IMG/VR virus record: IMGVR_UViG_3300045988_053677
Coordinates: 1-31,987 of that record
Reading direction: 5' to 3' (one strand)
DNA from: a virus
DNA: 31,987 nucleotides
Position 1 is the first letter of the stretch. The number at the start of each line of letters is the position of its first letter. Below are positions 1 through 31,987 of this stretch, piece by piece. The translations under genes were made by a program, and so were the position numbers. Under the pieces are notes generated by a model, which saw only the letters and a list, made by a program, of their open reading frames with translations, had not been told where the DNA came from and did no database searches.

Positions 1-55
1 GAATACATGGGTATGAGTTGGTATTCAAACATACAGGCGGGGAATGTAGACATGC
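1..55. repeat. Terminal direct overlap: nt 1-55 are identical to nt 31933-31987, so the window is a closed circle (or circularly permuted genome) with a 31,932-bp unit
   Basis: Read directly: GAATACATGGGTATGAGTTGGTATTCAAACATACAGGCGGGGAATGTAGACATGC occurs at both ends. An open reading frame continues across the join in phase. Confidence 0.95.
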
Positions 56-227
56 CGGTGAAAACCTTGCTTGGCGAACCGACAACACTGTAGGTACTAC
101 ACGAGACGCCTTTAACTGGTGGATGAGCTCAGAGCCTCATCGTAAAGCTATACAAGATTCTAAATACACGAAAACGGGCATAGGAATAAACAAAGATGTC
201 GTAGTCCAGCACTTCTGCCAACCATAA
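3..227 (+). CDS. CAP/SCP (YkwD-like) secreted protein, C-terminal part; continues from the ORF starting at 31623 across the circular junction
   Basis: The frame of 31623.. maps onto codons 3,6,..18 here. Motifs GENLAW and WMSSEPHRKAI...KTGIGI are typical of the CAP/YkwD family. Stop TAA at 225-227. Confidence 0.8.
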   Translation: MHGYELVFKHTGGECRHAGENLAWRTDNTVGTTRDAFNWWMSSEPHRKAIQDSKYTKTGIGINKDVVVQHFCQP

Positions 228-249
228 ATAACATCTTCTACTGAGTCTC

Positions 250-277
250 TCTCCTTATAAAAATAAGGAGATTTTTT
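250..277 (+). terminator. Rho-independent terminator whose 3' arm contains the Shine-Dalgarno of the next gene
   Basis: TCTCCTTA (250-257) / TAAGGAGA (264-271) form a perfect 8-bp stem with a 6-nt loop, followed by T6 (272-277) and then ATG at 278. Confidence 0.7.
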
Positions 278-1486
278 ATGGGCTATAGAAGTTGGTTACA
301 AGGTTATGTAAACAATCACCCAGATCAAAACACAAGGTCTCAAGGACAAGGGTTGCTAAACGTCGTCGGCGATGACATGGGTATCGACCGTAACTTTCTA
401 TCTGGCAATGTAGGCAATGGTGGCAATTTTCGTAAAACAGGATGGTTTGGTAATCACACCTGGGTAAAAGGCGGTAATGGTGCTCTATATAAAAATGACG
501 AAATTAGTGGCATTAATGACCGTTTTAAGCAGCTGTATTATGCGGATATGGCTAGGGCTGGCCAAACAGGCAATAACGACCAAGGAGACAACACTCAAGG
601 TCCTGGCGGCGGAGGTGGCGGCGGTGGCGGTTTCAACCCATTCGCTGCTCAAGAAGCTAGAAACAAGGCAGACGCTATCGCTAAGTACGATGACGAGATT
701 AACCAAGCTAACTCAGCTATCAACCGTCTAGGCGGGCAGGAAGCCGTCGGTATTGCTAATGCTGGAAAAGCTAAAGACCGCGCATGGCAAGAAAACGAAA
801 ACAGCTTCAATGAGTCAACTGGTCGTTACAACATGAACACCAAAGACGCAATTGACAATATTAAAAAGACACGCGACCAAATCGAAAGCGACACAGCAAC
901 TAAGGTTCGCTCAGCTAAGGGTATTCTAGCGGCTGGTGGTGCAGGAGATAGCTCATTCGCTAAGACTGTAGCACCTTATGAGATCGCTAAAGCCGCCTCA
1001 AAGCAGCAAGGCGAAGCTCAGGACGCATACGCTAAGAACCGTCGAGATATGGACGTCAATTATTTCGCAGTGAAGAATGCTTACAACAAAAACAAAGACG
1101 ACATTCAGAGCGAATATGACAACCGTGTGAACAGCGTGAAGCAAAAGGTGGCACAATCTCGTGCTGAACTACTAGACCGCATTAGAAGCGCTAACGTGGG
1201 CAAACAGACGGCAAATGGTTCAAGTATGGCAGCTGCTATCGCAAGCCAGCAAGGTACACGCGACCAAATCAACCGTTTGGGCACAGAAGTTGACGAATTA
1301 GGACGTGATCGCAGTATTCCTATCCAAAAAGTGGACTGGAAAGCACCAGACCTTGCGACATACGACCCTAAGGACGTTACTGTCAAGGATAATTCAGAGA
1401 TTGGTGGTGTAAATGATGAGATTTCACCAAACTTGCGCCCAATCTTAAGCGACGAAGAGAAAAAGAAAAAGCAAGAATTAATGTAG
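278..1486 (+). CDS. Hypothetical virion protein with a Gly9 run and long coiled-coil-like Q/K/A/D-rich region; possible internal/ejection protein
   Basis: 402-aa ORF with SD AAGGAG 7 nt upstream. Nine consecutive Gly codons at 605-631. It lies directly upstream of the giant virion-module gene. No recognised catalytic motif. Confidence 0.6.
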   Translation: MGYRSWLQGYVNNHPDQNTRSQGQGLLNVVGDDMGIDRNFLSGNVGNGGNFRKTGWFGNHTWVKGGNGALYKNDEISGINDRFKQLYYADMARAGQTGNNDQGDNTQGPGGGGGGGGGFNPFAAQEARNKADAIAKYDDEINQANSAINRLGGQEAVGIANAGKAKDRAWQENENSFNESTGRYNMNTKDAIDNIKKTRDQIESDTATKVRSAKGILAAGGAGDSSFAKTVAPYEIAKAASKQQGEAQDAYAKNRRDMDVNYFAVKNAYNKNKDDIQSEYDNRVNSVKQKVAQSRAELLDRIRSANVGKQTANGSSMAAAIASQQGTRDQINRLGTEVDELGRDRSIPIQKVDWKAPDLATYDPKDVTVKDNSEIGGVNDEISPNLRPILSDEEKKKKQELM

Positions 1487-1499
1487 GGAGTATTAGGAG

Positions 1500-4400
1500 A
1501 TGGATTTTTTTCAAAGAATAGGCAACTTTTTTCAAGGAAAGGGCTGGGTTAGTGATGAGGAAAAACGCCGTAAAGAACAGCAAACACAACCTCAGAATAA
1601 GCCAGCAGTTACTTTTAAGCAGGACCCTGTCTTAAATAACTTAAACAAGGCACCTAGCTTTGGTAGTCCATCTCCTACTCAAGGACTTTTTCAGCAAAAA
1701 CCTCAAACAGATACAGTACCTAAAACAGATACGGTACCTAAAGTAAATACAGTACCAACGGCAAATCAATTCACTAAGCCTGTTATTCCTGAGATTAAGC
1801 CAGAAATCCCTCAGAAGACTATAAATGACGCCCCTAAGGTACTGACCCCTCAAGGGCAACAAGACTGGGTAAACAAAGAAAACAAGCAAATCCAAACTCA
1901 AAACTTAGTAAACAAACCTATAATTACACCTAAAAAACCTACATATTTTGATTATTTGAACCCATTTGGCGAGCATGGTCTGTTCGGTGCAAAACAACAA
2001 CAAAACTTTAAGAGAACAATAGAAAAGCCAATCACAGACAATGTTAACAAGTTCAACAACTGGATTGACTCTTCAGATAAAGAAAAAGGATTCCAATGGA
2101 GCGACCCAGGAGATTATTTACGATTTGCAGCTAAAATACCTGGTGGTATGGTTCAAGGGCTAGCAGAAGCCCCAAGTAAAGCAGCTAACGCAATTACAGG
2201 TCTAGAAGCGGATGAGAACGGCAAAGTAAAGCAATTAAACGGTGTTCAGAGGTTCGGTAAAGGGCTGGATGCAGGCATTTCAGTAGGTGGATTAGGATTC
2301 GGCGGTTCAGGCACACTTCTTCGTAGCTTAGCAGGCAAGGCGACGGGTAATGTATTAAAAGAAGGCGCAAAACAGGGTATTGGTCGTACTGTATTAAATG
2401 GTACAAAAAACCTAGTTAAGGATTCACTTAAAGAAGGTGCAGAAGAAGTTACACAGACGTTTGCACAAGACCTAGCAGATGACGGCAAGATAAACATGAA
2501 TAAAGACGCCTATATCCAATCTGGGGCGTTTGGCGCTCTCGGAGGTGGTATGATGCATGGTGCTGGTCGTGCTGTAAATGGTGTAAAGGGAATGGTAGGA
2601 AATAGGATTAATCCCTATGGAGAGAATGGTGTTGGGATTAACAGACTATCTCCAAGCCAAATGAAATACAACGCAGCCGAAGTTGTGGGCGGCATAACTG
2701 GGGATACGAGAAAACGTCTCAGTCAAGCAGCTTTTGGTGATCTACAGAAGGCGCGAACTGGCAATCCGTACCGAACAAGCGATGGAATGGATGTGGAACT
2801 GAGTAAAGCAGGTAATAGAAAATACACGAGTACAGGAGCTCGTGCTATTAATGATAATTTTATAGTTAAACAGCGCTTGGCGCCTCAAATAGATGAGGTT
2901 ATTGCGAAGTCTAAGCTTATTGATAGCGCTGAAGACACCAAGAATCACGGAATAGCACCTGATGGGTTTGATTACAGAGAAATTCCTGTGCGATATAGGG
3001 GTAAAGATTATGTGTCAACAATAGATATTGCAAAGAATAATACAACAGGGCGCAATACTCTTTATGAAGGTAATGTGCGAAGCCAAGAAAAAAGCCACCC
3101 AGGTGACCTTAATGGTGCGCCCCGTGGACAAGCCGAACGGGGACTGGGCGACTTTTCTAATGAAAATGTAACACAAGAAGCCCAGAATGTCAATGAAGAC
3201 GTTAAATACAAGCTCAATCCAGAGTATGAAGCGCAAGTCAGAGCGTATAACGAACACATAACACGTCTACGCCAACGTGAAGAATACTTACGCGGTCAAG
3301 GAATGAGTGAAAATGCTCCAGCCATGATTAACCTACGTAAAGCTCAAGAGCAAGCTATATACGCCAGAGATCATATCGGTGAGGTAGATGAGAACGGATT
3401 GAAGTATAAATTAAGCCCAGAACAAGAAACGTTCTTTAAGGACTCTAAGATCCGAGACGAAAATGGCAATCTTAAGACTGTATACCACGGAACAAGCACA
3501 GACTTTAACCAGTTTGATCCTGATAAGATACAACAGGATAACTTGGGTAAAGGTTTTTACTTTACAGACAACAAAGACATAGCAGATAGTTACGCTAGCA
3601 GAAGGACTCGCGAAAGAGGGGGCGACCGCAAAGTTGTAGAGGCATTTTTGAACATTAAGAAGCCCTTCGATCTAAACTATCAGCCTAGAGAGGTTGCTTT
3701 GGATTATTTAACCCATTACTTTTTAAGCCAGGGTAAAACTAAAGAAATGGCGCTAAGGAATGCTGAGGATCTCTTAAACAGCAGTTTAGCTAGCGGTGAT
3801 ATTGTAGATAATAATTACGATATTGTGTTTGACACTAGCGAGCCAGAATTCCAAACTTGGGCAAGAAATAATGGCTATGATGGATTAATAGTCCCAGGCA
3901 GAGATAAAGCAAGTGGGGCAAGTGGCGACGCTGTTGTTGCCTTCAAGCCAGAACAGATCAAATACACCGATAACCTAAGTCCAACTGACAATCCAGATAT
4001 GCGGTATAAGCTAGGTGCCAAAATGCAGGAGTTAGCTAGCCAAAACAAGCTACTAGCACGCCACCTACAACTGACAGGCGATGAAAACCTTGTCTTCAAT
4101 GAGTGGCAGAATGAAATGCAGAAGAAAGCATTAGGCTACTACGATCCAAAGACTGACCAAATCAACCTAAATAAGCTTACAGAAGACACTCTAAACCACG
4201 AATTAGGACATAAATTACTTACCCGAGTAGAGAACAAACAAGACCTATTAAACTCTATCCGTGAGTCTTATGGAGATGAATATTTAATAAACAAATATGG
4301 CAGTCAATATGGAAACGACCTAAACCTACTAGCAGAAGAGCAACTAGCCGACGGATTCAGCGATTATTATAACGGAAGATTAAAGGGTGAAGATAAAGTA

Positions 4401-7400
4401 CGTCTAGGTACTAGATTAGGTATTCCTCAAAAAGTCTTAGCAATATATGACCGAATTACTGAAGCTATTATGGGACTCGTTGGTAAACAAGACGCTATTA
4501 AACAATTCTACGCTCAAATGGAGACGGGGAAGTTCAAAAACGAGGTGTTCGGAAATACCGAACAGTTGCCAGCGTATAAGCTTCAGGAAACTATTAACGA
4601 AATGGAAGCCAAACCTAAACCTAGAATGACTAGGGAGCTAAGGGATGCTATAGACGAGTTTATATATGAGAATATAGATCCAAAACTGTTCTTAGAGCAT
4701 AATGACACAAATATCCTCGGAAGTCATGGATTGACGTGGAGTATCCCACGCCTACATGTAGACGACCTAAAACACTACCTAGGAAAGGAGTTGGCTGGAG
4801 ACCTACCGTCTAACTATAAACGCCGTACTGGTAAGCGAGATATCGATACAGTAGCTCAGGAAATGGGATATGACGACATCGATACGTTTATCGATGAAAT
4901 TAAGCGAGTAGCTGAAGCACGTCGTGCAGAAAGAGAGCGAAAAGCCCTATTGGCAGAGTGGCGTAGGGATCCAGATGTCATTGAAGAAGCTCAGAAGATG
5001 CTTGCAGAGCGTCATGCCGAAGAAGCTAAGGTAGAGGCTGAGAAGAAAATAGAAGAAGCTCAGATGATTGCAGAGCGACATGTAGAAGAAACACCCAAAC
5101 CACCGACAAACGCAGAAAGGGTCTCTTCTATTGAACCAGCTGACATTAATAATGATGACTACGTAAACGAGCTAGTCAAAGATCAAAGAGCAGCCCGTAA
5201 AGGCGAACAACCTACCCTTAGAGAGCGTTGGCAAGACTTCAAAGCAGATATGCGTGAGAAATTCGTGGACAGATTTGCCCCAATCGAAGATAGAATTAAA
5301 AATCAATCTGAACAATTAGAAATGCGAAACGCCCTGGATAGGACTTTGCGTGCAGACGGTATATCAGAAGCGTTTATTCGAGATAACAATTTTGATAAGT
5401 TAATTACTGGATTTAAGAATAAAAAAGAATTACAAACGTTTGAACAGGCGTTAATTGCTAAGCACGCCCTGGAATTAGAATCTAATGGAGTAGAAACAGG
5501 ACGAGATCTTGCAAAAGATAAAGCTCTTATAAAAGCTACGGATAAGCGATTCGCCAAAGAATTCAAACAAGTAAGAGAATATTCTGATAAAATTTTACAG
5601 CAAACAGTAGATTACGGACTTATCAGTCAAGATACTGCCAATTATTTGAGGAAGAAATATCCAGACTACATACCGTTTGACCGTATATTCTCTGACAAAG
5701 AAATAAACACTCAAATGAAACATGGAGTAGGTGTTGGAGAAGCTAGTTTAAGCACTCAGAGTATTATCCAACGTATTGAAGGGTCATCTCGATTAATCGA
5801 TAGCCCATTAAACGCATTGATTACAAAAACTCAAGACATGGTTCGACAGGGTGAACGCAATAAAACAGCTGAGCTTCTAGCAAGTTACGCTAAAGACCCT
5901 AAGAACCCATTCCAATTACGAGAATTAAAGCCTGATGAGAGTGCAGATGGACGACCAACTATCAGCTACTTAGATAATGGTAAAAAGCGTACATTCTTAG
6001 CCGCTCCTGAAGTAGCTAAAGCCGCTAAAAATATGAACCGTGAGCAGATGAATATCGTATTAAGAGCTTTGGCAACACCTGCTCGTGTGCTGAGAATGGG
6101 CGCAACGACAGTCAACGCAGGCTTTACTATGGCTAACGTCGTAAAGGACTTTGTGGGCGCTACTATCAACTCTAAGGGCGGGATTAATTCAATGAACCCT
6201 AAGACTCTTGCTGAGGCGATAGGTGCAGGATTCCACCATAAGGGCGATCTTTATTTAGAAATGCAACGAGAAGGTGTAGTGGGTAATAGTTATGAAATCC
6301 TACGCAACGCCTCTGAATTAAATCTAAATGAGATACGTAGCCATAAGAATCTGGCTACACGAGCTCTTCATAACCTAAAATCACCACTACGAACACTAGA
6401 AAACACTATTGGGCGCAGTGAAGATATCGGACGAGCAATTCAGTATGTCTCAAATAAAAAATACGCCAAGCGAAAAGGCATGAGTGAATCTGAAGCCGTG
6501 AAGTTTGCAGCCGACCAAGCAAGGTGGAACTCTACAAACTTTGCCAGAAGCGGAACATACGGCAAAACTATAAACGCTGTAGTGCCTTACTCAAATGCAA
6601 ATATCCAAGGTCAACGTATTACCTTACGTCGAATGAAAGAAAACCCAGTAAGGTATACAGCAAAAATCACTATGGGAGTAGTAGCCCCAACAATTGCCGT
6701 TCTAGCATGGAACTACGCTGACGAAGACCGCAAAAAAGTCATGGAGAATATCCCTGACTATGTGAAAGAAAATAACGTAGTCGTTGTTGGCCGTAATGCG
6801 AAATACAACAAAGAACAAAACAAGTGGGAAGGTGTATATCTAGTACCAGTACCACCTCAATTCTCACCACTTCACCGCCAATTAAATAATATGGTAGCAA
6901 GTACGATGGCAGGCAAGAAGTTCGATATGGTAAAAACTGGTGGAGATGCAGTGGAGCAGATTACGACAGTCAACCCAACCGAATTAAGGCGAACAGGTGC
7001 TCAATATATACCACAAGCCGCAAAACCACTAGTAGAGTTATTTGCTAATAAGAATCTGTTTACAGGTCAAGAAATTGTACCAGAAGCAATGAAAAACCTT
7101 GAACAGAAAGACCAGTGGGATAGTAGCACGAGCCTCACAGCCCGAAAAGTCGGTGAACTTACAGGTCTTAGCCCTAAGCAAATAGACAACGCGTTTAGAA
7201 CGTCTACAGCGGGCGGTGGACAGAACCTGCTTCACGGTATGGATTTTGCTATAGCAAAGGCTACAGGGGCTTCTGATGACGAAATAAAGGGTAGAAGTAT
7301 GTTAGACTCAGTCGTTGGACGATTCTACGCGCCAAAAGGTACAAGCCAAAGTTCATACTTCTACCAATCATTAGAACAAGCCTCTAAGGATAATAAGCTT

Positions 7401-8450
7401 GTCGGTGACGATTTAGCATTCTTCAAGGCTCTAACTACTCGAAAATACAACGGAGACGGTAGCGTAGAGGGCAAAACAGAGGGTGATGTCTTAATGAACA
7501 ACCGAATTCTAGCAAATAAGCCAAACATAGTTAAAGCCCTCAGTGAGGCGGCTAAGTGGCGCTCAGCACAAACAGGTGAAGAGCTAGACCCTCTATACAA
7601 ACTCCCAGTCGACAAACAACAGTACTTCTATCACTTACAAGGTTCACCAAAGAACGGTGCCGAGCAGAGAAAACTGAAACAAGACGCACCTTGGCTAGAA
7701 GATTTCCAAAAAGAAAGAAGTGCATACTTTAAGCGTCAAGACTTCAAGTCTGGAAAGAGTAATCGAGTACCTTATCCAGAGGTAAGTGATGAACTACAAG
7801 CCACTCTAAAAACATATCACGATATGCCAAGTAGCCCTCAGAAATGGGCATTCTTGGACGCTCACCCTGAATTATCTGATCACTACAAACAAATAGAGGA
7901 TTACAACAATAAGGTGAGAGAGGCTCAAGGCTACGCTCCACTGCGAACCCGCCCACAGCAAAGTCAGTACGTAAAAATGCAAATGGCTAATAAAAACTGG
8001 CGAGACCCTGCCGTTGCTAAATATTTACAGGATCTGAATGTTTACAACATCACGAATTCGGCTTCTCTGGCAGAAATGCAAGGCGAAGAACTATCTCCTA
8101 AAGCCCTAAAGGCTATACAGAGTGTAGGAAAGTATGGACTAGTTAAGAATCCAGACGGAACATTCGCTCTTAAATACCCAGACGGTCAAGGTACTAACGA
8201 ATCTCATATTCAAGCAGGCGCTGTAGATATGAGTAGCTTCGGCAGGAGAAGAGGCGGAAGAGGTGGCTCATCAAACGGTGGTATCAAAACTTCTACAGAC
8301 ACCCTTAAACTGTCAAACGCTACAGCTCTAGGTATGAATGCCTTCAAAAAGAATAAGGGCGGGTTACCACAGTTCTCAGTTAGGGCTATTCAGAAGAGCG
8401 ACCTATTAAAATCACGCAAACCAAGGAGCAGGGCAGTTACATTTAGGTAG
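1500..8450 (+). CDS. Giant (2,316 aa) polyvalent protein: low-complexity N-terminus, ART-like (ADP-ribosyltransferase of polyvalent proteins) domain, HExxH metallopeptidase-like domain, charged coiled coil, ~1,000-aa C-terminal region; probable packaged/ejected effector
   Basis: Uninterrupted ORF with SD AGGAG upstream. aa ~634-825 (nt ~3399-3975) read FFKDSKIRDENGNLKTVYHGT...GKGFYFT...VVAFKPEQIKYTDN, matching my memory of the ART-PolyVal family. HELGH is at aa 900-904 (nt 4197-4211). The gene sits in the virion module. Confidence 0.75.
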   Translation: MDFFQRIGNFFQGKGWVSDEEKRRKEQQTQPQNKPAVTFKQDPVLNNLNKAPSFGSPSPTQGLFQQKPQTDTVPKTDTVPKVNTVPTANQFTKPVIPEIKPEIPQKTINDAPKVLTPQGQQDWVNKENKQIQTQNLVNKPIITPKKPTYFDYLNPFGEHGLFGAKQQQNFKRTIEKPITDNVNKFNNWIDSSDKEKGFQWSDPGDYLRFAAKIPGGMVQGLAEAPSKAANAITGLEADENGKVKQLNGVQRFGKGLDAGISVGGLGFGGSGTLLRSLAGKATGNVLKEGAKQGIGRTVLNGTKNLVKDSLKEGAEEVTQTFAQDLADDGKINMNKDAYIQSGAFGALGGGMMHGAGRAVNGVKGMVGNRINPYGENGVGINRLSPSQMKYNAAEVVGGITGDTRKRLSQAAFGDLQKARTGNPYRTSDGMDVELSKAGNRKYTSTGARAINDNFIVKQRLAPQIDEVIAKSKLIDSAEDTKNHGIAPDGFDYREIPVRYRGKDYVSTIDIAKNNTTGRNTLYEGNVRSQEKSHPGDLNGAPRGQAERGLGDFSNENVTQEAQNVNEDVKYKLNPEYEAQVRAYNEHITRLRQREEYLRGQGMSENAPAMINLRKAQEQAIYARDHIGEVDENGLKYKLSPEQETFFKDSKIRDENGNLKTVYHGTSTDFNQFDPDKIQQDNLGKGFYFTDNKDIADSYASRRTRERGGDRKVVEAFLNIKKPFDLNYQPREVALDYLTHYFLSQGKTKEMALRNAEDLLNSSLASGDIVDNNYDIVFDTSEPEFQTWARNNGYDGLIVPGRDKASGASGDAVVAFKPEQIKYTDNLSPTDNPDMRYKLGAKMQELASQNKLLARHLQLTGDENLVFNEWQNEMQKKALGYYDPKTDQINLNKLTEDTLNHELGHKLLTRVENKQDLLNSIRESYGDEYLINKYGSQYGNDLNLLAEEQLADGFSDYYNGRLKGEDKVRLGTRLGIPQKVLAIYDRITEAIMGLVGKQDAIKQFYAQMETGKFKNEVFGNTEQLPAYKLQETINEMEAKPKPRMTRELRDAIDEFIYENIDPKLFLEHNDTNILGSHGLTWSIPRLHVDDLKHYLGKELAGDLPSNYKRRTGKRDIDTVAQEMGYDDIDTFIDEIKRVAEARRAERERKALLAEWRRDPDVIEEAQKMLAERHAEEAKVEAEKKIEEAQMIAERHVEETPKPPTNAERVSSIEPADINNDDYVNELVKDQRAARKGEQPTLRERWQDFKADMREKFVDRFAPIEDRIKNQSEQLEMRNALDRTLRADGISEAFIRDNNFDKLITGFKNKKELQTFEQALIAKHALELESNGVETGRDLAKDKALIKATDKRFAKEFKQVREYSDKILQQTVDYGLISQDTANYLRKKYPDYIPFDRIFSDKEINTQMKHGVGVGEASLSTQSIIQRIEGSSRLIDSPLNALITKTQDMVRQGERNKTAELLASYAKDPKNPFQLRELKPDESADGRPTISYLDNGKKRTFLAAPEVAKAAKNMNREQMNIVLRALATPARVLRMGATTVNAGFTMANVVKDFVGATINSKGGINSMNPKTLAEAIGAGFHHKGDLYLEMQREGVVGNSYEILRNASELNLNEIRSHKNLATRALHNLKSPLRTLENTIGRSEDIGRAIQYVSNKKYAKRKGMSESEAVKFAADQARWNSTNFARSGTYGKTINAVVPYSNANIQGQRITLRRMKENPVRYTAKITMGVVAPTIAVLAWNYADEDRKKVMENIPDYVKENNVVVVGRNAKYNKEQNKWEGVYLVPVPPQFSPLHRQLNNMVASTMAGKKFDMVKTGGDAVEQITTVNPTELRRTGAQYIPQAAKPLVELFANKNLFTGQEIVPEAMKNLEQKDQWDSSTSLTARKVGELTGLSPKQIDNAFRTSTAGGGQNLLHGMDFAIAKATGASDDEIKGRSMLDSVVGRFYAPKGTSQSSYFYQSLEQASKDNKLVGDDLAFFKALTTRKYNGDGSVEGKTEGDVLMNNRILANKPNIVKALSEAAKWRSAQTGEELDPLYKLPVDKQQYFYHLQGSPKNGAEQRKLKQDAPWLEDFQKERSAYFKRQDFKSGKSNRVPYPEVSDELQATLKTYHDMPSSPQKWAFLDAHPELSDHYKQIEDYNNKVREAQGYAPLRTRPQQSQYVKMQMANKNWRDPAVAKYLQDLNVYNITNSASLAEMQGEELSPKALKAIQSVGKYGLVKNPDGTFALKYPDGQGTNESHIQAGAVDMSSFGRRRGGRGGSSNGGIKTSTDTLKLSNATALGMNAFKKNKGGLPQFSVRAIQKSDLLKSRKPRSRAVTFR

Positions 8451-8582
8451 TTTTGTGGTAAAATAAGAATAATTCTAATCCACCGAAGTGCTTGGCGATT
8501 GGATACATAAAAATAACAAGTGGTTATTTGTGTATTCGCTCCCAAGCACTTTTTCATGAATAACCACGGAAAGGTGGATTTC

Positions 8583-9206
8583 ATGAATTTATCAGAGGTG
8601 ATAAATCTTGCCTACCAAATGGCAACAGGAAAAACAAAAACACTAAGTGTGGGTAACTCTAAATATGAGAGGATGCTCAATATCGCTAACATGGCAAATA
8701 TGCAATGGGAAAGCGAGCCAGACGTTATATGGGGTTCATTGTGTGAAGATAGGGAAATAGGTGTAATTGACGATAATACGTCATACAAGCTTCCAGAAGA
8801 CGTTAGAACAGTAGATTTCCGTAAGTTTATAACACTAAAGAAAGACGATAAGACTTGGACTATCCCATTTATCTCCCCTCAGCTGTTTAAGAACGGTTGT
8901 TATGGCGCTTTACAGCTAGGTTGGAAGTTAGATTTTAATGGATTAACTGAAGAAATGAAGGGCGCGAAAATCATTGCGCCAGTTATTCGTCGTACTAAAA
9001 AATTGGTAGAACCAGAAGACAAAGTAGAAGTAGATGACCCTTATTGGCTAATTTATATGATGGCTGCTGAGTTCGTTAGAAATAGCCGCACCAAATCTAA
9101 TCAATACGGGAATCTAGTTACTCTAGCTCAATCTTCTATGGCAGGGATGAAGAGTCGCAATGGTTATAAGTTTGACGAAGTAATTCGAGAGGATGTTTGG
9201 ATATGA
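8583..9206 (+). CDS. Hypothetical virion protein (~207 aa); size and position are compatible with a tail adaptor / tubular-A-like protein
   Basis: ATG 8583 follows AAGGTGGA. The upstream extension to 8520 in the ORF track lacks an SD. No motif recognised. Confidence 0.5.
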   Translation: MNLSEVINLAYQMATGKTKTLSVGNSKYERMLNIANMANMQWESEPDVIWGSLCEDREIGVIDDNTSYKLPEDVRTVDFRKFITLKKDDKTWTIPFISPQLFKNGCYGALQLGWKLDFNGLTEEMKGAKIIAPVIRRTKKLVEPEDKVEVDDPYWLIYMMAAEFVRNSRTKSNQYGNLVTLAQSSMAGMKSRNGYKFDEVIREDVWI

Positions 9207-11251
9207 TAACTCCCCCTAGAAGTACTGCTCAGCCAGAAATTAGTAGATTAAGTATTAAGTCTTGGAACAAAGGCTACATATCTGCTATGGATGCGGGACG
9301 CATGCCTAATAGTGGTCTGCTAAAGATGACCAACGCTATGCTAAGGCAAAATGGAACCGTTGCTCCTCGCCCAGGCACTAGGCAATACGGGGACACTCTA
9401 CCTGGGGAGATCTTAGGTTTTGATGAATATGTTGAAATTGTTGGTAATAAGCGAGTAACTAAACTCTTAGCTATCGTGAAAGACGGTGAGAGAGCCCACG
9501 CTTATACAGCACTAGATGGCAAAAACTGGGTGAAGATTGACGGAGCAGACTATAACGGAGAGGCTTATCCTACTTTTACTCAAGTTAGGGATAGAGTGGT
9601 TATCACCAACAGTAAAGACTATTTGTCTTACTATGATATCCAAAAGAAAAAGAATGTTCGACCAGAGGCTTTACCAACTGTTACTGGGGTAAAGGCAGAG
9701 GCTGTAGGTATGGCTGGCACAAATGAAACGCTATATTACTGTGTAACTGCAGTCAAAAACGGAGAAACAGCAAGAAGTGATTCTGCAAGCGTCAAAGTGA
9801 GTAAGGGGCGTACCGAATGGCGAGGGAAGAATGTTGATAAGACAAAAGGTCAAGCTGAAGAGTATGTAAAAATCACTTGGAACAAAATCAAAGACGCTGA
9901 ATATTACATTCTCTACTGTGGGATATCTCCAACAAGCCTCCGAATGATGGATATTGTCGGTCAAATCAACGACACCGCATCAACTCAGTCATATGAAGAT
10001 GTGGGGCAGAAGATTCTCAATCCAAACGTTATTCCACCTAATTCAAATAGCACAGCAGGAGTTAAAGCCGCACGATCGGTACTTGTAGCTAGTCGCTTAT
10101 ATCTTTTAGGCGACGAAGATGACCCTTGGAAAATAACTTTTGGTGGTGCTGATCCTGATACTATGTTAGACTTCTCGGCGTTTGCTGGTGGCTATATCCG
10201 AATCAATGCAGGTTCAAAAGAAATACCTGTTGCAATGCGTCCATTTAGAAACGGTAAAGGTGATGCTGTGCCGATGGTTCTATGCTCAGAAACTAATGGT
10301 AATGGTAGTTTGAAATATCTACAATCATCAAGCATGCAATTAGATTCTACAAATATCCAATGGATAAGCGTGATTGACGATAATGGACGAGATGGAACAG
10401 ACGCACCAGATTCAGTTGTGGTCTATAATAACGCACTTATTTACATCTCTAAGACTGGATTCAAAACGACCCTCACTAAACCTCAAATGCAGAACGTTTT
10501 ATCTACCGATAGCCTGACAGACAACATTCAGCCTGACGTTGAACGCTTAAATAGTAATTTTATTCATAAATCTATCGGTCTAGAGGTGAACGGTATGATT
10601 TATTTTGCCGTGCCAGTTGGTAGCGAAAAATTAAACCAATTATGGGTACTGGATATGAAGCGTGGCGGTGTTTGGTGTATGCCTTGGGTGATAGGCGACA
10701 TTAATGACTTAAAAGTTTACGGAAGTAGCGACGGAAAAACACGCGTACTTCTAGCTATCGAAGACAAGCTTATCGAGCTAACTGATGAAGTAAAAATGAC
10801 AGACAGCGGAAAGCCGTTTATCACTGATATAGGCTCAGGGGTTGTGAAGTTTTCTGAAGATGGCGCGATGTGGACAAGCCTAGTGGATATTACATTTATT
10901 TTGCTCAAACCTACAGGAACCATTAACTTCTCAGTATCTGGAAAAACCGAAGACGAACCACTTCAGCCGTTCTTAAACTTCAGCAAAAACTTTACCCCAA
11001 AAACTGTCCCAATTGGGTGGTGTACTACTTCAGGCTGGAATAGCCCTCTGGGTTGGGGATTTGTGCCAAAAAAATATAAATCATCAAGCGGTGAGGTGAG
11101 GCTATCAATCACTAAGGATATTGACGAAGACGTGAACTGGATTCAGTACTCAGTCGCGGCGAATGAAGCAGGGGCAGACTTTGAGCTGTCTGACGTAATA
11201 ATCCAACACATACCGATAGGAGTAATTTTTGAGGAGGACGAAGATGAATAA
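9197..11251 (+). CDS. Hypothetical large tail protein (684 aa), possibly nozzle / tubular-B-like
   Basis: Long ORF overlapping the previous stop by 10 nt (translational coupling), beta-rich composition, position before the lysis and fibre genes. The function is inferred from size and synteny only. Confidence 0.45.
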   Translation: MDMITPPRSTAQPEISRLSIKSWNKGYISAMDAGRMPNSGLLKMTNAMLRQNGTVAPRPGTRQYGDTLPGEILGFDEYVEIVGNKRVTKLLAIVKDGERAHAYTALDGKNWVKIDGADYNGEAYPTFTQVRDRVVITNSKDYLSYYDIQKKKNVRPEALPTVTGVKAEAVGMAGTNETLYYCVTAVKNGETARSDSASVKVSKGRTEWRGKNVDKTKGQAEEYVKITWNKIKDAEYYILYCGISPTSLRMMDIVGQINDTASTQSYEDVGQKILNPNVIPPNSNSTAGVKAARSVLVASRLYLLGDEDDPWKITFGGADPDTMLDFSAFAGGYIRINAGSKEIPVAMRPFRNGKGDAVPMVLCSETNGNGSLKYLQSSSMQLDSTNIQWISVIDDNGRDGTDAPDSVVVYNNALIYISKTGFKTTLTKPQMQNVLSTDSLTDNIQPDVERLNSNFIHKSIGLEVNGMIYFAVPVGSEKLNQLWVLDMKRGGVWCMPWVIGDINDLKVYGSSDGKTRVLLAIEDKLIELTDEVKMTDSGKPFITDIGSGVVKFSEDGAMWTSLVDITFILLKPTGTINFSVSGKTEDEPLQPFLNFSKNFTPKTVPIGWCTTSGWNSPLGWGFVPKKYKSSSGEVRLSITKDIDEDVNWIQYSVAANEAGADFELSDVIIQHIPIGVIFEEDEDE

Positions 11252-11639
11252 AAACAAAAAAGGAGAGGTTATGGAACCAGAAGTATCAGCAAAAGAATTT
11301 GGGGCGTTAGAAGCGGACGTCAGACACATTAAGGAGGGTGTAGACAAACATACTATTACGCTAGAGCGAATTGAAAATATCGCACGAGCTAATGTTACTC
11401 AATCACAACTTAAAACATACATCGCGGAACACGAAAAAGAATCAGAAGAAAAATACGTAAAACGTACTGAAATCGAAGGCGTTATGAATTTTTGGAGCCT
11501 GGTAACAAGCAACCTAGCAAAATTATTTGCTATAGCACTTGTAGGGCTAGCGATTTATGCAACTAATAACTTAATTCAGCAAAACAAAGCCGTTACGGAA
11601 TTACAAGAAGAAGTTCAACAAACAGTAAGGAGGAAATAA
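11244..11639 (+). CDS. Membrane protein with coiled-coil N-terminus and one C-terminal TM helix; lysis-associated (holin-like) or virion-associated
   Basis: GAGGAGG lies 6 nt before ATG 11244; an alternative ATG is at 11271. The hydrophobic segment is LAKLFAIALVGLAIYATNNLI. The gene is immediately upstream of the endolysin. Confidence 0.5.
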   Translation: MNKNKKGEVMEPEVSAKEFGALEADVRHIKEGVDKHTITLERIENIARANVTQSQLKTYIAEHEKESEEKYVKRTEIEGVMNFWSLVTSNLAKLFAIALVGLAIYATNNLIQQNKAVTELQEEVQQTVRRK

Positions 11640-11640
11640 T

Positions 11641-12615
11641 ATGATAGAAAAAGCACTAGCTTGGTTTTACGCACGTAAAGGTCGAGTTTTTTACTCAATG
11701 GAAAGTCGAAATGGTCCAAATTCGTATGACTGCTCAAGTTCTGTATATCACGCTCTAAAAGAAGCAGGACTTTTACCGTCTAGTTATTGGATTGGCAATA
11801 CAGACACCTTATTTGACGCCTTAGAGAAGAACGGCTGGGTACGACTGCCTGAGGACGTTAACGGCGAGGCAGACACGCAACGCGGCGATATCTTTATCTG
11901 GGGTATTCGCGGCAATTCAGGTGGCGCGTTGGGTCATACAGGAATGTTTGTCGACGCAGATAACGTAATTAACTGTCGCTATCAGGCAGGTATTGTGATA
12001 GATAATCACGACTGGCTCTGGAGTGCCTCAGATTGCCCACCATATGCATTTTACAGGTACGTAGGTAAACCTCAAGAAGCAAAGCGTGTAGCACTTCCTG
12101 AAGTCTACTATGCAGACGAAGTAGCAACTGTATTCGACCTACGACAAATTAGGTGTAACCGATTGATTGACGAGTTCGATTGGGGAGACAATGGCGTACC
12201 TGTTTCTGTAGCTGTAAAGACAGATAAAGACGGCTACTTACTTGACGGCGAGATAAATACAGGAGATTACTTCCGAATCGTTGGCAGCACAGAGGTGCTA
12301 GACGAAACTACCGAGAATAACAAACGCTATCTACAACTGAAAATGGCTAATGACGGAATCTGGGTATTAGCAGAACGAGTACGCGGACTAGCGAACGGAG
12401 ATGCAGGCACGCCACGACCAGAAAAACGCCCTGCAGTAGTTACACCTGCCACGAAATATGAAGTAGAGGGAAAGCCAGAGATTATAGCACCACAACCTAC
12501 CAACGAAGATGTTATGAGGTCTATCGCTAAATTAAGTCAAGACATCGCTAAGAATAAAAGCCTATTAGAGAAGATTATCGATTTTCTGATGAGTATTTTT
12601 AAGTTCAATAAATAA
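11641..12615 (+). CDS. Endolysin: N-terminal Amidase_5-type peptidoglycan hydrolase, central SH3-like binding region, C-terminal Pro-rich linker plus amphipathic tail
   Basis: KALAWFYARKGRVFYSMESRNGPNSYDCSSSVYHAL...GDIFIWG...GHTGMFVD closely resembles the N-terminus of the pneumococcal phage Dp-1 Pal amidase as I remember it. SD AGGAGG lies upstream. Confidence 0.85.
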   Translation: MIEKALAWFYARKGRVFYSMESRNGPNSYDCSSSVYHALKEAGLLPSSYWIGNTDTLFDALEKNGWVRLPEDVNGEADTQRGDIFIWGIRGNSGGALGHTGMFVDADNVINCRYQAGIVIDNHDWLWSASDCPPYAFYRYVGKPQEAKRVALPEVYYADEVATVFDLRQIRCNRLIDEFDWGDNGVPVSVAVKTDKDGYLLDGEINTGDYFRIVGSTEVLDETTENNKRYLQLKMANDGIWVLAERVRGLANGDAGTPRPEKRPAVVTPATKYEVEGKPEIIAPQPTNEDVMRSIAKLSQDIAKNKSLLEKIIDFLMSIFKFNK

Positions 12616-12624
12616 GGAGGAAAT

Positions 12625-12903
12625 ATGGAAAAGATTAAATTATTATTCAGTTCAGAAACAAAAAACGGTCGAGCAATGAGGACATTTTTGCAAGGGCTAC
12701 TGGGAGCTATGGCAGCATTTACAGCATTGTACAGCAGTCCTGAATTCGGCAAGTTTATCACAAGCTTGGACAGTCTAACAGGACACACGGTATTCTCAGC
12801 AGTTATTGCAGTTATTGCCGCAGCTATTAGCCGATTGATGCCAGTCATCGGCGCGGTTGTCGAGATGTTAAAGGAAAAATATAAGGAGAAAAAAGATGCT
12901 TAG
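12625..12903 (+). CDS. Holin (r1t-like), two TM segments
   Basis: 92 aa. RTFLQGLLGAMAAFTALY and TVFSAVIAVIAAAISRLMPVIGAVV are hydrophobic helices, and the C-terminus is charged. SD AAGGAGG. Adjacent to the endolysin. Confidence 0.75.
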   Translation: MEKIKLLFSSETKNGRAMRTFLQGLLGAMAAFTALYSSPEFGKFITSLDSLTGHTVFSAVIAVIAAAISRLMPVIGAVVEMLKEKYKEKKDA

Positions 12904-13669
12904 AAAAGCTTCAGCAGACGGTAAAATACCAGCAGACGCAAGGCTCACCTCTCAAAAAGAAAAAGGCGCTCAAAGTATCTCAGTAAGTACAGTTGAGGGT
13001 TGGAGAATTGGTGAAGAGCAAGACTTTGTTATATATGAAGTAAACTCAAACAATGAGGTCATAGCTGGGTCTGTAACTTCATGGAAAGGCGTTTCTGCGT
13101 CAAATGGAACTATAGCAAACTTAACAATAACAGGCGGTATAGATAGGTTGTATCCAATCGGAGCAGTAGTTACGCCAACAACTACTTCTGCTTGGGCGAA
13201 TGATTTAATTTCTGGTTTATTAAAATCTCATAACCCAGACGGCACACTGAAAGAATCAGCACTGCCAGCTATCAAGCCACAGGTAATTCCTAATAAGTCT
13301 ATTACAGCCGACAAGATAGATTTGGCGACTATGCCAGATAATAAATACACGACTACTGAGGTAGACACTGGTAAAAAATGGATAAATGGCAAAACTATTT
13401 ATCAAAAGACTTTTATAATGGGTGGACTCGGTTTAGCTACTACTATTAAAAAACCGCACAACATCTCTAATTTAGATATGGTGATTAGGATTCAAGGTAT
13501 CGCCAAAGAAAACTCAATTGGGGCGACAATTAACTTGCCGCACGCTGCTGACCAACAAGCTTATACAGTGACAGTATACGCTGATAACACAAACGTAAAT
13601 ATTCAAACATATGCTGATCAGCGCGGCTATGCTCAATCTTATGTGACTCTATGGTACACGAAAAAATAA
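12896..13669 (+). CDS. Putative receptor-binding protein / tail fibre
   Basis: 257 aa. The C-terminal half (TTEVDTGKKWINGKTIYQKTF...) resembles the conserved distal domain seen in tail fibre or minor structural proteins of Gram-positive phages, recalled from memory. It is the last gene of the + strand virion block. Confidence 0.5.
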   Translation: MLRKASADGKIPADARLTSQKEKGAQSISVSTVEGWRIGEEQDFVIYEVNSNNEVIAGSVTSWKGVSASNGTIANLTITGGIDRLYPIGAVVTPTTTSAWANDLISGLLKSHNPDGTLKESALPAIKPQVIPNKSITADKIDLATMPDNKYTTTEVDTGKKWINGKTIYQKTFIMGGLGLATTIKKPHNISNLDMVIRIQGIAKENSIGATINLPHAADQQAYTVTVYADNTNVNIQTYADQRGYAQSYVTLWYTKK

Positions 13670-13675
13670 CTAGAT

Positions 13676-14023
13676 TTAACCTATAGCTATCCAATTCACA
13701 TAATATGTTCCTAAAAGTTGAGCGCCGTCAAATCGACGGCATCGAGCCGTAAATGAGGTATTCGTTACACCTACAGCGCTAAAAGCACAGCCGCCCCACG
13801 AAGAATTCGGGGTGTCCGTCCAGCTGTCCCCAGGCTGACCATACCCACCAAAAGAACAAACTACAGTAGGAATTGTTTTGAATTGCTTTGGAAAAGTGAT
13901 TGTTGCAGCAGCTTCGACTGCTTGAGCGGGAACATTGAGCATAGCTACACCACACTGTACATTCACAGGCTTATCAGTAGTCGTGTTATTTCGCTTTACT
14001 TTTACTTTTTCTTCGAGCGGCAT
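13676..14023 (-). CDS. H-type lectin domain protein (115 aa); the only convincing minus-strand gene
   Basis: ITFPKQFKTIPTVVCSF...VGVTNTSFTARC...YYVNWIAIG follows the H_lectin pattern (FpkpF..P.V..., nvt.tgF, v.WiA.G). There is no clear SD before ATG 14023. Confidence 0.55.
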   Translation of the reverse strand: MPLEEKVKVKRNNTTTDKPVNVQCGVAMLNVPAQAVEAAATITFPKQFKTIPTVVCSFGGYGQPGDSWTDTPNSSWGGCAFSAVGVTNTSFTARCRRFDGAQLLGTYYVNWIAIG

Positions 14024-14048
14024 TGTCGTAAAGTCTATCTTGTGAGTA

Positions 14049-14077
14049 TTGACTTTTACGCTAGAGTTTGCTAATAT
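14049..14077 (+). promoter_or_regulatory. Strong sigma-A type promoter: TTGACT-17 nt-TAATAT with a TG at -15/-14
   Basis: TTGACT is at 14049-14054, the 17-nt spacer ends in TGC, and TAATAT is at 14072-14077. The predicted start is ~14084. Confidence 0.75.
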
Positions 14078-14084
14078 AAGAACA

Positions 14085-14110
14085 TATCAGATACGCATTT
14101 GATAACCTCG
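14085..14110. repeat. Left copy of a 26-bp inverted repeat (TATCAGATACGCATTTGATAACCTCG); contains the dyad TATCA-N10-TGATA
   Basis: Its reverse complement matches 17433-17458 at 25 of 26 positions. It begins at the predicted +1 of the 14049 promoter. Confidence 0.9.
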
Positions 14111-14135
14111 GTCGTTTTTGGCTGAGGTTTTCTTT
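14104..14135 (+). terminator. Intrinsic terminator/attenuator hairpin ~20-50 nt downstream of the promoter
   Basis: AACCTCGG (14104-14111) pairs with CTGAGGTT (14122-14129), 8 bp including one G-U, with a 10-nt loop, followed by TTCTTT. Confidence 0.6.
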
Positions 14136-14362
14136 GTCTAAAAATAACCTCTTACTCAAAATCGATAAATCGTGAAAAAGTTGTCAAGGGTTTTGCACCA
14201 AATTCTTGTATCTTTTTTGCAACAAATAAATTTCACCTGTGGAAAATGAAGGTGCTAGTTTTTCATTGGCTTAAAAAGAGGGTAAAAGAATGGGGAAAAT
14301 TGTTCATATTTCTGAGATTAAAACGCCATTGACAGAAGCCATTAAGAAATGGAGAGCTGACA

Positions 14363-15100
14363 ATGTATGATTTTGACAAACAACAGATAATCGAGCCAAA
14401 GCGTCAATTTACGGGCGTTTGGCTACCAAAAAAGCTACTGTTAGACGAAAGACTAACCGCTGCTGATAAAATCCTTTACGCTGAAATAGCAAGTTTTGGC
14501 GAAAAGGGATGTTGGAAGCGTGCCGATGAGTTACAACAGCTGTGTGGTGTGGGGCGAGACGGTCTTCAGTCTGCTTGTAAACGATTACGAGAGACTGGCT
14601 ATATTGTCGAGCGTAGGATGTATGGTCGAATAGTACGTACGTTAGCCGTTTATTCAACAGCCGTGAAATCCCATCAACAGGATAATCCGGTTGTTCATCA
14701 GCCGGAAAAACCGGTTGTTCAAGAACAGGATAATCCGGTCGTTGTACAACAGGATAATCCGGTTGTTCATAAAGATAACACAAAAGATAACACTATATAT
14801 ATTAATAGTGAAGTTAGTAAAAAACTATTAGATCTACTAAACGAAAAAACCAAACGTAATTTCAGAATACTTCCACGAGGCTATAAAGAAACCTTGAAGA
14901 AGTTCTCGTTAGAAGAAATCGGTAAAGCACTAGACGTACTCGTTGAAGACGATTGGCACTCAAAGAAGATTAACGAATTAAAAAGCGACTATCTACTCAG
15001 AGCCTCCACGATAGACAACATGCTCTCAAAGCGAAAAAAGCAACATGAAGGCATGGCAGACCTAGATGAGTTAATGGGAGATGGTTCATGGATGGCTTAA
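14363..15100 (+). CDS. Replication initiator / replisome organiser: N-terminal winged-HTH, internal octapeptide repeats, C-terminal phage conserved (Phg_2220_C-like) domain
   Basis: N-terminus: WLPKKLLLDERLTAADKILYAEIASF...LQSACKRLRETGYIVERR. C-terminus: LLDLLNEKTKRNFR...EEIGKALDVLVEDDWH...YLRASTI. Followed by a helicase gene. Confidence 0.7.
   Translation: MYDFDKQQIIEPKRQFTGVWLPKKLLLDERLTAADKILYAEIASFGEKGCWKRADELQQLCGVGRDGLQSACKRLRETGYIVERRMYGRIVRTLAVYSTAVKSHQQDNPVVHQPEKPVVQEQDNPVVVQQDNPVVHKDNTKDNTIYINSEVSKKLLDLLNEKTKRNFRILPRGYKETLKKFSLEEIGKALDVLVEDDWHSKKINELKSDYLLRASTIDNMLSKRKKQHEGMADLDELMGDGSWMA
14675..14770. repeat. Four tandem 24-bp iteron-like repeats inside the initiator gene (candidate origin), followed by an AT-rich tract at 14771-14815
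   Basis: CCGGTTGTT / CCGGTCGTT cores are at 14687, 14711, 14735 and 14759 (exact 24-nt period). Units 1 and 4 are identical (CAACAGGATAATCCGGTTGTTCAT). AAAGATAACAC x2 and TATATATATTAA follow. Confidence 0.8.
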
Positions 15101-15327
15101 AAATCGATTTAGAGGACGCCTCAGAGCATTTTGTTGCGGAAACGATAAAATACCACAATGAAGAGATAAAGTCGCTCAGAAGCGATTACATGACGTTACA
15201 GGACATATCTAACATTAATCACGATGTCGACAATTACAAAGAGATATTCCAAACCATTGAAGACAAAGCAAATTGGCATAAATCAAAAATCAGGGAGATA
15301 CTACGTGGACAATTTAACCTATCTTAA
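15088..15327 (+). CDS. Hypothetical 79-aa protein
   Basis: ATG overlaps the initiator stop (ATGGATGGCTTAA). Acidic, helical composition. No motif recognised. Confidence 0.45.
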   Translation: MDGLKIDLEDASEHFVAETIKYHNEEIKSLRSDYMTLQDISNINHDVDNYKEIFQTIEDKANWHKSKIREILRGQFNLS

Positions 15328-16207
15328 ATCTAAAATCGACACACTGAAGTCGAACGACCGACTAGACCTTTACGAATACGTGCTTGGAGCGTCTGCTAAA
15401 ACTGCGAAATCCGCAGCAGCAGAACTCGAATTCACGATGATGGCAGACTATCACGACGAAATCGAAGAGCGTATGAAAAACTGGGGTAAAATCATCGGAT
15501 TAAGAACAGGAAACTGGGTGCTTGACCGTATGACAATGGGATTAGCGCCAGGAGAGCTAACTGTTATCGGAGGAGCTACCAGTAATGGTAAAACAGCCCT
15601 AAGTATGAATATCGCGGCTAATGTAGCTAAACAAAACAAATCTGTTTTATTCGTTACTTTGGAAATGACTCACGGCGAAGCAGGTGTTCGATTTAGAAAA
15701 ATCCTTGGCGAAACAGAATACGAAAAGTGTGCAGCTGGCATATTTTTCCAAAAAAACGATGAATTAAGCTGGCACTCAATCGACGGATTGGTCCGAAAAG
15801 CCAAAGAAGAAGCCAACTGTGAACTTGTCGTGATTGATCATCTTCATTACTTTACACGAGAAATCCAAAACGTCGCTGAAGAATTGGGAAATATAACAAA
15901 AGAGCTAAAGAAGAACGCAATCAGGCATCAGATTCCTATCATTCTAATCAGTCATACACGAAAAGCACCAGACAGCCATACACGAAAGACTGGGATAAAC
16001 GACTTGCGAGGTTCGAGCTATATTGCACAGGACGCGGATATCGTCTTAATGGTTGAACGAAATATGAAAGATTTTCCTAATGATATCATCGTTACTTTAG
16101 AGAAAAACCGCAACAGGTACGGTTGCAAAGTTGGTACATCTTACCATTTTGAATTTAGGGAGCTTAAGGTGATTGAACCATCAAGAAACGATAGGTTCGA
16201 CACGTAG
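15224..16207 (+). CDS. DnaB-like replicative helicase (RecA-type C-terminal domain only)
   Basis: Walker A GGATSNGKTAL, then LFVTLEMT, VVIDHLHY and ILISHTRK match the DnaB_C pattern. The true start may be GTG 15305, preceded by AGGGAG. Confidence 0.8.
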   Translation: MSTITKRYSKPLKTKQIGINQKSGRYYVDNLTYLKSKIDTLKSNDRLDLYEYVLGASAKTAKSAAAELEFTMMADYHDEIEERMKNWGKIIGLRTGNWVLDRMTMGLAPGELTVIGGATSNGKTALSMNIAANVAKQNKSVLFVTLEMTHGEAGVRFRKILGETEYEKCAAGIFFQKNDELSWHSIDGLVRKAKEEANCELVVIDHLHYFTREIQNVAEELGNITKELKKNAIRHQIPIILISHTRKAPDSHTRKTGINDLRGSSYIAQDADIVLMVERNMKDFPNDIIVTLEKNRNRYGCKVGTSYHFEFRELKVIEPSRNDRFDT

Positions 16208-16369
16208 GACTTTGTGAATTTTACACTATGCAGACACGGCTAGACATGGCAAAATTAAATAAGAAATTAGCCATATCTACTGCCGAGTTGACGACCGTGT
16301 GGGTGGTCTGAAAGCAACACTAGTTGGGCACCTCAAAATCCTACATTTAACTTAAATTGTGGGAGAATT

Positions 16370-17248
16370 ATGGATAAAAGTACTACGTTGGAGCGTGCGT
16401 TGTTTTACTTTGTGAAACATAAAGAAGCGCATGGTAAAGCCACCAATACGACAAAAGCAACTTACATTTGTATTCTTGAAGACTTTATCAAATCGATAAA
16501 AGCCGATACGGTTGGCGACTTAGATATTTTGATGATTGATAACTTTATCGACACCTTATCTTTGAAAAGCTACAAGCCGAAAACTATCAAAAATAAAATC
16601 GTGGTTATTAGAAGTTTTATCAAATTTTTGTATTCTAAAAACCTTATAGACATCAGACCTGAAGCGATTGAAATACCAAGAACCGTTGAAGTAGAGGCTA
16701 ATTTTTTAGATGAAGAAGAACAATGTGCTCTGATAAAATCCGCTAGAAATCTAAGAGATAAAGCCTTGATTATGACTATATTAAGCAGTGGGTTGCGGGC
16801 TTCCGAAATCTTAAATCTCAAGGAGGATGATTTATACAGAAGGTCTCTTATAGTTTCTAGAGGAAAAGGCGGAAAGCCAAGAGTAACTTTTATCGATCCT
16901 CTAACAGAAAAGTCTATTAGAGAATATCATCACAAAAGAGAAGTAGACTCTGTTTTTGTTTTCACGAACTCTTTTGGAAAGCCTCTCAGCCGACAATATC
17001 TCTCAAGAATGATATCCGAAACCGCTCTAAGAGCTGGGATTAAAAAGAGAGTAAGCGCGCACACTTTAAGACATAGTTTCGCTACTAATATGCTACGAAA
17101 AGGAGCAAGAATTGAAGATGTTCAGCCTTTAATGGGTCATTCAAACATCTCAACCACTAGATTGTACATGCATTTTACGAACGAATATTTAAGAGAACGC
17201 TACGATATGTTCAATAAAGATATTGACAAAACGCTCGCGGTTTGCTAA
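16370..17248 (+). CDS. Tyrosine recombinase, XerC/XerD-like (integrase family)
   Basis: The N-terminal SAM-like core-binding region and catalytic motifs are present: SGLRASEIL, AHTLRHSFATNML, MGHSNISTTRLYMH. Confidence 0.9.
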   Translation: MDKSTTLERALFYFVKHKEAHGKATNTTKATYICILEDFIKSIKADTVGDLDILMIDNFIDTLSLKSYKPKTIKNKIVVIRSFIKFLYSKNLIDIRPEAIEIPRTVEVEANFLDEEEQCALIKSARNLRDKALIMTILSSGLRASEILNLKEDDLYRRSLIVSRGKGGKPRVTFIDPLTEKSIREYHHKREVDSVFVFTNSFGKPLSRQYLSRMISETALRAGIKKRVSAHTLRHSFATNMLRKGARIEDVQPLMGHSNISTTRLYMHFTNEYLRERYDMFNKDIDKTLAVC

Positions 17249-17329
17249 GATAAGAGTATCAAAGTTGAAAGACTTTAGTAATTTTACAATGATTGCTTTG
17301 TAGATAATAAAGGTTTCACCTTTACATTT

Positions 17330-17371
17330 GCCGCTTTAGCTCAGTTGGCTAGAGCAACGGTTTTGTAAACC
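17330..17371 (+). other. Truncated tRNA-Thr(UGU)-like sequence (5' acceptor strand through the anticodon loop only); candidate attP core
   Basis: GCCGCTT-TA-GCTC-AGTTGGCTA-GAGC-A-ACGGT-TTTGTAA-ACC folds as acceptor 5' strand, D-arm and anticodon arm. Complementarity stops after ACC; there is no T-arm or 3' acceptor strand. Confidence 0.7.
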
Positions 17372-17397
17372 ACCGCCTTTATGGCGGTTCTTTTTTT
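17372..17397 (+). terminator. Rho-independent terminator
   Basis: ACCGCC (17372-17377) / GGCGGT (17383-17388), loop TTTAT, followed by TCTTTTTTT. Confidence 0.8.
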
Positions 17398-17402
17398 ATC
17401 TA

Positions 17403-17424
17403 CATCACGAAAGTGGTGTTTTTT
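17403..17424 (+). terminator. Second, tandem rho-independent terminator
   Basis: CATCAC-GAAA-GTGGTG (one G-U pair, GNRA loop) followed by TTTTTT. Confidence 0.65.
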
Positions 17425-17432
17425 AATTTCCA

Positions 17433-17458
17433 CGAGGTTGTCAAATGCGTATCTGATA
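17433..17458. repeat. Right copy (inverted) of the 26-bp repeat; lies in the loop of a 7-bp hairpin (CACGAGG 17431-17437 / CCTCGTG 17460-17466)
   Basis: CGAGGTTGTCAAATGCGTATCTGATA is the reverse complement of 14085-14110 with one mismatch, at 17440. Confidence 0.9.
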
Positions 17459-17775
17459 GCCTCGTGCAGAATTAACAAACTGTAATATTACGATTACGTA
17501 AGCGACACCGTAAAAGAGCGTACGACGAAAATTATACAAGCGTGACAGATTGCTCGAAGGTTCAGGCGTAACACGTGTAGAAGTTAGTATTTTAACAATT
17601 TGGAATTAGTGGGTAGCGTCGAGCGGTTTGATAGCCGCTAGCACATTTTTAATTCAGCTGGCGTTCGATGGGTTAAGTTTTATTACAACTTTGTAGTTCT
17701 TGTTTATTTTCGAACGCTCAGCGCTGCTCACTACAGGTCTCCCACACCTGCGCTAAAAAGTGGGCAGTATAAAGC

Positions 17776-17796
17776 AAAAACCGCTCGAAAGAGCGG
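17776..17796 (-). terminator. Hairpin that reads as an intrinsic terminator only on the minus strand
   Basis: The + strand reads AAAAA-CCGCTC-GAAA-GAGCGG. On the minus strand the stem is followed by TTTTTGCTTT; on the + strand no U-tract follows. Confidence 0.4.
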
Positions 17797-17836
17797 CTAC
17801 AAAGCCATTATATCAAATGGCAGATTGAGAGTAAAT

Positions 17837-18076
17837 ATGAAAATTAACGTAAAGCAAATTAGAGCAAGTTATCGCTTTGATTTCTTTGATAACGAGTGGT
17901 ATTGCAACCACGATAACCTAGAAGTAATTCAACCTTGCTGTTCAGGTAAAGAAGCTGAATGGTGCGGTTGCCAGGGCGAACCTGAGTTTTATTGTCCAAA
18001 TCCTGATTGTGACGGAATTGAGGACGAAGTTGTAAACATATGTGCTAGAGAGGAATTAATACAATGTCTAGCTTAA
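17837..18076 (+). CDS. Cys-rich small protein (possible Zn-binding), unknown function
   Basis: ATG 17837 follows GAGAG. The sequence has CC, CGC, CPNPDC and further Cys residues. The ORF-track start at 17825 is a TTG. Confidence 0.5.
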   Translation: MKINVKQIRASYRFDFFDNEWYCNHDNLEVIQPCCSGKEAEWCGCQGEPEFYCPNPDCDGIEDEVVNICAREELIQCLA

Positions 18077-18288
18077 AAGAGAATAAAGAAAACAAAAAAC
18101 AAAACAAGGAGAAGAAAATGAAAAAACTTAATATTGAAACTATCAAAACTATTATTATTACTATTTTAATTACAGGGATCATCGCTTTTATCGGCGGTAT
18201 GCAATATCAGAAGAACCAGACTGAACAAGTCAAAACTGAAGCAGCGACAATCGTCAAGAATGTCAAAGTTGAAGTGTCAAAACAGTAG
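18064..18288 (+). CDS. Lys-rich N-terminus plus a single TM helix; probably the membrane-anchor half of a frameshift-split transglycosylase
   Basis: The TM segment is IKTIIITILITGIIAFIGG. The gene ends at TAG 18286, just after the A4 run at 18279-18282. Confidence 0.55.
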   Translation: MSSLKENKENKKQNKEKKMKKLNIETIKTIIITILITGIIAFIGGMQYQKNQTEQVKTEAATIVKNVKVEVSKQ

Positions 18289-18365
18289 CGACGGAAAAGC
18301 GGCAACCGTCGCCACCACAAACTGCCGCAAGGGTTGAAGCCTCGCCTACACCTCAAAAACCTGCT

Positions 18366-18695
18366 GTGGAGGCAGGACGTGTAGGCGGCTGCGACAGGTT
18401 TCAACCTTTACTTGAGAAATACAACTGGGACGTGCGAATTATGAAAGCCATTATGCAAGCTGAAAGCTCGTGTAATGAAAACGCTACAGGCGACACGAGC
18501 CTGACATTTACACAAAACGGAAGAATATACGGTTATTCAGTCTCTCTATTTCAGGTAAGGATTTTGCCTGGTCGAGAAGCTTGTGATTCGCACAATCCAG
18601 AAATAAACATTGACTGCGCTTATCACGTGTGGAAAACACAAGGATATAAAGCTTGGTCAGTTTACACAAATGGAAGATATTTAAGATTTTTATAG
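18366..18695 (+). CDS. Lytic transglycosylase (SLT/lysozyme-like) domain protein
   Basis: AIMQAESSCNENATGDT...YGYSVSLFQV fits the SLT pattern E-S...GLxQ. The frame is open from 18273 and encodes a Pro-rich linker upstream. GTG 18366 has no SD. Confidence 0.65.
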   Translation: MEAGRVGGCDRFQPLLEKYNWDVRIMKAIMQAESSCNENATGDTSLTFTQNGRIYGYSVSLFQVRILPGREACDSHNPEINIDCAYHVWKTQGYKAWSVYTNGRYLRFL

Positions 18696-18708
18696 AAAGG
18701 AGGCATAG

Positions 18709-19269
18709 ATGAGTGAATTATACAAAGCCCTACAAGAGTTTCGTAAAATAACACCACTTGTGAAAGCCTCAAAAGAGAACCCGTATTTCAAAAGCAAGTA
18801 TGCAGACTACAACATTGTAGTTAGTGAAACACGAGAGGATTTAGAGAAATGTGGATTGATGGTTAAACAAACAATTAGCCATATCGATACTAAAACAGCT
18901 ATTAGGACAAAGCTTATTCACCTAGAAAGCGGTGAGGTGCTTGAAGATGTTGCACCAGTTGAAAGCGCGCCTAACAATCCTCAGACGCAAGGCTCAGGCA
19001 TTACTTACATGAAGCGATATTCATACATAGCAATGCTTGATTTACTTGTCGATACTGATGATGACGGTAATCTTGAACGCAAACTCAAAGAAAGAACCGA
19101 CAAAGAGTCTGCTGACCTAAAAGCTGCTGAAAAAGCCTTACGAGCTTGTAAGACTTTAGGTGAATTAAAAGAAAAGTATATTGAGATCCTCAAAGCTAAT
19201 CCAAAGCTATCACGTGAGCTTGTCGGCGTTAAGGATGAGGTAAAGGCAAAGCTAGGAGGTAACGAATGA
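18709..19269 (+). CDS. erf: ERF-family single-strand annealing protein
   Basis: The pattern LYKALQEFRKITPLVKASKENPYFKSKYADY...GSGITYMKRYSYIAMLDL...DDDGN is typical of the ERF superfamily. Confidence 0.75.
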   Translation: MSELYKALQEFRKITPLVKASKENPYFKSKYADYNIVVSETREDLEKCGLMVKQTISHIDTKTAIRTKLIHLESGEVLEDVAPVESAPNNPQTQGSGITYMKRYSYIAMLDLLVDTDDDGNLERKLKERTDKESADLKAAEKALRACKTLGELKEKYIEILKANPKLSRELVGVKDEVKAKLGGNE

Positions 19270-20048
19270 AAATCCTAGATCTTGAACAACGAAGTCAAGA
19301 ATGGTTGGATTTTCACGAAGGCAGGATTTCAGGCTCATCAGCAAAAGATTATTCATCAGTTCGGTATATACCAAAAGCCGAGCTGATCGAATTTGCTGAA
19401 AGTAAAGGCTATGATTTTCCAAAAAATCTAACCATGGATAATATCAAGGCGATGCTTGCAGAAGATGAATTGAATGAACTCTATGCGAATGTTCAAATAA
19501 ACGATTCAATCTATAAGTTAATTGCTCAACGAATAGCCAAACCAATTAATCCGAATGACTACGCAGATAGAATACCAGAAGGCGCTACTTATTCGGCTAT
19601 GCTGAGAGGTCAAATCCTAGAAGATGAAGCTAGGGAGCTGATTTCTGAAAAACTTGGCAAGAAAATTATCCCTGGTCGAGTTTGGCAATCTGAAGAAAAC
19701 GAATATATGATTTGCTCACCAGACGGCGAAATTGTAGACGATACAGGAAAAGTCTCAGAGGCTGTAGAAATCAAATGCTTGGATAGTTGGAAAGTGGTCA
19801 AAGCTTACTATGAAAAACATCCGCCACTTGATTATGAAGCCCAGATTATTCAGTACTTCTTAGTAAATGAAAATCTACAAAAACTCTACTTCTGTATTTA
19901 TTCGGACGTGTTCACGAATCCCGATTTAGGGTTACAAATATTTGAATTAAAGCGAGAAGATTATCGAGAAAAAATCGAGCTAACTGGCAGAGTGCAAAAC
20001 GCCACTCTTGGATTAGTTGAAAGAGAAGTCCAAAAATTAATGTTCTAA
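19266..20048 (+). CDS. YqaJ-like (lambda Exo-type, PD-(D/E)xK) recombination exonuclease
   Basis: The N-terminus is QRSQEWLDFHEGRISGSSAKD. SPDGE...AVEIKC matches the D...ExK catalytic motif. Overlaps the erf stop by 4 nt. Confidence 0.75.
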   Translation: MKILDLEQRSQEWLDFHEGRISGSSAKDYSSVRYIPKAELIEFAESKGYDFPKNLTMDNIKAMLAEDELNELYANVQINDSIYKLIAQRIAKPINPNDYADRIPEGATYSAMLRGQILEDEARELISEKLGKKIIPGRVWQSEENEYMICSPDGEIVDDTGKVSEAVEIKCLDSWKVVKAYYEKHPPLDYEAQIIQYFLVNENLQKLYFCIYSDVFTNPDLGLQIFELKREDYREKIELTGRVQNATLGLVEREVQKLMF

Positions 20049-20064
20049 GGAAAGGATAAGGGGT

Positions 20065-20592
20065 ATGACGGACGAAGAATTGAAGAATATGAAATTAAGT
20101 GAGGAAGATTTGAAAGAGTCGACATATTTTACTGAGGGTGTTCACGCTGTAACAATCACCGAAGCTACTTTTGAAAAAAATGCAAACGATAAAGTGTTTC
20201 TGAATGTGAAGGTTCAAGGCACAAACGGTGAGCAAGGCGATGCCAAGTTATGGTTTACTGGTGCGGCAACGCCTTTTTCTGTTGATAAAATCCGTAAGAT
20301 TTTTGTACATAATGCAAAAGATGATGAGCAGAAACAGAAGATTCGTGACTTTTTCAAATCTATGAAGAGCCTATATGAAATGTCTCAATTAATCCAGAAA
20401 TTGCCAGGAAAGTCTTGTTGGTACACAATCCAAAAAACAGAAGAGACATATATAGATAATAACGGTGACGAGAAATATCGATATGAGCGAAATATCTGGG
20501 GATATGAGCCAAAGCTGAAGAGTAAATCTGAAAATATTACTGAAGACATTGACCTTAGCGAGCCTGTCGATTTGAGCGAAATACCTTTTTAG
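20065..20592 (+). CDS. Putative phage single-stranded DNA-binding protein with SSB-like C-terminal tip
   Basis: Lies next to the erf/exo pair. The C-terminus DIDLSEPVDLSEIPF mimics the bacterial SSB acidic tail ending in IPF. Confidence 0.5.
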   Translation: MTDEELKNMKLSEEDLKESTYFTEGVHAVTITEATFEKNANDKVFLNVKVQGTNGEQGDAKLWFTGAATPFSVDKIRKIFVHNAKDDEQKQKIRDFFKSMKSLYEMSQLIQKLPGKSCWYTIQKTEETYIDNNGDEKYRYERNIWGYEPKLKSKSENITEDIDLSEPVDLSEIPF

Positions 20593-20600
20593 GAGGTTAA

Positions 20601-20810
20601 ATGACGAGAAGAAAAAAAGTCTACCTTCTCGAAACTGACAATGGGTTTACTATCAGAATTGTAGACCCAGACCTCAGTTTTATGAGGAAGTATAAATGGT
20701 CATTTATAGATAATGACTTGGTAGTCTCACGCAGACTTGAAAAGGGGGAAGATGATGGGTTTACAGAAATTGTATCTAGTAAAAAGCGACGATTCAAATC
20801 GAAACTTTAG
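20601..20810 (+). CDS. Hypothetical protein (69 aa, basic)
   Basis: ORF preceded by SD AGGAGG. No motif recognised. Confidence 0.5.
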   Translation: MTRRKKVYLLETDNGFTIRIVDPDLSFMRKYKWSFIDNDLVVSRRLEKGEDDGFTEIVSSKKRRFKSKL

Positions 20811-20906
20811 AAAGCGAAAAGACGCACGGCAATTTCAGAAAAAATACGGTGGAGTAATTCACAAAATAACAATGATAGATAATTTCATTGTCGAGAGGGT
20901 AATGTG

Positions 20907-21161
20907 ATGAAAGATTTGTTCAAAAAAGAGCGTGAAGCCTGGATAGAAAACGCTCGTGTAACCGCTAAGAAACTATTAGAAGATAAATCGCTTATCACGA
21001 TCGAGGACGTCTTAAAAGAGTGCCCTCGCCCTGAATACATACACAGGAACACAACTGGCAACATATTCAGATGTGATGATTTTAAGCCTGTTGGCTGGCG
21101 AAAAAGTGAACGACCGATCATGAATGGCAGATTCGTAAGAGTTTGGCGTTTAGGAGAATAG
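20907..21161 (+). CDS. Hypothetical protein (84 aa)
   Basis: ATG 20907 lies 7 nt after GAGAGGG. No motif recognised. Confidence 0.5.
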   Translation: MKDLFKKEREAWIENARVTAKKLLEDKSLITIEDVLKECPRPEYIHRNTTGNIFRCDDFKPVGWRKSERPIMNGRFVRVWRLGE

Positions 21162-21162
21162 C

Positions 21163-21531
21163 GTGGCGAGTCGAAAATTAATTCAGAAAGCTGATAGGGT
21201 TTTCTCAAAATACATACGAATGAGAGATTCTGAAGACGGATTTTTTGTCTGTTGTTCTTGTGGTCAGAGAAAGCCTTTTGAACAGGCTGACGCTGGACAC
21301 TTCATAAATAGAAGATGGATGGCTCTCAGATACGACGAGCGAAACGTACACGCACAATGTCGGTCATGTAATCGATTCGATGAAGGAAATATGATTGGCT
21401 ACACAAGATTCATGCTTAAAACTTACGGTGAGGATGTTGTTGACCTGTTAGAAAGCATGAAAAAGCCCTACAAATGGACAGACGGAGAGCTGGAAATCTT
21501 AATTAAAGACTTAAAAAACAAAGGACAATAA
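21163..21531 (+). CDS. ninG: NinG/Rap-like recombination endonuclease
   Basis: KADRVFSKYIRMRD...CCSCG...AGHFINRR...NVHAQCRSCN..DEGN matches the lambda NinG family pattern. GTG start follows AGGAGA. Confidence 0.7.
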   Translation: MASRKLIQKADRVFSKYIRMRDSEDGFFVCCSCGQRKPFEQADAGHFINRRWMALRYDERNVHAQCRSCNRFDEGNMIGYTRFMLKTYGEDVVDLLESMKKPYKWTDGELEILIKDLKNKGQ

Positions 21532-21666
21532 ATGTTTATTTTAATTTGGATAATAATCGTCATGTTCTTGCTAATTTTCGTAGCAATCTCAGAGTACGAA
21601 ATAGCTAAGCAAGACGCAGAATGGATAAAAGAAGCAAAGGAGAAAAATCAATGGAAAAAGAAGTAA
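21532..21666 (+). CDS. Small membrane protein (44 aa), below the ORF-track cutoff
   Basis: ATG lies directly after the ninG stop. MFILIWIIIVMFLLIFVAI is a TM helix followed by a charged tail. Overlaps the next start by 16 nt. Confidence 0.35.
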   Translation: MFILIWIIIVMFLLIFVAISEYEIAKQDAEWIKEAKEKNQWKKK

Positions 21667-21839
21667 TACAACCTTATTACGAGGACGACTATCAATCGCT
21701 AGATGAGATGAGTACTATCGACTTACTAGAAATGAAGGATAGTGCGTTAGAAGAATTAAACGAGCGAGAGCATATTATTCATCGAATCAATCAAATATTA
21801 GACAGTCGTATCGAAGGCGAACGACCTAAGCTATTTTAA
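21651..21839 (+). CDS. Hypothetical acidic protein (62 aa)
   Basis: ATG 21651 lies 8 nt after AAGGAG. The ORF-track start at 21621 lacks an SD. Confidence 0.5.
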   Translation: MEKEVIQPYYEDDYQSLDEMSTIDLLEMKDSALEELNEREHIIHRINQILDSRIEGERPKLF

Positions 21840-21848
21840 GGAAAAGAT

Positions 21849-22433
21849 ATGAAATACAAGCTTCTAAAAGATACGCCTACAATCAAAGCTGGAACTATAT
21901 TTGAAAAAGTCGTTCGTGGCGTTGATGGAATAAAAGGGTCAGCTGTAGTTATACCAATCGGAGCCAACACAGATTTTCAGTGGACTATTAAAGATATAGA
22001 TAACTTTGACGAGTGGTTTGAGGAAATCGAAGAACCATTAGACAGTATTCATTGGGAGCCTAAAATTGGTGATAGGTGTTTTATTCTTGAGAATACCAAT
22101 ATAAGACCAACAAACTATACTGGAATGTTACGTGATTACAATGCTTGGCGTACTGGCAGAGTATTCCGCACTGAAGAAGAGTGCGAAAAAGCACGCGACC
22201 GTGAACTAGCAGAAGTCAGACTACAACGAACCTCAAACTTTGAGCCAGATTTTGAGGATTGTAGAGGTGGATGGGTAGTCTACTACAATTACAAGGACAA
22301 AGAACTATACGCATACGATACTGACTATGACGATTCTGGTGAAATCGTACGCTATGCAACCAAAGAAGAAGCTGAAAAATCTATAAGAGAAAATCGAGAA
22401 GATTGGATGAAACATTTTGGAGTAAAGGAGTAA
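21849..22433 (+). CDS. Hypothetical protein (194 aa)
   Basis: Clean ORF with SD AAGGAAAAG. No motif recognised. Confidence 0.55.
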   Translation: MKYKLLKDTPTIKAGTIFEKVVRGVDGIKGSAVVIPIGANTDFQWTIKDIDNFDEWFEEIEEPLDSIHWEPKIGDRCFILENTNIRPTNYTGMLRDYNAWRTGRVFRTEEECEKARDRELAEVRLQRTSNFEPDFEDCRGGWVVYYNYKDKELYAYDTDYDDSGEIVRYATKEEAEKSIRENREDWMKHFGVKE

Positions 22434-22436
22434 AGT

Positions 22437-22667
22437 ATGGCTGGCAATACGATTGGTGGTAAGAAAGCCGCTCAGAAAAACCTAGCAAGCAACCCGAACT
22501 TTTATGCAGAAATCGGACGAAAAGGCGGCTCTGCTACATTTGCATCACACGGAACTTGTAAAGGATTCGCACAAGATATCGAATGCGATTGCGATCTAAT
22601 CGACGGTCCTCACTTTGTAAAAAAGTGTGCAGGTAAAAAAGGCGGTCGTATCAGTAAACGAAAGTAA
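22437..22667 (+). CDS. KGG-repeat (general-stress-protein-like) small basic protein
   Basis: GGKKAAQKN...FYAEIGRKGG...AGKKGGRISKRK resembles the KGG stress-protein repeat. Confidence 0.45.
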   Translation: MAGNTIGGKKAAQKNLASNPNFYAEIGRKGGSATFASHGTCKGFAQDIECDCDLIDGPHFVKKCAGKKGGRISKRK

Positions 22668-22682
22668 CAGAAAGGAGTTTTT

Positions 22683-22880
22683 GTGTGGAGGTTATGGCAT
22701 AAATTATTCGGTTGGGATTACATTCAATGGAATCTAGGTACGCACGGAATTAGACGAATACGAGTAGCCCCGAATGGACTTGTCTATTTTATGTGTCTTG
22801 GTGAGATTATTAATCTAGCTGAACCAGGATACCATAAAATTATGTACTTGACTTGCTCGAAGGATAAATACGTCAGGTAA
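22683..22880 (+). CDS. Hypothetical protein (65 aa, Trp-rich)
   Basis: GTG start follows AAAGGAG. No motif recognised. Confidence 0.4.
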   Translation: MWRLWHKLFGWDYIQWNLGTHGIRRIRVAPNGLVYFMCLGEIINLAEPGYHKIMYLTCSKDKYVR

Positions 22881-22914
22881 ACGGGTACAATTTGTACCCA
22901 GTAGAACATTAACA

Positions 22915-23391
22915 TCAACCGCAGAACTGGACAGATGACTATTTTGCCCACCCGAGTCGTCTGTTCAACTGGCGACATAATCTGAGGAATAAAGCTGGGT
23001 TCCCGAATGGGAGTAAGCCGAAAGGTGAGAAATCCTTTGCTCCGTGATTGTGTTGTCAACTGGCAACATCAAACCTTAAAGTAATTAACTCACTTAATGA
23101 TATACAAATTGGTGTTGTCAACTGGCTATATAAGTGGCGGAATAGGTAGACGCTAAAAGGAGAAGATGTAAGAGTCCGTTAGCTTCGAAGGGTCTAATGG
23201 CTGGTGTTGCGTTACGGCGGATTTAGAGTGATGACGTGGAGTTATTCATGGAGCTACACGAACAGCTTGTTGTTACCGTCGGACAGCCCAACAGAACCAG
23301 GTAACGAGGCGTCCATGAAACGCCTACAATACCTCGACTCGCTGTGATGTGCAAATCATCACCTTATATAGCCAACCAGTTCTGCGGTTGA
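22915..23391 (+). ncRNA. Candidate large structured RNA (family unassigned); the alternative is an inverted-repeat-bounded DNA element
   Basis: 22915-22930 is perfectly complementary (16 bp) to 23376-23391, and 23123-23134 (12 bp) to 23363-23374. Several nested hairpins are present. There is no + strand ORF. Local GC is ~52-55% on two hand-counted lines versus 33-42% on two coding lines. Confidence 0.5.
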
Positions 23392-23427
23392 ATTAAACTA
23401 CACGAAATTGTGTAAATAAGGAAGATT

Positions 23428-23829
23428 ATGACCAAGCCACACTTTAGCTCATTAAGAATGGACTGGCGAACGCCCAAAGCTGTCTATCAGGTTCTTGATT
23501 CAGAGTTTCAGTTTGACCACGACCCATGTCCTGCTGGTTGGGACGGCAAAATTGATGGGCTGTCCAGCGATTGGGGCAAATCAAACTACGTCAACCCACC
23601 ATACGGTAGAGAATTACCAAAATGGATTGAGAAAGGTCACCAGGAATGGCAGAAAGGTAAAACAGTCGTGTTTTTAATACCCAGCCGCACCGACACACGC
23701 TGGTGGCACGACTACTGCATGAAAGCAACCGAAATTCGTTACATAAAAGGCAGGCTTAAGTTTGATGACCAATCAAACCCGGCACCATTTCCGAGCGCGA
23801 TAGTGATTTTCAAAGGGAATATCAACTAA
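23428..23829 (+). CDS. dam: Phage Dam-type DNA N6-adenine methyltransferase
   Basis: WRTPKAVY...SNYVNPPYG (NPPY motif)...VVFLIPSRTDTRWWHD...PFPSAIVIF matches the phage N-6-adenine methyltransferase family. Confidence 0.8.
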   Translation: MTKPHFSSLRMDWRTPKAVYQVLDSEFQFDHDPCPAGWDGKIDGLSSDWGKSNYVNPPYGRELPKWIEKGHQEWQKGKTVVFLIPSRTDTRWWHDYCMKATEIRYIKGRLKFDDQSNPAPFPSAIVIFKGNIN

Positions 23830-23850
23830 ACCACTATAAAAAGGAGATAT

Positions 23851-24063
23851 ATGAAGAAAATGAAGTCTAAAATTGACTGGATGTTAATAGGTATTATCGT
23901 AGTGGCAAGTTTACCAATTATTGCCACTGGATCTCTGCTTGTTGTTTGGGAACTTCAAATGAATGAACAAGAGATTCAAAACAAGAACACTGAAGCCCGC
24001 TGTAAAACGGTTGGTGGTGAAATGGGATATTCAAAATGCTACAAGGACGGAAAGGAAATCTAA
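23851..24063 (+). CDS. Small membrane/secreted protein (70 aa)
   Basis: N-terminal TM or signal segment WMLIGIIVVASLPIIATGSLLVVW. SD AAGGAG. Confidence 0.5.
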   Translation: MKKMKSKIDWMLIGIIVVASLPIIATGSLLVVWELQMNEQEIQNKNTEARCKTVGGEMGYSKCYKDGKEI

Positions 24064-24476
24064 TGCGTGATATCAAATTTAGAATCTGGGACGGAGCTAA
24101 AAATGAATGGCTTGCCTCGAGCGACAAGGACGCTTTGCCATATTATGGCTTTGCCTTCGTCGGTGAAGTTATGACTGTCCAGTCACCACCAATTTGGTCA
24201 CTTGATGAAGGTAATGTTGTTGAGCAATTCACAGGACTAAAAGACATTAATGGTACAGAGATTTACGAGGGTGATATCTGCTCTTTCACTAGCAAAACTG
24301 GTAAACATGTGGGCACAGTAGAGTGGACAGATGATTTAGCTGGTTTCGGATTACGAATGGTCAAAAATAACTTCTTATATACTTTTTCCGAGCTAGATAC
24401 TATGGGGGTTAATCTTGATACGTTGGAAGTTGTCGGTAATATTCACGAAAACCCCGAGTTGTTAGAGGATAAATGA
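24063..24476 (+). CDS. YopX-family protein
   Basis: MRDIKFRIWD...EQFTGLKDINGTEIYEGDI...VVGNIHENPELL is the classic YopX pattern. ATG 24063 follows AAGGAAA. Confidence 0.8.
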   Translation: MRDIKFRIWDGAKNEWLASSDKDALPYYGFAFVGEVMTVQSPPIWSLDEGNVVEQFTGLKDINGTEIYEGDICSFTSKTGKHVGTVEWTDDLAGFGLRMVKNNFLYTFSELDTMGVNLDTLEVVGNIHENPELLEDK

Positions 24477-24662
24477 AAATCTATAACGTAGAGAGTAAAA
24501 ATAAGTCTGTTGAATAATTTTCTGGTATAATTGAATTACGGGCTAAGCTGTTTGATTGTCGGCTTACATAATCCTATAAAAAACTACTACTTTTGATCGA
24601 GGGTAGTTTTTTTATTTTGCCAAAAAATCCTAAAAGGCGGATTACTTGTTTACCTCTATTTA

Positions 24663-24671
24663 TGCTATAAT
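24663..24671 (+). promoter_or_regulatory. Extended -10 promoter (TGCTATAAT) ahead of the packaging/head operon
   Basis: TG is at 24663-24664 and TATAAT at 24666-24671, in a 275-nt intergenic gap. No good -35 element. Confidence 0.6.
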
Positions 24672-24751
24672 ATAAGTACAGTATGTGAGTTGAAAGAACG
24701 CAACTCTGAAGTAAAACGTTCTTATGTATTTTTAAAATGAGGTGGATATAA

Positions 24752-25159
24752 ATGGATAAAAAACCAAGAAAGCTAAATCCAAGGCAAGAAAGATTCTGTC
24801 AACTATATGCGAGCGATAGAGAATTTTTTGGCAATGGCGTGCAAAGTTATATTGAAGCCTACCAGCCCGATCAGTCAAAGCCTAATTGGTATAATGCTGC
24901 CAAGACGAGAGCTTCTGAACTCCTGACTAGTCGTAACGTTTTAAGGAGGATAGACGAGCTATTTGAGGCTGGTGGATTGAATGACCAGTTTGTTGATAAA
25001 CAGATGGAGAAGCTTATCACACAGGACGCTGATTTCAAAGCTAAGATGTCAGCAATTAAAGAATACAACAAGCTCAAACAGCGAATAACCGAAAAGAAGG
25101 AAGTCCATGTCAAACTTCCTAAACCAATCCTTGGTGATTTGGTGGAGGGCGAACAATAA
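24752..25159 (+). CDS. terS: Terminase small subunit
   Basis: KLNPRQERFCQLYA....YIEAY...AKTRASELLTSRNVLRRIDEL matches the Terminase_2-type N-terminal HTH. Lies directly upstream of terL. Confidence 0.8.
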   Translation: MDKKPRKLNPRQERFCQLYASDREFFGNGVQSYIEAYQPDQSKPNWYNAAKTRASELLTSRNVLRRIDELFEAGGLNDQFVDKQMEKLITQDADFKAKMSAIKEYNKLKQRITEKKEVHVKLPKPILGDLVEGEQ

Positions 25160-25160
25160 T

Positions 25161-26336
25161 ATGTTCGTCTTGACCAGTTCAACAAAAAAGCTGGCTAAGA
25201 TGACAAAACGTATCCGTGGCGTATGTGGTGGAACATCGGCCGGCAAGACTATATCTATTCTTCAAATACTTATCAGTAAGGCTCAGAAAGACAAGCGACC
25301 GACTTTAACAAGTGTTGTGTCTGAATCATTTCCACACCTTAAAAGAGGTGCTATGCGTGATTTTAAGAATATTATGCAGGAACACGGCTATTGGAAAGAA
25401 TCAGCTTGGAACGCTACAGACTCTATTTATACATTTGAAACAGGCTCTAAGATAGAGTTTTTCAGTGCCGACCAGCCTAGTAAAGTGCGTGGTCCACGTC
25501 GCGACCGATTATTTATAAACGAGTGTAACAACGTAGCTTATGAATCGTTTGACCAATTAGCAGTGCGTACTAGATTAGAGATTTGGCTAGACTGGAACCC
25601 AACGAACGAGTTTTGGTTCTATGACTTATTAAATACACGCGATGATGTCGAGATGATTACAGTTACTTATAAAGATAATGAAGGTCTGCCTGAAACAATC
25701 GTAAAAGACATCGAGGCTCACAAATCAAACAAAAACTGGTGGACTGTTTACGGATTAGGTCAACTAGGAGAGGTTGAAGGCAGGATCTACAAAGGCTGGA
25801 AGATTATAGACGAAATACCTCACGAAGCCCGCTTAGAGGGTTATGGATTGGATTTTGGATATTCAAACGACCCTACAGCAGTAGTCGCAGTCTACTATTA
25901 CAACGGCGGATATGTCTTAGATGAAATACTTTACAGAAAAGGTATGAGCAATCAACAAATCGCCTCATTTATGAATAACTTAGATTTTGGTGTGATTGTA
26001 GCAGACTCAGCGGAGCCGAAGTCTATCGATGAACTGCAGATGTACGGATTGTCTGTTGTCGCAGCGAAAAAAGGCAGTGGCTCTATTTTGCAAGGGATTG
26101 GCTATGTGCAAGAGCAGAGTATCTCAATGACCAAGCGAAGTGTTAATTTAATTAAAGAATACAGAAATTATCTCTGGCAGACAGACAAAGACGGCAAGAC
26201 CATAAACATACCAGAGGGTGGATTCGATCACGCACTAGACGCTGTGAGGTATAAGCTATCAAGCATATTAAAACCTAAGTATGAAATAAGACCAACCGTT
26301 CAGTCTTCAGGGGAGTTATCTGCATTATGGAGCTAA
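25161..26336 (+). CDS. terL: Terminase large subunit (PBSX/Terminase_3-like)
   Basis: Walker A is GGTSAGKT. The ATPase and nuclease halves have conserved acidic residues (LFINE, VADSAEP, FDHALDAVRY). The start could alternatively be 25107. Confidence 0.85.
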   Translation: MFVLTSSTKKLAKMTKRIRGVCGGTSAGKTISILQILISKAQKDKRPTLTSVVSESFPHLKRGAMRDFKNIMQEHGYWKESAWNATDSIYTFETGSKIEFFSADQPSKVRGPRRDRLFINECNNVAYESFDQLAVRTRLEIWLDWNPTNEFWFYDLLNTRDDVEMITVTYKDNEGLPETIVKDIEAHKSNKNWWTVYGLGQLGEVEGRIYKGWKIIDEIPHEARLEGYGLDFGYSNDPTAVVAVYYYNGGYVLDEILYRKGMSNQQIASFMNNLDFGVIVADSAEPKSIDELQMYGLSVVAAKKGSGSILQGIGYVQEQSISMTKRSVNLIKEYRNYLWQTDKDGKTINIPEGGFDHALDAVRYKLSSILKPKYEIRPTVQSSGELSALWS

Positions 26337-26614
26337 GATTCGGTGAGGTAAGAAATAAATACACTATGGAGGGTGTGGAAGTGGAAGAAGTTCGAAAAAT
26401 AAGAGATTATATGACGGCTCAGAGTATTAGGTCGTTTACAATCTCATCGAAAGTATCAACCTTTACAGAAGTCAGGCAAGAGTTTGAGGACTTAATAAAA
26501 CAAGCAGAAAATGGGGAATGTTTAGACATATCCTTAAACGTCAGAATAGACAAGAAAACAGGATTGCCTCAGATGGTTAAAAAGACTATTTTAGATAAAA
26601 ACTCACGACTATAG
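26327..26614 (+). CDS. Hypothetical protein (95 aa)
   Basis: ORF overlapping the terL stop. No motif recognised. Confidence 0.45.
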   Translation: MELRFGEVRNKYTMEGVEVEEVRKIRDYMTAQSIRSFTISSKVSTFTEVRQEFEDLIKQAENGECLDISLNVRIDKKTGLPQMVKKTILDKNSRL

Positions 26615-26640
26615 ACGTTTTTATTCAAATGTGATATTAT
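26612..26640 (+). promoter_or_regulatory. Candidate promoter: TAGACG-17 nt-TATTAT with TGTG at -16
   Basis: Read directly in the 100-nt gap before the portal gene. Confidence 0.4.
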
Positions 26641-26715
26641 AGACATGTAACAAGCTACTGGGAAATGCCCAGCGTGATGATTACGTAACAGTAATTTTTA
26701 CGTTGGGGGAAACCA

Positions 26716-28356
26716 GTGGCTTTTTCTTTTATAGATGAATCTAACATCGGCGATGCTTACTATGAGAGTAAGCAGAAGTACCAGGCAGTTTTATCTGGTA
26801 TTGACGAGCTTGAGCGTATTGCTCTAAACAAACCTAAGCCAAACATACCGGCTGGCTTACCTAATGTTACAGACGGAACTACAGCTAGTTATATTCAATC
26901 TCGCCCTAAGAGCGTTATTCAGCAGCTACCAACTGGATTAGTTACTAGTCTAGATAAAGACAAAGATTTAGCAAATATCGCTAATTTAGTCTTAACTGAA
27001 GAAATCTTACTAAATGCCAACACGACGGGCAGTGTTATTCAAAAGTCATGGGGAGCCTTAAGCAAAGCTATGACTTACGGCTCACAGCCTGCTTATTGTT
27101 TTTATACACAACATGGAAATTATTTTGGAGCAGACTTCAAACTACCTTATATCAAAGACGTTATTTTAGAGGCTGGAAAAGTATATGACAAAGACTGTAA
27201 CGTTATTTTCTTAAGGGCTTGGTATCAACCGAGCGATATCAAATATCTAATTCATCGAGAAAAACAATTAAGTAAACAGGGTATAAAGAGTGGTTGGAGA
27301 TTAGATAAACTTACTCAACTAGAGGCAAAGGAAAAATCAGACGAAAGCAAATCGCCAGCTGAGCGAGAAAAGAACCTTGAAGTTGGTGGTATAGAGATTA
27401 TTTTCGCATTTCAGAATGGCGTAGGAGCTACTTTTTACGGATATAGCCCAGAGATTAGCGAAGTAGTCTATTCAACTATAAATCCAGACCCACGAGGCAT
27501 TATCCCAATTCATTTTATATATCACGATATGGATATGTCTAATCCAATCGGCCGTGGTGCAGTCGAGCTTGTAGCAGGACTTCAAAACATGCTTGATTCA
27601 GAAATGCAGATGTATCAATACGCACAAGCCCTAAGCCTTAACCCACCACTAATTAAGCGAGGTTCATTTGATACTTCAACTATACGATTCAAAGTAAACG
27701 CAATATGGGATTTGGGAGCAGATCAAAACGCAAGCATCTCACCTGCTAATATTTCAACTAATGGAATAACTAACTTCTCAAATAATTACGGTTTAATTAA
27801 AAGTCAAATATTAAACTTGAACAACTCAAACGATACAAGTGTTTCTGCTGAAGTCGGAAATCCTGGATTCTCAAAGACAGATAGCGGAGTGAAGGCGCAA
27901 CAGGAGCGTGTTGGTGTTAGTGATAACCATCTTCGTAAACAATTCGAAGGCTGGTTTGGTGATGTCTGTGAGACTATGCTTAATATTCATTTTGCTTTGT
28001 CTGAGGGTAAAAAAGATATTGACCTCACCCAGGAATATATTAAGCGCCGACAACTTGAAGAACCTAATTTTAACAAAAGTATAGCTACTGTCGACTATAA
28101 CAAGAAGCTAAAAGGGTTCAAGTTCAAAGTTGACGCTTCTACCTCAAAGCTTAAAGATGACGAGCAATCTATGGAGAATCTAAAGGGAATCTTAGAGTTG
28201 GCTCAGTCTGACCCTGAGTTAGGACAGATTATCCGCAAAGACCAATTATTGAAGCGAATGATTAACAAATCGGGTGTTGACGACCCTGAAGAGTTGGTTA
28301 TTGACCTAGACCAAAACAATAACGGCATAGCCGACAGTGAGGAACAGTATGAATAA
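26716..28356 (+). CDS. Portal protein
   Basis: 546 aa, immediately after the terminase genes and before the scaffold and capsid genes. GTG start follows GGGGGA. Assigned by size and synteny rather than motif. Confidence 0.65.
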   Translation: MAFSFIDESNIGDAYYESKQKYQAVLSGIDELERIALNKPKPNIPAGLPNVTDGTTASYIQSRPKSVIQQLPTGLVTSLDKDKDLANIANLVLTEEILLNANTTGSVIQKSWGALSKAMTYGSQPAYCFYTQHGNYFGADFKLPYIKDVILEAGKVYDKDCNVIFLRAWYQPSDIKYLIHREKQLSKQGIKSGWRLDKLTQLEAKEKSDESKSPAEREKNLEVGGIEIIFAFQNGVGATFYGYSPEISEVVYSTINPDPRGIIPIHFIYHDMDMSNPIGRGAVELVAGLQNMLDSEMQMYQYAQALSLNPPLIKRGSFDTSTIRFKVNAIWDLGADQNASISPANISTNGITNFSNNYGLIKSQILNLNNSNDTSVSAEVGNPGFSKTDSGVKAQQERVGVSDNHLRKQFEGWFGDVCETMLNIHFALSEGKKDIDLTQEYIKRRQLEEPNFNKSIATVDYNKKLKGFKFKVDASTSKLKDDEQSMENLKGILELAQSDPELGQIIRKDQLLKRMINKSGVDDPEELVIDLDQNNNGIADSEEQYE

Positions 28357-28651
28357 CGATTTGATCCCAAACAGTGGGTTTTCTTTGGATATCCCAGAAG
28401 AGCGGAAGACTAAAGAAAGCAAGGAGAGGATTGCGGCTAAAGAAGAGATTAGCCTGCTAAAAACTCTACTCAACGGAATTGATGAAAAGATCCAACTAGC
28501 CCAAAACATCAATCAATTAACAATGAATCCTGAGACTTCTGAAAAATCCCTAAAAGTACAGATATTAGCTGCTAGGTGGCGCGTGAATGACCTTATAGAA
28601 CTTAAGTCGTGGATAAAAGCCCAGACAGACAAGGTGCAAGAAAATGACTGA
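28349..28651 (+). CDS. Hypothetical head-associated protein (100 aa, coiled-coil)
   Basis: ATG 28349 overlaps the portal stop (ATGAATAA). GAGGA lies upstream. Confidence 0.5.
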   Translation: MNNDLIPNSGFSLDIPEERKTKESKERIAAKEEISLLKTLLNGIDEKIQLAQNINQLTMNPETSEKSLKVQILAARWRVNDLIELKSWIKAQTDKVQEND

Positions 28652-28832
28652 GGACGTTAGAGACAAGCTGGAACAGCCGCTAGAAACTGAATCACTACTT
28701 GCTAGTCACGAATTCAGACAGGAGGGCAGGGTTTTGATTTGCGTTGACGACCCAAGCTTAACAGCAGTACTACCGCTGGGTGTTTATTTGGTTGGTGAGA
28801 AAGGAGCGTATCGACTAGAGAAGTTATTCTAG
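28644..28832 (+). CDS. Hypothetical protein (62 aa)
   Basis: ATG overlaps the previous stop. No motif recognised. Confidence 0.4.
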   Translation: MTEDVRDKLEQPLETESLLASHEFRQEGRVLICVDDPSLTAVLPLGVYLVGEKGAYRLEKLF

Positions 28833-28956
28833 GCGGGTTGTTACCTGTAGAGATAAGACCTTAGTAGTATCTCCGCAGGTAAGAGCTCATCTCCTTGAAC
28901 TCTCGTCATCATACCGACGCAAAAGGGTGCAAATAACTAAATAAAGGAGCAAAAAC

Positions 28957-29787
28957 GTGGAAAATACCACTACAGACGCAAACACAAGCCAGAGTGCGGC
29001 AGATGTGTCGTCAACATCACAAAACTCAACCGATAACACTGATGAAAAATCGCTAACAGACGGCTTCTGGGGCGATGAGGATTCAGGCGAACAGTCGGAG
29101 GGCGAGTCCAAAACAGACGAGACCCAAGAAATAGAAACTGAGGATAAATCTGAAGATAAATCCGAAGAAAAGCCGGAATTTCCGAAAGCAGAAAAGCGCA
29201 AAGCTCAACTGAATGACGAAATTAGAGGGTTGGTGTCCCGACGGGAAGAGCTAAAGCGAGAAGTAGCTGAATACGAAGGTATCAAACAGTTACAAAGCTC
29301 AATTAGTGAAAGCCGAATAACACCAGAACAACTAGAAGCTGCAGGATTAGATCCACAAGACGCTGCTATCCAAGCCCTTCTATACAATCAGGAGCTTGAC
29401 CAACAGCAGTCGCAGGTAAACGAAATATCGGCAAATATTGCTGACCTTCAGTACAATATGTCGCTCGATAGAGTAGAACTGCTTAAAGACTATCCTGTAT
29501 TCGATGAAACTTCACCTGAATACAATGCAGACTTCACAAAAAAAGCAGCTGACATGTACGTAAGTGCAGCAAATCTGCAATTTAACGAAGAGGGCGCGCC
29601 AATCTCAGCGGATAAAAAGCTCTATGAGTTTATGACAGACTTGTATGGCATTTACGAAGAAGGTCTGAAAGCTGGCGGTAAGAAGATATCTAGGGCAAAG
29701 CAATCTGCGGCAGTAATGAACGCAGGCGGAATCTCTGTATCAGGAGAAGTAGACGAAAAGCAATTTGTAAACGGGTTCTTCAATTAA
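28957..29787 (+). CDS. Scaffolding protein
   Basis: Very acidic, low-complexity N-terminus with D/E/S/T repeats (EDKSEDKSEEKPE), then a helical coiled-coil region. Lies directly upstream of the capsid gene. GTG start follows AAAGGAG. Confidence 0.65.
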   Translation: MENTTTDANTSQSAADVSSTSQNSTDNTDEKSLTDGFWGDEDSGEQSEGESKTDETQEIETEDKSEDKSEEKPEFPKAEKRKAQLNDEIRGLVSRREELKREVAEYEGIKQLQSSISESRITPEQLEAAGLDPQDAAIQALLYNQELDQQQSQVNEISANIADLQYNMSLDRVELLKDYPVFDETSPEYNADFTKKAADMYVSAANLQFNEEGAPISADKKLYEFMTDLYGIYEEGLKAGGKKISRAKQSAAVMNAGGISVSGEVDEKQFVNGFFN

Positions 29788-29827
29788 ATCCTTCAATCTA
29801 AAAAATTAACTATAGGAGAAAAATAAA

Positions 29828-30682
29828 ATGGCTATTAATTTGCCACAGGCATACTCAAAAATCCTTGACAAGGGATATACACTTAAATCATTAACAGCAC
29901 CTGCCTTTAAGGGTAAATATGAAGTTGTTGGTGGTACTACTAAATCATTTAAGGTGTACAGCACAGACGCAGCTGCTCTGTATGACTATTCTGCAAATAA
30001 GAATGCTAGCGGTCAGGGTGTTGGCTCATTCGGCTACAAGTATTCAGCAGCTGGTAATAAAGAGCAAGTTATTACGGCTTCTCAGGACAAAGCCTTCTCA
30101 CAGCAAATCGATAAGGCTGACGCTAAGTTCTCACGCGATGGCTCACTCGACGCTAAAGAAGTTATGCGTGTAACTCTAGAAGAGTCTATTTACCCAACAA
30201 TGGATAAATACAACATTGACGCATTAGCAAAAGCAGCTGAAACTACAGCAGTTAAGACTTTGACTATTACTAAGGCAAATGCTTATGAAACATTTATGGC
30301 TATGACTACTGCTCAAACAAACGCTAAAGTACCTCACAAGGGTCGTGTTGCGTTCGTAGCCGCAAGTGCATACTCATTACTAAAACAAGACGGTAGCTTC
30401 ACACCAGCTAGCGAAATGACCGCTAAGAGTCGCCGTGATGGTAACTATGGTGAAATTGACGGCTGTATGATTATCGAAGTTCCAGATGACTACATGCCAA
30501 CTAAGACGACTATCGTTTTGACTCACGAAGACGCAGCAGCAGCTCCAAAATACTTGTCTGAGTACAAGCAGGGTGAATTTGGTCCAGAGGCTAGCGGTTA
30601 CTATGTAGCTGGTCGCGTTGTATACGAAGCATTCGTATTCAACAAGAAAAAGGGTGCTATTCAAGTTCTGAAGAATGCCTAG
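29828..30682 (+). CDS. Major capsid protein
   Basis: Follows the scaffold gene. Strong SD (TAGGAGAA), A/T/G/S/K-rich composition, and followed by a GC-rich terminator hairpin. Assigned by synteny. Confidence 0.7.
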   Translation: MAINLPQAYSKILDKGYTLKSLTAPAFKGKYEVVGGTTKSFKVYSTDAAALYDYSANKNASGQGVGSFGYKYSAAGNKEQVITASQDKAFSQQIDKADAKFSRDGSLDAKEVMRVTLEESIYPTMDKYNIDALAKAAETTAVKTLTITKANAYETFMAMTTAQTNAKVPHKGRVAFVAASAYSLLKQDGSFTPASEMTAKSRRDGNYGEIDGCMIIEVPDDYMPTKTTIVLTHEDAAAAPKYLSEYKQGEFGPEASGYYVAGRVVYEAFVFNKKKGAIQVLKNA

Positions 30683-30688
30683 CAATTT

Positions 30689-30724
30689 GGGGCGGGGAAA
30701 CTCGCCCCTTCTCCGCGTTTTGCC
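30689..30724 (+). terminator. Terminator hairpin after the capsid gene
   Basis: GGGGCG (30689-30694) / CGCCCC (30703-30708), followed by TTCTCCGCGTTTTG. A second hairpin, CCTCTC/GAGAGG, lies at 30723-30744. Confidence 0.6.
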
Positions 30725-30802
30725 TCTCCGCGATAAATGAGAGGTCGAAGATTAACAATTTGGAGAGAGACTTGGTAGAGTGTGTTATGGATCGCTCTAT
30801 GG

Positions 30803-30811
30803 TGCTATAAT
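30803..30811 (+). promoter_or_regulatory. Extended -10 promoter (TGCTATAAT) for the secreted-protein cluster
   Basis: The nonamer is identical to the one at 24663-24671. It lies between the capsid terminator and ATG 30847. Confidence 0.6.
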
Positions 30812-30846
30812 GATGGCAAATCATTTAATCTTGTGGGAGAAGATAG

Positions 30847-31302
30847 ATGAACAAAGCCCAAAAAATCATTGCTGGTATAGCAGGTGCTGGTATATTATCT
30901 GCACTCGTTGCAACAGCACAACCTAGCACTCAACAAAGTGACATACAGCCAGTAGTACAACCTGTAACATATTCAGACTGTAGAACGGAAGAAATACCGT
31001 TTGAAACGCAGTATGAGGGTGAGACGGGTCAATATGGCTACACTGAAACGATAAAGCAACAGGGCGTCGTTGGCGTCAGGAAAATCTGTAAGCCAAATAA
31101 GCCTGGTCACACAGATAAGGTAGATGTGATTACTCGACCAGTGACTCATATCATTGTCCGTACACCAAAACCAGCACCGCAGCCAGTACAGCAGCAACAC
31201 TATCGTGTTGGAGCAATATGTCGTGACGGTTGGCGATCATACGCTACTGGTAGAGGAGCTTGCTCACACCACGGTGGAGTATCGGAGTGGTTGTATGAGT
31301 GA
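30847..31302 (+). CDS. Secreted/anchored protein with G5-like domain and C-terminal DUF3761 domain
   Basis: N-terminal signal or TM segment IIAGIAGAGILSALVATA. EEIPFETQYE...QQGVVGVRKI is G5-like. CRDGWRSYATGRGACSHHGGVSEWL matches the DUF3761 signature (C.DG..S....G.CShHGGV..W). Confidence 0.7.
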   Translation: MNKAQKIIAGIAGAGILSALVATAQPSTQQSDIQPVVQPVTYSDCRTEEIPFETQYEGETGQYGYTETIKQQGVVGVRKICKPNKPGHTDKVDVITRPVTHIIVRTPKPAPQPVQQQHYRVGAICRDGWRSYATGRGACSHHGGVSEWLYE

Positions 31303-31585
31303 AAAATCAGAAACTAAGCTTGTGCTAGTCATCATATTAATTATGGTGATTATCTCAGTTGCTCTTGTATTTGATATGAAAAGGCAGGATGAGATAAGAA
31401 AGCTGGAAAATAAATCGTTCACAAACTTGAGCAATGGATTGGCAGACTTTAGCAGTGCTTGGTACAGACTTACTGATGAAGCTAAAGCTACATATCCTTG
31501 CGAAGAATTGTCGATGGAAGAGAATAAGAAGGATTGCAAAGAGTTTAGGGGATTTGCTATAGAAAGAATACGCAAAGGTAAATAG
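31295..31585 (+). CDS. Small single-pass membrane protein (96 aa)
   Basis: ATG 31295 overlaps the previous stop (ATGAGTGA). The TM segment is LVLVIILIMVIISVALVF. The ORF-track start at 31154 would overlap the previous gene by ~150 nt. Confidence 0.55.
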   Translation: MSEKSETKLVLVIILIMVIISVALVFDMKRQDEIRKLENKSFTNLSNGLADFSSAWYRLTDEAKATYPCEELSMEENKKDCKEFRGFAIERIRKGK

Positions 31586-31587
31586 AC

Positions 31588-31616
31588 TTGACAAACTACC
31601 TCTGTTGTGCTAGTGT
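31588..31616 (+). promoter_or_regulatory. Promoter TTGACA-17 nt-TAGTGT with TG at -15/-14
   Basis: Perfect -35 at 31588-31593. The spacer ends in TGC. TAGTGT is at 31611-31616, 6 nt before ATG 31623, which implies a very short leader. Confidence 0.55.
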
Positions 31617-31622
31617 GTAAAC

Positions 31623-31987
31623 ATGAAAAAGGTCATAGTCATCACTGTTGTTCTGGCGCTTGTAGTGGGCGTTGGCGGTGGAGTATGGCTAAAGACCCGT
31701 CTGGATGCTCAGGCAGCTGCTGGAGTGGCTCAGGAACAGAAACAGGAGCAACCAAAGAGCAAGTATGATGTTGGCCCAGCAGATCCTACTGAGTTATTAG
31801 AGCTAGTTAACGCTGAACGCCAGCGTGTAGGCGTGGCGCCGTTGGTGATGGATGAAAGGCTAAACGCCAGCGCGCAAGAAAAAGCAGATGACATGGTGAA
31901 CCGTAATTATCGAGATCATGTATCACCCGAGGGAATACATGGGTATGAGTTGGTATTCAAACATACAGGCGGGGAATGTAGACATGC
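31623..31987 (+). CDS. CAP/SCP (YkwD-like) secreted protein, N-terminal part; continues at nt 56 (window start) to the stop at 225-227
   Basis: N-terminal signal or TM segment VIVITVVLALVVGVGGGVWL, then LLELVNAERQRVGVAPLVMDERLNASAQEKADDM, typical of the CAP domain. The frame is continuous across the junction. Confidence 0.8.
   Translation, partial: MKKVIVITVVLALVVGVGGGVWLKTRLDAQAAAGVAQEQKQEQPKSKYDVGPADPTELLELVNAERQRVGVAPLVMDERLNASAQEKADDMVNRNYRDHVSPEGIHGYELVFKHTGGECRH

Follow-up and report, generated by a model that had tools for sequence, protein, structure and literature searches.

A giant polyvalent protein with exchangeable enzyme cassettes in the virion module of a temperate phage of oral Saccharibacteria

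Introduction

Polyvalent proteins are widespread, yet hardly any of them have been examined experimentally. In the survey of Iyer et al. (2017; PMC5512222), a zincin-like peptidase recurred as the central domain, with processing of the chain as its proposed role, and the LPD38 domain was confined to phage-type polyvalent proteins. The prototype ADP-ribosyltransferase (ART) is fused to the N4-like virion RNA polymerase of Roseovarius Plymouth podovirus 1 (PMC5512222). Two LPD38 proteins have been studied further: purified virions contain gp47 of phage phi24B (2,811 aa) in abundance, although it cannot be seen in the reconstruction, and encapsidation followed by ejection has been proposed for it (bioRxiv 10.64898/2026.04.10.717836); PTXU04_00025 (2,198 aa) is required for efficient infection (PMC11879866).

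Comparable large proteins are encoded by other phages. In Bacillus megaterium phages of the genus Pagevirus, a large protein (Pascal gp19, 1,672 aa; Pookie gp20; Palmer gp20) is the product of the last virion-module gene ahead of the lysis cassette in a genome of ~40 kb, and LPD38 is the sole Pfam domain of Pascal gp19. The lytic Microbacterium podoviruses of cluster EK/Burro encode, upstream of the portal gene, a protein of more than 4,400 aa that takes up about 25% of the genome and has been described as “likely processed, and virion associated”. Phage T4 Alt, an ART injected with the DNA, and the MuF-toxin fusions are single effectors that are packaged by means of a capsid-targeting peptide or MuF; the concept is that of an ART carried in the head and entering the host with the genome (Iyer et al., PMC5512222). 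Here, we describe a 2,316-aa protein that belongs to the known class of polyvalent proteins, rather than to a new kind of system, and compare its modules, gene neighbourhood and relatives with these precedents.

Results

The window, i.e. the whole stretch of 31,987 nt analysed here, has identical ends of 55 nt and is a closed circular assembly of 31,932 bp; it constitutes the complete 31.9-kb genome of a temperate phage. Related prophages reside in Saccharibacteria (TM7) chromosomes, and one of them abuts YajQ and L33 genes that are both identical to genes of TM7 oral taxon 348. All three matches in genome collections likewise fall into Saccharibacteria or Nanosynbacter MAGs. The phage host is thus an oral member of the Saccharibacteria and not a Firmicute, which replaces the Gram-positive host assumed in the first-pass annotation. 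A near-identity DNA search against cultured phages gave no match, and a scan of the window detected no tRNA. The module carries a moron-like gene for a CAP-domain protein, and the related prophage region has genes for DUF3761 and CAP proteins. When integrated, the 7-kb giant gene alone accounts for about 1% of the host chromosome.

The genes for terminase, portal, capsid, the 402-aa protein, the giant protein, the 228-aa and 684-aa proteins and the endolysin follow each other in one direction throughout (Table 1), so that the giant gene is preceded by the capsid genes and followed by putative tail genes and the endolysin, i.e. it belongs to the virion module, where it had been placed before. 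It occupies 21.8% of the genome; both size and coordinates of this single ORF agree with the earlier reading (~22%, 2,316 aa). A Shine-Dalgarno sequence (GGGAG, nt 1486-1490) is positioned 9 nt 5' of the start, right behind the stop of the 402-aa gene, which ends 13 nt before the start codon, and a protein of similar size to the 402-aa product precedes the giant gene in relatives. Given that the at least 120 near-full-length homologues listed (about 2,100-2,500 aa; one of 1,731 aa) stem from independent metagenome assemblies, the giant ORF is not an assembly artefact.

Searches of the 402-, 228- and 684-aa neighbours in PHROG, Pfam, NCBIfam and PDB gave no useful annotation; the latter two are presumed to be tail or receptor-binding proteins. 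Promoter and terminator scans around the giant gene remained at chance level. The portal is closest to those of EM-verified podoviruses that also have a virion-associated giant gene. Judged from its sequence, the phage is probably short-tailed, a morphology that we infer; its capsid protein, by contrast, resembles those of siphophages.

Table 1. Positions of the giant gene, its modules and selected other genes in the window
Feature	Position (nt)	Strand	Remarks
Upstream 402-aa gene	278..1486	+	Gly-run, Gln/Asn/Ala-rich, cysteine-free; no family match
Giant polyvalent-protein gene	1500..8450	+	ATG start; 2,316 codons plus stop
N-terminal region, aa 1-140	1500..1919	+	amphipathic start, then Pro/Gln/Thr-rich low-complexity stretch
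Gly/Ala-rich conserved region, aa 141-400	1920..2699	+	about 20% Gly; GxxxG-like runs
LPD3 domain, aa 405-518	2712..3053	+	Pfam PF18798, 29-32 bits vs cut-off 27; variable slot
Short conserved helical module, aa 566-634	3195..3401	+	between VKYKL and LKYKL
VKYKL, Y570	3207-3215	+	edge of helical module
LKYKL, Y636	3405-3413	+	edge of helical module
ART-PolyVal domain, aa 653-825	3456..3974	+	Pfam PF18760, E 3.8e-25
HExxH domain, aa 831-1030	3990..4589	+	HELGH nt 4197-4211; E946/E947 nt 4335-4340
MRYKL, Y836	4005-4013	+	flank of HExxH domain
PAYKL, Y1026	4575-4583	+	flank of HExxH domain
Variable Glu/Lys/Ala-rich linker, aa 1031-1213	4590..5138	+	holds duplicated EEAQ..AERH.EE unit
Conserved core, ~740 aa (aa 1214-1965)	5139..7394	+	mostly alpha-helical
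C-terminal extension, aa 1966-2316	7395..8447	+	basic Gly/Arg/Lys/Ser-rich tail from about nt 8217
228-aa and 684-aa genes	8520..11251	+	no family match; order behind giant gene kept in relatives
Endolysin (Amidase_5 + ZoocinA_TRD)	11641..12615	+	end of virion module
Tyrosine integrase	16370..17248	+	marks temperate life style; same gene at end of related prophage
Portal protein	26716..28356	+	nearest cultured relatives: podoviruses of Microbacterium and Arthrobacter
Major capsid protein	29828..30682	+	resembles those of siphophages

ART-PolyVal, LPD3 and LPD38 all match the giant protein above their Pfam cut-offs, next to the HExxH domain, and the gene adjoins the virion genes of a complete temperate phage genome, in support of the polyvalent-protein assignment in the first-pass annotation. 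Every motif quoted there was recovered at its given position: NFIVKQRL... (aa 453-476), HGIAPDGFDYREIPV (aa 483-497), DENGNLKTVYHGT (aa 653-665), GKGFYFT (aa 683-689), VVAFKPEQIKYTDN (aa 812-825), ALGYYDPKTDQINLN (aa 877-891) and HELGH (aa 900-904). Its observation that a MuF domain is missing also holds, since Phage_Mu_F matched neither the whole protein nor any of seven segments in Pfam searches. Compared with PDB chains by sequence, the whole protein gave chance-level matches only. Cysteine is absent from all 2,316 residues, whereas it makes up 0.76% of the other ORFs, and it is equally absent from the 17 of 17 relatives checked; this composition fits unfolded passage through a narrow channel and time spent outside the cytoplasm.

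A census of the 120 closest homologues listed separated constant from variable modules. The N-terminus, core and tail are present in all 120 proteins and the HExxH domain in 119, and LPD3, ART and linker occur in 52, 96 and 61 of them, respectively. Mosaic breakpoints map to aa ~408, 553-573, 638, 818-833, 1027-1042 and 1202-1214. The segment at aa 430-560, initially considered a possible further toxin-like module, corresponds to LPD3, a domain of unknown function.

The ART domain expected at aa ~634-825 is a significant Pfam match (89.7 bits vs a cut-off of 31.2) that covers 135 of 140 profile positions. The cassette is optional: beyond the 96 homologues that carry it, a 97th shows partial coverage, some have lost it by precise deletions, and P0041 contains two ART domains. 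At least three allelic versions exist, and the columns of the candidate catalytic residues H663, Y687 and D794 are kept across three divergent allelic cassettes, matching the H-Y-D configuration described for the same ART clade by Iyer et al. (PMC5512222); the assignment of His to strand 1, Tyr to strand 2 and Asp to strand 5 is by analogy, not from structure. We refer to the domain as a putative ADP-ribosyltransferase. The linker contains the duplicated EEAQ(K)M(L/I)AERH(A/V)EE unit that had been spotted earlier (aa 1162-1175 and 1185-1197; nt 4983-5024 and 5052-5090); 58 of the 120 homologues have a replacement for it, which in P0012 is a PBECR3 RNase cassette. Three homologues bear the JGI name “lytic transglycosylase, catalytic”, which suggested a wall-degrading domain like that of T7 gp16; Pfam scans of P0049 and P0071 did not reproduce it, and this reading was rejected.

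The HExxH region is a real 200-aa domain, in which H900, E901, H904, E946 and E947 do not vary among 21 sequences with identities as low as 24%. It is found almost only inside giant phage proteins, with 36 clusters at 50% identity among 1.84 billion. The metallopeptidase-like character proposed in the first-pass annotation is borne out by HELGH and the invariant HExxH/EE residues, while membership in Pfam MPTase-PolyVal is not: the isolated segment matched neither this nor any peptidase family even at E <= 10, and among the 21 relatives Pfam returned only Peptidase_Mx (E 0.005) and DUF6782 (E 0.02), in two members each. NCBIfam contributed no peptidase or zincin model (one sub-threshold match, to an unrelated surface-protein family), and a profile of the domain (A1) gave no significant sequence match to PDB chains.

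An AF2 model of the domain has a core pLDDT of 85-96 and comprises three strands, an HExxH helix (70-82) and a Glu-bearing helix with the EE pair (116-136), and the order of these elements is as in zincins. Foldseek comparison of the model with PDB yielded non-significant matches to jannalysin (prob 0.41) and anthrax lethal factor (prob 0.33; E > 0.2). In BFVD, weak matches (E 3e-3 to 1e-1) ranked highest for segments of other giant phage proteins, polyvalent or structural, with IrrE- and SprT-like zincins next in line; none of the fold matches reached E 1e-3. Motif and weak fold match together suggest a zincin-like domain, for which the term metallopeptidase-like is fair.

The tripeptide pattern Y[KR][LI] occurs five times in the giant protein vs 1.5 expected, and four of these occurrences coincide with independently mapped breakpoints (Table 1). 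In distant relatives, the HExxH domain is again bordered by the motif, and alternative cassettes are bordered by it as well. The flanks of the HExxH domain have low pLDDT, which is consistent with exposed linkers. A relaxed junction pattern was not clearly enriched over chance, and the Y-K-L motif could simply mark recombination joints.

With respect to the constant regions, aa 1-140 include a TDTVPK tandem (nt 1707-1742) and are also found in relatives with other C-terminal modules. The following region (aa 141-400) has no database match and retains 40-46% identity in distant relatives. LPD38 (aa 1749-1926, nt 6744-7277; E 3e-21, 76.7-81.8 bits) lies within the core, as does the single hydrophobic segment of the protein (aa 1717-1737, nt 6648-6710). 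The Pfam domain is a fragment of a ~740-aa module that also occurs in giant proteins of Bacillus Pagevirus, Stx phages and others. Of the 29 giant proteins that a search with Pascal gp19 had yielded, our own profile of the core detected 28, in addition to Pascal gp19 itself and the giant protein of Shigella phage Ss-VASD, and most of these matches span nearly the entire profile. The core is always near the C-terminus, behind enzymes and domains that differ (ART, RadC, InPase, MuF_C, LPDs and, by record annotation, methylase and RelA/SpoT). Its structure model, which rests on 11 sequences, has moderate confidence (pLDDT 65); Foldseek against PDB revealed no analogue other than low-TM (about 0.1) noise from helical membrane transporters, and a conduit role therefore has no structural support. 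Sequence comparison of the core profile (A2) with PDB chains returned chance-level matches only.

The C-terminal extension was found, outside the 120 close homologues, in P0186 only. The syntenic giant gene of a related oral phage encodes a protein that agrees in its N-terminus and peptidase-like domain but whose C-terminal 1,800 aa have no detectable homology to the LPD38 core, indicating that this core is not the only possible carrier; the packaging determinant may reside in the N-terminal 400 aa instead. We also considered whether types B and C of the alternative C-terminal halves derive from the LPD38 core by divergence, and hmmsearch and hhalign argued against this (probability about 1% or less).

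Discussion

We propose, with a probability of roughly 0.7, that this phage of oral Saccharibacteria, which is temperate and probably short-tailed, packs the product of the giant gene into its capsid as a polyvalent protein and injects it into the host. The presence of phi24B gp47 in virions answers in part, by homology, the packaging question raised in the first-pass annotation. A constant body (N-terminal ~400 aa, HExxH domain and C-terminal ~1,100 aa) would be synthesised along with the late virion proteins, enter the head and be expelled via portal and short tail during infection, with the cassettes (LPD3, ART-PolyVal and a variable linker, or the PBECR3 RNase in some relatives) inserted between its constant parts. 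The protein would exit the capsid before or together with the DNA, and its C-terminal body may help in bridging the cell envelope. The embedded zincin-like peptidase might then cleave exposed inter-module linkers marked by the basic-Tyr-Lys-Leu/Ile motif, and the released ART would ADP-ribosylate a host target early in infection.

Alternatively, such a protein could be a tape measure or another permanent tail component of a long-tailed phage, staying in the particle and acting on the cell wall through its enzymes. The giant protein is very long and partly helical, the two downstream genes have sizes like those of distal-tail and tail-associated proteins, the relatives of the capsid protein are siphophages, and “tape measure” is the annotation given to the giant gene in Microbacterium phage Arete. 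However, Pfam and PHROG searches detected no tape-measure, tail-tube, chaperone or connector family in the giant protein, its neighbours or the rest of the window; a single conserved gene separates the capsid and giant genes, and a ruler protein is not expected to carry globular ART and LPD domains. Moreover, homologues belong to EM-verified or classified podoviruses (Pagevirus and the Sepvirinae phage phi24B), in which they form no part of the visible tail, and the portal also points to podoviruses. We therefore consider a permanent tail protein very improbable. The smallest chance of being correct is held, in our estimate, by a cytoplasmic multi-enzyme protein that is expressed late, stays out of the virion and serves anti-defence, superinfection exclusion or the lysogen. 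The temperate life style and the moron-like genes of the module (CAP-domain protein, DUF3761) would suit such a function, but the gene keeps its position within the structural operon across distant relatives, its start is closely coupled to the adjoining late gene, cysteine is lacking family-wide and a homologue, phi24B gp47, is found in virions.

The role of the HExxH domain is a separate question, given that a packaged and ejected protein could also employ it as an envelope-degrading peptidase, directed at peptidoglycan or surface proteins, with the Y-K-L motifs as mere recombination joints. Ejection proteins of short-tailed phages often have wall-degrading domains, e.g. T7 gp16. The near-universal presence of the domain is as expected for an entry function, and the phi24B authors propose a wall-opening role for the “metallopeptidase” domain of gp47 (bioRxiv 10.64898/2026.04.10.717836). 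By contrast, the Pfam searches revealed no similarity to M23, M15 or other peptidoglycan peptidase families; the nearest folds are intracellular minimal zincins (IrrE/ImmA-like, SprT-like) and equivalent domains of polyvalent proteins, for which Iyer et al. argue that zincins process the chain (PMC5512222). Recombination alone hardly explains why the Y-K-L motif is kept in relatives at 24-30% identity, and a near-universal HExxH domain next to a dispensable ART is a better fit to a built-in processing protease than to a host-directed effector. An envelope-degrading peptidase is thus unlikely, though it deserves more weight than the two readings above. The processing model can be extended, tentatively, to a self-cleaving “ejected polyprotein”, in which an undescribed zincin family would cut at Y-K-L/I junctions after injection and free interchangeable cassettes, and in which Saccharibacteria phages would combine N-terminal anchor, peptidase and cassettes with no fewer than three unrelated C-terminal bodies. 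We rate this possibility at rather less than even odds; if true, phages of an ultra-small episymbiont would possess a modular delivery platform.

Among described systems, the giant protein of Stx phages (phi24B gp47), represented here by Ss-VASD AKO62175.1 and cluster P0210 (the latter by its size and domains, and thus probably equivalent), is a close parallel. Both giant proteins are encoded where the virion module ends, in temperate phages with short tails (probably so in our case), both are cysteine-free (P0210 has 0 Cys) and both have a ~740-aa LPD38-containing core near the C-terminus and a protein of about 400 aa encoded immediately upstream; BLASTP detected no similarity between the latter proteins here and in Ss-VASD. 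The giant proteins are distant homologues (tblastn E 2e-6 over aa 1500-1864; core profile 143 bits), sharing about 21% identity in the core only. The Stx-phage protein differs in its N-terminal cargo (InPase, LPD5, LPD1 and MuF_C, vs LPD3, ART and HExxH here) and in its host, a diderm enterobacterium. The best match in cultured phages is the Pagevirus protein, at 26-29% identity over aa 1225-1952 of the giant protein; in contrast to the latter, it has no detected ART, LPD3 or HExxH domain and an unrelated N-terminal half.

Similar to the proteins surveyed by Iyer et al., the giant protein combines many unrelated effector domains in one polypeptide and includes an ART of the same H-Y-D clade, but it lacks a virion RNA polymerase, MuF or DarB-type methylase-helicase, and its peptidase-like domain is missed by the Pfam MPTase-PolyVal model. 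The Microbacterium EK/Burro podoviruses have homologous portals (24-25% identity, E 9e-24); their giant gene and life style differ as outlined above, and the giant proteins themselves, considered as possible homologues, have no detectable sequence similarity. Alt and the MuF-toxin fusions share the principle of an ART delivered from the head, which would also apply here, but belong to a different ART family, use other anchors and act as single effectors rather than as part of a multi-module chain.

The family described here forms a dense natural variant series, in which hundreds of near-relatives differ in the presence, absence or exchange of single cassettes between fixed junctions, so that domain boundaries and candidate sites of cleavage become explicit and open to direct tests. 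The family-wide lack of cysteine and the recognition of LPD38 as a fragment of a larger module also provide practical aids for annotating such proteins elsewhere. Saccharibacteria are episymbiotic CPR bacteria with a scarcely explored phage biology, for which cultivable models now exist, and our analysis places a concrete enzyme-bearing, putatively injected protein in these phages. Identification of the ART target would reveal which function of a minimal-genome cell has to be inactivated first by a phage.

Gene, genome closure and cassette structure

The giant gene starts right behind the stop of the preceding gene, with a GGGAG ribosome-binding site 9 nt upstream, and occupies 21.8% of 31,932 bp, in agreement with the ~22% of the first-pass annotation. 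The window begins and ends with the same 55 nt and hence represents a closed (circular) assembly of this size. The peptide strings quoted earlier were each recovered in place, including HELGH (nt 4197-4211), as was the duplicated EEAQ..AERH.EE unit (nt 4983-5024 and 5052-5090). A protein search matched 885 database proteins; the best 120 of these 885, used for detailed comparison, are nearly all 2,100-2,500 aa long (one has 1,731 aa) and come from independent metagenomes, so the giant ORF is no assembly artefact.

Positions of the main features (occurrence among the best 120 of 885 homologues; numbered gene groups follow genome order)
Feature	Position	Occurrence or remark
Giant gene	1500-8450 (+)	2,316 aa (ORF calling)
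N-terminus	aa 1-140	120/120
Gly-rich region	aa 141-400	115/120, 5 partial
LPD3 slot	aa 401-565	52/120
LPD3 (Pfam)	aa 405-518	29-32 bits, cut-off 27
Helical module	aa 566-634	116/120
VKYKL	570; nt 3207-3215	module boundary
ART	aa 635-830	96/120, 1 partial
LKYKL	636; nt 3405-3413	module boundary
ART-PolyVal (Pfam)	aa 653-825	E 3.8e-25; 89.7 bits, cut-off 31.2
HExxH domain	aa 831-1030	119/120
MRYKL	836; nt 4005-4013	module boundary
PAYKL	1026; nt 4575-4583	module boundary
Linker	aa 1031-1213	61/120, 1 partial
Core	aa 1214-1965	120/120
LPD38 (Pfam)	aa 1749-1926	E 3e-21, above cut-off
Tail	aa 1966-2316	120/120
1: replication initiator, DnaB-like helicase, integrase	integrase 16370-17248	
2: Erf, exonuclease, SSB		
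3: terminase, small and large		
4: portal, scaffold-like gene, capsid	portal 26716-28356; capsid 29828-30682	
5: junction-crossing ORF (CAP-domain gene)	31154-31987 + 1-227	N-terminal hydrophobic segment
6: 402-aa gene, giant gene, 228-, 684-, 136-aa genes	402-aa gene 278-1486	
7: endolysin		Amidase_5 + ZoocinA_TRD
P0170 giant gene (distant oral phage)	L008 7757-16384	2,875 aa; same position as window giant gene

The predicted ART-like domain lies clearly above the Pfam cut-off. Its H663, Y687 and D794 columns are conserved in an alignment of three quite different allelic ART versions among the homologues, in line with the His-Tyr-Asp arrangement reported for the ART-PolyVal clade (PMC5512222). 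The segment at ~430-560, previously taken for a further toxin-like module, proved to be LPD3, a domain of unknown function. Pfam confirmed the absence of a MuF domain, and it contained no tape-measure family or peptidoglycan hydrolase match either; PHROGs matches were to unknown-function families only, mainly phrog_9854 (aa 1217-1921).

Pairwise comparison of the best 120 of 885 homologues revealed recurrent breakpoints at aa ~408, 553-573, 638, 818-833, 1027-1042, and 1202-1214. Some homologues (e.g. P0038 and P0049) lack the ART through a clean excision, another (P0041) carries it in duplicate, and the linker slot of P0012 is occupied by a PBECR3 RNase (Pfam). Together with the module census, these swaps define a fixed frame with three variable cassette slots. 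Polyvalent proteins engaged in an arms race have been described as behaving in this way. The homologues P0049, P0051, and P0071 carry the JGI name 'lytic transglycosylase, catalytic', which is probably a propagated mis-annotation: the domain is absent from the Pfam scans of P0049 and P0071.

A zincin-like domain

The HExxH region had been likened to the polyvalent-protein metallopeptidase. Its zincin-like character stands, whereas membership of Pfam MPTase-PolyVal does not: aa 830-1070 alone gave zero Pfam matches at E <= 10, including to that family. NCBIfam returned a single sub-threshold match, to an unrelated surface-protein family, and PDB sequences returned none. When 1.84 billion cluster representatives were scanned exhaustively with HMMER, just 36 relatives emerged at E <= 1e-3, almost all of them embedded in very large proteins; H900, E901, H904, E946, E947 and four glycines are invariant in 21 aligned relatives, down to 24% identity. 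The AlphaFold2 model (mean pLDDT 72; core 85-96) comprises three short strands, the HExxH-bearing helix, and a later helix with both glutamates, a predicted order as expected for a small gluzincin. Foldseek found no significant PDB match, the non-significant top four including the jannalysin minigluzincin (probability 0.41) and anthrax lethal factor (probability 0.33). Among viral predicted structures, the best-matching segments belong to other giant phage proteins labelled 'polyvalent' or 'structural' (probability 1.0, E 3e-3 to 5e-2), with IrrE-like and SprT-like zincins next. We take the region to be a true zincin-like domain belonging to a small family so far uncurated.

Host and virion genes

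The main genes are all co-directional across the genome. A close relative resides as a prophage in a 625-kb scaffold, with genes for YajQ and ribosomal protein L33 just past its integrase; the proteins encoded by these two genes have identical counterparts in 'TM7 phylum sp. oral taxon 348' and Candidatus Saccharibacteria. Given that, in addition, all three matches in a species-representative genome collection fall in Saccharibacteria or Nanosynbacter MAGs, the host is an oral Saccharibacterium, not a Firmicute. General accounts of oral TM7 prophages exist (PMC7739484, PMC10746230); the searched passages of these papers do not discuss the giant protein. At 24440-26582 of L005, the related prophage, the integrase end adjoins YajQ and L33 of the host. 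The ~570-bp stretch after the integrase in the window (17250-17820) contains no ORF >= 60 aa and probably holds attP.

The junction-crossing ORF corresponds by position to the CAP (PF00188) genes (190-205 aa) of L005 and of L008, the locus of a more distant oral phage, which lie upstream of 393- and 368-aa genes. Lying between the capsid and 402-aa genes, it has the look of a moron, and the listed ORFs 31154..31585 and 18..227 are probably its pieces. The 402-aa protein contains a nine-Gly run, is Gln/Asn/Ala-rich and has no family match; the top PDB match, an 'N4 gp52-like protein' (E 0.05), is at chance level. Genes of similar size precede the giant gene in L005 (77% identity), L008 (27%), and Shigella phage Ss-VASD, the last without detectable similarity.

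Tail-tube, chaperone, tape-measure, and connector families were undetectable in the genome, and the interval from capsid to giant gene holds one conserved gene only, in this phage and its relatives. The closest cultured relatives of the portal are from Microbacterium cluster EK/Burro and Arthrobacter phages (24-25% identity, E 9e-24), and cluster EK and Burro phages are podoviruses by electron microscopy. This kinship may reflect shared ecology, because the hosts of oral Saccharibacteria are likewise Actinobacteria. In contrast, the capsid protein resembles those of Firmicute siphophages. A short-tailed morphology is a reasonable inference, not a demonstrated one. Directly upstream of the portal, the portal-related podoviruses have a 13.5-kb gene for a 4,494-aa protein with the annotation 'tape measure' (L007 6301-19785); between the giant protein of the EK/Burro podoviruses and that of the window, no sequence similarity is detectable.

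A conserved core and alternative bodies

In tblastn searches against cultured phages, only aa ~1225-1965 were matched, in giant proteins of Bacillus Pagevirus, Pelagibacter, Vibrio, Ruegeria, cyanobacterial, and Stx phages. A profile of this module (~735 residues), built from eleven of these proteins, matches Pascal gp19 of a Pagevirus, 28 of the 29 giants retrieved with it, and the 2,793-aa protein of Ss-VASD, nearly full length in most and always near the C-terminus, after very different enzymes. Pfam LPD38 (189 residues) is a mere slice of a ~740-aa core. The core model (pLDDT 65, moderate confidence) consists largely of helices, one of them hydrophobic (aa 1717-1737), plus two beta-hairpins; it has no analogue in the PDB and no obvious conserved catalytic constellation.

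The L008 phage shares 39% identity in the portal and 34% in the 684-aa protein, and its giant protein, P0170, shares 47% in the N-terminus, 78% in the HExxH domain, and 72% in the linker. Cassettes and peptidase-like domain are thus far more alike than the structural genes, which suggests lateral exchange. The C-terminal 1,800 aa of P0170 have no homology to the LPD38 core detectable by hmmsearch or profile-profile comparison. Carriers of the HExxH domain display at least three C-terminal types, and given these unrelated bodies, the LPD38 core cannot be the sole possible one. P0170 and, in related oral phages, P0169, P0176, P0177, P0179, and P0190, as well as P0174, P0178, and P0189, carry the same HExxH domain, several of them also the N-terminus or linker; their C-terminal ~1,000-1,800 aa form two other families without detectable homology to the core or each other. 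A packaging determinant may reside in the N-terminal 400 aa. These alternative bodies lower confidence in the exact division of labour; the overall reading is unaffected. The extreme C-terminus (8217-8447, aa ~2240-2316) is strongly basic and Gly/Ser-rich (GRRRGGRGGSSNGG ... KSRKPRSRAVTFR) and could bind DNA or the portal.

Proposed mechanism and alternatives

We propose that the giant protein would be synthesised with the late proteins, packed into the head, and ejected upon infection. The constant parts of the protein would serve packaging and envelope passage, the peptidase-like domain would then split the modules apart, and the ART would modify a host target. One precedent is phi24B gp47, a 2,811-aa protein with LPD5, LPD1, and LPD38 that is abundant in purified virions, missing from the cryo-EM reconstruction, and proposed to be a capsid-packed ejection protein (bioRxiv 10.64898/2026.04.10.717836). 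Its fourth domain was named 'MuF-C metallopeptidase' in the same study; the matching region of the similar protein P0210 is MuF_C in Pfam, which Iyer et al. classify as a PBECR RNase domain (PMC5512222), so this interpretation needs care. Plating of E. coli phage PTXU04 dropped strongly when its 2,198-aa LPD38 protein was knocked down (PMC11879866).

Two sequence features fit the proposed mechanism, and neither proves it. Cysteine is absent from all 2,316 residues, compared to 0.76% across the remaining 22 ORFs (P about 2e-8), and from 17 of 17 relatives checked, including distant Bacillus- and Aeromonas-type giants, distant LPD38 giants, and non-LPD38 types (1,133-2,875 aa); the upstream 402-aa protein lacks it as well. 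Y-[KR]-[LI] is found at five sites where 1.5 would be expected. Four of these, of basic/hydrophobic-Tyr-Lys-Leu form, fall exactly on independently mapped module boundaries, which are also recombination breakpoints. Similar Y-K-L-type motifs lie beside the HExxH domain of relatives with 24-60% identity and ahead of alternative cassettes in other variants. The motif flanks of the HExxH domain are low-confidence and linker-like in the AlphaFold2 model; the enrichment loses significance once the pattern is relaxed. We regard the motifs as candidate cleavage sites, but they might also be recombination joints only.

A tape-measure or permanent tail protein is unlikely, given the lack of tail-tube and chaperone genes and the presence of homologues in podoviruses. 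Similarly, the fixed position within the virion module and the phi24B proteomics speak against a non-virion cytoplasmic protein, which we also consider unlikely. That the peptidase-like domain degrades the wall rather than processing its own chain seems to us the less probable reading, yet a more plausible alternative than these two; Iyer et al. argued that zincin-like peptidases are central domains because they process the chain (PMC5512222).

Parts of this architecture are familiar: ART-PolyVal, LPD3, and LPD38 are curated Pfam families, ART and LPD38 co-occur in other phage proteins (P0212, P0219, P0229), and close homologues are deposited under the automatic name 'Large polyvalent protein associated domain 38 [Caudoviricetes sp.]'. 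The present analysis adds the Saccharibacteria host and an explicit cassette map; it describes a small zincin-like family not yet curated, widens LPD38 to a module of ~740 aa, and documents the junction motif and the absence of cysteine throughout the family.

Follow-up and report, generated by a model that had tools for sequence, protein, structure and literature searches.

An ORF-Free Gap with a Predicted Structured RNA

The question raised by this locus is what a phage encodes in a gap of 547 nt (22881–23427) that has no + strand open reading frame (ORF) of at least 55 aa and belongs to the two longest gaps of this kind in the window, that is, the whole 31,987-nt stretch of DNA analyzed here (IMGVR_UViG_3300045988_053677). 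The first-pass annotation had pointed to an ORF-free gap upstream of a Dam-like gene, and this was borne out. The element within it spans 477 nt (22915–23391, + strand) and lies in a variable small-gene region, adjoining the gene for a Dam-type methyltransferase, which is a typical anti-restriction gene; a small terminase gene is found 1.3 kb downstream, and on the other side an additional 65-aa ORF sits between the element and an upstream KGG-repeat gene (22437–22667). The GC content of the element is 46.1%, compared with 41.1% for the window, which places it in the top 5% of 477-nt windows; the GC enrichment described earlier is present but only modest, and nearly all of it comes from 23135–23362 (49.6% GC).

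Two exact helices frame the element, as had been proposed at first pass: the 16 nt at 22915–22930 are the reverse complement of 23376–23391 and the 12 nt at 23123–23134 that of 23363–23374, and both helices are conserved in related phages. The whole element folds with -168.5 kcal/mol on the + strand (z = -6.4 vs. shuffles), compared with z = -3.7 on the - strand, and its 5' half gives z = -3.37 and -0.12 for the + and - strands, respectively. Across the basal stems of 198 distinct cassettes from 90 arrays of the family described below, we counted 1577 Watson–Crick pairs, 345 G–U, and just 90 A–C. This excess of G–U over A–C, together with the strand-asymmetric fold stability, argues for a transcript of the + strand and not for duplex DNA. 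We favor the view that the gap encodes a + strand structured noncoding RNA, as predicted from sequence and folding models; the wobble pairs, z-scores, and conservation agree with the original proposal of such a phage RNA framed by the 16-bp and 12-bp helices.

A Family of Cassette Arrays in Uncultured Phages

Related elements were found in uncultured phages, comprising at least 90 distinct arrays of 131–778 nt. Members of this family are defined by the leader GAACATTAACA, the outer stem CAACCGYAGAACTGG/CCAGTTCTRCGGTTG, the word AACTGG before each hairpin, and a position downstream of the KGG-repeat gene. All of these are found in the window, where the array consists of four cassettes, A, M, C, and T:

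22883–22899, + strand: leader hairpin GGGUAC-AAUUU-GUACCC, immediately following the upstream ORF's stop codon
22900–22914, + strand: conserved leader AGUAGAACAUUAACA, between the leader hairpin and the outer stem
22915–22930, + strand: outer stem O, 5' arm UCAACCGCAGAACUGG, perfect complement of the 3' arm
22931–22964, + strand: cassette A, a 9-bp hairpin ACAGAUGAC/GUCGUCUGU with loop UAUUUUGCCCACCCGA, present in the minimum free energy (MFE) fold
22967–22972, + strand: junction word AACUGG, with other copies at 22925–22930, 23058–23063, and 23120–23125
22971–23057, + strand: cassette M, a 12-bp basal stem closing a three-way junction
23062–23119, + strand: cassette C, a 12-bp stem GGCAACAUCAAA/UUUGGUGUUGUC whose apical part (CCUUAAAGUAAUUAACUCACUUAAUGAUAUACA) is AU-rich, present in the MFE fold
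23124–23373, + strand: cassette T, an 11-bp closing stem GGCUAUAUAAG/CUUAUAUAGCC around a variable interior (perfect inverted repeat I3)
23376–23391, + strand: outer stem O, 3' arm CCAGUUCUGCGGUUGA, perfect complement of the 5' arm

The leader hairpin (GGGTACRAWTYGTACCC) is also found upstream of most arrays in related contigs, and nearly all family members have GAACATTAACA(A)T(T) ahead of the outer stem. For stem O, with the family consensus CAACCGYAGAACUGG/CCAGUUCURCGGUUG, 21 distinct arm pairs show 96.2% of cells paired, with the G–U wobbles read on the + strand. The junction word (direct-repeat family D1) stands ahead of every cassette in the family, its AACU forming a linker and its GG opening the following stem; the element has three direct repeats of 15–20 nt. 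What had been described as a single domain of ~190 nt is in fact three separate hairpins, and the TGTTG/CAACA hairpin suggested at 23051–23068 is not supported: it couples the 3' strand of a conserved hairpin with the 5' strand of the following one, strands that pair elsewhere in the family. We regard the element as very probably a modular array, with a conserved leader, the long-range O stem, a multi-branch junction, and independent hairpin cassettes.

When loci were sampled through the upstream KGG-repeat gene, 72 complete and 3 partial arrays were found among 75 informative loci, none of which was empty. This sample contains 64 distinct arrays with at least 27 cassette compositions, and the distance from the KGG-repeat gene to the array ranges from 35 to 282 nt. 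Arrays differ between backbones with ~95% identity in the NinG region, and near-identical phages vary in cassette number, order, and identity; such reshuffling could plausibly proceed by recombination at the repeated junction and basal-stem sequence. The genes downstream vary as well (Dam, YopX, HNH, and others). There is one array copy in the window and two in each of two related contigs. Cassette C is the commonest (52 of the 64 arrays, a sample ascertained independently of the cassettes), whereas cassette A, present in 59 of the 90 arrays, is found inside arrays only. Cassettes A, C, E, and T yielded no partner, and A and E were not found as stand-alone copies beside other defense genes; where tested, both are confined to arrays.

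Several arrays contain tRNAs or sequences resembling them. In one relative (L426), a genuine tRNA-Tyr is the last cassette and its 3' CCA lies in the O 3' arm; tRNA matches inside arrays were obtained for this locus and for L414, and two arrays have a tRNA-like first cassette passing the Rfam tRNA threshold. ARAGORN calls tRNAs in only 2 of the 90 arrays, and it called no tRNA or tmRNA gene in the window.

A comparison of the whole window with Rfam 15 at the gathering score gave no match, including to GOLLD, ROOL, HEARO, OLE, and raiA, the covariance models proposed as a check at first pass. At E <= 10, positions 22700–23600 gave just two chance matches (a Tetrahymena snoRNA family and ToxI), and 14 further array loci gave tRNA matches only. 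A search of genome contigs using a pattern with 15 specified bases returned chance matches only, with no array or M in any of them. The cassette arrays, as well as the pair of M and its DUF3644/REase gene described below, are absent from Rfam 15 and the literature searched; the array family was previously uncatalogued and appears new, in line with the earlier suggestion.

The host of the array phages is probably of Streptococcus type, an assignment taken solely from the Amidase_5 and ZoocinA_TRD domains of a lysin; comparison of the large terminase was uninformative on the host, and neither megablast with 8 kb nor blastn with the flanking genes found a close relative among GenBank phages. In the window, no promoter or terminator for the array was detectable, and no toxin gene adjoins it. 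We rejected TIGR-Tas, CRISPR-like, and retron readings, as uniform repeats are lacking and the neighborhood contains no Tas, Cas, or reverse-transcriptase gene.

Cassette M and Its Linkage to DUF3644 HEPN–REase Genes

Cassette M is a three-way-junction RNA whose predicted structure is supported by covariation, with 98.5% of cells paired and 11 compensatory pairs. Two of its helices are located in the window as follows:

23000–23013, + strand: helix P3, UUCCC-GAAU-GGGAG
23017–23026, + strand: helix P4

The window copy has the core GCUGGGUUCCCGAAUGGGAGUA ... GAGAAWUCCUUUGCYCC of the M-type sRNA and all covarying helices. Covariance model R1 scores it at 71.9 bits (E = 5e-20), the window sequence having been in the seed; an independent blastn match was obtained to phage Poushou (E = 4e-9), and identity to the intergenic RNA of this Corynebacterium phage and of the gut phage MT837689 is 85–88%.

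Elsewhere, in prophages and Streptococcus satellites, M normally occurs as a stand-alone sRNA gene of ~90 nt, convergent with and abutting the 3' end of a gene encoding a DUF3644 HEPN plus REase protein. As context criteria for the M-type sRNA we used its own sigma-70 promoter (12/12 for stand-alone M), a U-tract terminator, and this convergent gene at the 3' end. The DUF3644 gene is present at 61 of 122 M loci ascertained by motif, always convergent; in the other direction, 77 of 80 DUF3644 loci ascertained by gene have an M, and the three exceptions come from loci cut off at the end of the gene. M was also present in all five GenBank elements tested, including satellites of S. mitis, S. agalactiae, and S. 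pyogenes, and the pair is found in elements of Streptococcus, Staphylococcus, Listeria, Corynebacterium, and gut Clostridia. The linked protein combines DUF3644 and EC042_2821 and matches PADLOC PDC-S19 at E = 1e-140; DUF3644 has been classed as a HEPN domain (PMC3710099). It is probable from these sequence comparisons that PDC-S19 and M form an RNA–protein module, rather than a single-gene candidate defense system.

No promoter or terminator was found around the window M (22971–23057), and tblastn detected no DUF3644 homologue anywhere in the window. Judged by its sequence and context, this M represents an orphan version of the sRNA found as the partner of DUF3644 HEPN–REase defense genes. 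Its core is closer to the general consensus than to the M variants of the five Streptococcus and Staphylococcus elements sampled, which differ in helix P2. M also occurs in phage tRNA arrays, following tRNAs directly in other phages, and at one locus (L037) a ROOL lies near an M copy. It is found in 15 of the 64 arrays of the unbiased sample, indicating that M is not the core function of the locus.

Two further ideas on M were abandoned. A pseudoknot of GAAGGA with UCCUUU was dropped because a 3' U to C change usually leaves the 5' A unchanged, nested GGG/CCY pairs being the better fit. We also rejected an attachment-site role for M: in the Javan satellites, it is the integrase that stands at the end of the record, and M sits further in, flanked by the integrase and the DUF3644 gene; the consensus promoter of M itself also counters this.

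Cassette T and Its Variable Interior

Within cassette T, we distinguished the following features:

23134–23153, + strand: GUGGCGGAAUAGGUAGACGC, common to 20 of 64 arrays
23154–23343, + strand: unique GC-rich interior (49.5% GC)
23156–23171, + strand: AAAGGAG-N3-AUG-UAA, read from the sequence as a ribosome-binding site and start codon, then an immediate stop
23344–23362, + strand: 3' hairpin GUGAUG-UGCAAAU-CAUCAC, in a T-arm-like position and contiguous with the closing stem's 3' strand

The closing stem, which has 12 bp if U23123–A23374 is counted, is conserved together with the 3' hairpin in 53 of 90 arrays, and the interiors differ. The GTGATG/CATCAC hairpin noted earlier does recur in the family: an identical short form is found in one locus (L405), and most other arrays have an extra sub-hairpin within the loop (GAUGUGACUWUACGA...CUCGGCAAAUCAUC). 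GUGGCGGAAUAGGUAGACGC presumably has a counterpart in class II tRNAs, such as tRNA-Leu, where it resembles the D-arm. With regard to tRNA likeness, T has only this D-arm-like string and the T-arm-like topology, with no ARAGORN call and no Rfam tRNA match at E <= 10.

No homologues of the interior were found in related loci past its first ~20–40 nt, and probes of the T core matched nothing in IMG/VR (one scan) or JGI metagenomes (two scans). The 228 nt at 23135–23362 fold no better than shuffles (z = -0.53), and the GTTACC/GGTAAC and AGGCG/CGCCT hairpins proposed there are thus indistinguishable from chance; the supposedly ornate 3' half of the element is a unique insert without detectable structural signal. 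In one relative (L395), the equivalent position (GGCGGAAAGGAGAAGUAUG) opens a 112-aa HNH endonuclease ORF nested in an intact T cassette. The interior was rejected as a decayed HNH gene, since tblastn with this HNH protein gave no match in the window, and a group I intron was rejected because Intron_gpI (RF00028) has no match in the window or in 14 array loci including L395, and the element is intergenic.

A Possible Counter-Defense Role and Its Alternatives

As cassette M copies an sRNA linked to a HEPN gene, the array may serve as a decoy RNA that counters host immunity. Our main reading, function included, is that of an uncatalogued + strand RNA cassette array with a trans-acting counter-defense role, to which as a whole we assign a probability of roughly 0.4; the counter-defense function by itself, suggested by sequence and by analogy, is at best equally tentative. 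The leader and a stem O of 15–16 bp would enclose a multi-branch junction from which hairpin cassettes project, each opening with the GG of AACUGG and having a similar basal stem of ~12 bp. The array would be transcribed with the early/middle operon and fold into a nuclease-resistant RNA, perhaps excised at stem O or processed to single cassettes, and the cassettes could act in trans as decoys or mimics for the RNA partners of host-resident defense nucleases. M would keep the HEPN–REase toxin neutralized during infection, an antitoxin role that we infer from gene linkage. Points against this reading are the search for a promoter or terminator of the array, which found neither, the minority of arrays with M, the cassettes A, C, E, and T, for which no partner turned up, the distance of the window M from the sampled Streptococcus and Staphylococcus variants, and the T interior, half of the element, which gives no structural signal. 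More doubtful is the wider idea of a hypervariable RNA counter-defense array, in which a fixed platform would capture, shuffle, and coexpress decoys of RNAs that host immune nucleases need or target, such as antitoxin-like sRNAs (M), tRNAs, and tRNA mimics.

The mixture of tRNAs with other hairpins could also suggest an array of processed stable RNAs comparable to a tRNA cluster and without any role in defense, in which cassettes serve translation, host takeover, or some housekeeping task of the phage, and M is a generic stable module. The tRNA-Tyr, the tRNA-like first cassettes of two arrays, the topology and D-arm-like string of T, and the location of M directly after tRNAs in other phages, one of which also has a ROOL, are consistent with this. 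We nevertheless consider it unlikely: tRNAs are called in so few arrays and none in the window, cassette turnover between ~95% identical backbones better fits accessory, conflict-driven cargo than housekeeping, and the tight linkage of M to HEPN genes is left unexplained. The array could instead be a cis-acting mRNA element, such as a structured 3' UTR, an RNase III site, or a stability insulator, serving either the KGG-repeat gene on its upstream side or the Dam/YopX genes downstream, with the cassettes as passengers without a trans function. Its invariable position shortly after the KGG-repeat gene and the lack of its own promoter or terminator fit such an element, as does stem O, a long perfect duplex of the kind that RNase III cuts. 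A stabilizer, however, needs neither so many cassette compositions nor a three-way-junction RNA borrowed from a defense locus, and the varying downstream genes imply that the array has no single regulated target, which makes this explanation quite improbable.

The first-pass annotation had likened the element to GOLLD, ROOL, and HEARO, and a single ornate RNA of the GOLLD/ROOL type, folding and perhaps oligomerizing as a whole, would account for a phage-borne, ORF-free sequence of ~0.5 kb with long-range helices and a strongly negative fold z-score; GOLLD and ROOL are also associated with phages and tRNAs, and a ROOL lies near the M copy of L037. Against this, no GOLLD, ROOL, or HEARO match was found at E <= 10, the 14 other loci matched tRNA models only, and the T interior is unique and unstructured by z-score. 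The homologues show a modular array, and their range of 131–778 nt, with cassettes gained, lost, and reordered, is incompatible with a single conserved tertiary fold, leaving an ornate RNA very unlikely. Least probable of all, and hardly tenable, is an element acting as DNA, either MITE-like with 16-bp inverted ends, as also envisaged at first pass, or a recombination, replication, or packaging site binding a protein at the three copies of GTGTTGTCAACTGGC. The perfect 16-nt terminal inverted repeats, the three direct repeats of 15–20 nt, and the nearby small terminase gene, 1.3 kb away, speak for it, and cassette shuffling must happen on DNA. The window, however, has a single arm pair; no empty site was found (the array is present in all 75 informative relatives); and the flanks ...ATTAACA| and |ATTAAAC show no clean target-site duplication, the left flank being conserved along with the element and the right one not. 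Compensatory changes maintain the hairpin pairing, and the ratio of G–U to A–C in the stems (345 to 90) and the strand asymmetry of the fold likewise point away from DNA.

If the counter-defense reading is true, the array would be an RNA counterpart of anti-defense gene islands or integron cassette arrays, and PDC-S19 with M a new RNA-controlled toxin/defense module, widespread in prophages and Streptococcus satellites. To our knowledge, phage counter-defense is known almost entirely through proteins. The few RNA examples are pseudo-ToxI and the phage tRNAs that replace cleaved host tRNAs; ToxI reportedly pairs with ToxN, and phages are said to escape by means of the pseudo-ToxI. A conserved phage locus with structured RNA cassettes exchanged among near-identical genomes would be a new place to seek immune evasion by RNA, the more so since one of the cassettes has as its homologue the obligate RNA neighbor of a HEPN nuclease. 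It provides two concrete objects that can be tested, the cassette-array family with its at least 90 members and the pair of M sRNA and DUF3644/REase.

Comparison with Known Systems

ROOL (RF03087) and GOLLD (RF01998) are, like the array, noncoding RNAs of several hundred nucleotides, found in Firmicutes phages and associated with tRNAs; some GOLLD RNAs reportedly embed a tRNA, as one array does. They have a conserved global fold, whereas only the outer stem and the junction word are conserved around the interchangeable hairpins of the array family, which has no sequence or structure match to them at any threshold. Phage tRNA clusters also carry tandem small structured RNAs on one transcript and mix tRNAs with non-tRNA hairpins; in that of T4, the stable RNAs "species 1 and 2" are processed alongside the tRNAs. 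The array differs from these clusters in its 16-bp enclosing stem, its common junction word and basal stem, and the presence of tRNAs in 2 of 90 arrays. Y RNAs (YrlA), which also occur in some phages, have a long stem between the 5' and 3' ends and a tRNA-like module, and the array shares both; it has no Rfam match, no Ro/Rsr gene nearby, and an outer stem without the bulged Ro-binding helix.

The BOX and RUP elements of streptococci and MITEs are comparable in their modular A–B–C-type build, inverted ends, and stable predicted hairpins. Unlike these, the array occupies one fixed locus per phage, without target duplication or empty sites, and its cassettes are not short uniform repeats. By analogy only, a fixed platform, variable cargo, and a short recombination-prone junction are also features of integron cassette arrays and anti-defense islands; the cargo here is RNA hairpins and not genes, and no dedicated integrase or attC-type sites were identified, unlike in integrons.

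Among RNA antitoxins, M is neither the abiF motif nor ToxI, as it has no Rfam match. ToxI (RF02519) matched the element at 16.9 bits against a gathering score of 50 (E = 3.7), and the element has no ToxI-type tandem identical repeats of ~36 nt. M is convergent at the gene 3' end and not in tandem, whereas the RNA antitoxins compared lie upstream of their gene. What RCd22/AbiF and ToxI/ToxN have in common with the logic proposed for M is a structured noncoding RNA tied to a prophage-borne toxic nuclease, RCd22 directly neutralizing the prophage HEPN protein AbiF (PMC12373285). A phage copy of the antitoxin RNA can defeat a system of the ToxI or AbiF type, and it is in this way that M, as a candidate decoy, would act.

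Anatomy and Folding of the Array

Comparison of the locus at 22915–23391 with its relatives shows a structured RNA locus on the + strand, in which a conserved frame holds interchangeable hairpin cassettes; we put the probability of this architecture, and of the family to which it belongs, at about 0.9. The gap noted in the first-pass annotation is borne out, as 22881–23427 carries no + strand ORF of at least 55 aa and is among the two longest such stretches in the window. The two proposed helices, of 16 nt (22915–22930 with 23376–23391) and 12 nt (23123–23134 with 23363–23374), were both returned as perfect by a repeat finder. This also detected a three-copy direct repeat, GTGTTGTCAACTGGC, at 22959, 23050 and 23112, which had been missed and is the key to the anatomy of the array:

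22883–22899, + strand, leader hairpin
22900–22914, + strand, leader
22915–22930, + strand, outer stem O, 5' arm
22931–22964, + strand, cassette A
22965–22970, + strand, linker UCAACU
22971–23057, + strand, cassette M
23058–23061, + strand, linker AACU
23062–23119, + strand, cassette C
23120–23123, + strand, linker AACU (U23123 can also pair with A23374)
23124–23373, + strand, cassette T
23375, + strand, single A
23376–23391, + strand, outer stem O, 3' arm

A five-way junction emerges both from the minimum free energy fold and from the homologues. Every cassette starts with the GG of the junction word AACUGG, of which AACU forms the linker. The basal stems of M and C are alike (~12 bp, GGCRACAU... 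/ ...GUGUUGUC), whereas A and T each have a closing stem of their own. A TGTTG/CAACA hairpin suggested at 23051–23068 bridges the end of M and the start of C, and was rejected.

Folding energies of the locus and its parts, with z-scores against shuffles
Whole element 22915–23391 (477 nt), + strand: -168.5 kcal/mol, z = -6.4
Whole element 22915–23391 (477 nt), - strand: -141.3 kcal/mol, z = -3.7
5' half 22915–23134, + strand: -64.4 kcal/mol, z = -3.37
5' half 22915–23134, - strand: -49.4 kcal/mol, z = -0.12
T interior plus 3' hairpin 23135–23362, + strand: -64.9 kcal/mol, z = -0.53
T interior plus 3' hairpin 23135–23362, - strand: -56.3 kcal/mol, z = -0.68

The structure originally drawn for this element therefore stands clearly beyond chance in its frame and 5' half, but its 3'-half detail is no better than chance. 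The reported GC enrichment exists (46.1% against 41.1% for the window), with the excess located in 23135–23362 (49.6%). No promoter or terminator was detectable for the array, and its RNA is therefore probably produced within the operon transcript.

Elsewhere in the window, all ORFs of at least 150 aa lie on the + strand, in the order tail, lysin (Amidase_5 + ZoocinA_TRD), replication and recombination (DnaB-like, ERF, YqaJ), array, terminase and head; a tyrosine-recombinase-family gene lies within the replication block and not at a genome end. The other long stretch without a + strand ORF of at least 55 aa (17249–17824, 576 nt) directly follows the tyrosine-recombinase-like gene at 16370–17248 and may contain genes on the - strand, a regulatory region or an attachment region. 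The small terminase gene is immediately preceded by 275 nt without an ORF (24477–24751). GC content is only 32% in a 400-nt composition window (24401–24800) that covers most of this gap, which is a candidate cos/pac or late-promoter region.

A Family of Arrays with Hypervariable Cargo

A 57-nt piece of M matches intergenic DNA of Corynebacterium phage Poushou and of one human gut phage, and this match prompted pattern scans of IMG/VR with the M core, the O arm and cassettes A and E. The scans recovered 90 distinct complete arrays of 134–778 nt (the shortest array in other counts of the family measures 131 nt). All 90 share the leader, an O stem of CAACCGYAGAACUGG / CCAGUUCURCGGUUG and the junction word, with cassettes (A, long-form A, M, C, D, E, T and several rarer types) that vary in identity and order.

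To remove ascertainment by cassette, 80 loci were picked by the upstream gene, which encodes a 76-aa KGG-repeat protein. A complete array was found in 72 of these, 35–282 nt past the stop codon, and three had the O 5' arm only; the other five were uninformative (four too short, one with the gene end not parsed), so that none of the 75 informative loci was without an array. This sample contains 64 distinct arrays with at least 27 cassette compositions, and C is present in 52 of these arrays, T in 37 and M in 15. Contigs ~95–97% identical to the window in the NinG region carry very different arrays (A-C-T, M-A-C and long-A-C); hypervariable cargo thus sits at a fixed locus. The element was ruled out as a MITE: the window has a single copy, there is neither a target duplication nor an empty site, and conservation of the flanks is confined to the left one.

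The KGG-repeat protein (22437–22667 in the window; L435–L514 among the relatives) is basic with a Cys-rich C-terminal half, and lies directly upstream of the array in 75/75 informative relatives. It has no match in PHROGs, and might act on the array RNA as a binding partner or chaperone. Two phage contigs (L099 and L148) have two separate arrays apiece, the second without M in both.

Across the basal stems of 198 distinct cassettes, Watson–Crick pairs number 1577, G-U pairs 345 and A-C juxtapositions 90, the last being the form that a G-U pair of the other strand would take here. The O stem is 96.2% paired across 21 distinct arm pairs, with U-G and G-U wobbles that recur on the + strand and a few double changes (e.g., G-C to U-A); since this stem varies little, its covariation is modest. 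These counts and wobbles, along with the strand-asymmetric z-scores, support a + strand transcript.

Cassette T and Its Possible Links to tRNA

Family-wide, T keeps a closing stem of 11–12 bp. A GTGATG/CATCAC hairpin proposed from the window alone proves to be the conserved 3' hairpin of T, abutting the 3' strand of this stem. A subset of the family keeps the string GUGGCGGAAUAGGUAGACGC, which we take to resemble a class II tRNA D-arm; at T of the window, no tRNA is called by either ARAGORN or Rfam. The interiors of T differ wholly from array to array, and that of the window is unique and without structural signal, with AAAGGAG-N3-AUG-UAA retained at 23156–23171. One relative (L395) has as its T interior a 112-aa HNH endonuclease ORF starting after AAAGGAG. 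This ORF is nested exactly within an intact T cassette (8528–8866, - strand), whose 5' part contains the ribosome-binding site and whose conserved 3' part contains the stop codon; the ORF resembles the endonuclease ORFs of intron loops but matches no intron model. In another (L426, array 3395–4031), where the first cassette is tRNA-like, the last is a genuine tRNA-Tyr(GUA) whose CCA end also serves as bases 1–3 of the O 3' arm (CCAGUU), a hint that a tRNA 3' end gave rise to the junction word AACUGG / CCAGUU. Judging from the differing interiors, the HNH ORF and the tRNA-Tyr, T looks like a tRNA-derived container holding variable cargo.

Cassette M Is Related to the Neighbor of a HEPN–REase Gene

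M, a three-way junction, also occurs outside arrays as a stand-alone gene of ~90 nt, with a consensus sigma-70 promoter (12/12 in L047; 11/12 plus a TG extension in L010) and a 3' end formed by the closing stem and a U-tract. Its neighbor encodes a protein of 320–346 aa with DUF3644 and EC042_2821 REase-like domains, which matches the PADLOC candidate defence system PDC-S19 (E = 1e-140). DUF3644 has been placed among the HEPN RNase domains (Anantharaman et al. 2013; PMC3710099), and the proteins have the RNxSTH motif. The gene is present in 61 of 122 motif-ascertained sequences (121 loci and the window), always convergent with M and in nearly all cases ending within 90 nt of the M core. Conversely, M was found in 77 of 80 protein-ascertained loci, on the opposite strand and overlapping or abutting the 3' end of the gene, where the remaining three are all truncated. 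In L010, the 3' part of M runs antisense to the last 11 codons of the ORF (KNKSTPGAKEF).

GenBank records with the protein come from Streptococcus (28, mostly Javan satellite phages), Staphylococcus (10), Corynebacterium (5), Listeria (2) and Flavonifractor (1), and M lies between the DUF3644 gene and the integrase in 5/5 records tested. Loci with this convergent arrangement of M and the gene include L010 (8717–9800), L047 (5819–6898), L430–L434 (MK448437, MK448336, MK448517, MW192778 and MK448721) and phage Poushou gp31 (L001, 2982–4178).

M consists of a closing stem P1, the steps GG/CC, RGC/GCY and GGG/CCY, a hairpin UUCCC-GAAU-GGGAG and a variable hairpin. In the gene-ascertained alignment 98.5% of cells are paired, compensatory changes occur at 11 pairs, and covariation scores 0.324, compared with 0.167 in shuffles (0/500 as high). 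The cassette is homologous to the obligate RNA neighbor of a HEPN–REase defence gene common in Streptococcus satellites and prophages. It has either been borrowed from this defence locus or is shared with it, and M with the DUF3644 HEPN/EC042_2821 REase protein (PDC-S19) is probably a new RNA–protein toxin/defence module. No DUF3644 homolog was found in the window, whose M is therefore an orphan copy.

In the tRNA arrays of other phages M directly follows the tRNAs, and one such phage also has a ROOL RNA; this contig (L037, 1636–5000) has seven tRNA or tRNA-like genes, the full-length ROOL (210.8 bits) and M right after the last tRNA. A further contig (L014) carries M followed by a tRNA-Leu-like D-arm string, and a twister-sister ribozyme match at 2892–2961 (- strand; 44.7 bits, gathering score 34).

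Possible Function and Relation to Known Systems

The element first proposed is real, but its nature differs from the single new structured RNA envisaged. Searched with the Rfam 15 models, the window has no match at or above a family's gathering score, and at E<=10 the array region gave only two chance matches, to a Tetrahymena snoRNA family and to ToxI (16.9 bits against a cut-off of 50). One ornate fold of the GOLLD/ROOL type is thus improbable for an array of exchangeable cassettes, and a repeat or mobile element acting at the DNA level, set against the + strand wobbles, is more improbable still. A cis-acting element for processing or stability of the operon mRNA, with which an array lying inside that transcript would agree, seems rather unlikely. 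A set of stable RNAs akin to a tRNA cluster, with a role outside defence, is a less remote alternative, given the company M keeps elsewhere; ARAGORN found no tRNA or tmRNA in the window.

A counter-defence function is our preferred but tentative reading, held at somewhat below even odds. The array would be transcribed in the early or middle period, its RNA adopting a compact, nuclease-resistant, multi-branch form that may be released by cleavage at stem O or be diced at each junction. The cassettes would act in trans as mimics of RNAs bound or attacked by host defence nucleases, and M as an antitoxin-like RNA holding the HEPN–REase silent once host transcription collapses. The phage has a lysin of streptococcal type, and hypervariable cargo on a conserved backbone, beside a Dam-type methyltransferase gene, is compatible with a conflict-driven accessory locus. 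The pseudo-ToxI of phage phiTE is a precedent. Another is RCd22, which binds the HEPN protein AbiF directly and neutralizes it (PMC12373285). Against a counter-defence function, M is present in only ~1/4 of arrays, the M of the window has a different helix P2 from the few Streptococcus variants sampled, the antitoxin role of M is putative, and no partner was found for the other cassettes.

No close relative of the surrounding genome was found among GenBank phages, and the literature searched contained no paper on M RNA or on its pairing with DUF3644/REase. The closed, hypervariable cassette array delimited by junction words is absent from Rfam 15 and this literature, as is the M–DUF3644/REase pairing, and the array is of greater interest than one new structured RNA would be. 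The general kind is already known, from phage-borne clusters of stable structured RNAs and from the RNA partners of HEPN toxins.
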